IMG/VR virus record: IMGVR_UViG_2791354774_000003
Reading direction: 5' to 3' (one strand)
From: a virus
Taxonomy: Duplodnaviria; Caudoviricetes
Length of the DNA stretch: 64,000 nt
Shown here: positions 1 through 64,000 of the stretch, one piece after another
Position numbering within the stretch: position 1 is the stretch's first letter
How the letters are laid out: the number at the start of each line of letters is the position of its first letter
Notes under the pieces: generated by a model
Database searches by the model: none
What the model saw: the letters and a program-made list of their open reading frames with translations, nothing else
Told to the model about the DNA's origin: nothing
Made by a program: the position numbers and the translations under genes

Positions 1-440
1 GGCAGAGCTACGGCGTAGGGCGTGCGGAACTGGTCGTACTCGCCCTGCCGCCGCGAGATGATTGCTGCCGGCTTGTTCCACATCAGGATCGCTTCGGCGG
101 CGCCCTTGACGTCTCCGGCCTTCAACCGCTTGGCCACGGTGGAGCGCGTGAACGCCGGCTGGCCGATGTTGAAGCAGAGCGACACGAGTGCGTCGAACTG
201 GTGCTGTTCGAGCTTCACGCCGAGATCCGACACCGGCTTGGCATATGCCTTCACGGCCTCGGTGAAGAGCGCGTCGCTGGTGGCCGCCGTGATCGTCAGC
301 CCCGGCGTCACCTTGATCAGCCCGGAAGCCGTCGTAATCCCGACGCCGATCGTGAGGATACCCACGCTGTCTTTGTAGGCGGTCAGCACCTCGCCTTCGC
401 GCGACTTCAGAGCCGCGCGCCCGATGGGCGACAGGTCCAT
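1..440 (-). CDS. Endolysin, GH24 lysozyme (3' end runs off the window)
   Basis: Manual translation MDLSPIGRAALKSREGEVLTAYKDSVGILTIGVG...FDALVSLCFNIG...RR; E-x8-D-x5-T catalytic motif; GGAG RBS; absent from the ORF track because it has no stop in the window. Confidence 0.92.
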   Translation of the reverse strand, partial: MDLSPIGRAALKSREGEVLTAYKDSVGILTIGVGITTASGLIKVTPGLTITAATSDALFTEAVKAYAKPVSDLGVKLEQHQFDALVSLCFNIGQPAFTRSTVAKRLKAGDVKGAAEAILMWNKPAAIISRRQGEYDQFRTPYAVAL

Positions 441-548
441 TCGTGTTCTCCGGATTGTCAGGAAGGGCGGGCGTTGAGCGGCCCGAGATCGATTCGTCAG
501 CGGCGCGTTGATGCCGACCGCGATGAGGGCTAGGCAACCAATGAGCAG

Positions 549-1301
549 TCAGGCTGGCGCCGTAGCCTTGTACGGGTGCGCGGCCGGCAAGCGCCCTTGG
601 ATGCCGTGCTCCCAAGCCACCCGGCCCTGAACCTTCGCCCGGGTCGCCGCGTCAGGGATGTTGCCTTGGACGACGCCGATTTCGTGGATAGAGCCAACGA
701 AGTTCTCGCCGCTCTGGCGCCCGCCGATAAACGAGGTCACTCCCGCAGCATAAGCGTCGTTGACGGTGCCCGACGCAGACTGGACGGCATCGACCCAGAT
801 CTGGGTCGGCAGCGTTGTCGATCGCTGCCTGATCCACTCGACAAGCTGCTTCTGCCCCGCGACGATCCGGCCGCTCGCGGTGCCGATCTGCTGCGATTGC
901 CCCTGACGGTTCATCACGATACCGCCGGACGTGTTCACCGCGATCTGGCGACCGCTGTTGCCCGAGCCGTCGGTCGAGCCGATGATCGACTTGTTGCTGC
1001 CCGTCAGGACCGGGATCGTGATGACGGCCCAGCCGTATTCGATCTCAGGATCGGCCGGCAACGTGGAAGGGATCTTCTGCGTGCTGGTCGTCGTGATGCC
1101 GCCGTCTGTCGTGTTCGCGGTCGGACGGCTTCCGGCCGTGGCCTGGACGCTATCCCGGTTGATCGGGCTGATGTCGTCCCACGTTCCGGTCCCGGCCGTG
1201 TCGCCCTGCCGCCGAGCCTCCAGCGACCCGGCCGGGAACGGCGTCGCCACCCCCGTGATGCACAGGACGTTGCGATCGGCGAGGTACTGGACGACGATCA
1301 C
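549..1301 (-). CDS. Virion-associated LamG/concanavalin-like domain protein
   Basis: Beta-rich; FIGG...FVGSIHEIGVV motif; C-terminal LPAAHPYKATAP tail seen in phage tail proteins. Confidence 0.6.
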   Translation of the reverse strand: MIVVQYLADRNVLCITGVATPFPAGSLEARRQGDTAGTGTWDDISPINRDSVQATAGSRPTANTTDGGITTTSTQKIPSTLPADPEIEYGWAVITIPVLTGSNKSIIGSTDGSGNSGRQIAVNTSGGIVMNRQGQSQQIGTASGRIVAGQKQLVEWIRQRSTTLPTQIWVDAVQSASGTVNDAYAAGVTSFIGGRQSGENFVGSIHEIGVVQGNIPDAATRAKVQGRVAWEHGIQGRLPAAHPYKATAPA

Positions 1302-1927
1302 GGCGCAGCCACCAAGGGAGTCACGAACAAGGTCTCTTGCGAGAGCCGGACCGGGACCGACGCGCGCAGCATGATTTTGGCGCCGTTCGCGAGGAAACCT
1401 GACCGCGGGGTCACTTGGAACAGTTCATCAATGCGGTGGGGCGTGCCGGCCGCTTCCGTCAGCGGCACGGTGCGCTCGGAGGTCGCGCCCTCAAGGCCCG
1501 AGATATTGCCGGCGATGTAGATCCCGATCTTGAGCCAGCCGCCGAAGAGCTGCGGCACGGCCGTCACTCGGAGCGAAAGCTGGTAGGAGTCGCCCGACTT
1601 GCGAGCACGCAGCACGCCGTCGTCATCCAGAAAGGCGAAGTCGGCGAAGGGGCCGCGCAGGTTGCCGAGCACATCCCTCGGCGCGGTCACGATAAAGGGA
1701 GCATCCGTGTTGGCGGGCAGATCCGTGACGGTCGCCCCCATCATCTCGCCGTAGCGGACCGTGCCGTAGTCGCCCGAGTCGCCCTGCGGCCCTCGCTCGC
1801 CTTGGATGCCCCGTGCGCCCTGCTGGCCGGGGACGGTCACGGAAGCCACGGCAGGCCGCCCAAGGGCCGCTACGGCCACCTGAGGGCGCCCCTGTACGGC
1901 GATGGCATAGACGGGCAACTTGCTCAC
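1298..1927 (-). CDS. Short collagen-repeat tail-associated protein
   Basis: GTG start overlapping the upstream stop; GQQGARGIQGERGPQGDSG Gly-X-Y run. Confidence 0.65.
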   Translation of the reverse strand: MSKLPVYAIAVQGRPQVAVAALGRPAVASVTVPGQQGARGIQGERGPQGDSGDYGTVRYGEMMGATVTDLPANTDAPFIVTAPRDVLGNLRGPFADFAFLDDDGVLRARKSGDSYQLSLRVTAVPQLFGGWLKIGIYIAGNISGLEGATSERTVPLTEAAGTPHRIDELFQVTPRSGFLANGAKIMLRASVPVRLSQETLFVTPLVAAP

Positions 1928-2322
1928 GCAGCACCCGTGCTCGGCAGAACCCGGATCTGAATGCGGCCGATGCCCTTGGGCTCGCCCTGCGCTGTAGCTC
2001 GGCGGAAGAGATCTCCGACGACCGTGGATGGAAGCAGGAGCGCGCCGGGACGTACAGCCGACAGTCGCCAAGTCCGCCCCTGGCTCGGCACGCTCACCCG
2101 CACCTTGCCGGCGGCGGGCTCTACGATGGTCAGCGAGCCATTCGCGGCAGCCGTGTTGCAGACGCCAACCGACACGTTGTCCGACAGTGACACGAACCTC
2201 ACGAAGAGTTCCGAGCCGGTCAGGTTCATTGGAGCGGAGCCGTCCAACTCGTTGACCGTCAGATCGAACTCCCACGGCTCGGCGTCGTAAAACGCGTCGG
2301 GGGCGGAGACGATGATCGCCAT
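1924..2322 (-). CDS. BppU-like receptor-binding-protein adaptor
   Basis: DGSAPMNLTG...GSLTIVEPAAGKVRV pattern; lies in the tail fibre cluster. Confidence 0.6.
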   Translation of the reverse strand: MAIIVSAPDAFYDAEPWEFDLTVNELDGSAPMNLTGSELFVRFVSLSDNVSVGVCNTAAANGSLTIVEPAAGKVRVSVPSQGRTWRLSAVRPGALLLPSTVVGDLFRRATAQGEPKGIGRIQIRVLPSTGAA

Positions 2323-2430
2323 CTACAGGTCACCCCAACCGTAGGTCATGCAGCGCTCCCACCAAAGGCGCCATCCAGCTTCCCAGACGGCAAGGCAGAG
2401 ACCGAAGTAGGCGGCTTCTTCGCGGCGCAT
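2323..2430 (-). CDS. 35-aa Trp-rich small protein
   Basis: GGAGAGGG RBS, ATG, MRREEAAYFGLCLAVWEAGWRLWWERCMTYGWGDL; its TAG abuts the next ATG. Confidence 0.5.
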   Translation of the reverse strand: MRREEAAYFGLCLAVWEAGWRLWWERCMTYGWGDL

Positions 2431-2483
2431 GGCCCTCTCCAGTATGGAGGCAAGGTGTCGGGCGAGCAGGACCAGCGCCCAAT

Positions 2484-4031
2484 TCAACCGTCGAAGATGG
2501 CTACGGAGATAATACTCGCGTCTCGCAGGGCATCATTTCGGTCGAACAACCGAATTGCAACTTGAGACGCACTCTCGCCGAACGTCTGCACAGTAACCGG
2601 GGCATTCGTTGAGACAACGGGTGTTTTAGTCGCGTTCCCCGTTGAGTCGAGTAGAGTTATCGTGTAGGTGCCGGTTGCATCTTTAGAAATATTCGCCACA
2701 CCAAATGACGATACCGGCGCAACTTGCCCGCTCGCCACAGTGCCGTCGAACCTAGCGCGGGCGATAACCCGAGCGCTGAGTAGTCCAGGCGCCTCAACCG
2801 GGCTGTTGTAAATCGGTGAACTATCGCTGAAGGTAAACTTGTTCGACGGGCCGTAGTGCTGGATATATCTGCGAGAAGCCAGAGGCTGATAATCATTGTA
2901 ACTTCGATGAGCGCACGCCCTCATATCAAGTTTGACATGGCCAGAATTCGCACTTGTCTCAACCATGACGTTGTGCGTGGCAAAATGCGATGAATCCGGC
3001 CGATTGAAGGTAACTCCGGTCATTGAATAGGTTGAGGGATCGCTGCCTGCGGTCAGCATTATATCGGAGAGTCCAATATTCCCCTCAACATATGTACCCA
3101 GCATCGACAGCGCTGCTCCGCCTTCGCCGCCCGAGTTGAGCATCTGAAGGCCGAACCCAAATCCCCCAGCATCTCCCCCGTTTGCCTCGATGCTTCCCCC
3201 TACAATCGCCACACAAGATGCAGCTTCGATATGAGCCCCGTAGAGAGAATTTAGAGAAATAACGGGGGCGTTAAATGTAAGCGCGTTTCCATTCGAGAAT
3301 GTAGTTCTCGGGAATACGCGCAGCCCAGCACGATTGTATTTTGCTTCCCACTTACTAAAGGAGCAAGAGACGACGTCTGTGAGTCCGAACCCGAGCCCGA
3401 ACCCTTCCACATAAATGGGATCAAAATCGGCAAAGGCTAGTTTTTTCAGCGACAGGCCGACGGCCTGCTGTTTGCCGCCCGTCGTGATTGTAAATCCCCC
3501 CAGGCGGTGCCTCAAATAGGCGCCGAAATTTCCGCTGATGGCCGGGTCTCCAACAATCGTCAGCGCTGACAGATTGCCATCTGGCCCGTCATAGAACAAT
3601 TGTGCCGATGAGGGGCCAGCAGCCTGGAAGTTTGGCGTGCGCCCATCTTCAAGTCGCTTGGAGATATCGAGGGTGAGCGGTCTTACAAATCTAAATTTCC
3701 CTTTGTTTAGAAAGAAACGATCCGCCCTCAGGGAGGCGTTCCCCAAGGCATCTTCCAAGTATGCCGTTGCATCGGTAACACCATCCCCTGGCGCTCCAAG
3801 CGCTTTGAAGTTGATGTCGTCACTGAACCAATCACGCAACAGTCGCCCGGCGACGGGCTGCTGTGGGAGCTTGTCTTTTTGGACCGCGCCGTCGATAGCG
3901 GCGGCGATCGTCTTGATTCCACCTTCAAGCGGCACAGGTGCCGCAGCTAACGCTGCGCCAACCCGCGCATCTCCAGGCTTCAATTCGGACAGAACACCGT
4001 CGATATATGCGCCAAAGCGAAACTCGGGCAT
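2484..4031 (-). CDS. Tailspike / pectate-lyase-like beta-helix depolymerase
   Basis: INFKALGAPGDGVTDAT entry motif, beta-helix-like repeats; visibly more AT-rich than its neighbours. Confidence 0.8.
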   Translation of the reverse strand: MPEFRFGAYIDGVLSELKPGDARVGAALAAAPVPLEGGIKTIAAAIDGAVQKDKLPQQPVAGRLLRDWFSDDINFKALGAPGDGVTDATAYLEDALGNASLRADRFFLNKGKFRFVRPLTLDISKRLEDGRTPNFQAAGPSSAQLFYDGPDGNLSALTIVGDPAISGNFGAYLRHRLGGFTITTGGKQQAVGLSLKKLAFADFDPIYVEGFGLGFGLTDVVSCSFSKWEAKYNRAGLRVFPRTTFSNGNALTFNAPVISLNSLYGAHIEAASCVAIVGGSIEANGGDAGGFGFGLQMLNSGGEGGAALSMLGTYVEGNIGLSDIMLTAGSDPSTYSMTGVTFNRPDSSHFATHNVMVETSANSGHVKLDMRACAHRSYNDYQPLASRRYIQHYGPSNKFTFSDSSPIYNSPVEAPGLLSARVIARARFDGTVASGQVAPVSSFGVANISKDATGTYTITLLDSTGNATKTPVVSTNAPVTVQTFGESASQVAIRLFDRNDALRDASIISVAIFDG

Positions 4032-4081
4032 GCAGATGCCTTGCTGTCAGGTGATGTACGGAAGACAGGAGCGCGCGAGCG

Positions 4082-6352
4082 CTAGAAGCCCTCAACCGTC
4101 CAGTACGCCGCCAGGGTCACCCCAGAGGCGTTGCCGGCGACAACGACAGTGATTACCGTGCCCGTGACGCTGATGATCGAGAGCCCGACTGTGGCGCCGT
4201 TCGAGTTGCCCGGCGTCACCATGGCGACCGGCGTCTCGTGGAAGAACGGGAGGACGCCGCCGGACCGGCGCGGGAGCGGGATGGTAAACCGTCCCTGAGC
4301 GTCGGACGTGTACACGCCGACTCCCTTGAACCGATAGTAGCCGCTGTCGCTGACCGTCCCGCCTTTTGAAGCCGCATCGGCCTCGCTGATCTGGTACGGC
4401 TGATCGCCCGTGCCGGCGTAGACGACGACCGGCGGGTTGCCCCACCAATTCAACAGTTTCGTGCGACGCTCGACGATCGTGCCCGTCTTCGACCCACCCA
4501 TACGGAAGGCGCACGTTGCGGTGGCGTGGTCGGTGAGCAGCGAGCTTCCGGTGATCTCGCCCGCGAAGCAGGCCGTGTCCGTGTGGACGAGGACGTAGTT
4601 GGTACGCGTGCTCCCGTCCGAGGGGGCTCCGGCCGAGAACTGCATTCCGTCCAGCATGAAGTCGTTCACGTCGCGGAAGTTGACGTGCCGCAGCTCGCCC
4701 CCATCCGTCACGACGCCGGCCGGCAGCGGTCGGCCGGCGTTGTTGGCCGTCTGTATCCAGAACCCGCCACGCACGCGCACGCCCTTGCAGCGGTACATGT
4801 CGAGGGCGAACCCGAGGCCTTCCCAATCGCAGCCATTGAACTCCCAGAGGAGGGAGTAATAGAAGCCGGAGCGACTGTTGTTGACGCGACAGAAGCCCCA
4901 GCCGTTGTAGCCATGGCATCCAGAAAACAGCACGGCTTCGAGGGCTTGAGCGCAAGAACAGTCCCACGCCCACGTATAGTTGGCGACGATGACGTCCTTC
5001 CACGAGTAGGCGAACGAGCCGTAGGTGCAGGCATTGGTGACCTTGACCTCAATGCCGGCGCCAGCCTGCATCTGATTGTCGGGACCGAACACCTGAAGGT
5101 CGTAGATCGTCGCCCCGCGCGGCATATCTCCGAGCAGCCATCCGCGTGTACCGCGATCAAATCGAGCCTTCTGCACGGTGAGGCATTGGCCGCGTCCGAT
5201 CCCGCCCACACCGAAGAATGTCGTGAGCAGGGTCGTCGGAACGCTCGACGCACTGTCGAGATCGACGCCGCGCCATGTGAAGGGCCCCGACGCCTTCGCG
5301 GCCTCCGTGCCGTGATTCCAGCACCCCGACGAGGCTCCGACGCATTTGATCGTCGCGGGACCGGGGCTTGAGACGTGGCATGCCTTGGTTGCGGTGCTGT
5401 CGATCGGGAACGAGGTCAGCGCCGTGCAGCCGCGCGGGAGCACCGTGCAAGAGGCCATCCCGTTCCCGACGGCAATATCGATCCGACGCTGGATCGCGTG
5501 GCCGTCGATCTCCTCCGTCAGGGCGACCGCACGCGGGAATACGGCTTTCGCTGCCGCTAGGCCCGCCGAGCCCGTGCCGAATCGCTCGCTGAGCGGATGG
5601 CTCTGCCCGTCTCCAACGAAGCCGAGCGCGCGCAGCTCAGCGCCCTCAATCATCAGGTCGGCGAGCCAATCGAGGATCGTCTTGTTCGAGGACGGAAGGT
5701 TGTAGCCGGCCGCCGCTTGAAGGAACGCGGCGAGACCGAGCTTGCCCGACAGAGCGGGGTCCAGCGCGGCCGGCGTCACGAACTTGTCGGTCGCCTCGCC
5801 TTGATCCACGTCGGCGGACGATGCGGCCGAGGCGAACCCGCCCGGCACGACGAGCGCCGTACCCTCCTCGGCAACGACGCGCGCCTCCCCGAGGGCGACG
5901 ACGACCTGACCTGATGCCGTCGCGGTCGCCACAATCTGCCGCCAGCCAGAGGCGGGAGGGGTCGTGACGAGGGTGCCGTTGGCTCCGACGAAGAGTGTTG
6001 TCCCAGCCGTGAAGCCGCCGTCGGGGCCGAGCAAGTCCCCGGCATTCTGGATGGAGGCCGGCAATCCAACCGAAGCGCCCCGTGCCGTGATGCCGATGAT
6101 TCGGCCTCGGTGGGTAGGATCGGAGGGGGCCGCAGGAATGACCGAGCCGTCCGCATTGGCAACGAGAGCCCGCCAGGCCGGGATGCTCGCCGCAGCGGTG
6201 CGGGTAAAGATGACGCCCTGCCCCGGTGCGCCATCGCGGCCATCGGTGCCGTTCCGGCCATCCACGCCGTCAGTGCCGTCACGCCCTGGCGTGCCGATGC
6301 CCGGCACATAGATGGCGGACGGTGCGGGCACCGTGCTGTTTACGATAGCCAT
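4082..6352 (-). CDS. Tail fibre/tailspike: N-terminal collagen repeat, cement-like domain, beta-helix
   Basis: GRDGTDGVDGRNGTDGRDGAPG; LGFVGDGQSHPLSERF motif; H-lectin-like C-terminus. Confidence 0.75.
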   Translation of the reverse strand: MAIVNSTVPAPSAIYVPGIGTPGRDGTDGVDGRNGTDGRDGAPGQGVIFTRTAAASIPAWRALVANADGSVIPAAPSDPTHRGRIIGITARGASVGLPASIQNAGDLLGPDGGFTAGTTLFVGANGTLVTTPPASGWRQIVATATASGQVVVALGEARVVAEEGTALVVPGGFASAASSADVDQGEATDKFVTPAALDPALSGKLGLAAFLQAAAGYNLPSSNKTILDWLADLMIEGAELRALGFVGDGQSHPLSERFGTGSAGLAAAKAVFPRAVALTEEIDGHAIQRRIDIAVGNGMASCTVLPRGCTALTSFPIDSTATKACHVSSPGPATIKCVGASSGCWNHGTEAAKASGPFTWRGVDLDSASSVPTTLLTTFFGVGGIGRGQCLTVQKARFDRGTRGWLLGDMPRGATIYDLQVFGPDNQMQAGAGIEVKVTNACTYGSFAYSWKDVIVANYTWAWDCSCAQALEAVLFSGCHGYNGWGFCRVNNSRSGFYYSLLWEFNGCDWEGLGFALDMYRCKGVRVRGGFWIQTANNAGRPLPAGVVTDGGELRHVNFRDVNDFMLDGMQFSAGAPSDGSTRTNYVLVHTDTACFAGEITGSSLLTDHATATCAFRMGGSKTGTIVERRTKLLNWWGNPPVVVYAGTGDQPYQISEADAASKGGTVSDSGYYRFKGVGVYTSDAQGRFTIPLPRRSGGVLPFFHETPVAMVTPGNSNGATVGLSIISVTGTVITVVVAGNASGVTLAAYWTVEGF

Positions 6353-6435
6353 GATGGGAGACCCACGGCGCAAGGGACCGCGGAGGCGGACAGCCTCGAC
6401 ACGATCAGGAGCGGAAAAGGGTGATGCGTGACCCG

Positions 6436-7116
6436 TCAGGCCACGCGGGTGACGCCCGGCACGATGTTCGCCGTGCCGCTGTAGACGCGGCGCGTGATGC
6501 TGCCGTCGCGGGCAATCAGGTCGTAGTCGTAGAGGGCTGGTGCGATGCCCTGCATCTTGGCGGCAGGGAAGGCGATGTTGACCGTTCCACCGGCGCCTGC
6601 GTTGACCAGCGTCGGCGTCGGGGCCGCTTCGGTCGAAGCCGACAGAACCACCGTGGCAGGATAGTCCGAGGCCGTGCCAAGCGTGCGCCGAAGCTGCATG
6701 TCGAAGCGGATGCCAGACACGTCCTGCAAGGCGCCGAGCACAGCCAGCGAGAACCCATCATCGACCGCGAAAGCCGTTGAACCCTGATTGACCGTCAGGC
6801 TCATTCCGTTGACGACGAGCGGCGCGCCGACGACCCCGCGGGCGAGTTCGTTCGCTCCCCCGCCGACTTGGAGCAGTGAGAGCGAGTAGAAGGTTGCCCC
6901 CGCCTCGATATCGGTGATGACGATGCGATACGTGCCGAGCGGCGTGTAGGGCTGCACCGTCACGGCGCCGACCGTGCCGTTGCCCTTGTTGGATGGATCG
7001 GCCACCTCGACCGGCGACGCTGCCACGACGAAGGCGAAGCCATCGACCCAATCCTCGTTGGTGCCGGTCTCGAAATTCTGCTTGCGCGGGATGATATTGA
7101 GGATCTGGCTCACCAC
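6436..7116 (-). CDS. Virion structural / BppU-like adaptor protein
   Basis: LQDVSGIRFDMQLR...YDYDLIA...VYSGTANIVPGVTR pattern. Confidence 0.6.
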   Translation of the reverse strand: MVSQILNIIPRKQNFETGTNEDWVDGFAFVVAASPVEVADPSNKGNGTVGAVTVQPYTPLGTYRIVITDIEAGATFYSLSLLQVGGGANELARGVVGAPLVVNGMSLTVNQGSTAFAVDDGFSLAVLGALQDVSGIRFDMQLRRTLGTASDYPATVVLSASTEAAPTPTLVNAGAGGTVNIAFPAAKMQGIAPALYDYDLIARDGSITRRVYSGTANIVPGVTRVA

Positions 7117-7124
7117 GAGAGGGC

Positions 7125-7550
7125 TTAGCTCCCGATCGTCACGGCTTGGCGAAAAAGGTCGTCGATGGCGGCGCTGTCGAGGTCCACAAGTTCGCCGATC
7201 GCAGTCACGTAGGCGTTGTTGCGCTCCCACGTGCCCGCAAGTGCGTACCAGTCCTTGACGTCGTCATCCGCCTTGGCGATGGCCGCCTCCACCTTCTCAC
7301 GCAGATCAGAGCGGCGAAGCTGGATCTTGGCCTGCGCCGCACTGATGCTCGGCGGAACTGGATCGGGCTGCGGCGGGGGCTTCTTGAACTTGCCCTTGGC
7401 GTAGAGGTCTCCTTCCGCCACGCTGTCGTTGCAGGCAACCAGAGCCGCAGCGAACTCGGGCCGGAACACATCCTCGCCGGGCTTCAGGCCATCTTCGACG
7501 GTCAGGATCTCGCGAACCGTCCCGTCCACGACATGGGCGAAGGTCTGCAT
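7125..7550 (-). CDS. Tail fibre assembly/chaperone-like protein
   Basis: Directly after the tail fibre; VPPSISAAQAKIQL...IDDLFRQA motif. Confidence 0.6.
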   Translation of the reverse strand: MQTFAHVVDGTVREILTVEDGLKPGEDVFRPEFAAALVACNDSVAEGDLYAKGKFKKPPPQPDPVPPSISAAQAKIQLRRSDLREKVEAAIAKADDDVKDWYALAGTWERNNAYVTAIGELVDLDSAAIDDLFRQAVTIGS

Positions 7551-7565
7551 GTCAAAGAGCCCCGA

Positions 7566-8750
7566 TCAGTACTGAATGAAGATGGCGCCATCCGCGCCGT
7601 TACCGCCGACCTGAGCGGTGTTCGTGTGCCAGATGCCGCCGCCGCCGGAGCCCGGAGCGAAGCCGTCAAGCACGCCGTTGGTGTTGTTGGTCGCAGTTCG
7701 ACCGCCGCCACCGAAGGCTGATGCCGCACCCTGGCCGCCTTGGACGGCGTTGCTGTAGGGGTTCCCGTCGCCGCCGTTTGAGCCGTAGAGATTGCGCTGG
7801 CCGCCGAGCCCGCCGCCGGGCGTGCCGCCAGGCGAGCCGTTGCCGCCTCCGCGTCCACCTGTGCCGCCGGACGCCTGCATCAGCGAACCGACCGTGGTTG
7901 TGCCACCGGTTGTCGCCACAGCATTGTTGCCGTTGTTCGCGCCGATGCCCTTGGCTCCGACGACGAGCGCGATGGTGTCGCCGGGATTGACGCTGAACCA
8001 GCCCGCAGCGTATCCGCCCGAGCCGCCGCCGCCCGACGACCACGTCGCGCCGCCGCCGCCGCCTCCACCGCCACCGCCAGCGCCAACGCACTCGGCGAAG
8101 ATCCAGAACACGCCGGGCGGGACCGTGAAGGTGTAGTTGCCTGCTGCCGTGTAGGACGAGAGACGCCGCGCCGGGAGGTTGGAGGACCGGATGCCCTGCA
8201 CCCGCAGAACCGAGCCGTCATCCGACATGAGCAGGATGTCGCCCGTGCCCCAATCGCCAGCCTGGATCTGCGTGCCATCCGATCTGACGACTGCACGAGC
8301 ACCCTGCCCGTCGAGGTTGGCAACCACGGCCCCGGTTGGCGCAAACAGCACGCGGATCTGGTAGAGCGCGCCGGCCACGTAGCTTGCGATGTCGGGCGAG
8401 ACGTTGGCGACGATGTTGTTCTGCGTGCCCGTATCTAGACCATAGTGAACCCGCTCGACCGAAGGCACCACGTTGGCGCCAACGTATTGACCAAGCGCGT
8501 TCTGAAAGTTGGTCCGCAGTCCAGCGATGTCGCCGTTATCGCGCGCATCGTAGTTTTGCGCCGCGATGAAGTCACCGATCATGGAGGCGAGGACGGTGCC
8601 TTGTCGCCATGCATTGTTGGCGAGGAGCGGATCGGCCTCCCCTTCCACGACGCCGGTTTGCCGCGCCGCGTTCGCCATGTAACTGGCGACGGTGTAGACA
8701 TTCGCTCCCGAACCCGTAGCGAACGGGTAGAAGTCGTTCTGACCAGCCAT
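7566..8750 (-). CDS. Tail fibre protein with glycine-rich C-terminal domain
   Basis: NDFYPFATGSGANV baseplate-anchoring N-terminus; FTVPPGV...VGAGGGGG. Confidence 0.8.
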   Translation of the reverse strand: MAGQNDFYPFATGSGANVYTVASYMANAARQTGVVEGEADPLLANNAWRQGTVLASMIGDFIAAQNYDARDNGDIAGLRTNFQNALGQYVGANVVPSVERVHYGLDTGTQNNIVANVSPDIASYVAGALYQIRVLFAPTGAVVANLDGQGARAVVRSDGTQIQAGDWGTGDILLMSDDGSVLRVQGIRSSNLPARRLSSYTAAGNYTFTVPPGVFWIFAECVGAGGGGGGGGGGATWSSGGGGSGGYAAGWFSVNPGDTIALVVGAKGIGANNGNNAVATTGGTTTVGSLMQASGGTGGRGGGNGSPGGTPGGGLGGQRNLYGSNGGDGNPYSNAVQGGQGAASAFGGGGRTATNNTNGVLDGFAPGSGGGGIWHTNTAQVGGNGADGAIFIQY

Positions 8751-8781
8751 TGCTTGCCTGCAAGTTAGGGGAGGCGGAGCC

Positions 8782-9573
8782 TCAAGCTTTGTTCAGCAGA
8801 TATTCCGGGGAAACGGCCCAAGCGCCTGCCCCCCAGCCGGAAATGTACTTGTTCTGCACGCCGAATCCGAAGATCGGCCGCCGATTGACCGAGGTGACGC
8901 GGTACGTCACCGTCACGCCGGCTGGTTTCAACCGAAGTGCGTTCTGACCGAGCAATCCGAGCATGACCGGAGGCGGGATCTTGCCGGCGATGCAAATGCT
9001 CATGGCGACGTTGACGGTGCCGATATTCGGCTTCTGCACCCCATCGCCTCGCCAGGAACCCCGCTGCCATCCTCGGCCAGCGATGCCCCACGCGAACGTG
9101 GCGCGCGGGAACGGCACCTGCCCCTTGTCCTGGATAAAGACGAAGGTCTCGGGGTCGATGAAGAAGGCGTCCAACACCTCCTGCGCTCCCGGCACCGTGC
9201 CGTCCCACCGATTGGCGAGCACCACGGCCTTCAGCAGACGCCGATAGGTCTCGTCATCAAGGAGGGAGACACCGAAGCGCTGCGAGAAGGGCTGGCGCCA
9301 AACGCCTTGGCCCCATCCCCGCCCCGGCGTCGCCCACGCGAAATAGGCATTCGGGATCGGCACCGGCACGCGGCGTGATGGGCCAATCCACTCACCGTCT
9401 ACATCGAGTTGCGCGCCGGCCGCCGTGTCGAGATCGTAGGCGACTGGGATTGAGGCGATGACGGCCTTCGCCGTGGTGATCGGCTCCAAAGTGGCCGAGA
9501 CCGTCGCGCTGAACTTCGGACGCGGCGATTGCCACGGCGTGATCCGGCCGAGGTAGTCGTCGAGCGTGACCAT
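8782..9573 (-). CDS. Baseplate wedge protein (DUF2612-like)
   Basis: YDLDTAAGAQLDVDGEWIG, LDDETYRRLLKA, WDGT motifs. Confidence 0.85.
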   Translation of the reverse strand: MVTLDDYLGRITPWQSPRPKFSATVSATLEPITTAKAVIASIPVAYDLDTAAGAQLDVDGEWIGPSRRVPVPIPNAYFAWATPGRGWGQGVWRQPFSQRFGVSLLDDETYRRLLKAVVLANRWDGTVPGAQEVLDAFFIDPETFVFIQDKGQVPFPRATFAWGIAGRGWQRGSWRGDGVQKPNIGTVNVAMSICIAGKIPPPVMLGLLGQNALRLKPAGVTVTYRVTSVNRRPIFGFGVQNKYISGWGAGAWAVSPEYLLNKA

Positions 9574-10760
9574 CAGCCGACGACCGTGACGTTCACGTCC
9601 TCAGCGGCGCACACCAAGCGCTCGTAGAAGGCCACCTCCAAGTCAGAGGGCTCGCCCGGCGCAAAGCCGTCGCGCGTCGCTACCATGCCATCCGGCACGA
9701 TCTCGAACGGCGCATTGATCGGCGACTCCTTCAGGTTCGCGGCGTCATAGGCGCGGCTGAGCGGGAGACGGTTGCCAATGCCGAGGGCGTTGACCCAAGC
9801 CGCTACAGCCTGCTGGATCGCAGCCTTGGTATCGGCGGTGTAGCCGCGAAACACCCGGATCGGGATGTAGAACGCGACCTTGACAGGCTTGGAGCGGAAG
9901 AACCCGACGTCGTGCGGGACGCCGTAATTGTCGGTCACGGGCACGATGACGTCGCCGTAGGTGCCGACACCGGGGGTCTTCTTCCGCGCGATGATGCCCG
10001 CGATGTCGTTGACGTCCCCGCCATCCACCACGGCCGCGATAGAGTGGGCCGGCACGCCATAGACGTCGATGATGTTGCTGTCGTTCTCGTAGACCCGGCT
10101 CGCCGCCACACCCGATACTGCCATCAGGGCACCGCGGAGGGAGTCAAGCGGGGTGTTCGCCGGCAGGCCTGTGGAGAGCGTCTGTCGCTGCCGAAGCTGG
10201 AGGTCCGTTTCAACAGGCAAGCCGGGCGAAGCCGGGCTCGGGTTCGTGACCGACTGCCATCCAAGCGTCGGAGTTGCGACGATGGTGACGGTATTGGTCG
10301 GCGCCTGGACGTCGCCCTTCACCTGACAGGTTGCTGTTACGGTGATCTGTCCGCTGTTCGGGATGACAACCGGATCAGGCAGGCTCCATGCCACGCCGCT
10401 GGCATCTCGGGCCACGCCATCGGAAATGACCGAACCGACTTGGCCGACAATGAGGAGATCGACGGTGGAGAATGTCGCCGACTTCCGGCGGATGCCGTTC
10501 AGCTTGACCACCGAAGACAGCCCCTCCCCCTGCGCGGTCGAGGGCGAGAAGGCGTTGAAGACGGAGACGGTCTCACCGTTGCAGTCGTGGATCGCGTTCG
10601 CCAGCAGGGCCATGAATTGGCCATCCTGGCTGTCCGCGCCGAGATACACGTCCTGCCCATAGATGCCGCGGTAGGCCGTCTGCACGTAGCCTAGGACGCT
10701 CTCGAACGTCGGCCGCACGATACCGGCCGCGGTGATCTGACAAGTTGGGGTGGTGCCCAT
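9573..10760 (-). CDS. Baseplate J/gp47 family protein
   Basis: ETDLQLRQRQ, VYENDS, PAHSIAAVVDGG motifs. Confidence 0.9.
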   Translation of the reverse strand: MGTTPTCQITAAGIVRPTFESVLGYVQTAYRGIYGQDVYLGADSQDGQFMALLANAIHDCNGETVSVFNAFSPSTAQGEGLSSVVKLNGIRRKSATFSTVDLLIVGQVGSVISDGVARDASGVAWSLPDPVVIPNSGQITVTATCQVKGDVQAPTNTVTIVATPTLGWQSVTNPSPASPGLPVETDLQLRQRQTLSTGLPANTPLDSLRGALMAVSGVAASRVYENDSNIIDVYGVPAHSIAAVVDGGDVNDIAGIIARKKTPGVGTYGDVIVPVTDNYGVPHDVGFFRSKPVKVAFYIPIRVFRGYTADTKAAIQQAVAAWVNALGIGNRLPLSRAYDAANLKESPINAPFEIVPDGMVATRDGFAPGEPSDLEVAFYERLVCAAEDVNVTVVG

Positions 10761-10761
10761 A

Positions 10762-11157
10762 TCAGCGCGCCTCGCGGACCGACGTGGTGACGGTCGCGGT
10801 GTTGACGGTCCGGCCCTGCTGGTCGGTCCGGCTGAAATCGGTGATGATCGCCGCGCTGACCAAGAAGCCGCGGGTATCGCGGTTCAGGACGCTGCTGTAG
10901 TCCGCGATCTCGGTAACGCCGGGCGTGTCGAGGATGCGAGCGCGCAGAGCCGGATCACGCATCGCCTCGGTGCGCTTGCCGAGCACCTGTGTCTCGTAGG
11001 GCGTGCCCTCGTCGAGATCCAAGTACCACTGGCCAGACCAGAGTTGCAGGCGGCTCTCTACGATCTGGGCGACTGCGTCGGGCGTGTCGCGGTGGAAGGC
11101 CGCTTGGTTGCCGCCGAACACGTAGTCGCCGGTCGCATCGACTTTCCGAACCCGCAT
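10762..11157 (-). CDS. Baseplate sheath-initiator (gp25/W-like) protein
   Basis: RLQLWSGQWYLDLDEGTPY...RILDTPGV; gene position. Confidence 0.75.
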   Translation of the reverse strand: MRVRKVDATGDYVFGGNQAAFHRDTPDAVAQIVESRLQLWSGQWYLDLDEGTPYETQVLGKRTEAMRDPALRARILDTPGVTEIADYSSVLNRDTRGFLVSAAIITDFSRTDQQGRTVNTATVTTSVREAR

Positions 11158-11978
11158 CAGCGGATCACCTTAGCGAGCGTGTAGGAAGCGCGTTGGACGC
11201 CGTCAGAGGGCGCCTGGGCGGCCATGGCGATCAGAACGGCACCCGCGCCGATCAGGGCGCCCACAAAGCCGTTGGCGATGCCTGTGAAGCCGCCGCCGAC
11301 CTGTCCAGTCAGGGTAGGTGCCTTGAAGCTCTTGTCCGAACTCACGGCATCGGTGAAGTGCGCGGCGCCCTTGAAGGTCGTGCCCTTGGCGGCATCCACA
11401 GCGAGCGCCGTCGAAGTCTTGATGGAGATGCCGCCGGTCGGGTTCACCGAGACCACGTGCTTGCCCCCATCGGCCGCCATGGACGGCCCGTTCTTTGGGT
11501 GGAGGTCGAACACGTGCTTCCCGTCGTCGGACCGCATCTGCGCCGACTCCGTCGAGTAGTTCTCCAGCTTGCGCTTGCCGCTGCGAACGCCGGGGATGAA
11601 GAAGCCGTCCGACAGGCTGTTCCGCCGAGCATCGATCGCTGGCTGCGCGCCGCCCTGCTGATGCCATGCATCAAAGCCGCGCGAGGCGACAAGATAGATC
11701 CCCTCCTCGCCAGACTTGATCGGAAAGGTTGCTGTAGTCCCCCCACCGCTCGCGAACTGGATCGGCACGTCAGAGAACGGAGGCATCTCCACCAGTTCCT
11801 TGCTGCCGTCTGGCTTCCTGCGCACCGCCTTCACGAGCGCCTTTAGCTTCACGGTGTGGCCGTCCTTGCTGTCCTCGGACACGCCGACCGGGATCGCGAT
11901 GTGCAGGCCCGAGAGCACCGCGTCGCGGATCGTCTCGTGCATCTCGGTCTCGTCGTCGAAGCGGTAACGCAGATCCAT
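11157..11978 (-). CDS. Central spike (Gp138/gpV-like)
   Basis: DVPIQFASGGG...FPIKSGEEG, RRNSLSDGFFIPG OB-fold motifs. Confidence 0.85.
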   Translation of the reverse strand: MDLRYRFDDETEMHETIRDAVLSGLHIAIPVGVSEDSKDGHTVKLKALVKAVRRKPDGSKELVEMPPFSDVPIQFASGGGTTATFPIKSGEEGIYLVASRGFDAWHQQGGAQPAIDARRNSLSDGFFIPGVRSGKRKLENYSTESAQMRSDDGKHVFDLHPKNGPSMAADGGKHVVSVNPTGGISIKTSTALAVDAAKGTTFKGAAHFTDAVSSDKSFKAPTLTGQVGGGFTGIANGFVGALIGAGAVLIAMAAQAPSDGVQRASYTLAKVIR

Positions 11979-12952
11979 CAGTTGCCCTCCGCGTCCGAGA
12001 TGCCGCGCGAGATCAGCGCGGGGGAATAACCGCCATCAGCCTTCACGCAGACGATCTCGGTGTACCAATTTGGTCCACGGGTATCGCCGTTGTGCTCAAC
12101 CAGCAGAGCCTTGTAGAAGCCGTCTGCCGCGATCCCGAGGATGCCGCTCTGCAAGGCTTCGTTCGGGCTCTGATCTCGGAAGAACGTGTTCTGCGCGCCT
12201 GCCGCGTAGGCCGGGCTGATCGCCGCCCGCTGAATGCTTGACTCATTAATCTGAAGCTTCGTGCCGGGCCGGATGCGGTAGTTCAGCAGGCACCGGACGA
12301 TGACCCCCTGAAGCGTCTGCTCCGGCAGTCCCACCATGCCCGTGTCGGAGTTCAGAACCACTGCGCCGTCAGGCAGCGTGTTCTGGTTCTTGAGGATGTT
12401 CAGCTTGCCGTTGTGGATGTGCCATGAGGCGCCGGTCGCCTCACAGACCTCTCGCAGCAAGTCTTTCGCCATGCCGAAGCAGATGAAGTTGCGCGGGAAT
12501 TTCTTGTTGCCGAGGTCGTCGATGTGCCCGACGCTGACGCCGTACTCCTGAAGCGCCTTAGCGGCGACATCAACCCGATCCCGGAAGGTGTGGCCCGCAG
12601 CGAGCGCCTTGTTGACCACCGCGAAGTTGCGGGGGCGCTCCGAGCCGGTGGCGAGGATGTGGACGTAGGTGTCCACGACGTTCTCCCGACCGGACCGCAC
12701 TTGAATGATCTCACCGGAGAAGATCGTGCCGATGTCCTGATCGTAGCCGGCGCTGATCTCGACCTTCTTGTACTCCTCGCGGATCGCCTCGATGGTCGTC
12801 CGGCTCGGGTTCGTGATGAACAAGTTCAGGACGTGCGGCGTCGAGGTGTCTTTCTGCTGCGTCGCAAACCGCATGCGAAGGCTACTCGGATCAAGCGCCT
12901 TGCCGCCGACCGTGAAACTGGCCTTCCAGTTTCGAGCGTATTGCTGTCCCAT
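11978..12952 (-). CDS. Baseplate hub protein
   Basis: ISAGYD, IFSGEI, LNSDTGMVGLPE, GDTRGPNWYT motifs. Confidence 0.85.
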   Translation of the reverse strand: MGQQYARNWKASFTVGGKALDPSSLRMRFATQQKDTSTPHVLNLFITNPSRTTIEAIREEYKKVEISAGYDQDIGTIFSGEIIQVRSGRENVVDTYVHILATGSERPRNFAVVNKALAAGHTFRDRVDVAAKALQEYGVSVGHIDDLGNKKFPRNFICFGMAKDLLREVCEATGASWHIHNGKLNILKNQNTLPDGAVVLNSDTGMVGLPEQTLQGVIVRCLLNYRIRPGTKLQINESSIQRAAISPAYAAGAQNTFFRDQSPNEALQSGILGIAADGFYKALLVEHNGDTRGPNWYTEIVCVKADGGYSPALISRGISDAEGN

Positions 12953-12958
12953 CGCCCG

Positions 12959-13270
12959 TCAGATCGTCACGAAATAGAGGTGCGATGTGGCGCCGAGGCC
13001 ATCAAAGGTCGGGATCTCGCCGGTATCGCGGTCGGTCGTCACCACCAGCGCTCCTGGCCAGTCCATGTGCGCGTGCTGGGCGAGCAGATCGACGCCCGGA
13101 ATGAGCGGCACGCCGGCAAGGAGGAGCGCGCCGCCCTGGTCGCCAATGTCGAGCGTCCAGCCGCCCTCGTCGGCATCGTTGAACATCAAGCGCATTCGGT
13201 AAGACACACCACCGAGCGTGATGGAAAATGACTGCGCCTCAGGCGTCAGCGGGATTTCGACGATCGCCAC
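12959..13270 (-). CDS. Baseplate plug protein
   Basis: QSFSITLGG...GWTLDI...GVPLIPGVDLLAQH. Confidence 0.8.
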   Translation of the reverse strand: MAIVEIPLTPEAQSFSITLGGVSYRMRLMFNDADEGGWTLDIGDQGGALLLAGVPLIPGVDLLAQHAHMDWPGALVVTTDRDTGEIPTFDGLGATSHLYFVTI

Positions 13271-13273
13271 AGA

Positions 13274-14053
13274 TCAAGATCCGAAGACATTATAGGGGTC
13301 CGCGTAGACGCCCCCGGCGCCTGCCGAAGGGCTGCTTCCCACCACACTCTGTTCAGGCAGCGTCACCTCAAGCGGCCCGCCCGAGCTGATGCCGTCCAAG
13401 CCGAATTGGTTAGGGCTCAGGCCGAACGAGCCATTTCCGTCTGTGCCGAAGCCACCTGGAGAAAAGCTTGGATTGTTCGGGTTGAAGTTCGGCTGGGCGG
13501 CGCCGATGAATTCTTGGTTGCCGACGCCGACGCCCTGTTGCTCGCCCTTATTCTGCACGCTACCCGTGGACTCAGGATTGGCCTGCGCACTCTGCGAACC
13601 GCCGGCCGTCGTCGTGCTCGTGCCCGTACCCGTCGTTTTAGTAGAGACGATGATGATCTGCTGGAGCCGCACCGCGACAGCCAGCACGTTCTCTGTCCTC
13701 GCCTCCGTCGTCACGCCAAGATCGGCGATGAGCATGTCGCGGTAGGCGCGCTTGCCGGTATAGACGCTAAACGGCTGCCGCGAGGCTTGGAGGCGCCTTA
13801 GCGCGTCGTAAACCTGCCTCGCATACCCCGCATCGCCGTGGGACGAATTGGAGAACCCGCACCGCATCTCAACCTCGGCAGGCCGCAAGAATGCGTGATC
13901 GGTGATCGCCGCGCCCTTCTCCACGGGGTGCTGCGTGATGATGAGGCTGTCGCGGTGGGTTTCCTCGATCACGACATCGGGGATGATGCCACCGATGGAC
14001 CGCGAGGACGTAGAGATCAGGGCGTAAGTCAGCTCGCCAAGAAGGGCCATCAA
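13274..14053 (-). CDS. Dit-like / tube-initiator baseplate protein
   Basis: EETHRDSLIITQHPVEKGAAITDHA motif. Confidence 0.85.
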   Translation of the reverse strand: MMALLGELTYALISTSSRSIGGIIPDVVIEETHRDSLIITQHPVEKGAAITDHAFLRPAEVEMRCGFSNSSHGDAGYARQVYDALRRLQASRQPFSVYTGKRAYRDMLIADLGVTTEARTENVLAVAVRLQQIIIVSTKTTGTGTSTTTAGGSQSAQANPESTGSVQNKGEQQGVGVGNQEFIGAAQPNFNPNNPSFSPGGFGTDGNGSFGLSPNQFGLDGISSGGPLEVTLPEQSVVGSSPSAGAGGVYADPYNVFGS

Positions 14054-14063
14054 CGAAACCCGC

Positions 14064-14116
14064 GTATCACGAGGCGATACAAAATTGTTGACGTGGATGT
14101 ATCATCGTGCGATACA
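14064..14116 (+). promoter_or_regulatory. higBA promoter with two palindromic operators
   Basis: GTATC-N7-GATAC at 14064-14080 and 14099-14115 flanking TTGACG (14088-14093). Confidence 0.7.
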
Positions 14117-14142
14117 TGGGCCGTTCAGACGCGAGCTGCCAC

Positions 14143-14427
14143 GTGGCGATCCAGAGCTTTCACGACAGCCTGACCGAGACAGTGGCGCAAGGTCTGCGCC
14201 CGAAGGGTTTCCCGGCCGACCTGTTCAAGGCGACGCGGCGTAAGCTGGCAGCCTTGAACGCCGCTGAGACCCTGGAGGACCTTCGCTCGCCGCCCGGCAA
14301 TCGGCTTCACGCCTTGGAGCGCGACCGCGCCGGCCAGCACGCGATCCGCATCAATGATCAATTCCGTCTCTGCTTCGTCTGGACCGAAGCCGGGCCGGAG
14401 CGGGTCGAGTTCACCGACTATCACTGA
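14143..14427 (+). CDS. higB: HigB (RelE/ParE family) toxin
   Basis: LRSPPGNRLHALERDRAGQHAIRINDQFRLCFVW...DYH. Confidence 0.93.
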   Translation: MAIQSFHDSLTETVAQGLRPKGFPADLFKATRRKLAALNAAETLEDLRSPPGNRLHALERDRAGQHAIRINDQFRLCFVWTEAGPERVEFTDYH

Positions 14428-14465
14428 CCGCCCGTCACCACTCCGCCGCCACGGAGATCCGTCCG

Positions 14466-14816
14466 ATGACCGCTTATCCGCCCCTTGCCGAACTACGCGC
14501 CCTCGACCTCACTCAGATTGAGGAGATCACATCTCCCATCCACCCCGGCGAAATCCTCCGGGAGGAGTATCTCGTGCCGCTCAACCTGTCGGCCGGCGCC
14601 GTTGCTCGCGCCTGCGGCGTGCCGCGCACCCGCATCGAGCGGATCGCAACGGAGGAGACCGGGATTTCGACCGACACGGCGCTGCGGCTCGGGCGTTACT
14701 TCGGCACCACCCCCGCGTTCTGGCTCAACCTTCAGCGCAAGTACGAAATCGACGTCTTGGACCGCGAGATCGGGGCAGAGATCGCTGCGATCAGACCGTT
14801 GGAGACGGCTGCATGA
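14466..14816 (+). CDS. higA: HigA antitoxin (XRE HTH)
   Basis: PIHPGEILREEYL...ALRLGRYFGTTPAFWLNLQ. Confidence 0.93.
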   Translation: MTAYPPLAELRALDLTQIEEITSPIHPGEILREEYLVPLNLSAGAVARACGVPRTRIERIATEETGISTDTALRLGRYFGTTPAFWLNLQRKYEIDVLDREIGAEIAAIRPLETAA

Positions 14817-15058
14817 GTGTTGGCACCGTCACTTTGGATCAGGCGCCACCGCGCGATCTCGACGTGGTGCGCCTGCTGTCAGATGCCGTAGGAGACGAAG
14901 GCGAGCGCATACCGTCTGGGTCTGAAGGTACGGTCGTGCATGTCGTCAATCTGGGTGACACCTACGTGGTCGAATTCGATGTCCCAGCTTTAGGTACGCT
15001 TGCAACGGTAGGCGCTCAAGCCCTAGCGGTCGTGTGGCTGGTATCGTCCATTAAGTGA
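14813..15058 (+). CDS. DUF4926-like SH3-fold protein
   Basis: LDVVRLL...IPSGSEGTVVHV...YVVEF. Confidence 0.7.
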   Translation: MSVGTVTLDQAPPRDLDVVRLLSDAVGDEGERIPSGSEGTVVHVVNLGDTYVVEFDVPALGTLATVGAQALAVVWLVSSIK

Positions 15059-15060
15059 GT

Positions 15061-15114
15061 GACGAGGGCGGCACCTCTCGGCTGGGGCGCGCTGATACAT
15101 CGGCCGCCCTCGCC
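15061..15114 (-). ncRNA. TIGR-like stem-loop guide unit 6
   Basis: GGCGAGGGCGG CCG ATGTATCAG CG CGCC CCA GCCGAGAGG TG CCGCCCTCGTC. Confidence 0.8.
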
Positions 15115-15138
15115 TCACCGCCGAGGCGGTGTCTGCGA

Positions 15139-16119
15139 TTAGTGGGTGAGAGCGGCGCCTGCCATTTGGGTGCCGTCCATCAGATGGCCACCCTCACCCT
15201 TCCTCCATTGGGACCAGAGGTCCCGGAGAAATCGCTTCTCGACGTAGCGCTGCGCCCGATTGTGCGCGTGCGCCTTGGTCTCGACCCGTTCGGCCTCGTA
15301 GACCTTCCGTGCGTCGTAAATTACCTTGAGCGGCCCGCCAGCCTTCACGATGCAGGCACCGAGGTTCCACATCACCGAGCGCCGAGCCGGGCTGTACCCG
15401 TGGTCAAGCGCCTCGACACCACCGACACGCCGCTGCCGGCCGCCATCAGGCATCACGGCCAGCCCCATGCGCTTCCATAGTTTGGCGGGATTGCCGTAGG
15501 AGCCGAGATCCCCAGCCTCGCCGACGATGGCCGCCAGAGACAGCAAGCCGACGCCGCGTGTGGCCTCAACCCACGGCGCGACGGGTAGCCCCTTCGCCAA
15601 GGCCACTAGCCGCTTCTCAACAGCCCTGCGGTGGCGCTCGACACCATCTCGGGCTTCGGTCAGAGGAAACATTGCAGCCAGGGCAACCTCACCCATGGGA
15701 TGAGAGCCTTTGCCGATGGCGGCACCGTAGATCTTGTCCGCTTCCTTTTTGTCGCCGCCCTCAGCGAGGCGACGGCACAGGGCCTTTGCCTGCAAGGTCA
15801 ACGACTTCTCGGCGCGGTGCCACGCCTGCCGGCGCCGCCATTGTTCACGGACCTCTGCAATAAGGTCGGCGAGGTCGGCAGGGGGTAGTTGGATAACGCG
15901 TCTGCCATGGCCGGCCTCGCCTTCGCCGGCCTCACGGTCGGCGATCTCGGTATCATGGGCGACGAGGCTGGCAGTGGTTGTATGGGTGCCACGAAGGCAC
16001 TGGCCAGCCTCGTCATCGGCGTTACCGCCGATTGGGTAAAGGGGTGCGGTGGGCGACGCATCGTGATGGGGTGGCAGATGTTCAACGGTCGCCCGACCGC
16101 GCCGGGACGTGCCCGGCAT
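15139..16119 (-). CDS. TasA-like Nop / IS110-C-terminal-domain RNA-binding protein with no RuvC or HNH nuclease
   Basis: Coiled coil followed by RGVGLLSLAAIVGEAGDLGSYGNPAKLWKRMGLAV; no DEDD domain; the only nearby in-frame ATG with an RBS is at 16119; flanked and overlapped by guide-like units. Confidence 0.8.
   Translation of the reverse strand: MPGTSRRGRATVEHLPPHHDASPTAPLYPIGGNADDEAGQCLRGTHTTTASLVAHDTEIADREAGEGEAGHGRRVIQLPPADLADLIAEVREQWRRRQAWHRAEKSLTLQAKALCRRLAEGGDKKEADKIYGAAIGKGSHPMGEVALAAMFPLTEARDGVERHRRAVEKRLVALAKGLPVAPWVEATRGVGLLSLAAIVGEAGDLGSYGNPAKLWKRMGLAVMPDGGRQRRVGGVEALDHGYSPARRSVMWNLGACIVKAGGPLKVIYDARKVYEAERVETKAHAHNRAQRYVEKRFLRDLWSQWRKGEGGHLMDGTQMAGAALTH
15144..15199 (-). ncRNA. 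TIGR-like stem-loop guide unit 5 (inside the 3' end of the TasA-like ORF)
   Basis: GGGTGAGGGTGG CCA TCTGATGGA CG GCAC CCA AATGGCAGG CG CCGCTCTCACCC. Confidence 0.8.
15868..15921 (-). ncRNA. TIGR-like stem-loop guide unit 4
   Basis: GGCGAGGCCGG CCA TGGCAGACG CG TTAT CCA ACTACCCCC TG CCGACCTCGCC. Confidence 0.8.
15961..16014 (-). ncRNA. TIGR-like stem-loop guide unit 3
   Basis: GACGAGGCTGG CCA GTGCCTTCG TG GCAC CCA TACAACCAC TG CCAGCCTCGTC (perfect 11-bp stem). Confidence 0.85.
16046..16100 (-). ncRNA. TIGR-like stem-loop guide unit 2
   Basis: GCGGTCGGGCGA CCG TTGAACATC TG CCAC CCC ATCACGATG CG TCGCCCACCGC. Confidence 0.75.
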
Positions 16120-16126
16120 CTCTGAA

Positions 16127-16651
16127 TTACTCCGCGAGGCCACGTGCCGCCTCCTGCAATTCGCGCAGGCGCCGATCGGTGAGCACATCGCCAGCCGTCT
16201 TGTCGCCCGGCACAGACTGAGCCACGAGGCGCAGCCAGCGCGCCTTGACCCCCATATCCGTTGCCTGCGCATCGTAGAACTGCGCGGCCTCTGCAATCTC
16301 CTCTCGGGTCGCCTCACCGAGCTTCTTGCCGCCGGGGAGCGGGAACATGAGGAGCGTGCCAGCCGCGAGTTGCACCACGCGGTGCGAACCGTTCGTGCGG
16401 TTGGCGACCAGCTTCTCGGCCGGCGGGGTCCACACCTTCCGGCGCTCGACGCGGCACTGTGCGGTCACGGCGGCGTAGCAAGCGGTCGAGAGAAGTGGGT
16501 CGGTCAGATCGTCTCGCAGACGACGGTTGTTGCGCACGGACTGCTCCAGGGCGCGGGTCGCCTCACGCACATCGCCGTTCGCGGCTTCCAAAGCGGCACG
16601 AGCCGCCTCGGCAACGAGATCTCTTTCCTTGGGCTTTGCTGAAGCGGCCAT
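16127..16651 (-). CDS. Hypothetical helical protein (174 aa), candidate Tas partner
   Basis: GGAG RBS plus ATG (MAASAKPKERDL...); lies between guide units 1 and 2, directly upstream of the TasA-like gene. Confidence 0.75.
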   Translation of the reverse strand: MAASAKPKERDLVAEAARAALEAANGDVREATRALEQSVRNNRRLRDDLTDPLLSTACYAAVTAQCRVERRKVWTPPAEKLVANRTNGSHRVVQLAAGTLLMFPLPGGKKLGEATREEIAEAAQFYDAQATDMGVKARWLRLVAQSVPGDKTAGDVLTDRRLRELQEAARGLAE

Positions 16652-16782
16652 GTCGGGTCTCCACGGGCGCCGGCCCGCCAGGGCCTGAAGCGCGTACAGG
16701 TGGTCGGAAGCGACCGCCGGCACCCGTGAAGTCGGGGAACTCGGGATCGCGCTTGATACCGCCCTGGCGGGGCGGGATAGGT

Positions 16783-16836
16783 GCAGACGACGACAGAACG
16801 GTATTGGGCGGCACTGCCGATACGGTCGTCGTCCGC
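16783..16836 (-). ncRNA. TIGR-like stem-loop guide unit 1
   Basis: GCGGACGACGA CCG TATCGGCAG TG CCGC CCA ATACCGTTC TG TCGTCGTCTGC. Confidence 0.8.
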
Positions 16837-16860
16837 TTCCGTCTTCCGACGGATCTGCGA

Positions 16861-17262
16861 TTAGGATTGGCGCCAGTCGTAGCCGACAGCACTCAGAACG
16901 AGCGCCGCTCGGGTCGTTGGGCAGGCTGCGCGGCAAAAATAATCAACCGCGTCGCTGCCCTTGGGCACCCACTGCAAGTACGGCAACTCGCGGGTGTCTT
17001 GAGCGCAGGCCTCCGGAAACCCCGCCGGCATCGTCACCCCCTCTCGGGATAGAGAAGCAGCGCGCGCAACCGCTTTTCGATAGGAGTGCTGCGCCAGGAT
17101 CTCGCGATGCTTATGAACGATGAAACCGAGATAGGCATCGAACAGTCGGTCAGTGACGGGCTCGGCAACAGCCGTTGGCGAGCCGATGAGAGTGACGCCA
17201 CCTCCGATCAAAGGCAGTGTCGTGAGGCCGCGAAGGAAACCGCGCCGGGAGTGGTTGGACAT
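16861..17262 (-). CDS. Hypothetical protein with a twin-arginine-like N-terminus
   Basis: MSNHSRRGFLRGL; GAGG RBS. Confidence 0.65.
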   Translation of the reverse strand: MSNHSRRGFLRGLTTLPLIGGGVTLIGSPTAVAEPVTDRLFDAYLGFIVHKHREILAQHSYRKAVARAASLSREGVTMPAGFPEACAQDTRELPYLQWVPKGSDAVDYFCRAACPTTRAALVLSAVGYDWRQS

Positions 17263-17274
17263 TGCCCCCTCCCC

Positions 17275-17574
17275 TCAGTTCGCGGTCTTGGCGCGAGCGG
17301 TGCGCGCCGTCTGCCACGCAGCTTTGAGCGCCACCGACATGGCCTCGCCCCAGCTATCGCCGAAACGATCCTGATGCGCCTTCGCGGCGAGAACGGCTGC
17401 CTTCATGATTGCGGCGCGGTCGAACTGACCGTTCACGACCAGCGGACGGCGCTGGAACTTGACAAAAACCTCAACCCGACCGCGAGCGCCGAGGAAGCCG
17501 GCGGGTACCTGTTGGCGGTCGGCGCGGAGGCCGGTGAGAGCGGAGGACCAAGAGAGTTGGCGGCGGGAAGACAT
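17275..17574 (-). CDS. Hypothetical protein, first gene of the TIGR/Tas operon
   Basis: ORF just downstream of the TTGACA promoter; N-terminus resembles the 49367 ORF. Confidence 0.65.
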   Translation of the reverse strand: MSSRRQLSWSSALTGLRADRQQVPAGFLGARGRVEVFVKFQRRPLVVNGQFDRAAIMKAAVLAAKAHQDRFGDSWGEAMSVALKAAWQTARTARAKTAN

Positions 17575-17592
17575 GGACGTTGGCCCCATTTC

Positions 17593-17659
17593 TGTGCTAC
17601 CAGCACAATATGAGGCGCCGTAAAGGTGCTGTCAACACAAAAATGGTGCCATTAGCACA
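17593..17659. promoter_or_regulatory. Divergent promoter region with three 15-bp operators
   Basis: TGTGCTACCAGCACA (17593), GGTGCTGTCAACACA (17625), GGTGCCATTAGCACA (17645); minus-strand TTGACA-N17-CATATT at 17635-17607. Confidence 0.75.
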
Positions 17660-17925
17660 TGACTGAGACCGATGGGCGAACGGTGGTTCTCACCGTTGAG
17701 CAAATCCGGATGGCTAAGGCCGCCCTCGGCTGGTCAAATCCTATGATGGCTGAGATGACCGGCCTCCATCGAAACACCCTCAACCGAGCCGAGAACGGAG
17801 AGGCGAAGAGATCAACCCTTGAGCTTTTACGACGGGTGTTCGAGCAAGCCGGTCTAGAATTCATTCCCGCTAATGGCGGCGGCCCTGGCGTGAGGCTTCG
17901 GGAGAACGCCGAGAGCGCGAACTGA
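17659..17925 (+). CDS. XRE-family HTH repressor
   Basis: LTVEQIRMAKAALGWS...TLNRAENG...FEQAGLEFI..NGGGPGVRL. Confidence 0.9.
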   Translation: MTETDGRTVVLTVEQIRMAKAALGWSNPMMAEMTGLHRNTLNRAENGEAKRSTLELLRRVFEQAGLEFIPANGGGPGVRLRENAESAN

Positions 17926-17926
17926 C

Positions 17927-18163
17927 GTGCCGCGCAACGTCGAGCCGTTTTCCTTCTGGCGCTGGCTTGTCCGCAGCCTGTGGCTTTTCGTCATTCGCAG
18001 CGGTGCGGTCTTTGGCGCCCTGAGTACCTATCTCACCGTGTTCGGCGTCGAAGACGCCTACACCGACGTGATCAAGGACTACCGCTGGGAACTCGCGATT
18101 GGGCTCGTCCTCGCCCTTATCGTGAACCTGATGTACGATTGGGAGTGGAGCAAGGAGCCGTAG
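17927..18163 (+). CDS. Small two-TM membrane protein (moron)
   Basis: Two hydrophobic segments; coupled to the repressor gene. Confidence 0.55.
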   Translation: MPRNVEPFSFWRWLVRSLWLFVIRSGAVFGALSTYLTVFGVEDAYTDVIKDYRWELAIGLVLALIVNLMYDWEWSKEP

Positions 18164-18736
18164 ATGCCGACGCCCGTCCTTGTCGCCTTGGCGGTTTTAA
18201 TCGCCTACCCGTTGATCCAGATCGTTGCGATCCGCCTACGCCGCGCTGATCGCTTGGCTTTTCGCGCCCTGATTGACGAGATGAAGGCCGACCCTGCCTA
18301 TCAGGGGAAGCCAGAACAGGACGCGCTCAACCAGATCGACGACGACGCCTATGGCTCGCCGGTTGTTGCGCTCACGCCGATCATCCTTCCAATCATGGTG
18401 ATCGCCGACATTCTGGCTCCTCGGCTCGAAGAGGATGCGATCCCGAGCCCCGATAGGCCCCGCTCTATCGTCTACGCATTTGGGACGCTACGCCACGTGC
18501 CTGCATCGTCCCCCCTTTGGGATGATGACAGACTGCCCGTCGCACTTAGGCTGTCGGTCAAGCTCTGCTTTGAAACGTGGCCCGTTTCCACGTTCCTCGC
18601 AGCCGTTCTAGCTGCGCCGTTCGCAGCCCTTGAAGCCATCCTTCGTTGGGTTCGCACGAACACACTAGAGCACCTGAGCGCGTACAAGGTCGGGCTGCGA
18701 CTGTGGCACGTCTTCGGCGCGTTTGGGGCGCGCTAA
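18164..18736 (+). CDS. Membrane protein (moron)
   Basis: Several hydrophobic segments; ATG abuts the upstream stop. Confidence 0.6.
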   Translation: MPTPVLVALAVLIAYPLIQIVAIRLRRADRLAFRALIDEMKADPAYQGKPEQDALNQIDDDAYGSPVVALTPIILPIMVIADILAPRLEEDAIPSPDRPRSIVYAFGTLRHVPASSPLWDDDRLPVALRLSVKLCFETWPVSTFLAAVLAAPFAALEAILRWVRTNTLEHLSAYKVGLRLWHVFGAFGAR

Positions 18737-18745
18737 TCAGCCAGC

Positions 18746-19273
18746 CTACGGTGTCATCACGCCGGCCGTGACGCCTGCCATAACCGTGCCCGCGAGCAAG
18801 CTTCCCCAGGCTGTCCACACCGCCATGCGCGTCAGCTTCGCGCTCCGGTGGAGGACGGCCTGATTGCGGCCTATGCACCGGGAGCTGTCGGCCAGAGCCT
18901 CTGCCTTTGAAGTGGCGAGCGGCTTGGCATCCTTTACGTCGTCAACCCACCCCTCGGGATCATTGCCGACGTAGGAAAAGGCATCCGGCATCGCCGCCCG
19001 GTTTGCGAGGAACATAGCCCCTAACAGGCCAGCGACAGTGAGTAGGCCAGCCCATGCGAATGGAGCAGCAGGTGCATTCGTGGCCAGCGCCGCGATGCTG
19101 GCGCTGCCGATCACGGCCGAGGCGGCGGCCAAAAAGCCGAAGAAGGTCATTGCCCGCTGATTGCCCGCCAAGGCCACCGTCAACTGCGCGCTAAGATAAG
19201 CGTCGGCATCTCGCTTGATTAACTCCAGCGTGTCATCGTCCGCACGCGAAAGGCTCTCGGCGATGTCAGACAT
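18746..19273 (-). CDS. Three-TM membrane protein, Pycsar-effector-like topology
   Basis: Helix, two TMs, soluble linker, C-terminal TM. Confidence 0.5.
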   Translation of the reverse strand: MSDIAESLSRADDDTLELIKRDADAYLSAQLTVALAGNQRAMTFFGFLAAASAVIGSASIAALATNAPAAPFAWAGLLTVAGLLGAMFLANRAAMPDAFSYVGNDPEGWVDDVKDAKPLATSKAEALADSSRCIGRNQAVLHRSAKLTRMAVWTAWGSLLAGTVMAGVTAGVMTP

Positions 19274-19429
19274 GCAGCACCACGATTATCACATGCAGCC
19301 GAAGGACCGGCCAACCGGCACAAAAGGGCCTGACGGGAGCACGCGCAAGCCTCACATCATCACGGGCGACACAAAGCCAGCACCGAGGCCGTCGCCGAAA
19401 CCATCTGGCGGCGGCAAGAAATGAAGGGC

Positions 19430-19726
19430 TCAAACGTGCCGCGGCTTGAGCAGCCCTCGTATGGTGTCCTCAGCCCCGCCAATCGGTTTAAGCGGCTTCT
19501 CAAGGGCCAGGGCCGCGCGGGCGATTTCCACCGCCTCCGCTGCCCCATCTCGGATCTGAGCCAGGGCGGCTCCGAACTCTTCCAGGGTCTGGGCCGCTTG
19601 GCCCGTCACCGTCTCCTCAGGTGGGATGCCTTCAAGGTCGGAGGCGATGTCCTCAGCATCCGCACGTAGATCCTCAACCATCTCGTCGAGGGTCATGCGC
19701 GGCAAGGATGGAGGCTTCAGAAGCAT
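19430..19726 (-). CDS. Hypothetical acidic helical protein
   Basis: ORF with plausible composition. Confidence 0.45.
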   Translation of the reverse strand: MLLKPPSLPRMTLDEMVEDLRADAEDIASDLEGIPPEETVTGQAAQTLEEFGAALAQIRDGAAEAVEIARAALALEKPLKPIGGAEDTIRGLLKPRHV

Positions 19727-19788
19727 ACCAGAACGCTAGGCGGAACGGGCGGACTCGACAAGGCGGTTGCCGCAGCTAGGTTCAGCCG

Positions 19789-20853
19789 ATGCGCTACGTT
19801 CTCACCCTCACTGCATTGATCGCCCTTATTGCGTCGCCGGCCTCGCCGCAGTCGCAACAGGATAAAGGCGCGCTGAAACGGTTTGCTGTCAGCGAGATAT
19901 ACCATGGCCCCCCTGTATTTCCTGATTTTAGAGGAAGAGACCGGGGATTTAATTTATACAGAACGCGTATTCGCGCAGGTATTTCAAGTGGGCCAAACTT
20001 CTCTGGAACCTATTCCCTCATCTCATTTGGGTGTGGCACCGGATGCACGCAGGTATACATCGCCGACAATCGCAATGGATATGTTGGCAACGTGCCTATC
20101 GGCGGCGAGGAGACTCCATATCTTCAGATGTTCTACAACATAAATAGCTCTGCCATAATAGCGTACTGGCAGTACGGAGGGCGGTGCGTCAGGAAGGTAC
20201 TCGCACTCGTAGATCGAAACTTTAATGAGTACCAGCAGTCCGAAATAGGGCCTGAAGAAGCCTGCTACAACATAGGTGACGCAAGCAATCTACAATCTGT
20301 CCAACGCGCCTTGGGCGGCAAAGAAGAACCTAGCAACCTCCCCGACATTGCGCCAGCGACCCCCGCGAGCGCGCATTCAGACAGGGAGGCAAATTTGAAC
20401 CAACAGGCAGGATTTATTGCCGCTGTTAAGCATGCTCGAACCGAATATGCTCAAGGCCAAAATGACATGGCCAAGGGCGCTGCACGCCCCATGAGGGCTA
20501 AGAACGTTTGTGCGGCACTCAAGGGATATTCAGTCTCAGGCTGGATAGGTAAGATATCCAAGTTATCGTCTAATAGCGAGGGCAAGGGCGTCCTGCATAT
20601 CGAGATTTCACCCCAAATAACACTCAAAACATGGAACAACGCCCTATCAGATATATCCGACGGAACGCTGATAGAGGCGGGGTCGAAGGTTTTTCGACAG
20701 GCATCAGCGTTGCGAGAGGGTGCTGATATACAATTCTCCGGATCATTTATTCCTTCGTCAATAGACTGTGTGAAGGAAGGAAGTCTAACCCTATCGGGGT
20801 CGATAGAGAGACCGGAATACCTTTTCCGGTTCTCTGATGTAAGCCCTATTTAA
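19789..20853 (+). CDS. Secreted/periplasmic two-domain protein (lysogenic-conversion moron)
   Basis: Signal peptide MRYVLTLTALIALIASPASP; GPNFSG...FGCGTGC motif; AT-richer; opposite strand to the late genes. Confidence 0.75.
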   Translation: MRYVLTLTALIALIASPASPQSQQDKGALKRFAVSEIYHGPPVFPDFRGRDRGFNLYRTRIRAGISSGPNFSGTYSLISFGCGTGCTQVYIADNRNGYVGNVPIGGEETPYLQMFYNINSSAIIAYWQYGGRCVRKVLALVDRNFNEYQQSEIGPEEACYNIGDASNLQSVQRALGGKEEPSNLPDIAPATPASAHSDREANLNQQAGFIAAVKHARTEYAQGQNDMAKGAARPMRAKNVCAALKGYSVSGWIGKISKLSSNSEGKGVLHIEISPQITLKTWNNALSDISDGTLIEAGSKVFRQASALREGADIQFSGSFIPSSIDCVKEGSLTLSGSIERPEYLFRFSDVSPI

Positions 20854-22770
20854 CTAGCGAATTGCCGTTTGTGCGTTCCGCAGGCTGAGTTCGTTTCCAC
20901 GGCCGAGCGTCTGTTTCAAGCGCTCGGCCGTTGTCGCCGGATCGCCCGCCCCATTGATGTTGACATCGGTCTTATGTTCGATCTTGACCGACCGATTGTC
21001 GACTGAGGAGCTGTTGCTGATCGACCCCATCGGCGGCGCCGCCCCGAAGCGATCGTTGAAGCTCTGGGAGGTGATGCCGCCCGCGGGCACCTTCAGCGGC
21101 GGGATGGGAGTTGAAGGCTTTGACGGGACCGGTGACCTAGCACTTCCGTCCTTATCGTAGGCGCTGAGGATCTTGTCGGCAGGAACGCCGATTAGGCCCT
21201 CCCACTCATTCCGGAGCCCTTGCACGCTGCGCCCGCGCCGCTTGATCAGGCTGTCCATGAACTTCTCTTGAAGTTCGGGCGTCATCTTCTCATCCAGAGC
21301 ATTGTGCTCGCGGGCCAACCCGGCAAGCGTCCTGCCGACAAATTGACCACGCCCCACCGGGAAAGCAGGGGTGCCGAATTTTGCCTTTTGCTGCCGCTGC
21401 CATTCCAAGGACTCACGGACGGTCATCTCTGTGACCTTCTTTTCGGGCCAGCCATACTTTCCGTTGCCGTAGACCGAGTTGTAGGAGTGCGACCCCGACT
21501 CTCTGCTTTGAATGAGGGACTTGAGGGCTGAGAACCGGCCCGGCGCGGCCTCCCCGCCACCATCTGTAGGTGCGGAATTACCGAGGCCGAGCATCTTCTT
21601 GCCGCCCTCCCACATCCTGCGAAGCAGGCCGGGCTTCCCCTGGTCCGCCTTCTGCTGCTCTGTGGGGCCGTAGATCAGCCGCCGTAAGCCGGGGTCGAGG
21701 TTGTCGATGAAGCCTTCAAGAGTGGCCCCGTGCTCAGAGGGCTTCAAAATGCCGTTCGCATTAGCACCCTTGGCGAGGCCGAGCGTCGCAAGCAATCCAA
21801 CCCAACCCGTGCTCACCGCTCCGAACGCCCCGAGGATCTTCACCAGCCACGTCCCAACGAGGAACGCAGCGAACGCGGTCATGGCGGCTTCCAGCCCCTC
21901 CTTGCCGGTCAGGCTCTCGGCAATGGACTGGAACCCCTGTGCGACCGGCGTGAGCGCCGTGGCGATGTCCCGGAATGTGGTCACCAAGGCGATCGCCGCA
22001 GCGATGATGGCCTCGATCGCCTTCGTGATCGCTTCTGGGTTCTTCTCGATCCAAGACCGAACGTCCTCCAGGAACTTCGTGAGCACCGGAGACAGGTCGG
22101 TCAGGATCTTCTCAGCGACTGCCTGCGCTGCGGCTTGGAGCCCGCGCAGCGCGGTCATGAACTTGTTCGACGAGGCGGCAGCCGCATCGTTGTTCAAGCC
22201 AACCGTGCGCGCCGTCCGCTCATACTCGGCGCGAAACTCTTTGATCTCCTTACCGTAGCGCGAGACGGTGTTGAACGTCTGCTCGTCGATCCCGAGCAGG
22301 GCGGCCATCTGCGCCCCGACGTAGTAGGGGTGCTTCTTCTGGATCGCCTCAACAGCGTCCGACAACACGTCTACGGTATCGCGAGCCTTGCCGCCGGCTT
22401 CAGTCGCAACACCCAGATCCCGGACGAACTGGCGGATGCCGGGGTTCGTCCGCATGGATCGCGAGAACGACTCAATTGCCGAGACCGCACCGGCACCCGA
22501 GCCGCCGACCTGCCCGAAGGCATACGCCAAGCCTTTAATATTTTGGACCGTCGCGCCGGTCCGCTGGCTCACGAAATAGAGCGTATCGAACTGTTCAGCG
22601 ATCTTGGCGACCGCTGCGCCTGCGGCCAGAGCCGCCGCGCCGAGAGCGGCAGCAAGCAGCCCGGCCTGCCGCGTGACACTGGCGATCGTCTCCGTGACGC
22701 GTCGCTCGCCCTCGCGATCAACCTTCCAGCCGAGCGAGACTACGAAGGATTTGAGTACGTCGTCAGCCAT
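20854..22770 (-). CDS. Tape measure protein with C-terminal lysozyme-like domain
   Basis: LKSFVVSLGWKVD N-terminus; Ala-rich helices; RESGSHSYNSVYG...VGRGQF...TPELQE. Confidence 0.85.
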   Translation of the reverse strand: MADDVLKSFVVSLGWKVDREGERRVTETIASVTRQAGLLAAALGAAALAAGAAVAKIAEQFDTLYFVSQRTGATVQNIKGLAYAFGQVGGSGAGAVSAIESFSRSMRTNPGIRQFVRDLGVATEAGGKARDTVDVLSDAVEAIQKKHPYYVGAQMAALLGIDEQTFNTVSRYGKEIKEFRAEYERTARTVGLNNDAAAASSNKFMTALRGLQAAAQAVAEKILTDLSPVLTKFLEDVRSWIEKNPEAITKAIEAIIAAAIALVTTFRDIATALTPVAQGFQSIAESLTGKEGLEAAMTAFAAFLVGTWLVKILGAFGAVSTGWVGLLATLGLAKGANANGILKPSEHGATLEGFIDNLDPGLRRLIYGPTEQQKADQGKPGLLRRMWEGGKKMLGLGNSAPTDGGGEAAPGRFSALKSLIQSRESGSHSYNSVYGNGKYGWPEKKVTEMTVRESLEWQRQQKAKFGTPAFPVGRGQFVGRTLAGLAREHNALDEKMTPELQEKFMDSLIKRRGRSVQGLRNEWEGLIGVPADKILSAYDKDGSARSPVPSKPSTPIPPLKVPAGGITSQSFNDRFGAAPPMGSISNSSSVDNRSVKIEHKTDVNINGAGDPATTAERLKQTLGRGNELSLRNAQTAIR

Positions 22771-22936
22771 TCGGACGCTGGGCCTCTTGGATGCGACGTC
22801 TATTTTCCCCCTCGTAGGCCATCGCCTCGTTAATCTCTACGAGGTGTTCGATCTGAAGCGTGCCGTCGAGAAGGTCCGGGTAGCGGTAATAACCGAGCGG
22901 GATCGGCGCCAAGTAGAACTCTTCGCCCTCTGGCAT
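22763..22936 (-). CDS. Tail assembly chaperone, downstream (gpT-like) segment
   Basis: Manual translation MPEGEEFYLAPIPLGYYRYPDLLDGTLQIEHLVEINEAMAYEGENRRRIQEAQRPNG; lies in the -1 frame of the upstream chaperone. Confidence 0.75.
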   Translation of the reverse strand: MPEGEEFYLAPIPLGYYRYPDLLDGTLQIEHLVEINEAMAYEGENRRRIQEAQRPNG

Positions 22937-22953
22937 CTGGGCAAGATCAACGT

Positions 22954-23352
22954 CTAGAGAGAGGCCCCGCCGTTCGATTGAAGGGCGAGGCCCTTTTGAA
23001 AAAGCACGGCGTAGTTGTCGCGGAGCACGTTGGCTGCGATCTGGAGGAGCGCCATCAGGTCGATGTCGTCGAACATGTTGCGCCCGCCGTCGAGCTTCAC
23101 CTTGGCCCAGCCGGCTTCGCCCTGCTTGCGCTCGACCACCTCAAGGCAGCGGTCGAGGATGTAGTCGGAAGCATCATCCGACAGGCTGCCGATCGCCTGC
23201 GCGAGAGGGACCAGCGTGCCGTTCAGATCGCCCGTAGCGACCGACTGGAGCGGCGCCAGGATCGGAGCCATGCGACGCATTACGTGGAACTGCGTCCGCG
23301 CGTTCATCTTCTTCGAGCGGTAGGTGTGCCCGTCAACCTCGAACTCGTTCAT
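22954..23352 (-). CDS. Tail assembly chaperone (gpG-like)
   Basis: EFEVDGHTYRSKKMNARTQFHVMRR; between tube and tape measure genes. Confidence 0.85.
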   Translation of the reverse strand: MNEFEVDGHTYRSKKMNARTQFHVMRRMAPILAPLQSVATGDLNGTLVPLAQAIGSLSDDASDYILDRCLEVVERKQGEAGWAKVKLDGGRNMFDDIDLMALLQIAANVLRDNYAVLFQKGLALQSNGGASL

Positions 23353-23359
23353 CGCCGCC

Positions 23360-23815
23360 TCACGCGCCCGTGACGATCATGCCGAGCCCGAGCTGACTGC
23401 TCACGTCGGCCGAGTTAAAGCTCCATTCCATCATGCCGCCGTCCTTGCCGTTGGCGTTGTCGGGACGCTTCACGAAAGCGCACTGGCGGCAGGAGTGGTC
23501 GTCGCCCCAAGCCGGGTTGGAGAGCGTGATGACGTTCTGCCCGGTGTAGGCGCTCGACGTGGACTGGAAGTTCATCATCGACATCAGCGCAGCGTTGGCC
23601 GGGCTGGTCTTCAGCAGGCGCACCCGCACACGTCCAGCGTTCGAGGCGTGGAGCGAGTGCATCGCGCCGCGGCCCGCACCAGTCGTCATCGACGTCTTGT
23701 CGTCGATCATCTCAATGGTGATGCCCTCATCGGCCACCGACTCATCGGAGAGATTGATCGTGCCGCCGGGGCCAGTGATCGTGGCCACGACGTCTTGGAA
23801 GGAATAGGTGGGCAT
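23360..23815 (-). CDS. Tail tube protein (DUF3277-like)
   Basis: TYSFQDVVATITGP...RLLKTSPANAAL. Confidence 0.85.
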   Translation of the reverse strand: MPTYSFQDVVATITGPGGTINLSDESVADEGITIEMIDDKTSMTTGAGRGAMHSLHASNAGRVRVRLLKTSPANAALMSMMNFQSTSSAYTGQNVITLSNPAWGDDHSCRQCAFVKRPDNANGKDGGMMEWSFNSADVSSQLGLGMIVTGA

Positions 23816-23828
23816 CGCTGGGCCTCGA

Positions 23829-25325
23829 TTAGCGGTTGGCGACGACGCTGATGATGACCGCGTGCACAGCGCCCGCGAGCTTCACGGCGACCTGAAATGG
23901 TACGGTCTTGCGAGCAGCGCGGTCGGCCTCCGACTGCGTGGCAATCGGCGGAGCGTAGACGAAAAACCCGTTCTCAAGCACATCGCCCGTGTTGAGCGAG
24001 CCGATCTTCGGGCCGGTCCAGACGCCGGGAGCGAGCATCCCATTGCTGACCGCCTGATAACACCGGCTCTTGATGACAGCTTTCACCATCTCCATGCCGG
24101 CGTCTGTTTGCGGAACTTTCGTCGGGTTCGTGTAGAGCAGGTTGTAGACGGCCGTCTGCATCGTGTTCTGGAGCCAGTCGAGGTTGTGGACCTCGTCGAA
24201 GTAGTAGCCGTTCGCCATCACGCCGTTCTGAAGGATGGCGGTGTCGTTGTTGTAGTTGACGAACACGTTGCCGTTCTTGGCCTTCAGGGTAGCCGCTTGG
24301 CTTTCGGCGATCGTCTCAGCGATGACGCCCGGCTCTTTTTTGAACATGAGCGTGATCGTCGTGTCCGCGCCGTCGAAATCGACGGTGGCGGCGCGGCCGA
24401 AGAACGAAGCGTGCGCGAAGGGATTGGTCGCGGAGTACTGCCAGAACGTCCGCTTAAACCCAGAGTCCTTCAACTGACTGCCGAGGTCCGCGCTCGTGGT
24501 TGGATCAAGCACGTTCGCGTTCTGAATGGTGATGCCGAACAGATGGCTCTGACCAAGCCCCTCAACTACGGCGGCAGTGGCGAGATAGGTCGCGTCATCG
24601 GGCGGCGTGTTGACCGCGAGCAGGTAGGTGTAGTCGCGACTATCGAGGTCCGCGAACAGGCTGATGCAGGCCGGCAGCGTCTCGGGCTCGACGCCGATTA
24701 CGGGCGCAGAGGCGTCGGCCGCAGTCAGGTGCAGCAGGCCGGAAACGTCGGTGCCGGTCGTGTGGCTCGTGGCGTAGGACACCGACGAGGCCGCGCCGGT
24801 CGTGCCGGACTGAACGGTGAAGCGCCCAAGAACGCTGTCCCACTTCACGGTGGCTCCGGTCGAGACGGCAGCGAGAGCGTCCTGCACGATCTGAGCGACG
24901 CCGTTGAGGTTGAGCGCGCCGGAGAAGTTCAGGGCGGTCAGCGTGCGCTCAACGCCATCGACGCTGACCTTCATCGAGCCGTTGGTGACGGCGGTGAAGT
25001 TGGAAAGCGCCCGCTGCGTCGGGCTGAGCGTGGCACCGCGCAGGAGGCCAGCCGTCGCCGTCTGAGCCCATCGACCGACATAGACGATCTCGGGCTGCGG
25101 CTCCTGGCTGAAGTACAGCGTCGCGGCCTTAGCCTCGGGGCTATCGACGCCGAAGTCGGTCGCGATGGCTTCCGCCGAGGTGTAGAGGCGCTTGCGCTCT
25201 GTGACGTCGATGACGTTCGACGAGCCGACGATGATGCCGGTGCCGAAATTCCGCTCCTGAGCCGCGATCGGCTGGAGGGTAACGGAAACGCGAACGACGC
25301 CGGAGACGTCCAATCCCTTGGCCAT
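23829..25325 (-). CDS. Tail sheath protein (DUF3383-like)
   Basis: TLMFKKEPGV, YFDEVHNLDWL, KVPQTDAG, KLAGAVH motifs. Confidence 0.92.
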   Translation of the reverse strand: MAKGLDVSGVVRVSVTLQPIAAQERNFGTGIIVGSSNVIDVTERKRLYTSAEAIATDFGVDSPEAKAATLYFSQEPQPEIVYVGRWAQTATAGLLRGATLSPTQRALSNFTAVTNGSMKVSVDGVERTLTALNFSGALNLNGVAQIVQDALAAVSTGATVKWDSVLGRFTVQSGTTGAASSVSYATSHTTGTDVSGLLHLTAADASAPVIGVEPETLPACISLFADLDSRDYTYLLAVNTPPDDATYLATAAVVEGLGQSHLFGITIQNANVLDPTTSADLGSQLKDSGFKRTFWQYSATNPFAHASFFGRAATVDFDGADTTITLMFKKEPGVIAETIAESQAATLKAKNGNVFVNYNNDTAILQNGVMANGYYFDEVHNLDWLQNTMQTAVYNLLYTNPTKVPQTDAGMEMVKAVIKSRCYQAVSNGMLAPGVWTGPKIGSLNTGDVLENGFFVYAPPIATQSEADRAARKTVPFQVAVKLAGAVHAVIISVVANR

Positions 25326-25327
25326 GT

Positions 25328-25966
25328 TCAGACTTTCGGCGTCTTGAGTGGTTGCTGGTTAGTGACGGCGCCGTCCTGGCTCCCGCCCCTCCCGATGAGG
25401 GTGCCGTCGAGTTCGAGCACGTTTCGGACAGCGTAGGTGCGCTCGACACGGCGGCGGAGACGGAAGCCGATGTCCGTGCGACGGCGCGGGCTGGTGTTGA
25501 TGATCTCGGGGACGTGCCGACCGGCCCCGACGTCGATCAATCCCATGCCAACCCGAAACAGCGCTTCCCTGTTCTGGGCGACGTAGAGGCCAGACCGGAG
25601 CAGTTCCGCGAGAGCCGAGCTGCGCAGGCCATAGAAACTCGCCAGCACATCAAGCGTCAGATGTTGGACCTGTGTGGAAGTCCCCTCACCTGTCCCGTCG
25701 TGGATCATGGCGGGTTGCCCATCAGCCTCCATCGACATGACGCCGACAGCCGCCCAGTTGTCCCTTTGGTTCGGGTTGCGAGGCGTGGCCCTCTCGTCAT
25801 CGCCCAGCGTCACATATCGAGGGCGGACATTCTCGCCCTTGAGACCTGTTAGGCCCACCACCAGCGACTGCATGAAGAGGTCAAGGTCGAGGTCATCATC
25901 TGGGGCCGACGTCAGCGGACCGAGGAAGCCGCCGCTCGCGCTCGTGTTAGGTGAGGTAGCCGGCAT
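25328..25966 (-). CDS. Neck/tail terminator protein
   Basis: PNTSASGGFL N-terminus; VVGLTGL..ENVRPR; gene position. Confidence 0.75.
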   Translation of the reverse strand: MPATSPNTSASGGFLGPLTSAPDDDLDLDLFMQSLVVGLTGLKGENVRPRYVTLGDDERATPRNPNQRDNWAAVGVMSMEADGQPAMIHDGTGEGTSTQVQHLTLDVLASFYGLRSSALAELLRSGLYVAQNREALFRVGMGLIDVGAGRHVPEIINTSPRRRTDIGFRLRRRVERTYAVRNVLELDGTLIGRGGSQDGAVTNQQPLKTPKV

Positions 25967-26363
25967 CGGGCGCGGTCGTCCCTGGCGGAGTCGGGTTCAG
26001 ATCGGTCAGGGCTGCGACGACCTGCGTGTAGCCCGAGGCGTAAAGCCAAGGCTTCGTGGCGATCACGCGGTAAACGGCGCCGTTCCAGATCACGACGTCG
26101 GCGTCGTAATTGGCGTCGCCCGCCGTCAGGGCAGTGCGGGTGTAGATTGTGATGTCGCCCTGGACCTGATTGCCCTCAGGGGTCTGGATCAGTTCCTGAC
26201 CACCATCAGGGATCACCACGCCAGCGAACGGAATTGGCCCGCCCACACCTCGCGCCGTGCCATCCTGCTGCTGCGCGACCACGCGGCGAACCAGCACGAG
26301 GGTGGTGTCGAGAAAGTCGGGATCGTCGAGAACGTCGGTGACGTCGAGGAGTGCGTGCCCCAT
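25947..26363 (-). CDS. Head-tail adaptor / head closure protein
   Basis: LLDVTDVLDDPDF, ADVVIWNG motifs. Confidence 0.75.
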   Translation of the reverse strand: MGHALLDVTDVLDDPDFLDTTLVLVRRVVAQQQDGTARGVGGPIPFAGVVIPDGGQELIQTPEGNQVQGDITIYTRTALTAGDANYDADVVIWNGAVYRVIATKPWLYASGYTQVVAALTDLNPTPPGTTAPDAGYLT

Positions 26364-26608
26364 TAGGGTCCGACCGCTTTGAAGCCTACCTCAATACGGA
26401 GACAAGCCCCGCTCATTGCATCCGACGTGATACCAATATCGGAAATAACAAGCGCCTGCCCCGTGCCGCCGTCTACCTTCATGCAGAGAGAAGCACGGCT
26501 GCGCTGCAATAAGTGAAGCGCCTCCGACACCTTCATCATCTGTGCAACGGCATCCTCAGCACACTCTGCGAACTCGGGTCGCGAGATGTCGATAGACAGC
26601 GTGTTCAT
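26363..26608 (-). CDS. Small hypothetical protein inserted in the neck module
   Basis: Overlapping start and stop codons with both neighbours. Confidence 0.55.
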   Translation of the reverse strand: MNTLSIDISRPEFAECAEDAVAQMMKVSEALHLLQRSRASLCMKVDGGTGQALVISDIGITSDAMSGACLRIEVGFKAVGP

Positions 26609-27105
26609 TTCCTGCCCTTCGAAACCACGACGTAGGTGTAGGCTTGGCGCAGGTTGCCGGTGTCGAGCAGAGGCTTCTCGCCCGTTCGGCCTTTGGCCTT
26701 GCGGCGCTTGATGGTGACGGGTGACAGCGGCGCAAAGGGACCGTTCGTGATGCGCCCGCGCACTGCGTTCTGGCCCATCAACCCCACGACATGCAGGGCC
26801 TTCTCGGCCTCTTCCGGCTTGCCAGAAAGAGCCTGCTGGCCCGCCTTTCGCAGGCGCTCCACCGCCTTGTCCTTGATCTCTTCCACCGCCGGCAGAAGAT
26901 GAGGACGAGCCGGGATGTTCTCCTCCGGCATGCCAAATTCGTGGATGTAGCCGAGCGCGGCGTTGCTGGGGGTGTTCTCCTCTCCCGGCGCCGGGTCCCG
27001 ATCCGCATTCTCAGCCGGAACGCCGATCAGCACCTCTTTCCGTGTCAACTCGCGCAGGGCTGCCAGCACTGCGGCAGTGCGATCCTGCGTGACGACGACA
27101 GTCAT
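26605..27105 (-). CDS. Neck / tail completion protein
   Basis: NAALGYIHEFG...IPARPHL...KPLLDTGNLR. Confidence 0.8.
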   Translation of the reverse strand: MTVVVTQDRTAAVLAALRELTRKEVLIGVPAENADRDPAPGEENTPSNAALGYIHEFGMPEENIPARPHLLPAVEEIKDKAVERLRKAGQQALSGKPEEAEKALHVVGLMGQNAVRGRITNGPFAPLSPVTIKRRKAKGRTGEKPLLDTGNLRQAYTYVVVSKGRK

Positions 27106-27506
27106 CAGAACTGCATCGCCCCAACAGCGACCGTTGCCGCCATAGAAGCGAACGTCTGGCCGTAGGAGGTCAGGTTGAATTCCCCCGCCCCTTCCGTCTG
27201 GCCAACGCTTACGTCCATGGACTTGGATACGCCGCCAACCGACTTCGATGTCACCAGCCCAGCGGCGGGCACGACCGACGCTGTAGCGGTTCCACCGCCG
27301 CCTTGTGCAGGCGTCAGCGGCGAGGCCAGCGCAAGGCGGTGAGCCACGAAGTAGGCCATGCCCGTGTCTAGCAACTCCCCCCAGACGTTCGGGAGGAGCC
27401 GCAGGGATGCCTCGCTGATCGCAAAGGCGATACGGGTGTCGGGGTAGCGGGACTCATCCGCGAACTCGGGGAAGATCTCGCGGAATTGACCTACGGTGAG
27501 AGCCAA
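27105..27506 (-). CDS. Head-tail connector (DUF4054-like)
   Basis: FREIFPEFAD..YPD...SKSVGGVS...NLTSYGQ. Confidence 0.85.
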   Translation of the reverse strand: MALTVGQFREIFPEFADESRYPDTRIAFAISEASLRLLPNVWGELLDTGMAYFVAHRLALASPLTPAQGGGGTATASVVPAAGLVTSKSVGGVSKSMDVSVGQTEGAGEFNLTSYGQTFASMAATVAVGAMQF

Positions 27507-27516
27507 AGGAAGTGCC

Positions 27517-28041
27517 TCAGCCCTGAGCGTTCAGTTCGCGCGCCTTAGCCTCGGCATCCGCCTTGCTGAGGCTGTCAACGACGACGTTGCCATCGGCCTG
27601 CGTCACCACGGCGAACTTGCCCTGATGACGACGCTTGATGCCATGCACCTTGCCGGCGAACTCGTTATCGCCGCTCTGGCCAGAGCCCTCACCGCTCGAC
27701 TGCTGAGCCGCCTCAAGCTCGGCGACCCGCGCCTTGAGGGTGGCGTTGTCCGCCTCAAGCGCTTCCGCTTTGGCGACCGCAGCATCGCGCTCGGCCTCAA
27801 AGCCTGCCGCACGTCCTTCAGCGGCATCGATCGCCGCCTTCACCTTCAGCCGCTCCTCATGCTGGAGCGGCGCGGTTTCGGGCACGGAAGGCTCATCCGT
27901 GTCCTTGACCAGATGTGCCTGGACGAACCAATGCCCCGCGATCTCAGCAGGCACGTTCTTGTGCCGGCCTGGCGCGAACACGCGGGTTTCACCGTTGGCA
28001 TCGGTGAAGGTGCATGGCTTGGCGAAGTGGAGATCCTGCAT
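27517..28041 (-). CDS. Phage protein downstream of the capsid gene
   Basis: FAPGRHKNVPAEIAGHWFVQAH plus coiled coil. Confidence 0.7.
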   Translation of the reverse strand: MQDLHFAKPCTFTDANGETRVFAPGRHKNVPAEIAGHWFVQAHLVKDTDEPSVPETAPLQHEERLKVKAAIDAAEGRAAGFEAERDAAVAKAEALEADNATLKARVAELEAAQQSSGEGSGQSGDNEFAGKVHGIKRRHQGKFAVVTQADGNVVVDSLSKADAEAKARELNAQG

Positions 28042-28052
28042 CGCGCGCCTCC

Positions 28053-29093
28053 TCAGATTCCGTCAACGTAGTAGACGAGCTGCGAGTTGGTGATCTCCAC
28101 CGAGCCGATGCGGCGGTAGTAGTAGGTCAGGTAGTGCAGCCCCCGGAACTGAATCGGGGTGTTCTGCATCGGGGTAATCGGCAGACGCACTCGCGACTCG
28201 TCCTGAGTGTAGAACACCATGCGGTCGGTGCCGCCGACGCCGCGACCCACGAGCCACTTCATCGGGACGATCTCAAGATCGACGCCGTTCATGGAGGAGG
28301 CGACGGTGTTCTTCTTCAGGTACTCCAGCACCGACGAAGTGCCGGCCTCGCTGACGATCTGCTGAAGGCGCCCGTACTGGATCGGCGGCAGACCGACCTT
28401 GTTGGGAACGATGGTGAAGCCAGACGCCGTGTAGGCGGCCATCAGACCGGCGTTGAAGTCAGCCAGGATCTCGCGAGGCGTCTTGCTCGCGAAGGTGGCC
28501 GAGCCGCCCGCACCCGTCGCCGCGTTGGTCGCGACCACATCGGGGTGGTTGGTCAGGCCGAAGCTGCCCACCGTCGCGTCACCGATGTAGGCGATCTGAT
28601 CGGCGTCTTGATTGCCTTTGAGGTTCAGGCCGTCAAGCTTCACGCGGTCGATGGGCCGGTTCACCTGCTGCGAGCTGATCAACTCGGGAATGGTGTAGGC
28701 AAGTTCCATCGCCCAGAGGTTCAGGGGCGTCACGATCTTGCCGACGTCCGCTTGGATGCCGGTGATCGCAGTGGAGGTCTTGCCGACCCACGAGACGCCA
28801 GTCGGATTGATGCCGCCGGCCGCAGCGTAGCCGACACTGGCGAACGAGGATGCCTCGTCGCCGATGGTCACATCCTGGCGCAGGGGGACGTCGCGCAGGT
28901 AGGTGTAGCCCGCCAGCGGCTCGTGCAGGATCGGGTCAAGCCGCTCCAACTCGCTCTGGAGGAACACACCCGCGCTGTCGATCGTGCGCGCATCGTGATG
29001 GCCGACACCATCGAAGGTGCGGAAGCCGAGACGGTTGAGCGGCGGGCCGCCGTTGTGGCCGAAGCCGGGGATCGGGGAAACACCGTACGACAT
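28053..29093 (-). CDS. Major capsid protein (DUF2184-like, HK97 fold)
   Basis: FLQSELERLDP..HEPL, YIGD...GLTNHP, DRMVFY motifs. Confidence 0.92.
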   Translation of the reverse strand: MSYGVSPIPGFGHNGGPPLNRLGFRTFDGVGHHDARTIDSAGVFLQSELERLDPILHEPLAGYTYLRDVPLRQDVTIGDEASSFASVGYAAAGGINPTGVSWVGKTSTAITGIQADVGKIVTPLNLWAMELAYTIPELISSQQVNRPIDRVKLDGLNLKGNQDADQIAYIGDATVGSFGLTNHPDVVATNAATGAGGSATFASKTPREILADFNAGLMAAYTASGFTIVPNKVGLPPIQYGRLQQIVSEAGTSSVLEYLKKNTVASSMNGVDLEIVPMKWLVGRGVGGTDRMVFYTQDESRVRLPITPMQNTPIQFRGLHYLTYYYRRIGSVEITNSQLVYYVDGI

Positions 29094-29172
29094 GGTTGTG
29101 TGATCTCCGTGGGGCGACGTGGTCGTGCCCGCGTGACAGGAAAGACGGCCGTCGCCCGACGCCGCCGTAGGT

Positions 29173-29697
29173 TCAGAGGTTGTAGGCGAGTTCGCAGTTG
29201 CCTGCGGCGTCCGCCGCGCCCATCCAGTAGGCGCCGGTCAGCAGGATGGTGTTGGTGGAGTCGGCAGCGGCCTCAAAGCCATTGAGGCGCCCGCCGGCCG
29301 GGATGGTGCCGCCGAGCCGGATGTAGACCGGTGCGCCCTTGGCCGCCGCCGTGGCGCCTTGGAGGCGAACGGTCATGTACCCGCGCTTTAGAATGGTGCA
29401 GCGGCTGCCGGGCTGCGGCGTGGTGTTGCCGAGCAACTGCGTCTCCGCGCCGTAGGTCGTGCCGGGACCGCCAGGGAAGGCAGCTTCCAGCAGGCCGTAC
29501 ACAGCAGTGGCAGCGTCACCTGCGGCGAGCGCCTGGATACGGCCATTTGCGCCGATCTTGACGGCATCCCCGAAGGCGGTGGGCGGGGTGGTTGCATCCA
29601 GAGCATTCGGCTCGCCGGTATGCTCCTGCTCACGGTTCACACGGCCGGGGATGCCCGCCGGCATGCGATAGGCGTAGACGTTCTGAACGACGGCCAT
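29173..29697 (-). CDS. Capsid cement/decoration protein
   Basis: YRMPAGIPG, LKRGYMTV, AKGAPVY motifs. Confidence 0.85.
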   Translation of the reverse strand: MAVVQNVYAYRMPAGIPGRVNREQEHTGEPNALDATTPPTAFGDAVKIGANGRIQALAAGDAATAVYGLLEAAFPGGPGTTYGAETQLLGNTTPQPGSRCTILKRGYMTVRLQGATAAAKGAPVYIRLGGTIPAGGRLNGFEAAADSTNTILLTGAYWMGAADAAGNCELAYNL

Positions 29698-29728
29698 CGG
29701 CTGTCTCCTAAGTTCGAGTGTGAGGGGA

Positions 29729-31117
29729 TCAGCCGCGCTTGTAATAAGCGTTGGCGCGGGCCTGGAGGTCGGCGGGCGTCATGGCACGCTGGCGCTGGCC
29801 CTTGTCGTCGCGGACATAGCCGGACGTCGCCGATTGCAGCGTATCGACGGTGCGCGCGGCATTGCTATCCAGCATCATCTGAGACGAGGCGCGGAAAGCA
29901 ACGTTGACCTCGGCCGGGGTCATCGCAGCGATGCGATGCGACTGCACGTGACCGAGCACCGCGCCGACAGCGGAACGGCCCGCATCGGTCGTCAGCGCGG
30001 CCTTCAGCGCATCGCGCTTGAAGGAACTCATCGCGTCACGGTGCGACTTGGAGCCAGGCTTGGCGTCGTTGGTCGGGCGGTTGAGGCTCGGAGCAAGGAT
30101 CGCGGCGCGTGCCACGGCATCCTGAGTCGCCATGTCCTCCGGGTCCGCCATGTCATCGACGGCTTCGGACAGCTCCTCAACCCTCTCCACGGTCTCGGTG
30201 ATCTTCGGCAGCAGCGGCTCGATCTTGTCTGTGAGCGCAGTCAGCGCCTCCATGATCGGCGCATTCGCTTCGGCGATCAGCGCCTTGACCTTCTCCTCGT
30301 CCATGTCCTTGTTCTCCTCGGGATCGCCCTCCTCGTCCTTGAGGAGCCCATCAGGGTCATTCGGGTTGGGTTGGTCGCCTTCGCCCTCGGGCTTGGCGGG
30401 CGGCGGACTGCCGACGTTGACGACGATGTGATGCCCATCGCCTTCGTGTGCCGACTCGTCGCCGGACATGCCGGCATCCGCCTCGGCTAGGACTTCTTCA
30501 CGGGCGGCCTCATCCTTAGCCTTGAAGGCGCGGCGGAGGATGTCGCCAATGGAGGTCTTTCGGTTGGTCATGAGAGGCTTCCTGTCTCGGATGGCGCAGG
30601 AGGGTCCGCACCGGCCTTCATCGACCAGCGAGACGTGATTTCCGCGTATGCGGATCTGCCGGGCTCGCCCCGGCTCAATCGCCTCGTAGTCGGCATCGTA
30701 GCCGTTCGAGACTTCGCGCTTGCCGGCCCTGATCTTGGCGATGGTGGTCGGGTCATAGACCATGATATCGCCAAGCAGTCGGTCGGAAAGTTCACCCTCC
30801 CCGCGCCGGGGGTTCATGACGACGCCCCGCATGAGCGTCCGCCAATTCTTCGTATCGACATCCTCATCGGGATGGTCGTCGGTGAAGGGCTTGCCGCGGA
30901 AGCTTTCGATCGCCGCCTCGGAGAAAACCTCATCCTCGTCGCGAACCGCGATGATCTGGCCGTTCTTGGCAGGAATGCTCGGAAGTTCGTGCGCGTAGTA
31001 GGTTTGCTCACCCGTTCGAGCGAGCGGTACGTCGCGGCAGATCAAAAAGCCTTCAGGCGTGGTTTCGAGGCGCGGCGGTATGATCGCCGCGTCAATGACA
31101 CGATGGCGCTCAGTCAT
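29729..31117 (-). CDS. Prohead protease/scaffold (DUF2213-like)
   Basis: TPEGFLICRDVPLARTG, GKREVSNGY, NHVSLVDEGRCG. Confidence 0.92.
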   Translation of the reverse strand: MTERHRVIDAAIIPPRLETTPEGFLICRDVPLARTGEQTYYAHELPSIPAKNGQIIAVRDEDEVFSEAAIESFRGKPFTDDHPDEDVDTKNWRTLMRGVVMNPRRGEGELSDRLLGDIMVYDPTTIAKIRAGKREVSNGYDADYEAIEPGRARQIRIRGNHVSLVDEGRCGPSCAIRDRKPLMTNRKTSIGDILRRAFKAKDEAAREEVLAEADAGMSGDESAHEGDGHHIVVNVGSPPPAKPEGEGDQPNPNDPDGLLKDEEGDPEENKDMDEEKVKALIAEANAPIMEALTALTDKIEPLLPKITETVERVEELSEAVDDMADPEDMATQDAVARAAILAPSLNRPTNDAKPGSKSHRDAMSSFKRDALKAALTTDAGRSAVGAVLGHVQSHRIAAMTPAEVNVAFRASSQMMLDSNAARTVDTLQSATSGYVRDDKGQRQRAMTPADLQARANAYYKRG

Positions 31118-31120
31118 GGC

Positions 31121-31660
31121 TCAGATCGGAGCGAACTCTTCGGGGCCGAAGCGCAACTCACCCGCGAACGCCTTGAGGCGAGACGGGTCAGCCGTACCGA
31201 GGCGGCCGGCGAACGTGATGTGCGGCGCGTAGCTCGGATGATCCCAAGAGCATCCGCCGCGCCGAAACTCATCCCAGCGAAGGTTCAGGGGTTCAGAGGC
31301 GAAGCGGAGGACGGATACATCACCGTCGAACGTCTCGACGCGACGCGGGCCACCCGCTGGCACAACGAGGTCATCGGCGGCGAACCAAGAGGGAAACTTG
31401 AACCAATCAACCGGAGCCCGACTGTAGGCCACGGTGACATGCATTTGATCCTGCGGCACGAGATCGACGAAGCCGCACCGCCGTGCCCACTCCGTCATTC
31501 GGGAGGCGCTATCAGCGTCCAAGGGACGCGAGACGTAGAGAGGCGCCGCGCCTCCAGCATCACGAATGCGCAGCGAGCGCCCCGCGACATTGACGTCCAG
31601 CACTAGACCGCTGCGGCGCGAAGGAAGCGCCCCGCAGGCGCCTCCGCAGGCTTGGCACAT
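31121..31660 (-). CDS. Acb1 / T4 gp57B-like 2H phosphoesterase (anti-CBASS candidate)
   Basis: Two HxT motifs: MHVTVAYSR and YAPHITF; C-terminal FGPEEF. Confidence 0.8.
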   Translation of the reverse strand: MCQACGGACGALPSRRSGLVLDVNVAGRSLRIRDAGGAAPLYVSRPLDADSASRMTEWARRCGFVDLVPQDQMHVTVAYSRAPVDWFKFPSWFAADDLVVPAGGPRRVETFDGDVSVLRFASEPLNLRWDEFRRGGCSWDHPSYAPHITFAGRLGTADPSRLKAFAGELRFGPEEFAPI

Positions 31661-31682
31661 AGAGAGCGTTCCTTGCCCGCGA

Positions 31683-32522
31683 CTACAGGTCGTCGAGGAT
31701 CGGTTCGGGGTAGCAGCGGCAATTGAAGATGGCGCCGGGGAGCGCCTTCAAGTCCGGCTCGTCACAGACTGGGGGATCATCCCAGCGGAAAACCTTGCCG
31801 TTGAGCTTCTTGTGCGAGGCGCGAACGTCGCTATCGCCAACGGTGATCCACCGGAAGTGTGTGGACCCAACATGCTCGGCGCGTGCGCGCGTCAGCGTCG
31901 TTGCTGCGCGTCCGCACTCGGTGCGGGCGATCAGGGTTGCCTTGCTGCGCGAGACGCCCTCGCCCTCCATGATGGCCTTGGCAAGCGTCTCGGCCCGCAT
32001 ACCTTGCGACAGCCCTTCCCGCGCAAGCGTTTGAACCCGCTCAGCGGCATCAAGCGGAATGGAGCGGATCAGTATCACCTGCTCCGTCTGAAGTGATCTC
32101 ATCACCTGCCCGGTCGGGGCCGCTTGGATCTCGCGCTTGAGTTCGCGCCCCATGCGAGACGCGACCTTGAACCAGCTTCTCTCGTCTCGCGCCGCTGTCT
32201 CGCGCACCATCCGCTCGGCGACGGCTTCGGCCCATGGTGCGACCGTATCGGCATAGCGCCGGAGCGCCGCCGAAGCCGCGCTTGAACCAATCAGCGATGC
32301 TACGTCGTGCGCCCCGAGGATATCGCCGATGTGCTTCGCGATTGAACGGAGCCGGGTTTCGTAGATCTGGACGATTTTGGTCGCCCGGATGAACGCAGAG
32401 CGAGGTGATGGGCCGCGGTCGCGATGCTGGACACCGGATCGTTGTCCATCCAGCAATGGCGGCCGTGGTCGAAGACAGGACGGACACGCCCGCGGGTCGA
32501 GCCGGTAGGGCGATTGCGCCAT
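31683..32522 (-). CDS. Head morphogenesis protein (SPP1 gp7 / MuF)
   Basis: LIARTE, WITVGDSDVRASH, PGAIFNCRC. Confidence 0.9.
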   Translation of the reverse strand: MAQSPYRLDPRACPSCLRPRPPLLDGQRSGVQHRDRGPSPRSAFIRATKIVQIYETRLRSIAKHIGDILGAHDVASLIGSSAASAALRRYADTVAPWAEAVAERMVRETAARDERSWFKVASRMGRELKREIQAAPTGQVMRSLQTEQVILIRSIPLDAAERVQTLAREGLSQGMRAETLAKAIMEGEGVSRSKATLIARTECGRAATTLTRARAEHVGSTHFRWITVGDSDVRASHKKLNGKVFRWDDPPVCDEPDLKALPGAIFNCRCYPEPILDDL

Positions 32523-32537
32523 CTGCGGTGATCGCGC

Positions 32538-32756
32538 TCAGTCCTCGTTAGACGCCTTTTCCACGGTGTGATCCGTGCTCGGGACCGCAGGACCAGTCGA
32601 GGCAATGCCGGCATTGGACAGGGGCGTTTCGGGCACGCCCGCGAGCGGCACGGCCGGAGCAGTCGAGGCCGAGTTCGGCACCGGCTCTGAATGCTTCGTC
32701 TCCGTCACGGCCTGAGCGGACGGCTTCGTCTCAGTGGACTTGTTCTTCTCGGTCAT
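32538..32756 (-). CDS. Small low-complexity hypothetical protein
   Basis: GGAG RBS; fills the gap between portal and gp7. Confidence 0.5.
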   Translation of the reverse strand: MTEKNKSTETKPSAQAVTETKHSEPVPNSASTAPAVPLAGVPETPLSNAGIASTGPAVPSTDHTVEKASNED

Positions 32757-32775
32757 GATGCGTCTCCATACGTCG

Positions 32776-34290
32776 CTAGGCTGCCGCGGGGATGCGGGGC
32801 ACGAGGGACAAGATGCGCTTGGGGTCAGCGTTGACCTCGCCCGGCTCACTCACGGGCTTGGCTCCGTCACCTTCATCACTCTCCGGCGGCGGCGCGGCAG
32901 TATCCGCCTCGTCCGCCTCTGCACGAGCAATGTCGTCGTCGCTCACTGATGCGAAAATGCCGGTCGTCTCGCTTGAGCGCTTCAACTCGCGAAGGATAAT
33001 CGACGGCTTGAGAGCGGCAGTCCCTTCGGCAGTCGAAAGAGCCGTTGCCACTTGAACTGCGATTTCGGCCTTTTCCTTGTCGTTCAGTCCGTACAGCGAG
33101 GCGAACCGGAAGCCGAAAGTGGAGGGCGGCGCCTCGCCGTACTCGCTACGGAAGGTGATATGCGCGATGACTTCTAGTGGTCGGCGCAGATCCCTTTCCT
33201 GCGAGAGGTGGATATTATCGTTGTAAGACCGAAGGTCACTTTCACCGGTTGAAAAGCCGGCAGGGCTCATCCCGAACAACTTCACGATCGGCATATCAAT
33301 GGCGCCAGCGATCTGCTGTGCCATTTGAACCATGACATCCGATAGGCCGCTGAAGTTATAGCTCAGCGCGCTGAAATCATCCTCGGAATCCAGAAGAGTC
33401 AAACCCTCATTCGTCTGGAAGCGGCGGATCAACTCGACTTGCGTCAGCGCAGCGGCGAACGGCTTTCCGCCCGTCGCGATGTTCTTGCGCAAATCCTTCA
33501 TCTTCAGAATGCGCAAATGGGCTTTGTAGACCATCTGGGCCATGCCGAGTGTGGTGGAGTCGAAGGCCACCAGCCGGTCATGGAAGGTCTCCACGACTGA
33601 CATGCCCCAACCCATTTCGGCTTGGCGCTGATAGTAGGGAAGATCGTTTCCCTCCAAGCGGACCACGCGGGTGTGGTGTATCCACCGGCCGCCGACCGCT
33701 GCGCCGGAACTCTGGCCCGCAATGACAGCGTACCCAACCGGACGCCCAAAGTCTGGACCAAGCTCAGTCACCGTCTCCGTGGACGGTGTCAGCGCCCAGC
33801 GGTCAATCGGCAGAAGGCCCTTGAACTGGCCTTTCGTAATCGTGGCGGGATCAAGTGGCGTTGTAAGATCCTGCCCCTCGATCAGGATGACCGCTAGGGC
33901 ACCCCCGTAAAGACGGGCCCACCGGATCGTGGATGCCAGCTTCCCCCAGACATCGAGCCGGTCAAGAGCGTTCTGAAGCACAAGCGGGTTGCGCTCCTGA
34001 GATTCGCTGTTCTCACCTAGGCCATAGAACTCAATGCCCGCTCGCGTCATGTCGTCAGCCGGCACGCTGACTGCCTGCCGCACGATCCACGACGATCGAT
34101 ACATCGCCTCCAACTCGGCACGGTTACGCGTTAGCGGGGTAATCCCGTAGCGCGAACTCGACATCTGATTGTCGGCGCCGAGACCAAGCGCGGCTTCGAA
34201 ATTCTGGAAGCTATCGGTCGTGCGGGCGTCGGTCGTCCTACGGACGCCGGCCGGCACACGAACGCGAGGCTTAGTGATCTCCTCTGTCAT
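32776..34290 (-). CDS. Portal protein (DUF1073-like)
   Basis: YRSSWI...PADDMTRAG, WARLYGG, KLFGMSPAGFSTGESD. Confidence 0.92.
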   Translation of the reverse strand: MTEEITKPRVRVPAGVRRTTDARTTDSFQNFEAALGLGADNQMSSSRYGITPLTRNRAELEAMYRSSWIVRQAVSVPADDMTRAGIEFYGLGENSESQERNPLVLQNALDRLDVWGKLASTIRWARLYGGALAVILIEGQDLTTPLDPATITKGQFKGLLPIDRWALTPSTETVTELGPDFGRPVGYAVIAGQSSGAAVGGRWIHHTRVVRLEGNDLPYYQRQAEMGWGMSVVETFHDRLVAFDSTTLGMAQMVYKAHLRILKMKDLRKNIATGGKPFAAALTQVELIRRFQTNEGLTLLDSEDDFSALSYNFSGLSDVMVQMAQQIAGAIDMPIVKLFGMSPAGFSTGESDLRSYNDNIHLSQERDLRRPLEVIAHITFRSEYGEAPPSTFGFRFASLYGLNDKEKAEIAVQVATALSTAEGTAALKPSIILRELKRSSETTGIFASVSDDDIARAEADEADTAAPPPESDEGDGAKPVSEPGEVNADPKRILSLVPRIPAAA

Positions 34291-34316
34291 GGGCAGCGTG
34301 CTGTCCTCTCGCGCCC

Positions 34317-35630
34317 TTAGTTCAGAAGGCTGGCCCACATGTCGGGGTCGTAGGTTTCGTCATCAAGCATCAGTTCGGTCAGCGCCCAGACCGCCGCATC
34401 CACTCGGTTTGGGGAACCCTCACCGAGGAAGCCATCGCCGGTCATCGAGACCATTTCGTCTTCTAGGGCTTCGAGCCCTTCGCCGACGTGCGAGACACGC
34501 CCCTGTTCGTAAAGGGCTGCGATCGGCTCGGCGCGGACCACCTTGCCCCGCGTCGCGTTGACGAGCTTCACGGCCACGTTCGGGTTGGCCGTTCGAATGA
34601 CACTCTCGACCATCGCGCCGCCGTAGTTGCGCTCAGCGGCGATGCGGTCGGCCTTGAAGTGCGCGTAAGCCTCAACCGAACGTCGCCCCCACCCGGCGGG
34701 CGAAAGCTTGCACGTCCAATCGCCGAGGATGTAGCCCCGGCCGTCGAACCCCTTCCCGGCCGCAACGATGCCGATGCTGTCGCCGCCGTCAGCTTGTCCC
34801 GCCGTACCTGAAGGATCTACGCCCACCACCACGCGAGCGAGCGGTGGCGCCTCACGAACCTTGCGGGCAACGTCGATCATGGCCCGCGTCCAGAGGGCGC
34901 CAGGCACATCATCGAGGATTTCGGCTTCCAGCTCCTGTCGGCCTAGCCGTGTGCCTGCGTATCGCTCCTTCAGTCGGGCGAGGAACTGCGCCGGCAGGTT
35001 CTCGGCATTGTCGAAGGTCGAACCGCGGGTGACGACGGTCGCCGCATCCGCCAAGATCTCCCGAATGACCGGGATCGGCCGCGGGGTGGTGGTCACGAAC
35101 ACGCGCGGATCAGTGCCGCTGCGCATCGTGAACTGAAGCATGTCCCAGATCTCGCGGGCGTAGCGATACTTCGCTAGCTCGTCCATCCAGGCAGTATCGA
35201 ACTCGGGACCGCGAAGCTGATCAGGCTCGGTGCCGTTGTAGCCCAGAGCCACCGCGCCGTTCGGCCAGATCAGGCGAACCGGCTTGTAGCGAACCGTCGG
35301 GGCTTCCTTCGGCGGGTGGATCGCGATCAGCCGCGCCACCACCACCTCTTCCAAGTCCTTTTGCGTCTCGGCGATCAGAGCGATGCTGCGGGCGCCGTTC
35401 TTAACTCGGTCGCGCACCCATTGTGCGCCGGCCTCCGTCTTCCCGAACCCACGGCCGGCGAGGGCCAGCCATGTCTGCCAATCGCCGTCAGGGGCGATCT
35501 GGTTGGGCCGCGCCCAGAAGCGCCAGTCCCAGAGGAGTTCTTCGGACTGAGCCTCACTCAGGCTCGCCAGCACCGCCTGTCTTTGATCCGCCGGCAGTGA
35601 GGCGAGCGAGCTTGCTAGAGAGGAGTTCAC
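34317..35630 (-). CDS. terL: Terminase large subunit
   Basis: Walker A AGRGFGKT, Walker B WMDELA, nuclease VGVDPS and SPNRVDA. Confidence 0.95.
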   Translation of the reverse strand: MNSSLASSLASLPADQRQAVLASLSEAQSEELLWDWRFWARPNQIAPDGDWQTWLALAGRGFGKTEAGAQWVRDRVKNGARSIALIAETQKDLEEVVVARLIAIHPPKEAPTVRYKPVRLIWPNGAVALGYNGTEPDQLRGPEFDTAWMDELAKYRYAREIWDMLQFTMRSGTDPRVFVTTTPRPIPVIREILADAATVVTRGSTFDNAENLPAQFLARLKERYAGTRLGRQELEAEILDDVPGALWTRAMIDVARKVREAPPLARVVVGVDPSGTAGQADGGDSIGIVAAGKGFDGRGYILGDWTCKLSPAGWGRRSVEAYAHFKADRIAAERNYGGAMVESVIRTANPNVAVKLVNATRGKVVRAEPIAALYEQGRVSHVGEGLEALEDEMVSMTGDGFLGEGSPNRVDAAVWALTELMLDDETYDPDMWASLLN

Positions 35631-36021
35631 GAGCGCTCGTCTCTTCGGTCTTGATCGGGCCGCCGCCGGGACCGGACAATTCGGTCTTCGTCGTGTCGGT
35701 CCACTCGTCACCGCCCATGTTCTTCAGGCCAAAGACGATGATGGTCGCAGTTCCGGGACCGCCGCCTGTCGTCGCAACGCGCAGAGCAGCGCGCTCCCAA
35801 TGAAGCAAGCGCCCTGCCTTCGCGCGCGATACCGCTTCCGAAAACTCGGGGTGCTCAGCCATCCACTCGTTGATCGTGGATCTTGCGACACCGATGATCC
35901 CGGCCACAGCGCCGAGTGAGAGGCCGTTGGCCATCTCAGCCTCAACCACGCCACAGAACGCCGGATCGTACTTCGTTGGCCGACCGCCCGCCCCTTTCTT
36001 CGGCTCTGTCTCTGAGCCCAT
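35554..36021 (-). CDS. terS: Terminase small subunit
   Basis: GRPTKYDP plus HTH (GVARSTINEW..EHPEFSEA), KTELSGPGGGPI. Confidence 0.85.
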   Translation of the reverse strand: MGSETEPKKGAGGRPTKYDPAFCGVVEAEMANGLSLGAVAGIIGVARSTINEWMAEHPEFSEAVSRAKAGRLLHWERAALRVATTGGGPGTATIIVFGLKNMGGDEWTDTTKTELSGPGGGPIKTEETSARELLSSKLARLTAGGSKTGGAGEPE

Positions 36022-36115
36022 GGTGATTGTCCTACGGAAGCCTGCGAGCCGTCAGAGCCATTGCGAGGTTGGCGGCGAGGATGAGAGCCCAGACAAGGGC
36101 GAGGTCTTTCACCGC

Positions 36116-36334
36116 CTACTCGCGGGGCTCGTGAGCGATGCAGCCGAAGCTTGGGGCCGTTCGCAGGATGCCCCATTGAGCCTCACCACAGGAGTCTTCC
36201 CCAACGGCCCAAGCCAACGTGTTGGCCTGACGTGGTTCGCCGTGCTCGCTACTTTCAGAAAGGCGGCAGTCGCCCACTGAGCGGTCCATATCAACATGCC
36301 AATGCCGGCACGTCTCACAGGTCTGCATCTGCAA
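36116..36334 (-). CDS. Small Cys-rich hypothetical protein
   Basis: CETCRHW...GDC...FGCIAHE. Confidence 0.55.
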   Translation of the reverse strand: MQMQTCETCRHWHVDMDRSVGDCRLSESSEHGEPRQANTLAWAVGEDSCGEAQWGILRTAPSFGCIAHEPRE

Positions 36335-36599
36335 ATCCTAGCCGTGAGAGGAATGATTGTGAAGGCTCCGCAAAGACACCGGCAACCAATCGGTCCTTGC
36401 TAACCGGCAGCTCGTAGGTGTGAAAGTCAATGAAGCTCAGCGCCTCTTCCCTGCCGAGCGTGTCGATCATCTCTTGGCGCTCTACCCACGAGATCGCGCC
36501 ACGCTCATAGGCGCTCACGATAAGGGTGTGCAGGCGGCCGATGATATTCCCGACGTCAGGGTCCATGCGGAGGGTGAGCGAAACGACGGCCTCAGCCAC
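36315..36599 (-). CDS. Hypothetical protein
   Basis: Part of a chain of coupled ORFs. Confidence 0.45.
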   Translation of the reverse strand: MAEAVVSLTLRMDPDVGNIIGRLHTLIVSAYERGAISWVERQEMIDTLGREEALSFIDFHTYELPVSKDRLVAGVFAEPSQSFLSRLGFADADL

Positions 36600-36753
36600 G
36601 GCGATGCCCCTGAGGGCGCCCCTTCACGAAGCCGTCGACGGCCGAGACGACGAACAGGATGACGACGAAGGCGGCGAACGCGCCGAGGAAGGCAGCGCAC
36701 GTCACGCCGAGGACGTAGACGACCGTCGAGAGGATGCCGAACAGGAAATCCAT
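36592..36753 (-). CDS. Small membrane protein
   Basis: Manual translation MDFLFGILSTVYVLGVTCAAFLGAFAAFVVILFVVSAVDGFVKGRPQGHRRG; TGATG coupling. Confidence 0.55.
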   Translation of the reverse strand: MDFLFGILSTVVYVLGVTCAAFLGAFAAFVVILFVVSAVDGFVKGRPQGHRRG

Positions 36754-37007
36754 CACCGCCTATCCTGTTTCGAGTGGGTCGAACTGACGGACGGGGCTCT
36801 TAGCTTGGCAATCTCGATTGGCTGGCAGATATGAAATGTGACGCGCAATCTTGAACGTTTGACCGGCCGGGCGTCAGCGTAGCCTTCGAACGCTTTGAAC
36901 CGACGAATGTCCTCATCCGTCAACGCATCGAGCCTAGCCTCGTCAACATCGTGAGGCATAGCCTGAATATCAGACAGGGCCAACCGCGGCATCACCGCCT
37001 ATCCTGT
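36751..37007. repeat. 18-bp direct repeat flanking an 80-aa ORF
   Basis: CATCACCGCCTATCCTGT at 36751-36768 and 36990-37007. Confidence 0.85.
36753..36995 (-). CDS. Hypothetical protein (repeat-flanked cassette)
   Basis: Ends QDRR, as does the upstream gene. Confidence 0.5.
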   Translation of the reverse strand: MMPRLALSDIQAMPHDVDEARLDALTDEDIRRFKAFEGYADARPVKRSRLRVTFHICQPIEIAKLRAPSVSSTHSKQDRR

Positions 37008-37270
37008 GCCCGGTATGCCGAGCCGATGAGAAGCCGGGCGTGACAGTCGAAGTCTTCGCGGGCCAGCTCCCGACGAGCGGCAGCGGCGGCTTCAAGCACT
37101 TCGGCCGGGTCTTCGTTGCCGATCTGATCAGCGTCCAGCGCAATCAACTCAGCCATGGCCGCCCGCCGTCGCAGCCTCTTCGCCATATCGACAGCGCCCT
37201 TCACATTCGGAGCGTCATCCATGCGGGCGCTATGAGCGGAAAGGCCGGAGGGGAGGATCATGCGGCCCAT
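36992..37270 (-). CDS. Hypothetical protein
   Basis: Coupled ORF. Confidence 0.5.
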   Translation of the reverse strand: MGRMILPSGLSAHSARMDDAPNVKGAVDMAKRLRRRAAMAELIALDADQIGNEDPAEVLEAAAAARRELAREDFDCHARLLIGSAYRAQDRR

Positions 37271-37509
37271 CCGCCGTCTTGGTGCCGCACGACAGCAGCA
37301 TCGAACAAGCCGTGGGGATGGGATCGCTGATAGCCCGAACGTCTCATCGCCTCGCCGTATGCGACGCCAGCAGCACGAAGCTCTGCGACAGCAGCCTCGC
37401 GGCCAGATGCGTAAGGCGCTTGGCAGACTTCCTGCGCGGCCCTGATCAGACGCTCATGCGCCTCGCGGGGAACGGCGATCATATGCATGCTCTCACTCCC
37501 CCACCGCAT
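37258..37509 (-). CDS. Hypothetical protein
   Basis: Coupled ORF. Confidence 0.45.
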   Translation of the reverse strand: MRWGSESMHMIAVPREAHERLIRAAQEVCQAPYASGREAAVAELRAAGVAYGEAMRRSGYQRSHPHGLFDAAVVRHQDGGWAA

Positions 37510-37620
37510 GCCGATCGCCCTTCGGCTTCCGCTTCTGCTCTCTGACGGCCTTGGCGAGAGCTTCTTCCGTGAGGCCGTGGTCGCGAGCGATGCGGGAGAT
37601 GAGGCGGCGGTCGGATTCGG

Positions 37621-37842
37621 TCATGCCGCCTGAGCCTTGAACCTGCCGCCGAAGCTGTACTGAACGGGTGTGCCCTCGAATTCCGGCAATCCGCCTAGCC
37701 GCTCAATCGCGCGCCTGTCGGAGTTGAGCGCGTAGACGAACAGGCCGCGTGAGCCAGCGCCCACAACAGGCTGCCGAACACCATGCCGAGCCAGATGCTC
37801 CGACAAGCGCCTGCCAACCTCCATCAGCGCTTTGTCAGCCAT
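37621..37842 (-). CDS. Hypothetical protein
   Basis: AGGA RBS, MADKALMEVG. Confidence 0.5.
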   Translation of the reverse strand: MADKALMEVGRRLSEHLARHGVRQPVVGAGSRGLFVYALNSDRRAIERLGGLPEFEGTPVQYSFGGRFKAQAA

Positions 37843-37863
37843 GGCGCTCGTCCTGCGAGAGGG

Positions 37864-38076
37864 GTTCGATGACGGGCCGGACTCGACACCGGCTGTAGCC
37901 CGCCTCAGTCTATCGAGGTGGCGCTTGCAGGATTTATCAGGGATCTGGCATCCAGCTTTTAGCTGGGTAGCTTCACACGGCACCGTGCCTACCTGACCGT
38001 GTACCCTTGGGCCGAACGGGCACCCGCTCGCCTGCATTGTCCCTCAGCACGTCCTTCCGTGCCGCCGTCATCGAAC
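37864..38076 (-). ncRNA. tRNA-like RNA shell with a large structured insertion
   Basis: 12-bp terminal stem GTTCGATGACGG/CCGTCATCGAAC; D-like arm GCAC-GGAAGGAC-GTGC; T-like arm GCCGG-TGTCGAGT-CCGGC. Confidence 0.55.
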
Positions 38077-38415
38077 TCGAATTCGGGGCGAGCTATCAGC
38101 CCCGCTGACGCAGAGCCGATTGTCTTAGCTGCGACCCTCGCCCAGCCGCAGAGCACCCCGTGACTGTGGCCCTAGGAGCCACCGCATTCCGCCACGGGGA
38201 GCAGAGATGCGGTTCGCGGAACGCCACTGTCGGACGCCCGGAAGGCTTCGATGACGGGCTTGACGCATGGCCTCATTCAACCCGCCACCCCTATGTCATC
38301 AGGTGACAGTCGGCGGGCACCACGTCATCGAATTCGCCACCGCCCAGACCGGTCAGCGTCAGGGTGCAAAGGGGCGCGAGGCTTGAAGCGCTGTCCGATG
38401 CCTGGGCGGGGAGCT

Positions 38416-38491
38416 TGGAGCCGAGGGCTGGGATCGAACCAGCGACCGCCCGCTTACAAGGCGGGTGCTCTGCCATCTGAGCTACGTCGGC
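38416..38491 (-). tRNA. tRNA-Thr(UGU)
   Basis: GCCGACGTAGCTCAGATGGCAGAGCACCCGCCTTGTAAGCGGGCGGTCGCTGGTTCGATCCCAGCCCTCGGCTCCA; 76 nt, encoded CCA, one C:C mismatch in the acceptor stem. Confidence 0.9.
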
Positions 38492-38800
38492 AAACTGATT
38501 GATGCGGGCAGGGCCTGCTACCGAACCCCGCATTGCGATCCGAGGCGTGTCATCCGAGCCGGAGCAGCGGCGGTGCCTCGTCCTACGGCCAGCAGATTGA
38601 GCGCGGGTCTATGTGCGCTCTCAGGGCCGAAGCCCTTTCACCGTGTCGCCGCACCAAACTGGAATTTTAGGGACAACAACCCTTTCGCCTCGGGCCTAGG
38701 GGTCCGTGGGCCGGGCCGCTCTGACCGTCAACATGCGCGAGGCGCTAGGACTTGGCCGGCAGGTATCCTGCCGACATAGATGCATCGCTATTTCGTTCTG

Positions 38801-39496
38801 TCAAGCGGCGCGAACAGATTGTGCGGGGACATCAACACAGATGGTCCCGCCCGTGAATGGAACTTCCACCTTCACCCGGCCTGTGCGCTCGTCCACGCGG
38901 CTCACCTTGCCCGACTGCCCGGTAAAGGCGCCCTCTTCCACGACCACATCATCGCCGATAGCGAACAGGATGCGTCGAGCTGCTTCGATGTCACCGCCGT
39001 AACCAGTGATGCAGTCCGCGAAGTTCTGAAGCTCTTCTGCCGAGATCACCATCGGAGCACCGCCTGGCCCCATGACCGTACCCTTTCGGCCGAAGCCCGT
39101 ACGGTCGTCGTAGACGCCGGGGTGTTCCTCGGCCTTCTTCAACTCCTGCCAGTTGCGGACGCCGACGAACAGCAGGCGCCGCAGGACCGGGATCAGCGCC
39201 GTCCGAACCTTGCCGATGTCGGACACGAGACGCACCGCCTCGCGAGCCTCGAACACCGGAATGCCGACCGCCGCAATCTGCTCGGCGGCCCACGATGCAC
39301 GGCGCGGGAGGGCGCGGACGACGTACCATGTCCGATCAGGGTCCACGATAAATCGATCCTGGGTCTCCCTGGCGGCCGAATAGGCCCCTGCCCGCACCGA
39401 CTGCATGTTGACGGCGACTTTGCGCCTCACGGCCCGTTTCTGAGCCTTCTGGCGGGCAGCCGCTCGACGGAGGGCCTGGCGTTCCTTGTTGGTCAT
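38801..39496 (-). CDS. NusG-family antiterminator (late-gene activator)
   Basis: NGN domain WYVVRA...; KOW motif GDDVVVEEGAFTGQSGKV; occupies the position of Q. Confidence 0.85.
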   Translation of the reverse strand: MTNKERQALRRAAARQKAQKRAVRRKVAVNMQSVRAGAYSAARETQDRFIVDPDRTWYVVRALPRRASWAAEQIAAVGIPVFEAREAVRLVSDIGKVRTALIPVLRRLLFVGVRNWQELKKAEEHPGVYDDRTGFGRKGTVMGPGGAPMVISAEELQNFADCITGYGGDIEAARRILFAIGDDVVVEEGAFTGQSGKVSRVDERTGRVKVEVPFTGGTICVDVPAQSVRAA

Positions 39497-39515
39497 GGCG
39501 GCTTTCCTCCGAAGG

Positions 39516-39719
39516 CTACGGGTTAGGTGAGGCGGGAACTTGAGCGGTGAGGCGCCCGGCAATGCGCACTCGCCGATCCGATGAAATCTCGACGGTTTCG
39601 AGCGTCGCCCATGTCGTCTCGCATCTGAGGCAGCGACGGCGGCGACGGATGGCGTTGGGAGCGTCCCGGCTGTCGAGGACGCGGGAGGTTGGCCAGCCGC
39701 AGGCGGGGCAGCAGATCAT
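39516..39719 (-). CDS. NrdR-N-like zinc ribbon protein
   Basis: CPACG...SRVLDSR...IRRRRRCLRC..TWATLE. Confidence 0.8.
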   Translation of the reverse strand: MICCPACGWPTSRVLDSRDAPNAIRRRRRCLRCETTWATLETVEISSDRRVRIAGRLTAQVPASPNP

Positions 39720-40657
39720 GCGGCTGCCCTCCGACCCTCGTTGAACACGTCGCACCAATCCGAGCCGAGGGTTTCGGGGATCTGGACGCGCGCTTTGACG
39801 GGCCGTTTCAGCAGGCGGCAGAGGCGCCGGGCGAGTGTGTAGGCGGCATGCTGCCCCGCGAACTGGGCATCCGCATCGCCGAAGATGACCACCTCATCGG
39901 TTCCCGGCGGCGGCTCCCACTTCGCCAGCATCGTCGCGTTGAGAGCGGCCCAAACCGGGATGCCGAACAACGATGCGGCAGCGAAGGCCGTCTCGATGCC
40001 CTCGGCGATTCCGAGGATAGGCCCTGGCGGGAACAACCGAACCGCGGAGCCATCAGGCAGCGGGCCGGGCATTAGACGGCGGGGAGCTTCTAGGTCCGCC
40101 TTCCGCCCGTCCGCTGTCAGATAGGTGCGATGGATGTTCGCGCCGTGCCCGTCTGGCGCAACCACCTTGGCAAGCATGCCGGGGTGGTACGACGGCGGGG
40201 TGTCCGAGTAGCGCAGGCGCTCCACCGTTCGCAGGCAGTCAGGCACGGCAACGAGGCCAACCCGAGCCGCGAGGTAGCGGGAAACGGCATCGCCACGCTT
40301 GACCGGCTTGGAGGCTTGCCAGAGGGCGTTCAAACTTTTCCGGGTGTCTGCCTCGTCTCGCCCCTTCCTCGGAGCTGTAGGCTTAACCTCGCCAATCAGA
40401 GGGGCCATCCGCTCGGCAAGTTCCTTGAAGTCGATGCCGAGCGTCCGCATCGCGAGGTCGGCACCATCGCCGGCCCCGCAGTGATTGCAGATCCAGGTGC
40501 CCCGGCCTTCCAGGTCATCGAACCGGAAGCGGGTCTTGCCTCCGCAAATCGGGCACGGTCCATTCTTGCGGCCAGACAGGAAGCGGCTGTCCACGCCTAG
40601 CATCGGCAGCAAGCCCGCCCACCGGCCGCGGGCGCGCTCACTCAGCGGCGGCAGCAT
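39716..40657 (-). CDS. Primase (zinc-binding plus TOPRIM)
   Basis: GPCPICGGKTRFRFDD...WICNHCGAGDG; IAEGIETA; IFGDAD. Confidence 0.9.
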   Translation of the reverse strand: MLPPLSERARGRWAGLLPMLGVDSRFLSGRKNGPCPICGGKTRFRFDDLEGRGTWICNHCGAGDGADLAMRTLGIDFKELAERMAPLIGEVKPTAPRKGRDEADTRKSLNALWQASKPVKRGDAVSRYLAARVGLVAVPDCLRTVERLRYSDTPPSYHPGMLAKVVAPDGHGANIHRTYLTADGRKADLEAPRRLMPGPLPDGSAVRLFPPGPILGIAEGIETAFAAASLFGIPVWAALNATMLAKWEPPPGTDEVVIFGDADAQFAGQHAAYTLARRLCRLLKRPVKARVQIPETLGSDWCDVFNEGRRAAA

Positions 40658-42119
40658 AGGTCGGCTCCTTGCGGCGATTGGCGAAAGCGATCTGGCGGGA
40701 CTTGATCCAGCCGAGGATTTCGGGCGTCGGCTCCACGTCCGGCGCGAGGCGGTGCGCGTTCGGCCAGACACCAAACATTTCCTTGAATTTGTGGGCGGCC
40801 CATCCCTCTCGGAGGCGCCGGCTCTTGGCGTAGGAGCGGAGTTGCCCGAACACGAACGCCTTCTCGTCGGCCTTCGCCTTCTTGCGGATCGGCGTCATCT
40901 CCACGAGTTGCCCGTCCTCGCAGACGATCTCGCTCTGACGCTCCGGCTTGAACCCGCAGGCTGGGCACTTCGGCGTCTTGGCGGGCTTGAGGAAGTTGCA
41001 GGCGCTGCACTCCTTCGGCAGGGCTTCCGGCTTCTGCCGAGCCTCCGCCTTCTGGCGCTCGCGGCCATCGTCCAACACGTCGTGGTGGATGTCCGTGACG
41101 AAGCCGAGCCGCAGAGTGGAATCGCTATGATCGAGCAGGATTAGGTGGTCTTTGCCGGGCGCCGTACGGAGGCCCCGCCCGACGATCTGTGTGTAGAGCA
41201 TTTCCGAGCGTGTCGGCCGACAGAGGCAGATGCAGCGCACGTCTAGATCGACACCCGTCGTCAGGCACCCAACGCTGGCGATCACGCGCAGTTCTCCGGC
41301 AGAGAATCGCTTGAACATCGCCTCCCGCTCGTCCGGCTTCGTGTAGGCGTCGATGTAGCCGCAGCCGATGCCGGCCTTCTCGAACTCGCCTTGAAGATGC
41401 TTGGCGTGCGCCCGATCGACGGCGAACACGAAGGTCGGCCGGTTCTCCCCGCGCTGGCGCCAGGTCGTAACCACGTCGGCCACCAGAGCGGGCTTGTTCA
41501 TCGCCTCGCTTAGGTCGCCCTCGTGGTAGTCGCCGGCGACGGTGCGGACCTTGCCGAGGTCAGGATGCGACGGCGCATAGACCCGGAACGGCGACAGATA
41601 GCCGGCCTCGATCAATTCGGCGGTCGTCGTGACTTGGATCAGGTCGTCGTAGTGCTTGCCGAGGCCGCGCGTCCAAGGCGTGGCGGACAGGCCGATGAAG
41701 GGGACCTTCTGCCAGCCGTCGTCGCGCATCCACTGCCCGACCATCTCGAACCAGCGGTGAGCCTCATCGATCATCACCAGGTCGAACGGCGGGATCGCGC
41801 GCCGCTGGAGGGTCTGAACGGATGCGACCTGGACCGGCGCGGCCGAGTTCGTCATCGGGTGATTGCCCTGGATCACACCGATGTCACGGATGCCCTCCGC
41901 GTAGAACGAGCGCACCGTCTGGTCGATCAGCGCGATTGCGGGCACGACGAACAGGACGCGCTTGCCCTTAGCTCGGGCGTTCTTGACGATGGCGCCGGCC
42001 AGAACGGTCTTCCCAAAACCCGTGCTGGCTTGGAGCATCGGGCGGCGGAAGCCGGCCATGAGCGAGGAGCGAAGGCTGTCGAGCGCCTTGACCTGATGGG
42101 GGTGGAGGGTGCGGCTCAT
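40638..42119 (-). CDS. SF2 DEAH helicase
   Basis: STGFGKT, IDEAH, GLSATP, QIVGRGLR, C-terminal zinc finger. Confidence 0.93.
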   Translation of the reverse strand: MSRTLHPHQVKALDSLRSSLMAGFRRPMLQASTGFGKTVLAGAIVKNARAKGKRVLFVVPAIALIDQTVRSFYAEGIRDIGVIQGNHPMTNSAAPVQVASVQTLQRRAIPPFDLVMIDEAHRWFEMVGQWMRDDGWQKVPFIGLSATPWTRGLGKHYDDLIQVTTTAELIEAGYLSPFRVYAPSHPDLGKVRTVAGDYHEGDLSEAMNKPALVADVVTTWRQRGENRPTFVFAVDRAHAKHLQGEFEKAGIGCGYIDAYTKPDEREAMFKRFSAGELRVIASVGCLTTGVDLDVRCICLCRPTRSEMLYTQIVGRGLRTAPGKDHLILLDHSDSTLRLGFVTDIHHDVLDDGRERQKAEARQKPEALPKECSACNFLKPAKTPKCPACGFKPERQSEIVCEDGQLVEMTPIRKKAKADEKAFVFGQLRSYAKSRRLREGWAAHKFKEMFGVWPNAHRLAPDVEPTPEILGWIKSRQIAFANRRKEPTYAAAAE

Positions 42120-42874
42120 CGGGCCACCTCCACCGTGCGACGACAGACACGAGCCGTGGGATGCCCGCCAGATCGCGCAGGGCGACTCAGGGCGGCTTTC
42201 AGCGCCTCGTCGTGAGGCAGGGTGCCGAAATCGGTTTTCGCCCGTCCTGGGCCACCTGAGCCGTAAAGCGCCTCATCCGCTCTCGCCAGCCAATCGTCGG
42301 CCGACTTGTCCGAGCCGCGAGATGAGGGGGGGCTGTAGTCGAAATCCCCGAACGGGTCGGCGTCTGCCTCAGCCCATCGCGTGGGGTACAGAGCTACATC
42401 CTGAAACCCTTGTTCACGGCTAGGAAGGAGGTTCCTTTGGTTTCCTGTTAGGTTCTTTCCCCGGCACGTGGTGCCGCTAACCTGTCCTTCATATGCCGCT
42501 AACCCGTCCTTAATATGCCGGTAACCTCCTTTGTTATTTCCGGCACCTGGTGCCGCTAAGGGGGCCTCGGCGGTGGCCGGTTCGGGCTCCACCATCAGGT
42601 CGAAGTCATGCCCGGTAATGAGGGTGATAAGGTCCGACGCTCGCCCACCGTAGCCGTTACCTCTGTGCTGCCGGACGATGACGCCGCCCGCTTCCAACTC
42701 GGCCAGCACGAGCCGGACGGTGCGAACCGCTAGGCCCGTCTCCGAGGCAAGCAGGGCCTGCGACGGCCAGCACTTGTCTTCCTTGTCGGCACGGTCGGCG
42801 AGCGCGTTGAGGACGACACGGCACGTCGTGCGAACGCGCTGGCGCTTGGCCCACTTCATGGCGGTGACGCTCAT
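42116..42874 (-). CDS. Replication initiator (HTH_36-like)
   Basis: VLNALADRAD...CWPSQALLASETGLAVRTV; contains iterons. Confidence 0.85.
   Translation of the reverse strand: MSVTAMKWAKRQRVRTTCRVVLNALADRADKEDKCWPSQALLASETGLAVRTVRLVLAELEAGGVIVRQHRGNGYGGRASDLITLITGHDFDLMVEPEPATAEAPLAAPGAGNNKGGYRHIKDGLAAYEGQVSGTTCRGKNLTGNQRNLLPSREQGFQDVALYPTRWAEADADPFGDFDYSPPSSRGSDKSADDWLARADEALYGSGGPGRAKTDFGTLPHDEALKAALSRPARSGGHPTARVCRRTVEVAR
42461..42560. repeat. Iterons, probable phage replication origin
   Basis: TGCCG(C/G)TAACC three times at 22-bp period (42461-42526) plus a fourth copy at about 42540-42560, next to a T-rich stretch. Confidence 0.75.
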
Positions 42875-43221
42875 TGCTCGCCTCCCTTCATGGAGGCAGC
42901 CACGAGATCGTCAGCCGTCCGATATGCCACCTCGGCGGCATAGGGCAGGCCGGAAGCCTGAGAGACGGTCGAGGCACCGTAGCGGATCAGGCTCTCGCCG
43001 AACTCCACCACATGCCGGAAATCACCGGAGCCTCTGGCGCGCCGCACGAGGTCGTCGCGCAACGCCCTCAGGGCGTCGTTCGCGGCTCGGTAGAGAGCAG
43101 GATCGGCGTTGAGCCTAGGCATGACATCGGACATGACGAAGCCGTTCCGAGAAGCGCAGACGCGCTCGATTGCAGAGAGGCGGTGACGGACGGGAAGGCG
43201 CGTCAGGTCACGGCGGCGCAC
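42871..43221 (-). CDS. Hypothetical protein
   Basis: Coupled ORF. Confidence 0.5.
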   Translation of the reverse strand: MRRRDLTRLPVRHRLSAIERVCASRNGFVMSDVMPRLNADPALYRAANDALRALRDDLVRRARGSGDFRHVVEFGESLIRYGASTVSQASGLPYAAEVAYRTADDLVAASMKGGEQ

Positions 43222-43522
43222 GGATCTGCGCTTTGTCCTTCGGCTTCAGATGGGCTCGGAAAGTCGTGGCCTCGCTGTCGTGGCGGGGCAGGAGGCGCGT
43301 CAGGAAGCGCGCTGTGTCGGCGTGAGCCTTGGCGCGGACGCGGTTGCGGCGCTCGGCTTCCTTGGTGCCCTCGGCGTCGCTAATGCGGCCTTGGTTGGCT
43401 TCGTGGCGAGCGTGAGCCTCAAGGCCGTCAGCGAGGTCGGAGCAGCTTCTGGCGCTGTTCTCGTTCCACTCGACAAGGCGCTCAAGGCGCTGCAATTCGG
43501 CGAAGGACAGGGGGGCGCTCAT
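43208..43522 (-). CDS. Hypothetical protein
   Basis: MSAPLSFAELQ; coupled ORF. Confidence 0.55.
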   Translation of the reverse strand: MSAPLSFAELQRLERLVEWNENSARSCSDLADGLEAHARHEANQGRISDAEGTKEAERRNRVRAKAHADTARFLTRLLPRHDSEATTFRAHLKPKDKAQIRAPP

Positions 43523-43658
43523 GACGGCTCTCCCTCCCCTTCCCAGATCATCAGCACGGACCAATGGCCGTGATTGCCCGGCAGAGGGCCGAGGTTGCGC
43601 CAGCCGGCGGCCTCCATGGTCGGCACGTCCGCGTGCCGGGCGTAGCGAAGCCAGGAGA

Positions 43659-44345
43659 TCACAAGAATGCCCGCTGCTGCGCCTTCTCGGGACGAGCCGC
43701 CGCGAACATGTCCGGACGGGCCGCAGCCTTCTCCAAACGCCTGCAGGCGGTGTCGAAGTGCTTCGGGTCCAGTTCGATGCCAACGAACGGGCGCCCGAGA
43801 CGGGCTGCGGCCACGCCGGTCGTGCCGCTGCCGCAGAAGGGGTCAAGGACAAGTCCTTCCGTCCACTCCAGCACAGCAAGCATCAGTTGGACCGGCTTCT
43901 CGGTCGGGTGATGCTCATTACCCGTGCGCGGAGCGATGATGACGTCGTTCGGACGCCCCTTCGGGAAGCGATGCTCCGGGCCAGGATAGAAGAGCGCGAC
44001 TTCGGTCTGCCGACCGTGCTCGTGCTCCAAGTCACCCATCGACCAGTTGTTCTTGACCCAGGTGACAAGGCTCTTCGGCTTTGGCACTGAGACAAGATTG
44101 TCCCACCGGCAGAAGATGTAGCGCGAGTGCAAGACCGGCACGCTGCAGCACCAGATGAGCGCGGCATCGTCCTTGTCGTTGGCGATCGCGTCGTGCTTCA
44201 CCGCTCGAAAGTTGGACCGAAAAGCCATGCCGTAAGGAGGATCGGTTGCGAGCGCGCCAGGAACCGGCAGCGTCGGCACGATCTCTCTGCTGTCGCCACA
44301 GATGATCTGCACATCATCGGAGATCTGTTCGACGCGATAAGTCAC
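43659..44345 (-). CDS. Orphan DNA amino-methyltransferase (N6A/N4C, beta class)
   Basis: TDPPYG before HPTEKP and LDPFCGSGTTG. Confidence 0.92.
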   Translation of the reverse strand: MTYRVEQISDDVQIICGDSREIVPTLPVPGALATDPPYGMAFRSNFRAVKHDAIANDKDDAALIWCCSVPVLHSRYIFCRWDNLVSVPKPKSLVTWVKNNWSMGDLEHEHGRQTEVALFYPGPEHRFPKGRPNDVIIAPRTGNEHHPTEKPVQLMLAVLEWTEGLVLDPFCGSGTTGVAAARLGRPFVGIELDPKHFDTACRRLEKAAARPDMFAAARPEKAQQRAFL

Positions 44346-44779
44346 GCATTCACCTCCGGCATGCTGATAGGGCCAGCCGCAGGGGCGACGACGACAACCA
44401 CCTCGGATGTCTCGTCTTGCCACCAGAGGCCGATGTGCTCGGCGGCGCGGTCGTTGCGGATCACGCCGTGGATCTGAAGAAAATCCGAAGTGACCTTCAG
44501 CAAGTTATCGAGGTCGAAGTTGCGCTCGCGCGGCAATCCGAGATGCAGGACGTATCGGCCACTGATGCGACCGGGGCGCTGCTCTGCAAGGCGCCAGCCG
44601 GCGTCCCTGAGCCAATCCTTGTAAGGATCTGACCGCCGGATGCCGCCGCCCTTGCGAGGCGCATGCATGTCGTTGACGCTCACCGGAACCGGCAGGCGCA
44701 GGACGACGCGCTCGGCGTCCTGGCGCTGGTTGAAGGCGGCGAGCGTCGTCGCGGCGCGGAGGCGAGCGGCGCTAGTCAC
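44342..44779 (-). CDS. RusA-like Holliday junction resolvase
   Basis: LPVPVSVN, DLDNLLK..SDFL...GVIRNDR. Confidence 0.85.
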   Translation of the reverse strand: MTSAARLRAATTLAAFNQRQDAERVVLRLPVPVSVNDMHAPRKGGGIRRSDPYKDWLRDAGWRLAEQRPGRISGRYVLHLGLPRERNFDLDNLLKVTSDFLQIHGVIRNDRAAEHIGLWWQDETSEVVVVVAPAAGPISMPEVNA

Positions 44780-45168
44780 TTCGCGCCCTGATCCACCAGC
44801 GGAGCCACCAGGGCAGCGGCTTCCTTGCCGTGCGATGAGCGACCCCCTGTCGGGCCATCCAGAGATCGATCCGCCTCGTAAGCCATCGCATCGTCGCCCT
44901 CTCCGAGCGCGCGAAAACGCGCCCACTCCAACTCGGCTTGAGCCTCCAACCGGTCGCACTCGGCGCGGTAGGCGGCGTGAATGTTGAGGAAGGTGTCGGC
45001 GTCGAGCCGGATCGGCTGACGGCCGAGGAACTTGCGCACCCATGAAGCGGTCGCGCCGATCTTCCGGCCAACGTCGTCGTAGGCGTTCATCCGCGAGCCG
45101 CTGCGGCGCTCTGCGAGATCAACGAGAGCACCGACGCGAGGGAACGCGAGATCGGCAGCGGTCGTCAT
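44776..45168 (-). CDS. Hypothetical DNA-binding protein (CII-like position)
   Basis: HTH-like VGRKIGATASWVRKFLGR. Confidence 0.55.
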   Translation of the reverse strand: MTTAADLAFPRVGALVDLAERRSGSRMNAYDDVGRKIGATASWVRKFLGRQPIRLDADTFLNIHAAYRAECDRLEAQAELEWARFRALGEGDDAMAYEADRSLDGPTGGRSSHGKEAAALVAPLVDQGAK

Positions 45169-45663
45169 TGTTCGTTTCCGGGCAATTTTTGTCCGCACTC
45201 AAACAATCCTCCGTGTGAGCTTGTGAGCGTCACAGAGGGGTTCGAGCGGTGCAGACAGAAAGGACGGATCGGGTACGCAACACTGAAAACGGCGCGGCCG
45301 AGAGCTTGCAGGCTGGAGCGGACGCGCAGGGGAAAGCCGAAAGCCCGGCAAGGCAGACGGCGGACAAAGGAGACGACCAAGCCGGCAAGCGAGGTCGTCA
45401 GAAAATGGCCCGGCTCGTGCGAATGCACGGCGGGCTGGTGATTGAGGGCGGACGATGAGGCGGGTAGCATCACGCAGCCTCGCCCGAGCGATGCCAGACC
45501 GAGCCGCGAGAAAGCGGGTCTACTGGCAGGCCGTCCGACGCGAGATGCGACAGGTGCAAGCCACCCTTGGCTTCGCAGCCCTGGCCGAGCCGCATCCGCG
45601 CTTCATGCAGATGCATCCGTATTGGGCGCATCTGGCAGCCGAGGATGAGTTTTGAGGGGGCGG

Positions 45664-46149
45664 TCATGCCCGCACCTCGGCAAAGGTCGAGAGCGAGCAG
45701 TGCCGGCGAACAGCGGCGATCACGGCCGGGACCGGAACGCCCGTGAACCGCTCGATCTCGTCCAGCGTCAGACCCGCCGCATGCAGGCAAGCGACCCCAT
45801 GGGACGGGTCCAGGCCATCACGATCAACGACGAGAAGCTGTCGGCGAAGCGAGCGAGCGAGCCGCGTCGGATGATCGTCAGGACGGGACGCATAAGCGCA
45901 TGCCGCAGCCTTCGACGGCTTGCCGGGTCGCTTCGTCGGGCGCAGCGGATCTCTGCCGGACACGGGGCGGCGCCTCTGCCGCCAAGCGTTCTCAAAGCCG
46001 AGTTCGCGAGCGCGCTTGACCACGAAGTCTCGGCTGATGCCGATGCGGGCCGCTGCCTGATAGCCGTTCAGCCCATCATCAAGAGCGGCGACGATCTCGT
46101 CATCGAACCGCTCGCCGTAGGCTTCGCCGCGTTGGAAATCGGGGTGCAT
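45664..46149 (-). CDS. HTH-containing hypothetical protein
   Basis: GYQAAARIGISRDFVVKRARELG. Confidence 0.5.
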   Translation of the reverse strand: MHPDFQRGEAYGERFDDEIVAALDDGLNGYQAAARIGISRDFVVKRARELGFENAWRQRRRPVSGRDPLRPTKRPGKPSKAAACAYASRPDDHPTRLARSLRRQLLVVDRDGLDPSHGVACLHAAGLTLDEIERFTGVPVPAVIAAVRRHCSLSTFAEVRA

Positions 46150-46448
46150 CTCAGCGCCCCACCAGCAGGAGGACAGCGCCGACAGCCAGAAGCGAGCCGG
46201 GAATGGCGATGACGATGCCGTGCTCTTCACGCTCGAAGCTGCCGACCACAGCCGCACGCTGAGCGAACAGGGCCGCCAGAGATGCGAACCACAGCGAGAT
46301 CACCGCTCAGTCCTCCAATGCATCTGAGGGAAGAGATCACCGCGCTTGGCGGAGGCGATGGCGAGACCGCCGCAGACAGCGAAGGTCGCCAGGACCATCG
46401 CGAGGCCGAAGGCACCGAAGATGCGGCAGAGTCGGATATCGCGAGGGC

Positions 46449-47270
46449 TCATGCCGCCCCCCGGTCGAAGACGGGGGTGTCGAGCACAGCGCCGATGTCG
46501 GTCAGAAATTTCTCGCGCGCATCAGGGTGCGCATTCTCCCATGCACGCACGAGGGCGCGGTGATCCTTGTTGATGATCTCGAAATCATTGCGGGGCGGGT
46601 CGGATGGACCGATTGGCTTGCGCGGCGCCTGAACAGCGGCCAACTCGCGTTGAACGCGCGCTTCTTGCTCATTCGGGCCGAGCTTCTTGAGCTTGTCGAG
46701 GTAGTTTCCCTTATCGAGGTGTGTGCCAGCCACGAGAGCAAGGGCGCGCTCGCTGATCTTCTCGCCACGCTCGGCGTCGCGCTGCACGGCGCGTTCAGAG
46801 CGCCCGGTAGCTGCGGCGGTCTCCGCGCTGAACCTCTCAGAGCAGTCGCCAACTTGGCGACTGCTGTCGTGTTGATTGACGCCGTGCCGAGTCTCGGGGT
46901 GAAGCTCTTCGTAAATTGCCTTGCGGCGAGCCGTGCCACGAGCCCGGTCAGCAGGCGACAACTCTGCCCGCATCAGATTTTCATCGATCATGGCCAACTC
47001 GGCGCGGAGGTCGTCGTCAGCGACGACGATGCAAGGCACGAGTTCCAGGCCCAGCTTGCGACACGCACGCAGGCGGTGAGAGCCTGCCGTAACCTCGTAG
47101 GCGTCGGTGTCCTCACCATCCACGTGCTTCCGCGCCGGGCGTACCCGAAGCGGATTGATGACCCCGATTTCGCGGATGCTCTCCATGAGGCCGCGCACGG
47201 CGGCCTCATCAATCTTGCGCGCGTCCTGCCGCGTGAAGACGTGCGAAATCGGAAGGTCTTGAGGCAGCAT
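46449..47270 (-). CDS. ParB/Srx N-terminal domain protein
   Basis: SIREIGVINPLRV, VTAGSHRLRA, IDENLMRAELSPA. Confidence 0.88.
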   Translation of the reverse strand: MLPQDLPISHVFTRQDARKIDEAAVRGLMESIREIGVINPLRVRPARKHVDGEDTDAYEVTAGSHRLRACRKLGLELVPCIVVADDDLRAELAMIDENLMRAELSPADRARGTARRKAIYEELHPETRHGVNQHDSSRQVGDCSERFSAETAAATGRSERAVQRDAERGEKISERALALVAGTHLDKGNYLDKLKKLGPNEQEARVQRELAAVQAPRKPIGPSDPPRNDFEIINKDHRALVRAWENAHPDAREKFLTDIGAVLDTPVFDRGAA

Positions 47271-47273
47271 GGA

Positions 47274-48194
47274 TTACGCCTCGACCTTCGGCACAGAGCC
47301 CATGATCTGGATCTTGCCAAGCGTCTTGCCCTTGCGCATGGCGTTCCAAGCGCGCACCACCGCCTCGAACCGATCAGGTTGGCGCATCTTCGGATCGTTG
47401 ATGAAGCGCTCGCGCAGGACAAAGATCGGGCTGTCGGGCTTCAAGTTGCTGCCGTCCAGAAGCCTGTCGATAAAGACGGCTCCCATGGTAGCGTCCGCCC
47501 GCGCCAACACGATCCGGCAGAGCACAACAAAGGAAAGCGAGCCCACCAGACGAGATGTCTTCTGCACGCAAGAGAGATGGAAGGCGATCTCTCGTTCATT
47601 CTCGGCGGCCACGACCAGACTTTCAGCCTTTGTGGGCCAAGTCCGTTGCTTGCTCTTGCCGTTCGAAGAAAGATGGCCGAGCTTCTGATACTGCCACAGC
47701 ATCCGAGCAACTGTGGCGGCCACTTTCGTGTTATCGCCGCCACCCTGCATATCGAGGTAGTCGGCTACGGTGCGCGCGCCGCCTTGATCCAGCGTCAGGC
47801 GAGAGGAGCGAGTGACTCCGAAGGTGATGATCGTGCGGAAAGTGACCCCGGACTCAACGCAGGCGATCAGACGATGCTGGCCGTCGTTGAGCAGGCCGTC
47901 CTTCGAGACGATGATCGGCTCGCCGTTGAGGACATAGCGACCGCTTTCGAGATCGGCGCGGATCTCGCCGATGCGCTTCTTGCTGAGGTTCCGATTGTCG
48001 GGGTTTTTATTCAGGAGCAGCGCCGCAATTTCCGGGGTGATACTCGCTTGTTCCGAGAAAACTTCCTTCTCGCCGCGCGCCATCTGCGCGATGTACCACT
48101 GCTCCGCATGCGACTGACTGCGGTTGATGCCATCATTGCGTCCAACAAACCGACGTTCGGTGCCACTCGTCTGTGGCGCGCGAGCCTGCAACAT
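47274..48194 (-). CDS. DGQHR-type ParB-like domain protein
   Basis: ITPEIAALLL..NPDNR...NGEPII...LNDGQHRL. Confidence 0.8.
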   Translation of the reverse strand: MLQARAPQTSGTERRFVGRNDGINRSQSHAEQWYIAQMARGEKEVFSEQASITPEIAALLLNKNPDNRNLSKKRIGEIRADLESGRYVLNGEPIIVSKDGLLNDGQHRLIACVESGVTFRTIITFGVTRSSRLTLDQGGARTVADYLDMQGGGDNTKVAATVARMLWQYQKLGHLSSNGKSKQRTWPTKAESLVVAAENEREIAFHLSCVQKTSRLVGSLSFVVLCRIVLARADATMGAVFIDRLLDGSNLKPDSPIFVLRERFINDPKMRQPDRFEAVVRAWNAMRKGKTLGKIQIMGSVPKVEA

Positions 48195-48328
48195 GGTATC
48201 TCTTCCTCTGCTTTGACTAACTGGGCGCGCCGCTTCGCCGGCTGCGCCCTTTCTTTTGTCCGCGACACAATCGGCCGTCGGGTCGAAGTTCTGAATGGAG
48301 ATGCGCGGGAGTGTGATCGGGCGGCGGG

Positions 48329-48559
48329 TCATGCCGCCTCCGCAGGCGCGGGGATGAACGACGCGGCGCTCACCGGCTTGTCGTGCTTGATGGCGTACCC
48401 GAGGAGCTTGCCGACGTGCTTCTGAGGGATGAAGCCGCCCGTGCCGCCCTTCGAGCGCGGGCGCATCCAGTTAGAGACGCGCGTCCGGTGGACGCCGACG
48501 ATCTCAGCGACTTTGGATGGCCCTCCGAGGGCTCTGACTATCGAGGCAGCCGGTTCCAT
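48329..48559 (-). CDS. cro: Cro-like repressor
   Basis: LGGPSKVAEIVGVHRTRVSNW; divergent from cI. Confidence 0.85.
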   Translation of the reverse strand: MEPAASIVRALGGPSKVAEIVGVHRTRVSNWMRPRSKGGTGGFIPQKHVGKLLGYAIKHDKPVSAASFIPAPAEAA

Positions 48560-48568
48560 GCGCCGGTT

Positions 48569-48643
48569 GTAGCGCATATCGCTACGACGGCGCAAGTGGG
48601 TGTAGCGAACTTAGTCACGGACGCGCGTCGCGATAGGCGCTAC
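48569..48643. promoter_or_regulatory. Operators between cro and cI (three 17-bp sites)
   Basis: GTAGCG-N5-CGCTAC at 48569-48585; degenerate copies at 48602-48618 and 48627-48643. Confidence 0.8.
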
Positions 48644-48652
48644 GCCGAACCT

Positions 48653-49279
48653 ATGTTACAGGGGTGGGTCACAGACGCGCTGAAGCACTCGAAGCTCTCA
48701 CAGGCAGAGCTTGCGAGGCGGCTAACTGCGCATCTGCACCGCGCTATTGATCGTGCCGCCGTCAACAAAATGACGCTAGGCAAGCGAGCTGTAGCCGGCG
48801 ACGAAATGATTGCGATCGAGGAGATCACCGGCTTCCCGGCTCCTCTTGAGAATGCCGACGGTCTCGTCAAGGTGCCGATGCTGGATAGCCTCGTGAGCGC
48901 CAGCAATCTGTCTGCGCGTGAAGCCGTGAAGGCTGAAGACGTTGAACGCTACATCGCTGCCAGCGATCTTCCGCCCGGAGATTGGATTGCCCTCTCAGTT
49001 GAGGGCGATAGCATGGATCTCGTGTCACCGCCTGGGTCGATCATCTTCGTCAATCGCGCCGACACTCGGCTGATCGATGGCGGCTTCTATGTGGTCGCTG
49101 CGGACGGTGACCATGGCACCACATACAAACGCTATCGGTCCAAGCCGGAGCACTTCGCGCCCTACAGCACTAATCGGGATCATGGACCGGTTCTGATGGA
49201 TGGCCCCTTCCGCGTAGTGGGTCGGGTTTATCGCACCATGCTGGACATTGGCCCGAGCGCCGGGCGCCGCGGAAAATAA
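48653..49279 (+). CDS. cI: CI-like repressor (HTH plus S24 autopeptidase)
   Basis: SQAELARRL HTH; VEGDSM serine; TYKRY lysine. Confidence 0.92.
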   Translation: MLQGWVTDALKHSKLSQAELARRLTAHLHRAIDRAAVNKMTLGKRAVAGDEMIAIEEITGFPAPLENADGLVKVPMLDSLVSASNLSAREAVKAEDVERYIAASDLPPGDWIALSVEGDSMDLVSPPGSIIFVNRADTRLIDGGFYVVAADGDHGTTYKRYRSKPEHFAPYSTNRDHGPVLMDGPFRVVGRVYRTMLDIGPSAGRRGK

Positions 49280-49281
49280 TT

Positions 49282-49334
49282 GTAGCGTTCTTCGCTACGC
49301 GGGATTGACGGCACGTAGCGCCTATCGCTACAAC
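49282..49334 (+). promoter_or_regulatory. Early rightward promoter with two operators
   Basis: Perfect GTAGCG-N5-CGCTAC at 49282-49298 and 49315-49331 around TTGACG (49305). Confidence 0.8.
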
Positions 49335-49366
49335 GGTTTCATCGCAGCAAGCGATGGAGCTACCCG

Positions 49367-49870
49367 ATGTCCCGCCGCAGCCTTTCTTGGTCGAACGCTC
49401 TCTCGGACCTCCGCGCTGATCGCGTTTCCGACACGGCTCGTCGCGATGCCATCGCCGCGATGCACGCCAAGAAGCTCGCTGAGGCTCAGGCCCGCGATGC
49501 TGCCCGCGCCGCTAAGCCGAAGCCCGACCCGGTTCTCTATGCCGACTTCCTCGCCGCGCTGACGCGCGTGATCGAGCACGGCGAGACCGTCACCGTTCAT
49601 GGTCACACCATCTCGTGGCCCAAGCAGCAGCCGAATTACTACGCGCTGCACGTCGATGCGCCCCGCACCGTCCGCGATCCTTGGACTGGTGCGCTTCACA
49701 CGATCATCGGCCAGCAGGGCGGCAGTGCCTGCTGCGCGAAGAAGGCCGCTGCATCGCTAGCCTTTCAGCTGATGCACGACCGCGAGAGCGTCGCCCGCAT
49801 GCTGGCCGATGCCAAGCCCGGCATCCTCAACGGCACGGTCACGCACATCGCGCCTGCCGAAGCCGTCTGA
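49367..49870 (+). CDS. Hypothetical early protein
   Basis: GGAG RBS; first gene after the operators. Confidence 0.7.
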   Translation: MSRRSLSWSNALSDLRADRVSDTARRDAIAAMHAKKLAEAQARDAARAAKPKPDPVLYADFLAALTRVIEHGETVTVHGHTISWPKQQPNYYALHVDAPRTVRDPWTGALHTIIGQQGGSACCAKKAAASLAFQLMHDRESVARMLADAKPGILNGTVTHIAPAEAV

Positions 49871-50251
49871 CGCTCCCCTTCCCCTCCCCGCACGACACTC
49901 AGGAGCCCGTCATGTCCTCCATCCTCGCCCGCCGTCTCCGCGCCTGCGCCCTCTGGAATGACGAGGCCGGCGCGAATGCCTGGAACGAACATCGCCACGA
50001 CGAAGCCGCCCGGCTTTGGGCGCAGGCGAAGCGGCTGCATGCGCAGGCCGACGCTGCCGAGATTGCCGAAGCCGCCTGATCCCCTCCCCGTCTCCCGAAC
50101 CGGAGTGCCTAGCCGTGCTTCAACCTCAACCAATGCCCGAGCCGCATCCGAACGCCACCGCATGGGGCATCGCCGCCGGCTTCCTCGTCATCATTCCCGG
50201 CAGCGCGGCCATGCTCGTGATCTGCCTTCGCATCAACGGGTGGCTCTAGTC

Positions 50252-50806
50252 ATGGCTCAGTTCTACGCGCACGTCAGTGCTGATCAGATCGTGGACGAAC
50301 TCCGCGATGACGAAGAGGAGATGGGTGAAGTCATCGCTCTGATCGCCCGTCAGGTTGAAAAGCTCGACTCTGACGACGCCGAAGGACTTCGACAGTTCGT
50401 CCGCTCCTACGGCGAGCCCACGGATCTGCGCGTCTTCGCGGCGTTGCTCGTGCGGACCGCTGACGAGATGGAGGCTCGATCCATGGCCTCCGCCGACATC
50501 CTCCGCGCCGCGCGCGCTCGGATTACACCTCTCAGAAGCTGGACGACCGAATATTCGGCCCGGAACTCTGACGGTCATTATGTTGATCCGTTAGACCGCA
50601 CAGCTGCATGTTGGTGCACACTTGGCAGCATTTGCGCCGAAGGAGGGCGCCCTGGCGGACCAGAGCAGCGGCTCGCTCAGCGGGCGTGTGAAAAGCTCTA
50701 CGGCAGCGCTTTTATAGGTGCAGTTCAAGATAGGCGGGGCCACGACGCTGCTCTGGCTATCCTCGACGCCGCCATTGCTGCCGCAGAGGCGGAGGCGGGA
50801 CGATGA
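50252..50806 (+). CDS. Hypothetical early protein (possibly two fused small genes)
   Basis: Internal GGAGG plus ATG near 50483; C-terminal half has ACWCTLGSI motif. Confidence 0.55.
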   Translation: MAQFYAHVSADQIVDELRDDEEEMGEVIALIARQVEKLDSDDAEGLRQFVRSYGEPTDLRVFAALLVRTADEMEARSMASADILRAARARITPLRSWTTEYSARNSDGHYVDPLDRTAACWCTLGSICAEGGRPGGPEQRLAQRACEKLYGSAFIGAVQDRRGHDAALAILDAAIAAAEAEAGR

Positions 50807-51081
50807 CAGTCTCCGTCCGCGTCTACGAGACCGTTGGCGAAGCCGAGCCGGGCGAACGCTTCTACGCCCGCGCCATCGCCATGAAGCCGGTCAAGGGCGG
50901 CAACCCTCGCGAGGGCACGTCGGTCGGCTTCTACGCCGCCACGGCCGATGAGGCTGGCGCCAAGGCTCACGCCTGGATCGAGGCTGAGCGCCGCAAGGCC
51001 GTTGAGATCGGACTGCGCCGCGAGGAAGCCGCGCAGAGCCGCCGCAAGCCTGTCCCCCATGAGATGGATGCCCGGCCATGA
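50803..51081 (+). CDS. Hypothetical early protein
   Basis: ATGA coupling. Confidence 0.55.
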   Translation: MTVSVRVYETVGEAEPGERFYARAIAMKPVKGGNPREGTSVGFYAATADEAGAKAHAWIEAERRKAVEIGLRREEAAQSRRKPVPHEMDARP

Positions 51082-51458
51082 CCTCGGCTTACCTCGAAAC
51101 CATCCGCAACCCGCTCACCCTCGCCCGCAACCACGTTATGGCGGCGGATGCCAACCTGACGGGCCTCGTTGCGAAGCTGGCGGCCGGCGATGTCGTCTCG
51201 GTCGAGACCGTCCGCTCTGCCGTAGCCCGCTGCGATCATGCCCGCCAGGACATGGACCGGGCGATCTATGCCGCCCTCGATGTCGAGTTCGTCAAAGGCC
51301 GGCGCCTCGCTGCCAACGACAGCGACGACATGAAGGACGCGCTCCTCACCCGGCTCGGGCGCAACGAGCAGACGGGCCGAGCCGACGACGACGAACACCG
51401 GCTGATCCCCGCCGATTGCCTTGAGCCCCGCCTGCCTGCTGTCGGGAGCTTCTGGTGA
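51078..51458 (+). CDS. Hypothetical early protein
   Basis: ATGA coupling. Confidence 0.55.
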   Translation: MTSAYLETIRNPLTLARNHVMAADANLTGLVAKLAAGDVVSVETVRSAVARCDHARQDMDRAIYAALDVEFVKGRRLAANDSDDMKDALLTRLGRNEQTGRADDDEHRLIPADCLEPRLPAVGSFW

Positions 51459-51730
51459 TGACCGCGCAGCGCAAGTGCCGCGAGTGCGGCAAGGCGATCT
51501 CCGCCAAGCACCCGTCGCAGATGTTCTGCTCGCCCGTTCGCGGGCGCCGCCTCTGCAAGGACCGCTTCCACAATCGCCGCCGCTTCCGCGATGGCGAGAT
51601 CACTGAGGCCCGCGCACGCTTCCTCGGCGGCGGTACGGGCGCGCTCGCTGGCTACGACAGCGACGGTGAAGCCTTCCGCTTCATGTGCCCGGCCATGGAT
51701 GAAGAGAGCATCCAGGGAGGTGGCCAATGA
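51455..51730 (+). CDS. Small zinc-finger protein
   Basis: CRECG...FCS...C. Confidence 0.55.
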   Translation: MMTAQRKCRECGKAISAKHPSQMFCSPVRGRRLCKDRFHNRRRFRDGEITEARARFLGGGTGALAGYDSDGEAFRFMCPAMDEESIQGGGQ

Positions 51731-51857
51731 TCGCCCTCGCCATTCTCTCGGCCTTCGCCGGCTCGGTCGGCATCGCCCTTCTCAGCCGTCATCTCGCCCG
51801 CCTCGATGAGGCTCGCGACTTCGCCCCTACCTCTCACATCGCAATCGGAGAAGAGCC

Positions 51858-52127
51858 GTGAGCGACCGTCACCCTGACCCGTGCTCGGCCTTCTGTGAGA
51901 CGGCCGATGCCCTCCGCGCTCTTGAGGGTGCCCTAGCGTGCGCTCGCAACGAAGCGGCTCGCATCCTAGCCGGTGCCTACGAAGGCCACGCCTCCGTGCA
52001 TCAGGCATTGCAGGCGACCGACCTGCGCAATGAGGTACTGGTCATCGCCGGCTTCCTCGGCTCGGTGGAAGCGGCGACGGCTCATGCGCTCGCCCGGCCC
52101 GCCCTCAAGCTGGTCGAGGCTGCATGA
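51858..52127 (+). CDS. Hypothetical early protein
   Basis: ORF coupled to the next gene. Confidence 0.5.
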   Translation: MSDRHPDPCSAFCETADALRALEGALACARNEAARILAGAYEGHASVHQALQATDLRNEVLVIAGFLGSVEAATAHALARPALKLVEAA

Positions 52128-52861
52128 TGGCCGCCTCCCCTGCCCTGGCCGTGATCGGTCACAATTCGGCCGGCGCTGAGCCGACGCCTTACGAGGTGTC
52201 CCGCGACCGGATCAACGAGATTGCCGGCGAGGCCAAACATTGGCTTACCGGCGAGCCCATCCGTTCGCAGGATGAGGCCGACGCCGTGTCGAAGCTGCTT
52301 GACATGATCGGCGACGAGATCAAGACGGCCGAGCAGCGCCGCCGCGACGAGAACAAGCCGTTCGATGACGGCAAGGCCGAGGTCCAGGCTCGCTACGGCA
52401 AGCTTATCGGCGAGACGAAGAGCGTCACCGGCACGGCCATCCTCGTTCGGGATGTATGCCGCAAGGCCCTGACGCCGTGGCGGGCTCGGATCGAGGCAGA
52501 GCGTCAAGCCGCTGCCGAGGCGGCACGCAAGGCCGCCGAGGAGGCCAAGGGCGACGCCGCCTTTGCCTTCGACGTGACCCGCAGCGATGACCTTGAGGGC
52601 CGCCAGCGCGCCGAGGATCTGGCCGCGCAGGCAAAGGCCGCTGAGGCCGATGCGAAGCGTGCCGGCAAGCCTGTCGCTACTGGCCTCCGCACCGTCACCC
52701 GAGCCGAGATTACGGACCATCGCGCCTTCCTGCGGTGGATCGCCGAGAACCGCCCCGAAGCCCTCCGCGGCATGCTGGACACCTTCGCCCAGACGCTCTG
52801 CGCGCAGCGCGTGCGCGGCGTGCCCGGCCTTGCCTTCCACGACGAGCGAGTTGCCCGATGA
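52124..52861 (+). CDS. Coiled-coil recombination-module protein (gp157/Gam-like)
   Basis: IGHN motif; long coiled coil; RGVPGL C-terminus. Confidence 0.6.
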   Translation: MMAASPALAVIGHNSAGAEPTPYEVSRDRINEIAGEAKHWLTGEPIRSQDEADAVSKLLDMIGDEIKTAEQRRRDENKPFDDGKAEVQARYGKLIGETKSVTGTAILVRDVCRKALTPWRARIEAERQAAAEAARKAAEEAKGDAAFAFDVTRSDDLEGRQRAEDLAAQAKAAEADAKRAGKPVATGLRTVTRAEITDHRAFLRWIAENRPEALRGMLDTFAQTLCAQRVRGVPGLAFHDERVAR

Positions 52862-53565
52862 GCCGCGATCAGGATGCAGGAGCCAAGCGCGCTGCCGACT
52901 TGGCGATCAAAAAGGTGCTTGAAGAGCACGGCGAGCAGGCCAACGCCTCCACCGTCTGGAGGGTGCAGGGGACTGCCGTAATCTCCCACAAGGCGCTTGA
53001 ACGCATCGCCGGCCGCGTCGGCATCCGCTTCGATTTGCCGACCATTTTGCGGGCTGAGCGCGACGAGGCCGTGATGCTGGTTGCCGGCACACGCGGCGAC
53101 CTGCGGGAGTGGTCCATCGGCGAATGCGTCGTGAACGTGAACTATCGCGTGTCCGGCAAGCAGGCGGCCTACGTCTATGCGATGGCGGAGAAGCGGGCGA
53201 AGGATCGAGTGATCCTGAAGCTCCTCGCCCTGCATGGGCTCGCCTACTCGGAAGAGGAAGCTGACGACTTCAAGGCGCGCGGCGAGGCGATCGACCAGAC
53301 CGACGAGCAGACGGAAGAACGCTCAGAGCGCAGCGAGGCCGACCAGCGCGCCGAGTACATCGCGGCCTGCAAGCGCACGATCGCGGCGACAACAGAAGGC
53401 AAGCTGCTGCAGGTTTGGTGGATGTCGGCGGACGAGAAGGCCGCTCGTCGCGACTTCGGCCTGAGCCAAGCCGAGATCGATGCCCTCAAGGACGCCGTGA
53501 CGGCCCGGCTTCAAGCCATCGGTCGCGGCTCGGATGGCGACGACAGCCGGAGGGCTGCCGCATGA
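52858..53565 (+). CDS. Putative single-strand annealing protein (Sak/Rad52-like)
   Basis: YAMAEKRAKDRVILKL...YSEEEADDF motif; gene position. Confidence 0.55.
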   Translation: MSRDQDAGAKRAADLAIKKVLEEHGEQANASTVWRVQGTAVISHKALERIAGRVGIRFDLPTILRAERDEAVMLVAGTRGDLREWSIGECVVNVNYRVSGKQAAYVYAMAEKRAKDRVILKLLALHGLAYSEEEADDFKARGEAIDQTDEQTEERSERSEADQRAEYIAACKRTIAATTEGKLLQVWWMSADEKAARRDFGLSQAEIDALKDAVTARLQAIGRGSDGDDSRRAAA

Positions 53566-53849
53566 CCAGCCAGTTCGAGCAGAAGGTGCCCCCGCTCTTT
53601 GAGCAGCACCGCGCCGCCTATCTCGCCCACGCCCGCCGCGTCGCTGTTGAACTCGGCAAGGGCGGCAAGCGCATCACGATTGACGAGGTTCGCGAGGCTG
53701 CGCCCCCGCCGGCCGGCATCGACCCGAGGTGCATGGGCGGCGTCCTCCTCCGCTCCGAGTGGAAGAAGGTCGGCTACCTCAACTCCGGCAGGAAAACTTG
53801 CCACGGCAGGCCGGTCGCCGTCTTCCGTCGTCGGGAGGCAGGGGAATGA
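53562..53849 (+). CDS. Hypothetical protein
   Basis: ATGA coupling. Confidence 0.55.
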   Translation: MTSQFEQKVPPLFEQHRAAYLAHARRVAVELGKGGKRITIDEVREAAPPPAGIDPRCMGGVLLRSEWKKVGYLNSGRKTCHGRPVAVFRRREAGE

Positions 53850-54187
53850 GCAAGCCTTGGTTCATGGCCGCCCCCTGCAAGCACTGCCCGTTTCGGCGGG
53901 ACGTGAAGCCCTTCCTGCGCCCTGACCGGGCGACGGAGTTGGCTTACGCGACGGAAAACCCCTACTCGGAGTTCTACTGCCACAAGACCCTCGACTACGA
54001 CGGTGACGAGGGCGAGCCCGAGGCAACGGCCGGCACGCTGGTCTGTGCAGGCTTCCTTTCGATGCAGTTGGACGCCACCGGCCACCAAGCGCCGGAAGGC
54101 TTCTCCCCCTCGCCGCTCGCCTATGGCGACCGCTGGGAGATGATCGAGGCTTGCGAGGAAGCCGCCGAGCGGGAGGCGCTGGCATGA
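53846..54187 (+). CDS. Cys/His-motif hypothetical protein
   Basis: PCKHCPFRRD, FYCHKT, VCAG. Confidence 0.6.
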   Translation: MSKPWFMAAPCKHCPFRRDVKPFLRPDRATELAYATENPYSEFYCHKTLDYDGDEGEPEATAGTLVCAGFLSMQLDATGHQAPEGFSPSPLAYGDRWEMIEACEEAAEREALA

Positions 54188-54597
54188 GCGCCCGCCACTT
54201 CCTCATCCTCGCCAACGAGGCTGTGAAAGCGCGTGCGGTGCGCTGGATCATGGCCGCGCCGTTCGGCATGTCGGTCGAGTTCAAGCCGTCCACCCGCTCG
54301 CTTGAGCAGAACGCGAAGCTCTGGGCCTGTCTGACGGACGTGTCCCGTCAGGTCGAGTGGTACGGCGAACACCTCACCGCCGACGACTGGAAGGACGTAT
54401 TCAGCGCGTCTCTCCGCAAAGCGAAGGTCGTCCCCGGCCTGGATGCGGGTTCCTTCGTGGTGCTCGGGCTCCGCACGTCGAAACTGACAAAGGGCGAGTT
54501 CTCGGACCTCATCGAGTTGATCCATGCCTTCGGCGCCGAGCACGGTGTCGTGTGGTCCGATCCGACGCTTGTGGACGAGCGGAGGGGGGCGGCATGA
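54184..54597 (+). CDS. ninB: NinB/Orf family recombination protein
   Basis: RSLEQNAKLWACLTDVSRQVEW...RTSKL...FGAEHGV. Confidence 0.92.
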   Translation: MSARHFLILANEAVKARAVRWIMAAPFGMSVEFKPSTRSLEQNAKLWACLTDVSRQVEWYGEHLTADDWKDVFSASLRKAKVVPGLDAGSFVVLGLRTSKLTKGEFSDLIELIHAFGAEHGVVWSDPTLVDERRGAA

Positions 54598-54932
54598 CCC
54601 TGCACATCCTCCGCACGCCGTCCTGCGCCCGACCGTTCTGGGCGACGCACGAGATGTTCTCGACCGCTGCCGGCCAGAGGATCTGGACGGACTGCTGCGC
54701 CTGCAAGGTGCCAGCCGAGGACACGGTTAGCCGCGTCATCACGAGCTGGGACTATCCGCACGGCGGCCTTGGCTCCTACGAGGCGCCCTACACGCAGGAA
54801 GCCGACTTCCCGACCGGCGCGTACTACGACCCGCGCATCGAGACCGTCTGCGCCGAGGGTTGTGGCTGCAAGGCCAACCCTCGCAAGCGGTGGGGCATGT
54901 CCCTCCGCGCCGCGATGAGGGACGGCGCATGA
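54594..54932 (+). CDS. Cys-rich hypothetical protein
   Basis: ATGA coupling. Confidence 0.5.
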   Translation: MTLHILRTPSCARPFWATHEMFSTAAGQRIWTDCCACKVPAEDTVSRVITSWDYPHGGLGSYEAPYTQEADFPTGAYYDPRIETVCAEGCGCKANPRKRWGMSLRAAMRDGA

Positions 54933-55729
54933 GCCGCCTCTACCGCGCCGAAGAGGCCGATGTCGGCACGACGACTCGGATCAAGGATTTGCCGTGCTCT
55001 GCGCCGGGTTGCAATCGCAGCGCGCTTCTGAGAAGCGGCGGCGGCCCGGTCTGCAATCGCCACTATCAGATGTGGATCAGATACGCGGCATTTCAGGCGC
55101 CGCCGAGAGATAAAGCGCAGACCGTCTTCGCCTGCGCGCACTGCGGCTCGGCATTTGAGCGCGGCTATACAGTTTCTCGCAAGCGAGCTGCGGGGAGGCA
55201 GTATTGCGGCATTGAATGCGAGACCGCTGGCAAGGCCGCGCGCACCGCGGCGAGGGCCCCGAACAGATTTTGGGCGCTGGTTGATGTCAACGGCAAAGAT
55301 GAGTGTTGGCCCTGGAAGGGGCATAGAAGCCCACTTGGCTATGGGCGCTTCACAAATAAGCGGGGCGACACTCAACAGGCCCACAGGATAGCCTATCGGT
55401 TGGCAAACGGGAGCTTGGATAAGCGTCTGTTCGTCTGCCACGCCTGCGATAATCCACCCTGCTGTAACCCCAGTCACCTGTGGCTCGGCACTCACCGGCA
55501 GAACATGGACGATATGTTTGCCAAAGGCAGGAACGCGACGCCGCCTGTAATCCGTGGGGAAAAAAGTTCAACGTCAAAGCTCAACAAGGAGCAGGTCTTA
55601 AGGGCCATTAAGTCCTCTGAGCCAGACCGCATCATTGCGGCCAGATACGGCGTAACTGCCGCCGCGATCTACAATATCCGGCACGGCAAGGCTTGGTCTC
55701 ATGTCACGGGGATCAAGCGCCATGCGTAA
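54929..55729 (+). CDS. HNH homing-type endonuclease
   Basis: CWPWKG...GYG...AHRIAY...VCHACDNPPCCNPSHLWLGTHRQN. Confidence 0.92.
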   Translation: MSRLYRAEEADVGTTTRIKDLPCSAPGCNRSALLRSGGGPVCNRHYQMWIRYAAFQAPPRDKAQTVFACAHCGSAFERGYTVSRKRAAGRQYCGIECETAGKAARTAARAPNRFWALVDVNGKDECWPWKGHRSPLGYGRFTNKRGDTQQAHRIAYRLANGSLDKRLFVCHACDNPPCCNPSHLWLGTHRQNMDDMFAKGRNATPPVIRGEKSSTSKLNKEQVLRAIKSSEPDRIIAARYGVTAAAIYNIRHGKAWSHVTGIKRHA

Positions 55730-56114
55730 GCGCCGCACAGCGAAGGCCCGCCTCCGCATTTTCCTCGCGCATGATGGCATCTGCCACATCTGCAAGGGCA
55801 AGATTGGCATCGGCGAAGCGTGGGACCTGGACCACATCACGCCGATCGCAATGGGCGGCGAGGACGAGGAAGCCAACCTCGCCCCCGCACACCGAAAGAC
55901 ATGTCACGGCGCGAAGACTGCTCAGCAGGACGTGTCGATGATCGCCAAGGCGAAGCGCCGCGAGGTTCTTCACTTGGGCGCCAAGCCTGCGCCGAAGCAG
56001 CGATTGCAAGGCCGCGGCTTCGACAAGGCCCCGCCGCAGCGCCGGGCCTCCACTCCCCTCACCAAACCGCCCGTTCCCCGCAACCGTCCCTTCTACGGAG
56101 ACGCCCAGTCATGA
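55722..56114 (+). CDS. HNH endonuclease
   Basis: CHIC...DLDHITPIAMGG...NLAPAH..CH..KT. Confidence 0.88.
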   Translation: MRKRRTAKARLRIFLAHDGICHICKGKIGIGEAWDLDHITPIAMGGEDEEANLAPAHRKTCHGAKTAQQDVSMIAKAKRREVLHLGAKPAPKQRLQGRGFDKAPPQRRASTPLTKPPVPRNRPFYGDAQS

Positions 56115-56830
56115 ACGTCGATTACGTTCCTGTCGCTGATCTGACGACCGCCGCCGAGATGATCGCCCGGCAGAAGGAGATCCGGCGTCGGCAGGAGGAA
56201 GCAGGCCGCAAGCTTAAGGCGCTTCAGCCGAAGCCCGTTCTGGTCGAGGCGGAGCAGGAGCCGGCAGAAACAGCGCCGCCGCCGGCTGCCCTTCCGCAGG
56301 GATCGTCTGACCTGCGCGACGCGCTCGCACGCCTGCCGAGATCAATTATTCGCCGGGTGGCCGCTCAGCACGGAGTGACCTTTGACGACATCGTGGGCGA
56401 GGATCGCTCCGTTCAGTTCGTCACGGCTCGGCATGCCGCAATTCGAGCTGTGAGAGAGGCGCATCCGACCTTCAGCATCAAGCGGCTTGGACGCATCTTC
56501 GGCGGGCGCGATCCGTCTTCGATCCGCAATGCGCTCGGACTGAACCCGAGACCACGAAGCGCCAATCGGCAAAAGTCCGGAGTGGTTTGCGCCGAAGCGC
56601 CTTCGCCGATGCAAATCATCGAGGATACGTCTCGGAAGTACAGCGTGGCCCCGCATGATGTCATCGGTCGGTGCTACGTCGAAGCAGTTAGTCTCGCTCG
56701 CCACGAAGCTGTTGCGAACATTCGCGCGGCTCATCCCGAGATGACCGCGCGTCAGATCGGAAATCTCTTCGACGGCCGATCCGACAACTTCGTCGCCCAT
56801 TGCCTCGCCTACATGAGAAGAGCAGCCTAA
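56111..56830 (+). CDS. Protein with two tandem DnaA-domain-IV-like HTH modules
   Basis: VTARHAAI...IKRLGRIFGGRDPSSI and SLARHEAV...RQIGNLFDGRSDNFV. Confidence 0.75.
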   Translation: MNVDYVPVADLTTAAEMIARQKEIRRRQEEAGRKLKALQPKPVLVEAEQEPAETAPPPAALPQGSSDLRDALARLPRSIIRRVAAQHGVTFDDIVGEDRSVQFVTARHAAIRAVREAHPTFSIKRLGRIFGGRDPSSIRNALGLNPRPRSANRQKSGVVCAEAPSPMQIIEDTSRKYSVAPHDVIGRCYVEAVSLARHEAVANIRAAHPEMTARQIGNLFDGRSDNFVAHCLAYMRRAA

Positions 56831-57228
56831 TGACCCTCACATCAGAGACACGAGCGCCTGTGGGGACGAGAGAGGCGCCGAAGCTCAACGGCAAAGAGCG
56901 CCGGCTGCTTTCGGGCATGGCCTGCGGCGGGCTCCTGTACGTCTACGTTGACGCCGATGGCGGCGTGGACGGCGGCCCATTGCACGCTGGATGGCCGAGG
57001 CCGGGTACGGGCGCCGTGGTCTATGACGGCCCGCCTACGCCCGTCACCGCGCGCTTCGTCCGGCGGCTTCGTCGGCTCGGCAGCTATTGGGATCATTCCG
57101 CAGGGGCGGAAATGCTGACGGCTCGCGGTCGGGCAAAGGCCAGAGCGTTGCTCGGCGGACGCGATATCCTGTTTGTCGCGTCACCCCTCCCCGCCAACGA
57201 AAGCCAGAAAGAGGGGGCTGCGGTATGA
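56830..57228 (+). CDS. Hypothetical protein
   Basis: TAATG coupling. Confidence 0.45.
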   Translation: MTLTSETRAPVGTREAPKLNGKERRLLSGMACGGLLYVYVDADGGVDGGPLHAGWPRPGTGAVVYDGPPTPVTARFVRRLRRLGSYWDHSAGAEMLTARGRAKARALLGGRDILFVASPLPANESQKEGAAV

Positions 57229-57707
57229 GCGGGCTCGATGACCTCCTGCGCCTATTTCGTCCGCTCGCCCGGCAGGCCGATGCGCGTCCAATTTGCTGGA
57301 TCTCGGGCATTGGTGACGCCGGCACAGACTACTGCCCCGACTGCGCGCGCTGGAAGGCCAAGCACCTTCGTCGGCGCGGCGAGAAGGACGCTGTTGCGGA
57401 TGGCGGCTGGGATCACCGCCGCGAGAGCGATGGCACCTCATTCTGCGGCGGATGCGGCCACCTTCTCGGCTACAGCCTGAGCCAGTACGCATTCGGAGAG
57501 GAGTTGGAGCATTGGTCTTCCGACGCCTTGGTCGAGGCGATTGCGCCCATCCACGCATACGAGATCTGCGAGCTTCTCGACGGCGCCCGCGAGTATGGCA
57601 CGCCTGAACAGGTCGCTGAGACCGTCTCCATCGCGACCAAACTTGCGGCCCTCATACCGTCCTCGCCCACCCCGACCCCTGGCGGTCTCGCTGAAGGGGG
57701 GCGGTGA
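57225..57707 (+). CDS. Cys-containing hypothetical protein
   Basis: YCPDC, FCGGCG. Confidence 0.55.
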   Translation: MSGLDDLLRLFRPLARQADARPICWISGIGDAGTDYCPDCARWKAKHLRRRGEKDAVADGGWDHRRESDGTSFCGGCGHLLGYSLSQYAFGEELEHWSSDALVEAIAPIHAYEICELLDGAREYGTPEQVAETVSIATKLAALIPSSPTPTPGGLAEGGR

Positions 57708-58231
57708 TGGGCGCGATCATCTCTCCCTGCGGCCTGTACCGCTACCGGCTCGAACGGGATCTCGGCGGCATGCTCGCCGGGCCGACCGTCGCCTGGATCA
57801 TGGTCAACCCGTCCACGGCGGATGCTACGGCCGATGATCCAACCATCCGCAAGGTGCTCGGCTTCTCGCGTCGGCTCGGCGCCGGCCGGGTCGTCGTCGG
57901 CAACCTGTTCGCGTTCCGCGCGACGGACATCAAGGCGCTGCGCACGGCGTCCGACCCGATCGGCATCGACGGCGGCGACCATCTCAGGCGGATCGTGCGC
58001 GAGGCCGACAAGGTCATCGTGGCGTGGGGCTCGTGCGCCAAGCTGCCGAAGTGGCTGCGCAACCGGTGGATGGAGGTCGTCGGTATCGCCGAAGCCCACG
58101 GCATCCCGCTCTTCTGCATCGGCACGGCCCAAGACGGCCACCCGCTGCACCCGCTGATGCAGGGCTACGACCGGCCGCTCGTGCCCTGGTCGGCTCCCAT
58201 TTCCCCCGCCTCCCTCACCCCCGGAGCCTGA
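57704..58231 (+). CDS. DUF1643-like protein
   Basis: YRYRLER, MVNPSTADATADDPTI, NLFAFRATD, HPLHPL. Confidence 0.88.
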   Translation: MMGAIISPCGLYRYRLERDLGGMLAGPTVAWIMVNPSTADATADDPTIRKVLGFSRRLGAGRVVVGNLFAFRATDIKALRTASDPIGIDGGDHLRRIVREADKVIVAWGSCAKLPKWLRNRWMEVVGIAEAHGIPLFCIGTAQDGHPLHPLMQGYDRPLVPWSAPISPASLTPGA

Positions 58232-58235
58232 CGCC

Positions 58236-59735
58236 ATGTCCACCACCACCCACCAGGGCGCGGTAGGCGCTGAGACGATGACGGCGGGGCAGGTTGCCCA
58301 TGACGCGGCTTACGGTCTGTCGCCGGATAGCCGCCTCTGGCAGGCCCAGACTGAGAATGTGCGCGATTTTTGGCGCCGTGCGGCTGCGGCCGTCGTTGCC
58401 CTCGCTACACCCGCTCCCCGCACGGACGGCGGGATGACGGCGGGGGAGGATGCGAACTTCGGCGATGCACCTCATGATTTGGTGAGCGAGATCGCGACGC
58501 AGGTTCTGAACCTGCCCTGGACCCGGTTTGGCTTGACCGACCCTCGCAGCGGGCACTTCGATCATGATGCGCTCGCCGACCGGCACGGTGATGTGCAGAT
58601 CATTGCCGAAAAAGCGCTGCGAGACGCCCGAGCCTCTGACGCGGAAAGCGCGTGGCCATTTGAGCGGACGCGCGCCTACCTGCTCGCCGAGCTTGAACGG
58701 CTTCGCGCTGATCTGCACACGATCGGCGAGGATCTGACAGGCGAGCAGGGGAAGGCCGCGTCTTGGCTCGACGTTGCGACCGGGCGCGCGGCGAACGTGT
58801 CGTCCGTCCTCGCTTCAGCCGCCCCCGCCCAGCCGGCAGGGGCCGTGCCGGATGGCCTGCGGGCGCTGAGCGAGGCGGCGACGCAGGGCGAGTGGTACAC
58901 CGAGAGTGAGAAGTGCGACGGGTCTTATGGCTCGGGTGAGGACTGTGGCGAGGGGTATCTCGCTTACAGCATCTTGACAGACGCCGAGCCCCGCTACGGC
59001 AACCCTGGCGTGATCGCGGAGACGAGCAACAGCACGCTCGGCGTGATCCATGAGGAGTCGGACGAGGACGGCTTCACGGCTTGGGACGAGACGGCGCGGA
59101 CGAACACCGCCTTCATCGTCGCCGCCGTCAACTTCGTCCGTACCCTCCTCGCCTCCCATCCGGCCGGGCAGAGCGCCGGGTCGGAGGCGGGCACCGACGC
59201 ACTCGTGGATCGGTTCGCGCTGGCCCTCAAGGCGAAGTTGCGGGCAGCCGAGGCAAAGTACGGCTGGCAGAGCGGTTGGCTCAAGACCAATTGGCAGGCG
59301 GAGTGCCAGCAGGGTCTTGTGCGCCACGTCGGCAAGGGCGATCCGCTCGACGTGGCCGCCTATGCCGCGTTCTGCTGGTACCACGGCTGGCCCACCACAT
59401 CGCGACGCTCGACCGAACTCGTCACCGGCGCCGTGATCCCGACCGCCGGGGCCATTGCAGCTTACGCGGCTCGCTATCCGGACGGCTCTCTCCAGGAGAG
59501 CAGCGACAACGCCATCGAGTGCTGGAACCGAGTCGCCGTCGCTGCCTGTCTCGCCGAGATGCCCGCCCCCGACAGCACCCGTACGGGGGACGAGGGGACG
59601 GATTGGGTTCTGGTGCCCGCCAAGCCGACCGAGGAGATGATTGCGGCGGGCTGGATCGACAAGGAAGACGTAGACCCCGACGATATCTACCGCGCCATGA
59701 TCGCCGCCCGCCCGGCAGCCCCGGAGGCGCAGTGA
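58236..59735 (+). CDS. Mosaic early protein (Ea22/Ead-like and other modules)
   Basis: LRALSEAATQGEW...NTAFIVAA; HVGKGDPLDVAAYAAF; PTEEMIAAG...YRAMIAA. Confidence 0.65.
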   Translation: MSTTTHQGAVGAETMTAGQVAHDAAYGLSPDSRLWQAQTENVRDFWRRAAAAVVALATPAPRTDGGMTAGEDANFGDAPHDLVSEIATQVLNLPWTRFGLTDPRSGHFDHDALADRHGDVQIIAEKALRDARASDAESAWPFERTRAYLLAELERLRADLHTIGEDLTGEQGKAASWLDVATGRAANVSSVLASAAPAQPAGAVPDGLRALSEAATQGEWYTESEKCDGSYGSGEDCGEGYLAYSILTDAEPRYGNPGVIAETSNSTLGVIHEESDEDGFTAWDETARTNTAFIVAAVNFVRTLLASHPAGQSAGSEAGTDALVDRFALALKAKLRAAEAKYGWQSGWLKTNWQAECQQGLVRHVGKGDPLDVAAYAAFCWYHGWPTTSRRSTELVTGAVIPTAGAIAAYAARYPDGSLQESSDNAIECWNRVAVAACLAEMPAPDSTRTGDEGTDWVLVPAKPTEEMIAAGWIDKEDVDPDDIYRAMIAARPAAPEAQ

Positions 59736-59846
59736 TGCCCCGCGCGGCTTCGCCCTTGACTGCCCGGCGCTCGTCGGCGGGTGGGCTTTCATACGATCGA
59801 CGGACACGCCTGAGCGCTCAGGCGCTCTTCATTGGAGGGCGCTGAG

Positions 59847-60575
59847 ATGGCTGAGATACCGACCCACGCAACGCTGTTCATCAGCCTCTCGACGGACGCG
59901 TACGAGGACTGCGCGCAAACGGCGGAATGCTGGCGGTGCGAGACGCTGCCGGACATGCCGCAGGTGATCCGGGAGCGCACCGAACGCCAGGACAAAACGG
60001 CCCGCGAGATCGCAGAAGCCATTCGGGCGAAGGGCGAAAGGACGAATACGGTCCAAGCTGATGACCTGGAGGCCCTTGCGCGATCCATCGCTGCCGAGAA
60101 GGTCGGTTCGGCCGACCCCACGGGGGCGCGGCTGCCGGAAGAGGTCTGGCATCAGGCCATACCGGAGGCACGCCAGCGGATCGCGTCAAGGGAAGGCGAG
60201 CTACGCAAGGCCGCCAATACGGTTCTCTGGGCCTGCGTCGCCGACATGGAGTTCGGCCTCCCTGACGCGCTGCACGATGATGAGCCCGTGCGTGAGACCC
60301 TGTTCGGCGAATGGAAGTCGGCCCTGAGGGTCGGCGATCTGCGACGGCTCCATGCGGCACTCCATGGTCCCCGCTGGCCGTTAGCCAAGGATGAGGAGGC
60401 CGCCGAACTCTTCCAGTCCGAGCGCATCTCGGCGGCCCTGGCGACTTACGACTTCGTACTTGGCGACCTTGATCCGGGTGACCCGGATCGAGAGGAGCGA
60501 GCCTTCGATGCGATGAAGGCCGCCATCCAGCGCGCCGATTACATCGCCCGCACCGGCCAGACCGAGGAGCGCTGA
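59847..60575 (+). CDS. Hypothetical protein (cassette)
   Basis: GGAGG RBS and ATG supplied by repeat B. Confidence 0.6.
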   Translation: MAEIPTHATLFISLSTDAYEDCAQTAECWRCETLPDMPQVIRERTERQDKTAREIAEAIRAKGERTNTVQADDLEALARSIAAEKVGSADPTGARLPEEVWHQAIPEARQRIASREGELRKAANTVLWACVADMEFGLPDALHDDEPVRETLFGEWKSALRVGDLRRLHAALHGPRWPLAKDEEAAELFQSERISAALATYDFVLGDLDPGDPDREERAFDAMKAAIQRADYIARTGQTEER

Positions 60576-60576
60576 G

Positions 60577-60786
60577 ATGATCGAACAGCAAGAACGCGCT
60601 CCTGCCGATTACACTCGCGAAGTGATCCGGCAATCTCTTAGGCTCGGCGCCCCCGGCCTCGCCGAGCCCGCACGCGAAGCCATTGTCCGCAGCATCATGC
60701 TGAAACTGGAGGGCAACGGGTTGCTGGGCGCCCTGGACCGACCGCCAGCCTCATCCGGCAAGGCCCTAACAGGTAAGGCGCAGTGA
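60577..60786 (+). CDS. Hypothetical protein (cassette)
   Basis: Ends in the repeat C peptide PPASSGKALTGK. Confidence 0.5.
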   Translation: MIEQQERAPADYTREVIRQSLRLGAPGLAEPAREAIVRSIMLKLEGNGLLGALDRPPASSGKALTGKAQ

Positions 60787-60889
60787 TGCCCCGCGCGGCT
60801 TCGCCCTTGACTGCCCGGCGCTCGTCGGCGGGTGGGCTTTCATACGATCGACGGACGGCTGCGATCGCCCTTCACATGTGGAGGCGGCG

Positions 60890-61486
60890 ATGAAAGATGC
60901 GCGTCAAATGTATTTCGTCGTCGATTTCCGAAAGGAATGGACTCGCCAGCCATACATTACTTTTTGGGGTCCAGAAAGTGCCGGTTACTTCTGGTCTCTG
61001 CCTATGGCGGGACGATATACGGCAGAAGAGCTTGACGCCAGTATCGGCTACCACACAGTCCGACGCTACGTTCCAAGCAAAGGCGCCAGAGTCGGTCCAT
61101 GGGAACGCTTCGGCGTACCCTGCGAAATCCTTGAGGCGATGTCTGTTGAGCCGGATCGTGCGGGACGCTGGAAGCTCGATTTAGGCCAGGGTCCAATTGT
61201 CAGAAGTTCAGCAGACGTCAGAAGGCGCCTTACCGATTTTCGTTACGTGCCAGACCGCAAATATAAACAGGGTAATACTAAAATGTGTAATACGGAAAAG
61301 CAAATGCCGTGGCCTCGCACTCCAAGCCCAAACATAGCGTCCGCTTATGATCTTGATTGGATCAAGGACTGGCGGGCTAGAACCCTGGGATCGTTGCAAG
61401 AAGGAAAGGTTGCTCACGACAAAGCAGTATGCGCCGACAGCAAGTCCAGCCTGAGCGCTCAGGCGCTCTCAAATGGAGGGCGCTGA
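60890..61486 (+). CDS. Hypothetical protein (AT-richer cassette)
   Basis: GGAGG RBS; YITFWGP..AGY.W.L..AGRY motif. Confidence 0.65.
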   Translation: MKDARQMYFVVDFRKEWTRQPYITFWGPESAGYFWSLPMAGRYTAEELDASIGYHTVRRYVPSKGARVGPWERFGVPCEILEAMSVEPDRAGRWKLDLGQGPIVRSSADVRRRLTDFRYVPDRKYKQGNTKMCNTEKQMPWPRTPSPNIASAYDLDWIKDWRARTLGSLQEGKVAHDKAVCADSKSSLSAQALSNGGR

Positions 61487-61487
61487 G

Positions 61488-61964
61488 ATGAGCAAGAAGC
61501 TTGATGGAGCAACATTCGTTCTCAAGGCCGCTGCTCTGGCGGAAGTCTGCGCGCACTGGGCCAAGGGCTCGATGATCGCCCCACAATATTTACTTGAGCC
61601 GGTATACGACGACAAATGCTGGCAGTTTCTCGCAGAAATTCGAGGAAGATGCGATGAGATCGAACGGTATCTAACGTGCGATCCGAGCGCCCCGATCAAT
61701 AACCTAATGGGGCCTGCGCCCGGCACCTCGGATCAACCGTTGGCCTCGTCCGGGCTTTCGCAGGAAGTGCGCCAGCGCCTTCAGCAGGCCGTTGATGACT
61801 TCGAGAGCGAAGCGGCCGACGCCCATGACATGGGGGAGCGACCTGATCTCTGGGATGAGGTTGTGGAGGTGCCGATCGACGACGTGCGGACAGTGCTCGG
61901 GCTGCTTGGCGTCTCGGACCAACCGCCAGCCTCATCCGGCAAGGCCCTAACAGGTAAGGGGTAG
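61488..61964 (+). CDS. Hypothetical protein (cassette)
   Basis: Starts in repeat B and ends in repeat C. Confidence 0.55.
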   Translation: MSKKLDGATFVLKAAALAEVCAHWAKGSMIAPQYLLEPVYDDKCWQFLAEIRGRCDEIERYLTCDPSAPINNLMGPAPGTSDQPLASSGLSQEVRQRLQQAVDDFESEAADAHDMGERPDLWDEVVEVPIDDVRTVLGLLGVSDQPPASSGKALTGKG

Positions 61965-61968
61965 AGCC

Positions 61969-62190
61969 ATGATCGCTCGCCTCAATCGCCGCTACGACCG
62001 GATACCCGAGCCGTGGCGCTTCCTGATCTTCATGGGGGCCGTGCTGGTGCCCCTCGCGATCCTTCAGCCGTTCATGCCGCTCATCGCTTTGGGCTTGGCC
62101 TTCATCCTGATCGCTATGCGGATTTGGTGGCTCCAGTTCGGCAGCAAGCGGCCCGCCCTCAACCGTGAGGAGGCCGACCGTCATGGGTGA
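61969..62190 (+). CDS. Small two-TM membrane protein
   Basis: Hydrophobic core. Confidence 0.55.
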   Translation: MIARLNRRYDRIPEPWRFLIFMGAVLVPLAILQPFMPLIALGLAFILIAMRIWWLQFGSKRPALNREEADRHG

Positions 62191-62384
62191 CGCAACCAAG
62201 AGCCTCGCCGCCGAGATCAAGGCGGTGCGCGACTGCCAGACGCTTTTCCTCGCCGACTACAAGGAAGCATGGGAGAGCCGCGAGGCCACCGACTGGCATG
62301 CAGCCGCGCTGATGGCGAAGGGCCTCTCGAACGCCGTCGAGCGCCTGCTCGCTGCCCTCCCTCTCCAGCCCGAAGGGGAGCGGA

Positions 62385-62651
62385 ATGACCGGTAACGGCA
62401 ACAACGCGCCCGACTTCGACCCGCTGAACCCCACGCCGCAGGAAGCGCACGACATGCTCGGCGGCTATCTAGCGGCCAGTGGCAGCTTTGAGCGTCCGGC
62501 CTTCCCGTCCGTCGCCTTCGAACACGGCTGGCGGATGCGTCGCAACGACATGGCCGGCGTGGTGGACGACGATCAGCGCAAGAATGCGGCTCGGCTTCGA
62601 GACCAACCCACCCCCACCACCGAAGACAAGGGGAGAGAGGATCTTGCCTAG
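62385..62651 (+). CDS. Hypothetical protein
   Basis: GGAG RBS; AFEHGWR motif. Confidence 0.5.
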   Translation: MTGNGNNAPDFDPLNPTPQEAHDMLGGYLAASGSFERPAFPSVAFEHGWRMRRNDMAGVVDDDQRKNAARLRDQPTPTTEDKGREDLA

Positions 62652-62910
62652 AGAGAGGGGCGGACGCTCTGGCCTTGAGCCTCGGGGCATGACCCGCGAA
62701 GCCGCGGCGGCCTATTGCAGCCTGTCGCCGGCGACATGGGATCGGTGGGTGAGCGACGGCCGCATGCCGCCTCCCCTGCCCGGCACGCACCGGTGGGACC
62801 GCAAGGCGATTGATCGCGCATGGGACATGATTTCAGGCATCGGCGCCTCCGAAATGAGTGCCGCCGACATGGCGATGGAGGAATGGAGGAAGACCTACCG
62901 TGCGGGTTAA
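62644..62910 (+). CDS. xis: Excisionase (AlpA/Xis-like HTH)
   Basis: REAAAAYCSLSPATWDRWVSDGRMPPP...RWDRKAID; overlaps the int start. Confidence 0.8.
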   Translation: MPRERGGRSGLEPRGMTREAAAAYCSLSPATWDRWVSDGRMPPPLPGTHRWDRKAIDRAWDMISGIGASEMSAADMAMEEWRKTYRAG

Positions 62911-64000
62911 AATGACCGGCCTGCACGCCGTGAAGATGAAGCTCGCGGGCGGCAAGGAGCGCACCTACTACTACGCTTGGCGCGGTGGCCCTCGGCTTGA
63001 GGGGCGCTATGGCTCGCCGGAGTTCTTGGCAAGCTACAATGCAGCCGTGGCCTCGCGGAAGGTGCTACCACAAGGGCAGTTCCGATCCGTCATCGCCGCC
63101 TACAAGGAGTCCGCCGAGTTCAACAAGCAGCTCTCGCCGCGGACCAAGGCCGACTACCTGAAGCACCTCGTCAAGATCGAGGAAAAGTTCGGCGCAATGC
63201 CTATCGTGGCGTTCGATGAGAAGTTCCGGACGGAGACGCGCGGCAACTTCAAGGCTTGGCGCGATGTCCTCTCCAAAGCCTCCGTACGGCAGGCCGACTA
63301 CGCTTGGAGCATCCTCGCCCGTGTTTGCTCATGGGGCAAGGACCGGGGCAAGCTCGCCACGAACCCAGCCGAAAAGGGCGGGCGGCTCTATGTGGCCGAG
63401 CGCACCGACAAGATTTGGACTGGCGAGGACGAGGCCCGGTTCCTGCTGAAGGCACCCGGCCACATGCGCTTGCCACTGCTGCTGGCTCTCTGGACTGGCC
63501 AGCGGCAGGGCGACCTCCTACGGCTCGTGTGGTCTGCCTACGACGGCAAGGCCCTACGGTTCATGCAGGGGAAGACCAGGAAGAACATCATGATCCCCTG
63601 CGGCGAGGTGCTTCGGATCGCCCTAGACGCCGAGAAGGCGCGCGAGCGCTCAGGCTTCGTACTGCTGACGCTGGATGGCAAACCGTGGACCGCTGATGGC
63701 TTCCGTTCGTCTTGGCGCAAAGCGTGTGCGAAGGCCAAGGTCGAGGGCGTCACCTTCCACGATCTGCGCGGCTCTGCCGTCACGCGGCTGGCTCTCGCCG
63801 GTTGCTCCGTGCCTGAGATCGCCGCCATCACAGGGCATTCCCTGAAAGATGTCGAGGCGATCCTAGACAAGCACTACCTGAGTCGCGGGAACGGCCTCGC
63901 GGAGAGCGCCATGCGCAAGCTTGAAGCCGCCGTTTCGGCCGGCGCCAAGCCCGAAGTCCCTGGGGAAATCCTTTTACAAACCGAAGCTAACCCACTCTGA
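62900..64000 (+). CDS. int: Tyrosine integrase
   Basis: YYYAWRGG N-terminus; TGQRQGD, FHDLR, ITGH, KHYL catalytic motifs. Confidence 0.95.
   Translation: MRVKMTGLHAVKMKLAGGKERTYYYAWRGGPRLEGRYGSPEFLASYNAAVASRKVLPQGQFRSVIAAYKESAEFNKQLSPRTKADYLKHLVKIEEKFGAMPIVAFDEKFRTETRGNFKAWRDVLSKASVRQADYAWSILARVCSWGKDRGKLATNPAEKGGRLYVAERTDKIWTGEDEARFLLKAPGHMRLPLLLALWTGQRQGDLLRLVWSAYDGKALRFMQGKTRKNIMIPCGEVLRIALDAEKARERSGFVLLTLDGKPWTADGFRSSWRKACAKAKVEGVTFHDLRGSAVTRLALAGCSVPEIAAITGHSLKDVEAILDKHYLSRGNGLAESAMRKLEAAVSAGAKPEVPGEILLQTEANPL

Follow-up and report, generated by a model that had tools for sequence, protein, structure and literature searches.

We identified, in a myovirus-like prophage, a locus that is almost certainly a TIGR-TasA system and whose guides match DNA sites in related prophages. 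The anatomy of the locus, the family of its protein (by sequence and by fold) and a conserved unit architecture with variable spacers could be read directly, as could the sequence matches in rival prophages and, for the carrier, the mismatches at its corresponding sites. The best explanation of the whole, which we consider likely, is a stem-loop TIGR array with a TasA protein that silences the late genes of rivals. The features discussed below are collected in Table 1; 'the window' refers to the whole stretch of 64,000 nt that was analysed.

The TasA protein, its guide units and their surroundings

Table 1. Coordinates of the locus and of the carrier's counterparts of the guide targets (window positions; scores from the covariance model)
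Feature	Position	Strand	Remarks	Score (bits)
tasA, 326-aa Tas protein without nuclease	15139..16119	-		
Conserved 174-aa gene of unknown fold	16127..16651	-	adjoins tasA on its upstream side	
tigRNA unit 1 (guide 1)	16783..16836	-	alone, upstream of the 174-aa gene	40.7
tigRNA unit 2 (guide 2)	16046..16100	-	within 5' part of the tasA frame	36.6
tigRNA unit 3 (guide 3)	15961..16014	-	within 5' part of the tasA frame	50.6
tigRNA unit 4 (guide 4)	15868..15921	-	within 5' part of the tasA frame	46.6
tigRNA unit 5 (guide 5)	15144..15199	-	within the last tasA codons	44.5
tigRNA unit 6 (guide 6)	15061..15114	-	directly past the tasA stop codon	49.4
6-bp leader hairpin	16838..16853	-	abuts the 5' side of unit 1	
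Similar leader hairpins	~16101-16117, 16016-16031, 15923-15944, 15116-15131	-	next to other units	
Promoter-like TTGACA-17-CATATT	17607..17635	-	before small genes preceding unit 1; consensus match only	
TIGR-tasA island, ~5.4 kb, in the tail module	14060..19420	.	absent from related provirus G001	
Own ortholog of guide 6 target (sheath stop/RBS/start junction)	25324..25340	-	2 substitutions and a 1-nt deletion	
Own ortholog of guide 2 target, inside sheath gene	24340..24356	-	2 substitutions (ITLMFK for ITMMFK)	
Own ortholog of candidate guide 4 target (wedge gene codons 3-8)	10738..10754	-	6 mismatches	

A phmmer search against PDB sequences aligned TasA with TaTasR (9MTY; E = 1.2e-11) across the Nop domain; the aromatic residue Y238 of TaTasR is retained as a tryptophan in TasA and a HAHNRA motif is common to both. 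The NCBIfam TIGR-Tas model NF052498 scored 91.7 bits (E = 6e-26), below its cut-off of 100. In an AlphaFold model with pLDDT above 90 in 197 of 326 residues, residues 1-80 and 309-326 were disordered and the core consisted of a coiled coil and the Nop domain. The ten best Foldseek matches in the PDB were all TasR or TasH chains (E 5e-7 to 2e-4), followed by IS621 and then by Nop56/58, Prp31 and Nop5, in line with the Nop-type fold that an earlier note on this DNA had predicted. Pfam and PADLOC returned no family for TasA and Pfam no HNH or RuvC match, and the fold matches cover the Nop part. The core is conserved, with 48 columns invariant across 61 homologues, and an alternative start codon (GTG, 16143) is preceded by AGGAGG. 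Protein and guides together agree with that note's description of a TIGR-Tas system with a nuclease-less TasA and dual 9-nt guides bounded by CCA/UG.

Six units of 54-56 nt each were recovered on the minus strand, which is also the tas strand, within 1.8 kb beside and inside tasA, with the coordinates and spacer pairs given by the earlier note. In each of them a variable stem of 11-12 bp closes the core CC(A/G)-N9-(U/C)G-N4-CC(A/C)-N9-(U/C)G, a layout of box C, 9 nt, box D, 4 nt, box C, 9 nt and box D in which UG-N4-CCA spans 9 nt, the inter-spacer loop length reported for TIGR. What had been called an identical 32-nt core is a fixed 32-nt pattern with an 11-12-bp closure, its sequence not being identical among units, and what had been called dispersed units are in fact grouped as three sub-arrays (1 + 3 + 2 units) with a period of 85-93 nt within each.

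The bare core pattern is common in this DNA of 64-69% G+C. Over both strands of the window it gave 18 matches, six of them the units and one, at 15621-15652, a seventh match within the locus that has no stem. Adding a tolerant stem rule left eight matches in the window, namely the six units, 55998-56028 and 58400-58431. With an unbroken stem of at least 8 the 5.94-Mb genome gave 23 matches, four units and 19 scattered singles, units 2 and 4 being missed because each has one stem irregularity. Unlike the bare pattern, pattern plus stem is specific. A covariance model whose training set included the six window units, run on the 64 kb with filters off, scored these units at E values of 1e-4 to 2e-7, and the next match besides the units' own reverse strands reached 17.7 bits (E 0.39). 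On folding, the closing stem formed in every unit (z = -2.5 to -6.9).

Units on the tas strand were detected in each of the 18 related tas loci, in 15 of them by pattern and in the remaining three by covariance model, and across loci there are 49 distinct units with different spacers. It is the boxes and their spacing that the related loci keep, not the 9-mers, which speaks for the earlier note's reading. Among these 49 units of the locus and its relatives, chosen by a rule that requires a stem, which qualifies the figures for pairing and covariation, 83.5% of 686 stem cells were paired, compared with 65.3% after shuffling and 37-54% with a slid partner column, and changes on both sides were seen in 12 of 14 pairs. 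Each spacer pair thus appears to be closed by a hairpin of variable palindromic flanks, which take the place of conserved edge repeats. The third box C base is A in 41 of the 49 units at each box, without being demanded by the pattern. Phage records of about 700 kb contained three off-locus pattern matches; one of the three, in record L002 (2418-2473; 43.6 bits by covariance model), may represent a genuine unit on the opposite strand.

The 24 nt upstream of five of the six window units fold at -9.2 to -13.2 kcal/mol, and upstream 24-mers at or below -4 kcal/mol were found for 43 of 49 units, compared with 153 of 300 random 24-mers. According to Xu et al. [quoted passage not shown] The 3' flank of the units is C-rich and G-poor.

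The 174-aa gene lies directly upstream of tas in all 16 related loci that include the upstream flank and may encode a new accessory factor of the system. The 124 homologues of its protein all lack both a name and a Pfam family; Pfam and PADLOC gave the protein itself no family, Foldseek no PDB match at E <= 0.001, and the protein atlas returned only unnamed, mostly viral clusters with scores up to 0.88. Wide VIA-align matches (Z <= 4.8) were discarded as meaningless for a helical protein. The locus shares its strand with the late genes of the prophage, and the positions that flank the island, 14050 and 19424, map to 44944 and 44923 of G001, a closely related provirus on a contig of another species in the same genus. 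No recognisable recombinase or nuclease was found in the island. Two promoter-like sites were found with 1.0 expected. The host genome is complete and of isolate type, with 69% G+C, and the named relatives of the protein are from Alphaproteobacteria. None of the sequencing runs listed for this DNA is recorded as RNA, and four runs gave only short contigs of low depth from related strains, which are uninformative about transcription.

Guide matches in related prophages and the carrier's own sites

Targets were searched as spacer B followed by the reverse complement of spacer A (on the other strand, A joined to the reverse complement of B), a geometry that we inferred from the published 8-nt 3' overhangs and that is not a stated rule. 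This target form, which the earlier note had also put forward, yielded matches in related prophages and none in the host genome at up to one mismatch; the reversed geometry (reverse complement of A joined to B) yielded no full or near-full match, and shuffled spacers yielded 0-2. In all, there was one 18/18 match, and matches of 9 + 9 with a 1-bp overlap at three sites (in G001, L038 and G403).

Guide 6 matches G001 at 18/18 positions across the stop/RBS/start junction of the tail-sheath gene. This provirus holds the sole close relative of the window's sheath protein in the viral collection (94% amino acid identity) and has no guide unit and no TIGR system. Exact guide 6 18-mers were found twice among 2.9 million viral contigs, once in L020, which lies on G001, and once in an unrelated contig (L021), where the match is probably due to chance; single 18-mer matches therefore carry little weight alone. 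Guide 2 matches G001 as well, within the sheath gene and 970 nt beyond the guide 6 site, at 9/9 + 9/9 with a 1-bp overlap. In L038, a more distantly related sheath gene, it matches the orthologous site in the same way. By our estimate, two such matches in one 58-kb record have a chance expectation of about 6e-5. The 17/18-nt pattern of guide 2 was found at 17 viral loci, only L020 and L038 being sheath homologues; the other 15, unrelated and mostly of low G+C, were set aside. Guide 1 has a 9/9 + 9/9 match with a 1-bp overlap in one of 146 genomes of the genus (G403, a third species), in a prophage that has DNA patches in common with both the window and G001; the site is upstream of the packaging genes and adjoins the terminase genes. 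With this query, a TasA homologue was absent from G403 and from G391, the genome that contains G001.

For guide 3 there was no match in the viral contigs or in 126 genus genomes of completeness at least 99. The guide 4 candidate, in codons 3-8 of the G001 baseplate wedge gene, reaches only 15/17, which is chance level, and the pattern occurred in one unrelated viral contig and in none of 146 genus genomes. Guide 5 gave four unrelated viral contigs of low G+C and nothing in 78 genus genomes of completeness 100. In a family-level search guide 6 had a one-mismatch match in one of 301 genomes and its backwards control had five, so that this match is attributed to chance. Named phage genomes contained only pieces of the sheath gene at 60-80% identity, in phages of Burkholderia, Bordetella, Klebsiella and others; a close relative was not among them.

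In two of the three full matches the site would have to be 17 bp long, with its central base pair shared by both spacers. Spacers A and B end in complementary bases in 23 of the 49 units (14.6 expected), and sites of 17 bp with such a shared pair may be natural to this clade. We found no published test of this geometry for any Tas protein in the available literature.

At the carrier's own guide 6 site, the deletion lies opposite the middle of spacer A, and three of the 16 differences along 198 nt fall inside the 18-bp site where 1.5 are expected, a clustering that is suggestive only. The two substitutions at the own guide 2 site, counted beyond the 1-bp overlap, do not exceed the background divergence, which is 13% locally. 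For the guide 1 site the carrier yielded no counterpart. With all six guides and offsets from -1 to +1, the carrier's own genome contained no site at up to one mismatch and four two-mismatch sites, about the chance expectation. Window sites within three edits (guides 1, 4 and 5) were rejected as chance level, at 0.2 per shuffled 18-mer.

Proposed mechanism and alternative explanations

In the mechanism that we propose, a minus-strand transcript would carry, in this order, the hairpin with guide 1, the 174-aa gene, guides 2-4, the tasA core and guides 5 and 6, guides 2-4 sitting in the part that codes for the disordered N-terminus of TasA. Stem-loops of 54-56 nt would be freed from the transcript, a TasA dimer would bind each of them through the two CCA/UG box pairs, and the two 9-nt spacers would pair with opposite strands in adjacent halves of the DNA site. 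Since TasA has no nuclease, the bound protein would be expected to block transcription there. The sites would be those in rival prophages of the same genus, at the sheath start junction, in the sheath interior and in the region upstream of the packaging genes, and the likely effect would be that the competitor's late genes are silenced while the carrier is spared, since its own sites are absent or carry mismatches. We infer here the transcription and processing of the guides, their binding by this TasA, and repression with its outcome for either phage. A silencing role between phages is in our view probable, and the role against competing elements that the earlier note had suggested fits the targets found in related prophages.

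It could be argued that the carrier regulates itself, with partly matching guides dampening its sheath and late genes for the sake of lysogeny stability or tail timing, and that relatives show perfect matches only because the sites descend from a common ancestor. The two best targets are indeed in genes shared with the carrier, at orthologous positions, the locus lies within the tail module and on the strand of the late genes, and a repressor needs binding only, in which TasA may tolerate mismatches. We nevertheless regard such self-regulation as improbable, given the three differences, deletion included, at the carrier's guide 6 site and the two substitutions at its guide 2 site, the missing counterpart for guide 1, the lack of any own-genome site at up to one mismatch and the report that the full R-loop of TasH is stopped by a single mismatch at spacer position 5 (PMC13421893). 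Even less credence is due to regulation of host chromosomal genes, since the same six guides and offsets gave no host site at up to one mismatch and the four sites at two mismatches are about what chance provides, even if such silencing is listed as a possible role by Xu et al. (bioRxiv 10.64898/2026.09.09.750476).

A role in DNA transactions, in which bending or unwinding by TasA promotes recombination, gene conversion or spread of the island among phages, would suit the mosaic nature of these phages with their patchy DNA identity, the presence of the island in one phage and its absence from a close relative, and a 174-aa partner without known function; Faure et al. (PMC12045711) speculated that TasA might aid integrases by bending DNA. 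We give this role a slim chance. The empty island site in G001 (44923-44944) is matched by no guide, matches within three edits being found in G001 only at 35403, 39470, 39479, 40455 and 48207, the island is without a recognisable recombinase or nuclease, and the TasA proteins tested so far are described as reversible repressors (bioRxiv 10.64898/2026.09.09.750476). It is also very unlikely that the array is a decaying or idle relic that has lost its RNA-guided activity and whose matches are due to chance or left from a past conflict. The TasA core is strongly conserved (the 48 invariant columns in 61 homologues), boxes and stems are intact in all six units, and the two full G001 matches, at about 6e-5 by chance, fall in the sole close sheath relative of the collection; on the other side, three of six guides lack a convincing target and 18-mers do match by chance in big collections, as with L021 and the 16 unrelated hits for the guide 2 17/18-mer.

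Relation to known systems and significance

The earlier note had presented the locus as a dispersed stem-loop variant that repeat finders would miss, but such systems are already published, together with a dedicated finder. A paper of 2025 (PMC12045711) described stem-loop TIGR arrays divided into sub-arrays. Guides upstream, downstream and inside the tas frame followed in 2026 (bioRxiv 10.64898/2026.09.09.750476), in a study that reports 2,559 stem-loop arrays from its finder as well as DNA binding and transcriptional repression by TasA with stem-loop guides. The locus is therefore not a new variant, and it or its relatives may be listed in Table S1 of PMC12045711 or in the supplement of bioRxiv 10.64898/2026.09.09.750476. 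What our sequence comparisons add are candidate natural targets of a TIGR system; in the available literature we found no report of natural TIGR targets.

The stem-loop systems with which we compared the locus are PlTasA (PMC12045711; Guan et al., bioRxiv 10.64898/2026.08.11.744272), BlTasA and MbTasA (bioRxiv 10.64898/2026.09.09.750476). Like these, it is phage-carried and encodes a single protein of coiled coil and Nop domain whose N-terminus is disordered. Also in common are guides that are closed by a hairpin and have two 9-nt spacers, CCA/UG boxes and a 9-nt inter-spacer loop, and sub-arrays upstream, inside and downstream of the gene with stems that vary within the array. It differs from them in its complete host genome of 69% G+C with protein relatives in Alphaproteobacteria, the conserved 174-aa gene between guides, the leader hairpin before most units and the CUU motif, which is not evident, and also in that candidate natural targets can be named, which going by the published accounts is impossible for most published systems. 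With the dual-repeat proteins TaTasR (PDB 9MTY) and SpTasH (PDB 9W04) it shares the Nop-domain fold, these being the best PDB matches, and, as predicted here, tandem spacers that target opposite strands, whereas it has no RuvC or HNH domain, and its guides have variable palindromic stems instead of conserved edge repeats and measure 54-56 nt instead of 36 nt.

The IS110/IS621 bridge-RNA recombinases have a related C-terminal RNA-binding domain, IS621 being the next fold match after Tas, but the present system has no DEDD/RuvC catalytic domain and no transposon ends, and uses several small guides rather than one two-loop bridge RNA. Some databases label TasA homologues 'IS110 family transposase'. 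Virus-borne CRISPR mini-arrays target related viruses. Type IV and V-M CRISPR are cited as non-cleaving or virus-borne systems in conflicts between mobile elements (PMC12045711), and both kinds resemble the proposed system in that a mobile element directs short guides at its close relatives, with an interference that need not involve cutting. Here, in contrast, the protein family is unrelated, the guides carry two spacers that read both DNA strands, and the system lacks a PAM and any known adaptation machinery.

It is about an even chance that these are the first natural TIGR targets in the literature that can be named, and that TasA is a weapon that silences the tail and packaging operons of sibling phages at gene-start junctions. 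In the TIGR papers, as far as their available text goes (PMC12045711; bioRxiv 10.64898/2026.09.09.750476), the natural targets and the role of TasA are the main open questions, and they are open because most loci lie on metagenome fragments. Here the system is in a complete genome and a near-isogenic provirus without it is found in a sister species, so that the purpose of TasA reduces to an experiment on defined DNA sites, in which guide, target and the carrier's escaped sites can be compared side by side. Furthermore, the tolerance for half-site spacing (17 versus 18 bp) matters for the programming of Tas proteins.

Guide units and their relatives

A minus-strand reading of 14800-17100, with the intervals extracted, confirmed the six units and all of the spacer pairs described in the earlier note. 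In each unit an 11-12 bp stem encloses CC[AG]-N9-[TC]G-N4-CC[AC]-N9-[TC]G, and this closing stem forms in the folds of all six (z = -2.5 to -6.9). The bare 32-nt pattern is commonplace in this G+C-rich DNA, with 18 matches on both strands of the window, six of them the units; pattern plus stem is rare, with eight cases under a tolerant stem rule, again including the six. In the 5.94-Mb host genome, pattern plus an unbroken stem of at least 8 occurs 23 times, four of these being units and the other 19 singly scattered. A covariance model trained on 49 units, the six window units among them, scored those six at 36.6-50.6 bits; leaving aside the reverse strands of the units, no other stretch of the window scored above 17.7 bits.

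Two solitary pattern-plus-stem matches in the host genome, C1:5192113-5192144 (+) and C1:3398042-3398073 (-), have 12- and 13-bp stems and non-CCA boxes, and are probably due to chance. A 32-nt string present twice in the window, about 1 kb apart and without a closing stem, is probably a gene segment repeat unrelated to the array. Contigs from public runs differ at low depth by G>A at window 15080 (unit 6 spacer B) and C>T at 15088 (4-nt loop), and close relatives may carry a guide 6 variant.

The units are not truly dispersed, as had been proposed, but fall into sub-arrays (1 + 3 + 2) with a period of 85-93 nt inside the groups. Published descriptions of stem-loop TIGR arrays report variable palindromic flanks, CCA (box C) and UG (box D) motifs, 8-12-nt spacers and a mostly 9-nt loop (PMC12045711; bioRxiv 10.64898/2026.09.09.750476; bioRxiv 10.64898/2026.08.11.744272), and the division of TIGR arrays into sub-arrays has also been described (Faure et al. 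2025, PMC12045711). Units 5' of, 3' of and within the tas frame, in disordered regions, have been reported together with a dedicated finder and the 2,559 stem-loop arrays it annotated (Xu et al. 2026, bioRxiv 10.64898/2026.09.09.750476). The window locus likewise has sub-arrays, in-frame units in disordered parts and CCA/UG boxes; thus each of its architectural features was already known, the claim of a new stem-loop variant falls away, and the locus belongs to the known stem-loop TIGR-TasA kind.

A protein search with TasA listed 764 homologues, the named ones being a hypothetical protein, transposase or IS110 family transposase of Methylobacterium, Bosea, Beijerinckiaceae and others. Few genomes of the host genus have TasA (2 of 146 species genomes). 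Of the 18 related loci that we compared, 13 come from viral contigs and the other 5 from genomes, and three pairs are duplicates. The pattern detector picked up tas-strand units in 15, and the covariance model found variant-length units in the remaining three, which were outside its training set. Across 49 distinct units, boxes and spacing are constant and spacers differ, so that the test put forward in the earlier note, conservation of motifs and spacing versus that of the 9-mers, came out in favour of the former; the stems covary.

The sole candidate unit on the opposite strand among these loci, L002 2418-2473 (-), scores 43.6 bits (E = 8e-6) and lies about 1.5 kb upstream of tas. Spacers of the 49 units have 53.6% G+C, compared with mostly 62-70% in the phage records carrying them, and the 3' flanks are C-rich with nearly no G for 8 nt. 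At another locus, L012, the adjoining units 4852-4907 and 4932-4987 have a nearly identical spacer pair, which suggests that one unit was recently duplicated and then diverged, and may indicate how arrays grow.

The tasA gene and its island

The open frame 15139-16317 overlaps the gene upstream, and the in-frame tasA starts are a GTG at 16143, preceded by AGGAGG, and an ATG at 16119. As the frame has no ATG, GTG or TTG from 16119 to 15801, and conservation in a 61-protein alignment starts at residue 82, ahead of codon 15801, the N-terminal 80 codons with units 2-4 must belong to the frame. Unit 5 lies over the last tasA codons and unit 6 after the stop codon. The same alignment shows strong conservation throughout the core (residues 82-306), and great variation in sequence and length in the two terminal tails, the very parts in which the units lie. 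One homologue of 79% identity, P0005, has the same C-terminal tail as the window's protein, and hence guide 5 in common with it, and a different N-terminal guide-coding part.

Pfam gave no family for TasA, and its sole real match among PDB sequences was 9MTY chain A (E = 1.2e-11, query 161-309), which is TaTasR (Faure et al. 2025, PMC12045711). In the AlphaFold model the core is confident and residues 1-80 and 313-326 are disordered; the best ten Foldseek hits in the PDB were TasR and TasH chains, followed by IS621 and then by Nop56/58, Prp31 and Nop5. The NCBIfam TIGR-Tas model NF052498 gave 91.7 bits, below its curated cut-off of 100. A nuclease domain is absent, and the prediction of a nuclease-less, Nop-like TasA-type protein is borne out. 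Repression by TasA has been described as RNA-guided and reversible (Xu et al. 2026, bioRxiv 10.64898/2026.09.09.750476).

Judged from its genes, the carrier is a myovirus-like prophage, with PHROG matches to terminase, portal, protease, major head protein, sheath, tape measure, baseplate hub and wedge, and fibres. The TIGR-tasA locus sits in the tail module on the late-gene strand, and comparison with a related provirus showed a 5.4-kb island that is absent from the latter. Directly upstream of tasA lies a 174-aa gene, and this gene has the same place in all 16 related loci having an upstream flank; its protein has 124 homologues, none named, and structure searches found no recognisable fold. 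On the same island, an HTH_3 gene and a small DUF4926-like gene, overlapping by 4 bases, point at the tas operon and stop 3 bases from unit 6; they may be a regulator or a toxin-antitoxin-like pair.

Features of the locus and its surroundings in the window
Feature	Position	Strand	Remark
Island	~14060-19420
HTH_3 gene	14466-14816	+	helix-turn-helix
DUF4926-like gene	14813-15058	+	small
Unit 6	15061-15114	-
Unit 5	15144-15199	-
tasA	15139-16119	-	326 aa
Stemless pattern match	15621-15652		inside gene; bare 32-nt pattern search
Unit 4	15868-15921	-
Unit 3	15961-16014	-
Unit 2	16046-16100	-
174-aa gene	16127-16651	-	directly upstream of tasA
Unit 1	16783-16836	-
Repeated 32-nt string	59772-59803; 60823-60854	-

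Guide matches in related prophages

TasR cuts within both heteroduplexes and leaves 8-nt 3' overhangs (Faure et al. 2025, PMC12045711). Since such overhangs arise only if, on either strand, the spacer is paired to the 3' half of the site, we infer that one strand of the target reads spacer B and then the reverse complement of spacer A. Both this arrangement and the reversed one were tried in all target searches, and in all full matches the coding strand of the downstream genes reads B then rc(A). As the two spacers pair with different strands, a 1-bp overlap in the target site would be physically possible for TasA guides. Spacers A and B end in mutually complementary bases in 23 of 49 units versus 14.6 +/- 3.0 in shuffles, at a nominal P of 0.005 that is uncorrected, is the top of 81 cells and concerns a hypothesis drawn from four of the same units.

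The guide 6 18-mer has two exact matches among viral contigs. One is in G001, a 58-kb provirus from another species of the same genus and the only close relative of the window sheath protein in the collection (sheath 94% identical, gene upstream 86%), where the site covers the upstream gene's stop codon, the ribosome-binding site GAGAGG and the AT of the sheath start codon ATG. The corresponding junction in the window has two substitutions and lacks one base, with flanks otherwise identical. The other match, L021 2838-2855, starts at the ATG of a 193-aa gene preceded by AAGGAG on an unrelated viral contig of 57.5% G+C, and is probably a chance match. Both guide 2 spacers are exact in the G001 sheath gene, 970 nt beyond the guide 6 site, the 9-mers sharing one bp; this 17-mer recurs at the orthologous position of a more distant sheath gene (L038, 50-56% aa identity), and the window's own site has two substitutions. 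Guide 1 matches exactly with both spacers, again with a 1-bp overlap, in one of 146 genus genomes, in a prophage region that has patches of DNA in common with the window and with G001. The site precedes a 109-aa gene by about 70 nt and the small terminase gene by about 650 nt; no counterpart was found in the window or G001. For guide 4 there is only a 15/17 candidate in codons 3-8 of the G001 baseplate wedge gene, of a kind that arises by chance in controls (six mismatches at the window's own site), and searches for targets of guides 3 and 5 found none.

Could the full matches, too, be fortuitous? The reversed geometry gave no matches in 249 kb and shuffled spacers 0-2 at two mismatches or fewer; when 50 guides were searched across 680 kb of phage records with at most one mismatch allowed, the real geometry gave five, the reversed none and re-paired spacers 0-2. 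By our estimate, chance would place two full matches of the six guides in a single 58-kb record ~6e-5 times. The host genome has no site for the guides at one mismatch or fewer. Neither the genome carrying G001 (G391) nor the one with the guide 1 match (G403) has a TasA homologue detectable with the window TasA as query, and no guide unit was found in G001.

A guide at the 3' end of another phage's tasA (L004 4936-4991 = G417 16472-16503) matches, in the correct geometry, a conserved site that codes for LWKRMGL in other phages' tasA genes, with one mismatch in L011, 2-3 in eleven other loci including the window and more than three in its own tasA. It may be aimed at rival tasA genes, or the match may be chance (estimated p ~0.02-0.1).

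Proposed role of the island

The putative targets would account for only half of the six guides. The simplest account of these sequence matches would be that the island arms the prophage against sibling phages: guide-loaded TasA would occupy the start and the body of the rival's sheath gene and the region ahead of its packaging genes and so block late transcription, and the carrier would be spared because its own sites differ.

Follow-up and report, generated by a model that had tools for sequence, protein, structure and literature searches.

Four of the six guide units predicted in the window, by which we mean the whole 64,000-nucleotide stretch of DNA analysed here, lie within the minus-strand reading frame of a TasA-like (TIGR-Tas) protein (U2-U5, inside 16143..15139). 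This frame, which ends at 15139 with the terminator TAA 15141-15139, is likely to be dual-coding, that is, translated through the guide hairpins while the same RNA doubles as guide precursor, the frame being kept open for a ribosome that enters upstream. To judge from their sequences, relatives have neither stops nor frameshifts in the Tas frame across arrays of 1 to 10 units, and that frame begins at a conserved Shine-Dalgarno sequence and start codon located where the upstream partner gene ends. The features of the locus are as follows.

15139..16143, minus strand: proposed coding sequence of tasA, running from GTG 16143 to TAA 15141-15139 (334 aa and a stop)
16119..16117, minus strand: ATG proposed earlier as the start, with GGAG 10 nt upstream
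16150..16155, minus strand: Shine-Dalgarno sequence AGGAGG for GTG 16143, at a spacing of 6 nt and within the 3' end of the upstream gene
15202..15870, minus strand: conserved core of Tas, made up of a coiled coil and a Nop-like RNA-binding domain (residues 84-306 in the 326-aa reading), from profiles, AlphaFold and Foldseek
16127..16651, minus strand: conserved upstream partner gene, 174 aa, the last codons of which overlap the tas start
16836-16783, minus strand: unit U1, upstream of the partner gene and outside the tas frame, first box CCG
16094-16051, minus strand: unit U2, degenerate, inside the frame, boxes CCG and CCC, a stem of 6 bp and then a bulge
16017-15958, minus strand: unit U3, canonical, inside the frame, 13 paired bases, CCA-N9-TG, GCAC, CCA-N9-TG
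15921-15868, minus strand: unit U4, canonical, inside the frame, its 3' arm coding for the first core residues ADLA
15199-15144, minus strand: unit U5, canonical, coding for the C-terminal tail, with the stop codon 2 nt beyond the unit
15116-15059, minus strand: unit U6, untranslated, 3' of the tas stop codon, first box CCG

The protein was matched by the NCBIfam profile NF052498 'TIGR-Tas system RNA-guided endonuclease' (TIGR_Tas_endo) over residues 152-306 with an E-value of 6e-26 and a score of 91.7 bits, which lies under the curated cut-off of 100. In addition, it was matched by the TasR chain of PDB 9mty (E 1.2e-11) and by PHROG 4285 ('transposase'). A Pfam search returned no significant family and no HNH or RuvC nuclease domain. 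In an AlphaFold model built with 34 homologues, residues 80-309 form an all-helical core of high confidence, with pLDDT above 85 over most of that range. When this model was compared with the PDB by Foldseek, the best 10 matches were all TasR/TasH complexes (probability 1.0, target-normalised TM 0.51-0.67), and the next were IS110-family recombinases and Nop5/Prp31. The two marks of a Tas protein, a Nop-type RNA-binding domain and a coiled-coil dimerisation region, are both present; as in the TasA subtype, there is no Pfam domain, and everything outside the coiled coil and the Nop core is modelled as disordered. Because a nuclease domain is absent, we assign the protein to the TasA type, and the locus is a prophage-borne, nuclease-less, stem-loop TIGR-Tas system of that type. 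Tail-like and baseplate-like open reading frames and a HigB/HigA pair lie nearby, as in a prophage, and a genome search found the protein only sporadically, in 3 of 401 genomes of the order, the window's own included. By analogy with the characterised TasA proteins in the available text of Xu et al. (bioRxiv 2026, doi 10.64898/2026.09.09.750476), the complex would bind DNA and repress transcription.

A stem-loop tigRNA, as described in the available texts of Faure et al. (Science 2025, PMC12045711) and Xu et al. (2026), is a palindromic stem round two spacers of 8-12 nt, each flanked by a box C (CCA and variants) and a box D (TG or CG). We scanned both strands of the whole 64 kb for CCN-N9-YG-N4-CCN-N9-YG enclosed by a stem of 6 or more pairs. 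The loop pattern alone matched 32 times, and exactly six matches were stemmed, all of them on the minus strand at 15059-16836. These six dual-spacer units are the sole stemmed matches in the window, and their stems, of 6-13 pairs, differ from unit to unit, as befits a stem-loop architecture. In U3, U4 and U5 the boxes match the consensus, the spacing is exactly 9-4-9 and the stem has 10-13 pairs; in the other units four boxes depart from CCA (one in U1, both in U2, one in U6). U2, which may be decayed, has more pairs past its bulge, to about 16100/16045, seen by eye and also in the centroid fold. A CTT within about 7 nt 3' of the stem was seen by eye at U2, U4 and U6 and is absent from U1, U3 and U5.

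A loose unit scan gave 18 matches in the window against 2-16 in shuffles and is thus unspecific, whereas the strict pattern with a stem is specific; a pattern with the exact linker gave two matches at zero mismatches, both at the tas locus, and at 2 mismatches gave 4 matches against a mean of 3.06, no excess over chance. Rfam returned only chance matches below threshold at 13000-19000, Tandem Repeats Finder detected no array, which is unsurprising where stem-loop units have variable stems, and a generic repeat finder did not resolve the units. Box C is often translated as xxC CAN, giving His or Gln; the idea that this codon phase is fixed in the close clade was dropped, since U2 and many units of distant loci use other phases. 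We also observed a motif, TAAT(C/T)(G/C)CAGA, before U1, U2 and U6 (16852-16863, 16120-16130 and 15130-15141, minus strand). Its TAA is each time the stop of the preceding open reading frame (a 133-aa frame at 16861-17262, the 174-aa gene and tas), and it is followed each time by a small leader hairpin and then the unit; the in-frame linkers of tas carry a related motif without the TAA.

Within the window alone, the open Tas frame is not beyond chance. The DNA is GC-rich, and a second frame is open as well, stop-free for 148 codons upstream of the core and through U2-U4, and any significance therefore comes from relatives only. We compared 64 related loci (7 genomic, 35 metagenomic and 22 viral), which together with the window and after removal of 13 duplicates gave 52 distinct sequences; L080-L083, new in a second and mostly repeating viral scan, and L066-L067 were left out. 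After five further loci had been dropped, with frame 0 at the locus edge or less than 300 nt upstream, the remaining 47 had, upstream of the core, a median stop-free stretch of 115 codons in the Tas frame versus 25 and 24 in the other two. The Tas frame was the longest in 38 of the 47 (Wilcoxon p 1.3e-6 and 1.4e-8, values that overstate independence because the loci are mutually related).

The gap between the stop of the upstream partner gene and the core gave a similar result. This gap measures 60 nt or more in 41 loci, where it spans 79-888 nt and 0-10 units were detected; in 34 of them it is open from end to end in the Tas frame, as against 8 and 4 in the other frames. Three long gaps are open in the Tas frame alone: 820 nt with 7 units in L036, 704 nt with 10 units in L041 and 653 nt with 6 units in L061. 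Furthermore, among the 24 close loci (core at least 64% identical) the gap length is 1 mod 3 in 22, over at least 19 different lengths. The frame is not kept open across the gap in 7 of the 41 loci, and the intragenic arrangement is for this reason not obligatory. One metagenomic relative, L037, stands apart: its frame above the core continues into an apparent GMP-synthase-like N-terminus, lacks units and has an ATG 5 codons ahead of the core, which suggests a different genomic context of a close homologue.

The spacers themselves were then considered in 86 distinct units from 38 loci, picked by position only (at most 750 nt upstream of the core). A stop codon occurs in 3 of these units in the Tas frame (frame 0) and in 21 and 37 in frames 1 and 2, and the three exceptions (in L018, L058 and L064) all lie upstream of the open frame. 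When the letters of 83 units were shuffled inside each spacer, a mean of 14.6 units had a frame-0 stop, and in 2000 shuffles the number never fell below 6. In the close clade, none of 32 units has a frame-0 stop (shuffled mean 6.05, minimum 1 in 2000). Control units, located 3' of the tas stop codon or further than 750 nt upstream, give no sign of avoidance, with a stop in 8 of 26 against a shuffled mean of 7.4, and they differ from the upstream units (Fisher p = 3e-4, which again overstates independence among related loci). No two of the loci counted have the same spacers.

Taken together, these comparisons bear on the initial annotation, which had proposed a dual-coding sequence and had named as checks whether indels between units come in multiples of three, whether spacers avoid in-frame stops and whether homologues are free of stops and frameshifts in the guide-bearing segment. 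The gap phase and the spacer counts bear out the first two of these checks, and the frame is open across the gap in 34 of the 41 loci. The dual-coding proposal itself is supported by the frame, gap-phase and stop comparisons, with its start revised to GTG 16143.

In the mechanism that we propose, translation would be coupled to the upstream gene: ribosomes would initiate at GTG 16143 and continue across the guide hairpins. Translation of the hairpins would give tails of about 87 aa at the N-terminus and about 19 aa at the C-terminus, round a core like that of tail-less relatives, and the same RNA would be the precursor of guides U2-U5. Excision of U2-U4 would part the start codon from the core and excision of U5 would remove the stop codon, so that each transcript would yield either protein or guides U2-U5, which could balance the supply of protein against that of guides (negative feedback); maturation of U1 and U6 would be harmless to the message. 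The frame would be maintained because the sole ribosome entry site lies upstream of the array, and not for a function of the tails. We put forward only tentatively the stronger possibility that read-through is a selected design, in which guide maturation and Tas synthesis would exclude each other on each transcript and the genetic code would filter spacers. If this is true, the locus has a built-in governor of the protein-to-guide ratio, and spacers that contain stops are purged, roughly one spacer pair in six being forbidden in the Tas frame.

The coupling of protein to guide output would fail if the guides had separate promoters. The frame could be dual-coding and yet the guides and the mRNA be made as separate transcripts from internal promoters, in which case the tas mRNA would not be consumed and there would be no feedback. 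In the available discussion of Xu et al. (2026), intragenic guides may be derived from the tas transcript or have their own promoters, either route being called possible on data that do not decide between them. At the present locus, a scan of 14900-17400 for promoters and terminators found none, and the count of 0 sigma-70-like promoters is a weak argument, one promoter type having been scanned; the units abut each other and the core, which leaves little space for promoters. We regard separate transcripts as rather unlikely here.

The initial annotation had taken ATG 16119, with its GGAG, as the only nearby in-frame ATG with a ribosome-binding site. The frame 16119..15139 is indeed open, U2-U4 do lie between this ATG and the start of the core at codon A84 (15870), and U5 does code for the last residues of Tas, 19 in number (GEGGHLMDGTQMAGAALT). 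In-frame TTG codons also occur at 15801 and 15795, and GTG 16143 is a better candidate. This GTG lies 8 codons upstream of the ATG and overlaps the last codons of the upstream gene (stop 16129-16127). GTG 16143 is the likelier start, because it has AGGAGG at 6 nt, because it gives the N-terminus MASRSNSEMPG, which resembles MA[S/L]...SEMPG in homologues, and because the Met at 16119 is variable, being L, I or K in several homologues. A start at GTG 16143 would place the units still more firmly within the frame. From 16119 down to 15801 there is no in-frame ATG, GTG or TTG, and the core can be reached from any of these codons only through U2-U4.

We also searched the relatives, in all frames, for GGAGG, AGGAG or GAGGC followed after 4-10 nt by ATG or GTG. 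Among 32 loci with a core identity of at least 55%, 21 have such a Shine-Dalgarno sequence and an ATG or GTG in frame with the core and open to it. These in-frame sites lie at 16 different distances, 90-438 nt from the core, as against only 3 matches in the other frames at -60 to -500.

The database gene call for the window's genome (P0011, 218 aa) begins at TTG 15795, and translation could in principle start at a non-canonical codon or at TTG 15801/15795, near or inside the core, with the U2-U4 stretch as an untranslated 5' leader. The lack of third-position GC bias in the extension, the second frame that is equally open in the window and the relatives that start right at the core are also in keeping with such a leader. 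However, the TTG starts lose at least 20 invariant residues and part of a confident helix. A start at TTG 15795 would delete E89-T108, invariant across 34 aligned homologues, together with the first 29 residues of a helix with pLDDT >90, which in the model begins at residue 80, and is not credible. Moreover, only translation explains why the gap is open in 34 of 41 loci in the Tas frame versus 8 and 4 in the others, why its phase is constant in 22 of 24, why stops are avoided in frame 0 and why in-frame Shine-Dalgarno and start sites occur at 16 distances. An untranslated leader is thus improbable, and the start of P0011 is probably mis-annotated, 116 codons short and with invariant coiled-coil residues missing.

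With translation from GTG 16143 as the preferred reading, the unit-encoded segments are modelled as disordered N- and C-terminal tails (pLDDT <50 at residues 4-74 and 310-326). In the alignment, how long the extension is depends on how many units there are; stems and linkers match its conserved islands, and spacers its variable stretches. Third codon positions have a GC content of 0.66 in the extension and 0.76 in the core, so codon bias gives no support for translation; the codon usage of the extension is shaped otherwise than that of the core, which fits dominant RNA constraints. Several relatives start 0-5 codons before the core (L025, L027, L032, L039 and L058; also P0078), which shows that the tails are dispensable. 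Entire arrays can be embedded 3' of the core too: in several distant loci the frame extends across 2-6 units 3' of the core and ends 1-21 nt past the last of them, and in L029, L032, L035 and L027 it ends 18-102 nt past the last detected unit. These 3' units were classified by the position of the stop codon and were for that reason left out as a test.

A unit at the position of U4 was found in 15 further loci, with spacers that differ in every locus. Over the 16 loci, its 11-bp stem is 96% paired versus 37-56% in slid controls, a percentage that is partly circular since the units were chosen by a scan that demands a stem; double-sided changes occur at 10 of the 11 pairs, and compensatory changes at homologous columns are not circular. 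It is improbable that the in-frame units are relics of a decayed old array that now code only for linkers and that U1 and U6 are the working guides, a reading that suits the non-consensus boxes (CCG, CCC) and bulged stem of U2, but not the intact boxes, spacing and stems of U3, U4 and U5, the compensatory changes in the U4-position stem with its ever-differing spacers, or the processed RNA recovered from an intragenic unit of BlTasA, the TasA of Bifidobacterium longum, as reported in the available text of Xu et al. (2026).

The 174-aa gene directly upstream of tas is likely an unrecognised component of this TasA clade. A homologue occupies the same position in 44 of the 52 distinct loci, down to 28% identity, and the Shine-Dalgarno sequence and start of tas sit in its last codons. 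When searched as a longer, 269-aa reading, it had no Pfam, PHROG or NCBIfam match. On the other side of tas, the plus strand at 14107-15058 carries a HigB-like toxin, a HigA-like helix-turn-helix antitoxin and a small DUF4926-like open reading frame, which are convergent to tas and end 1 nt from U6.

The central dual-coding idea has been published before, in descriptive form and with a suggested mechanism. Xu et al. (2026), in the available text, reported intragenic stem-loop tigRNAs that leave the frame intact, mapped intragenic units to disordered protein regions, suggested a link between guide maturation and Tas translation, and described the TasA type as an RNA-guided repressor. The present U2-U5, in frame and in regions predicted to be disordered, are intragenic tigRNAs in the same sense. 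A full-text literature search found only this preprint to describe intragenic tigRNAs, and in the available passages of the other literature on TasA stem-loop TIGR systems that a further search returned, embedded guides are not treated. A test of frame selection, a conserved Shine-Dalgarno sequence and start, the gap phase and the 174-aa partner were not found in the available main text of Xu et al. (2026); their supplementary tables or TIGRSafari may list the present locus or clade already. Relative to that main text, what is new here is the frame and stop statistics, the conserved Shine-Dalgarno sequence and start, the constant gap phase and the conserved partner gene. These comparative statistics make the descriptive remark of the preprint a testable claim of selection, and the 174-aa gene becomes a candidate system component that is uncharacterised in the available TIGR-Tas texts compared. 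If guides and effector share one frame, translation constrains the content of spacers; the dosage of the effector may be tied to guide processing, which bears on the evolution of TIGR arrays, the acquisition of spacers and the annotation of such loci.

Among known systems, the BlTasA of Xu et al. (2026) carries its unit in a wedge loop, as far as the available text describes it, whereas the units of the present locus form N- and C-terminal tails. The protein resembles the TasA from the Peromyscus leucopus gut microbiome (PMC12045711; Guan et al., bioRxiv 2026, in the available texts) in being a nuclease-less coiled coil with a Nop domain, and its units share with that system a palindromic stem, two short spacers, a box C (CCA) and a box D (UG). 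The P. leucopus array is described there as lying next to the gene in three subarrays. The present locus has only six units, which are dispersed; four are in frame, and each is preceded by a small leader hairpin, unlike the array in that description.

The IS110/IS1111 bridge-RNA recombinases have a related RNA-binding fold (Foldseek 9t56 and 8wt6, E about 1e-2), and PHROG 4285 points to the same likeness. The present protein differs from them in that Pfam gave no match to a RuvC-like DEDD domain or to a catalytic-serine Tnp domain, and the guides here are an array of dual-spacer hairpins, whereas theirs is one bridge RNA. Dual-function RNAs such as SgrS/SgrT and RNAIII/hld combine a coding role and an RNA role in one transcript. 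In contrast to these, the RNA at the present locus is a predicted guide for the protein encoded by its own transcript, and the guide segment appears to code for protein only incidentally.
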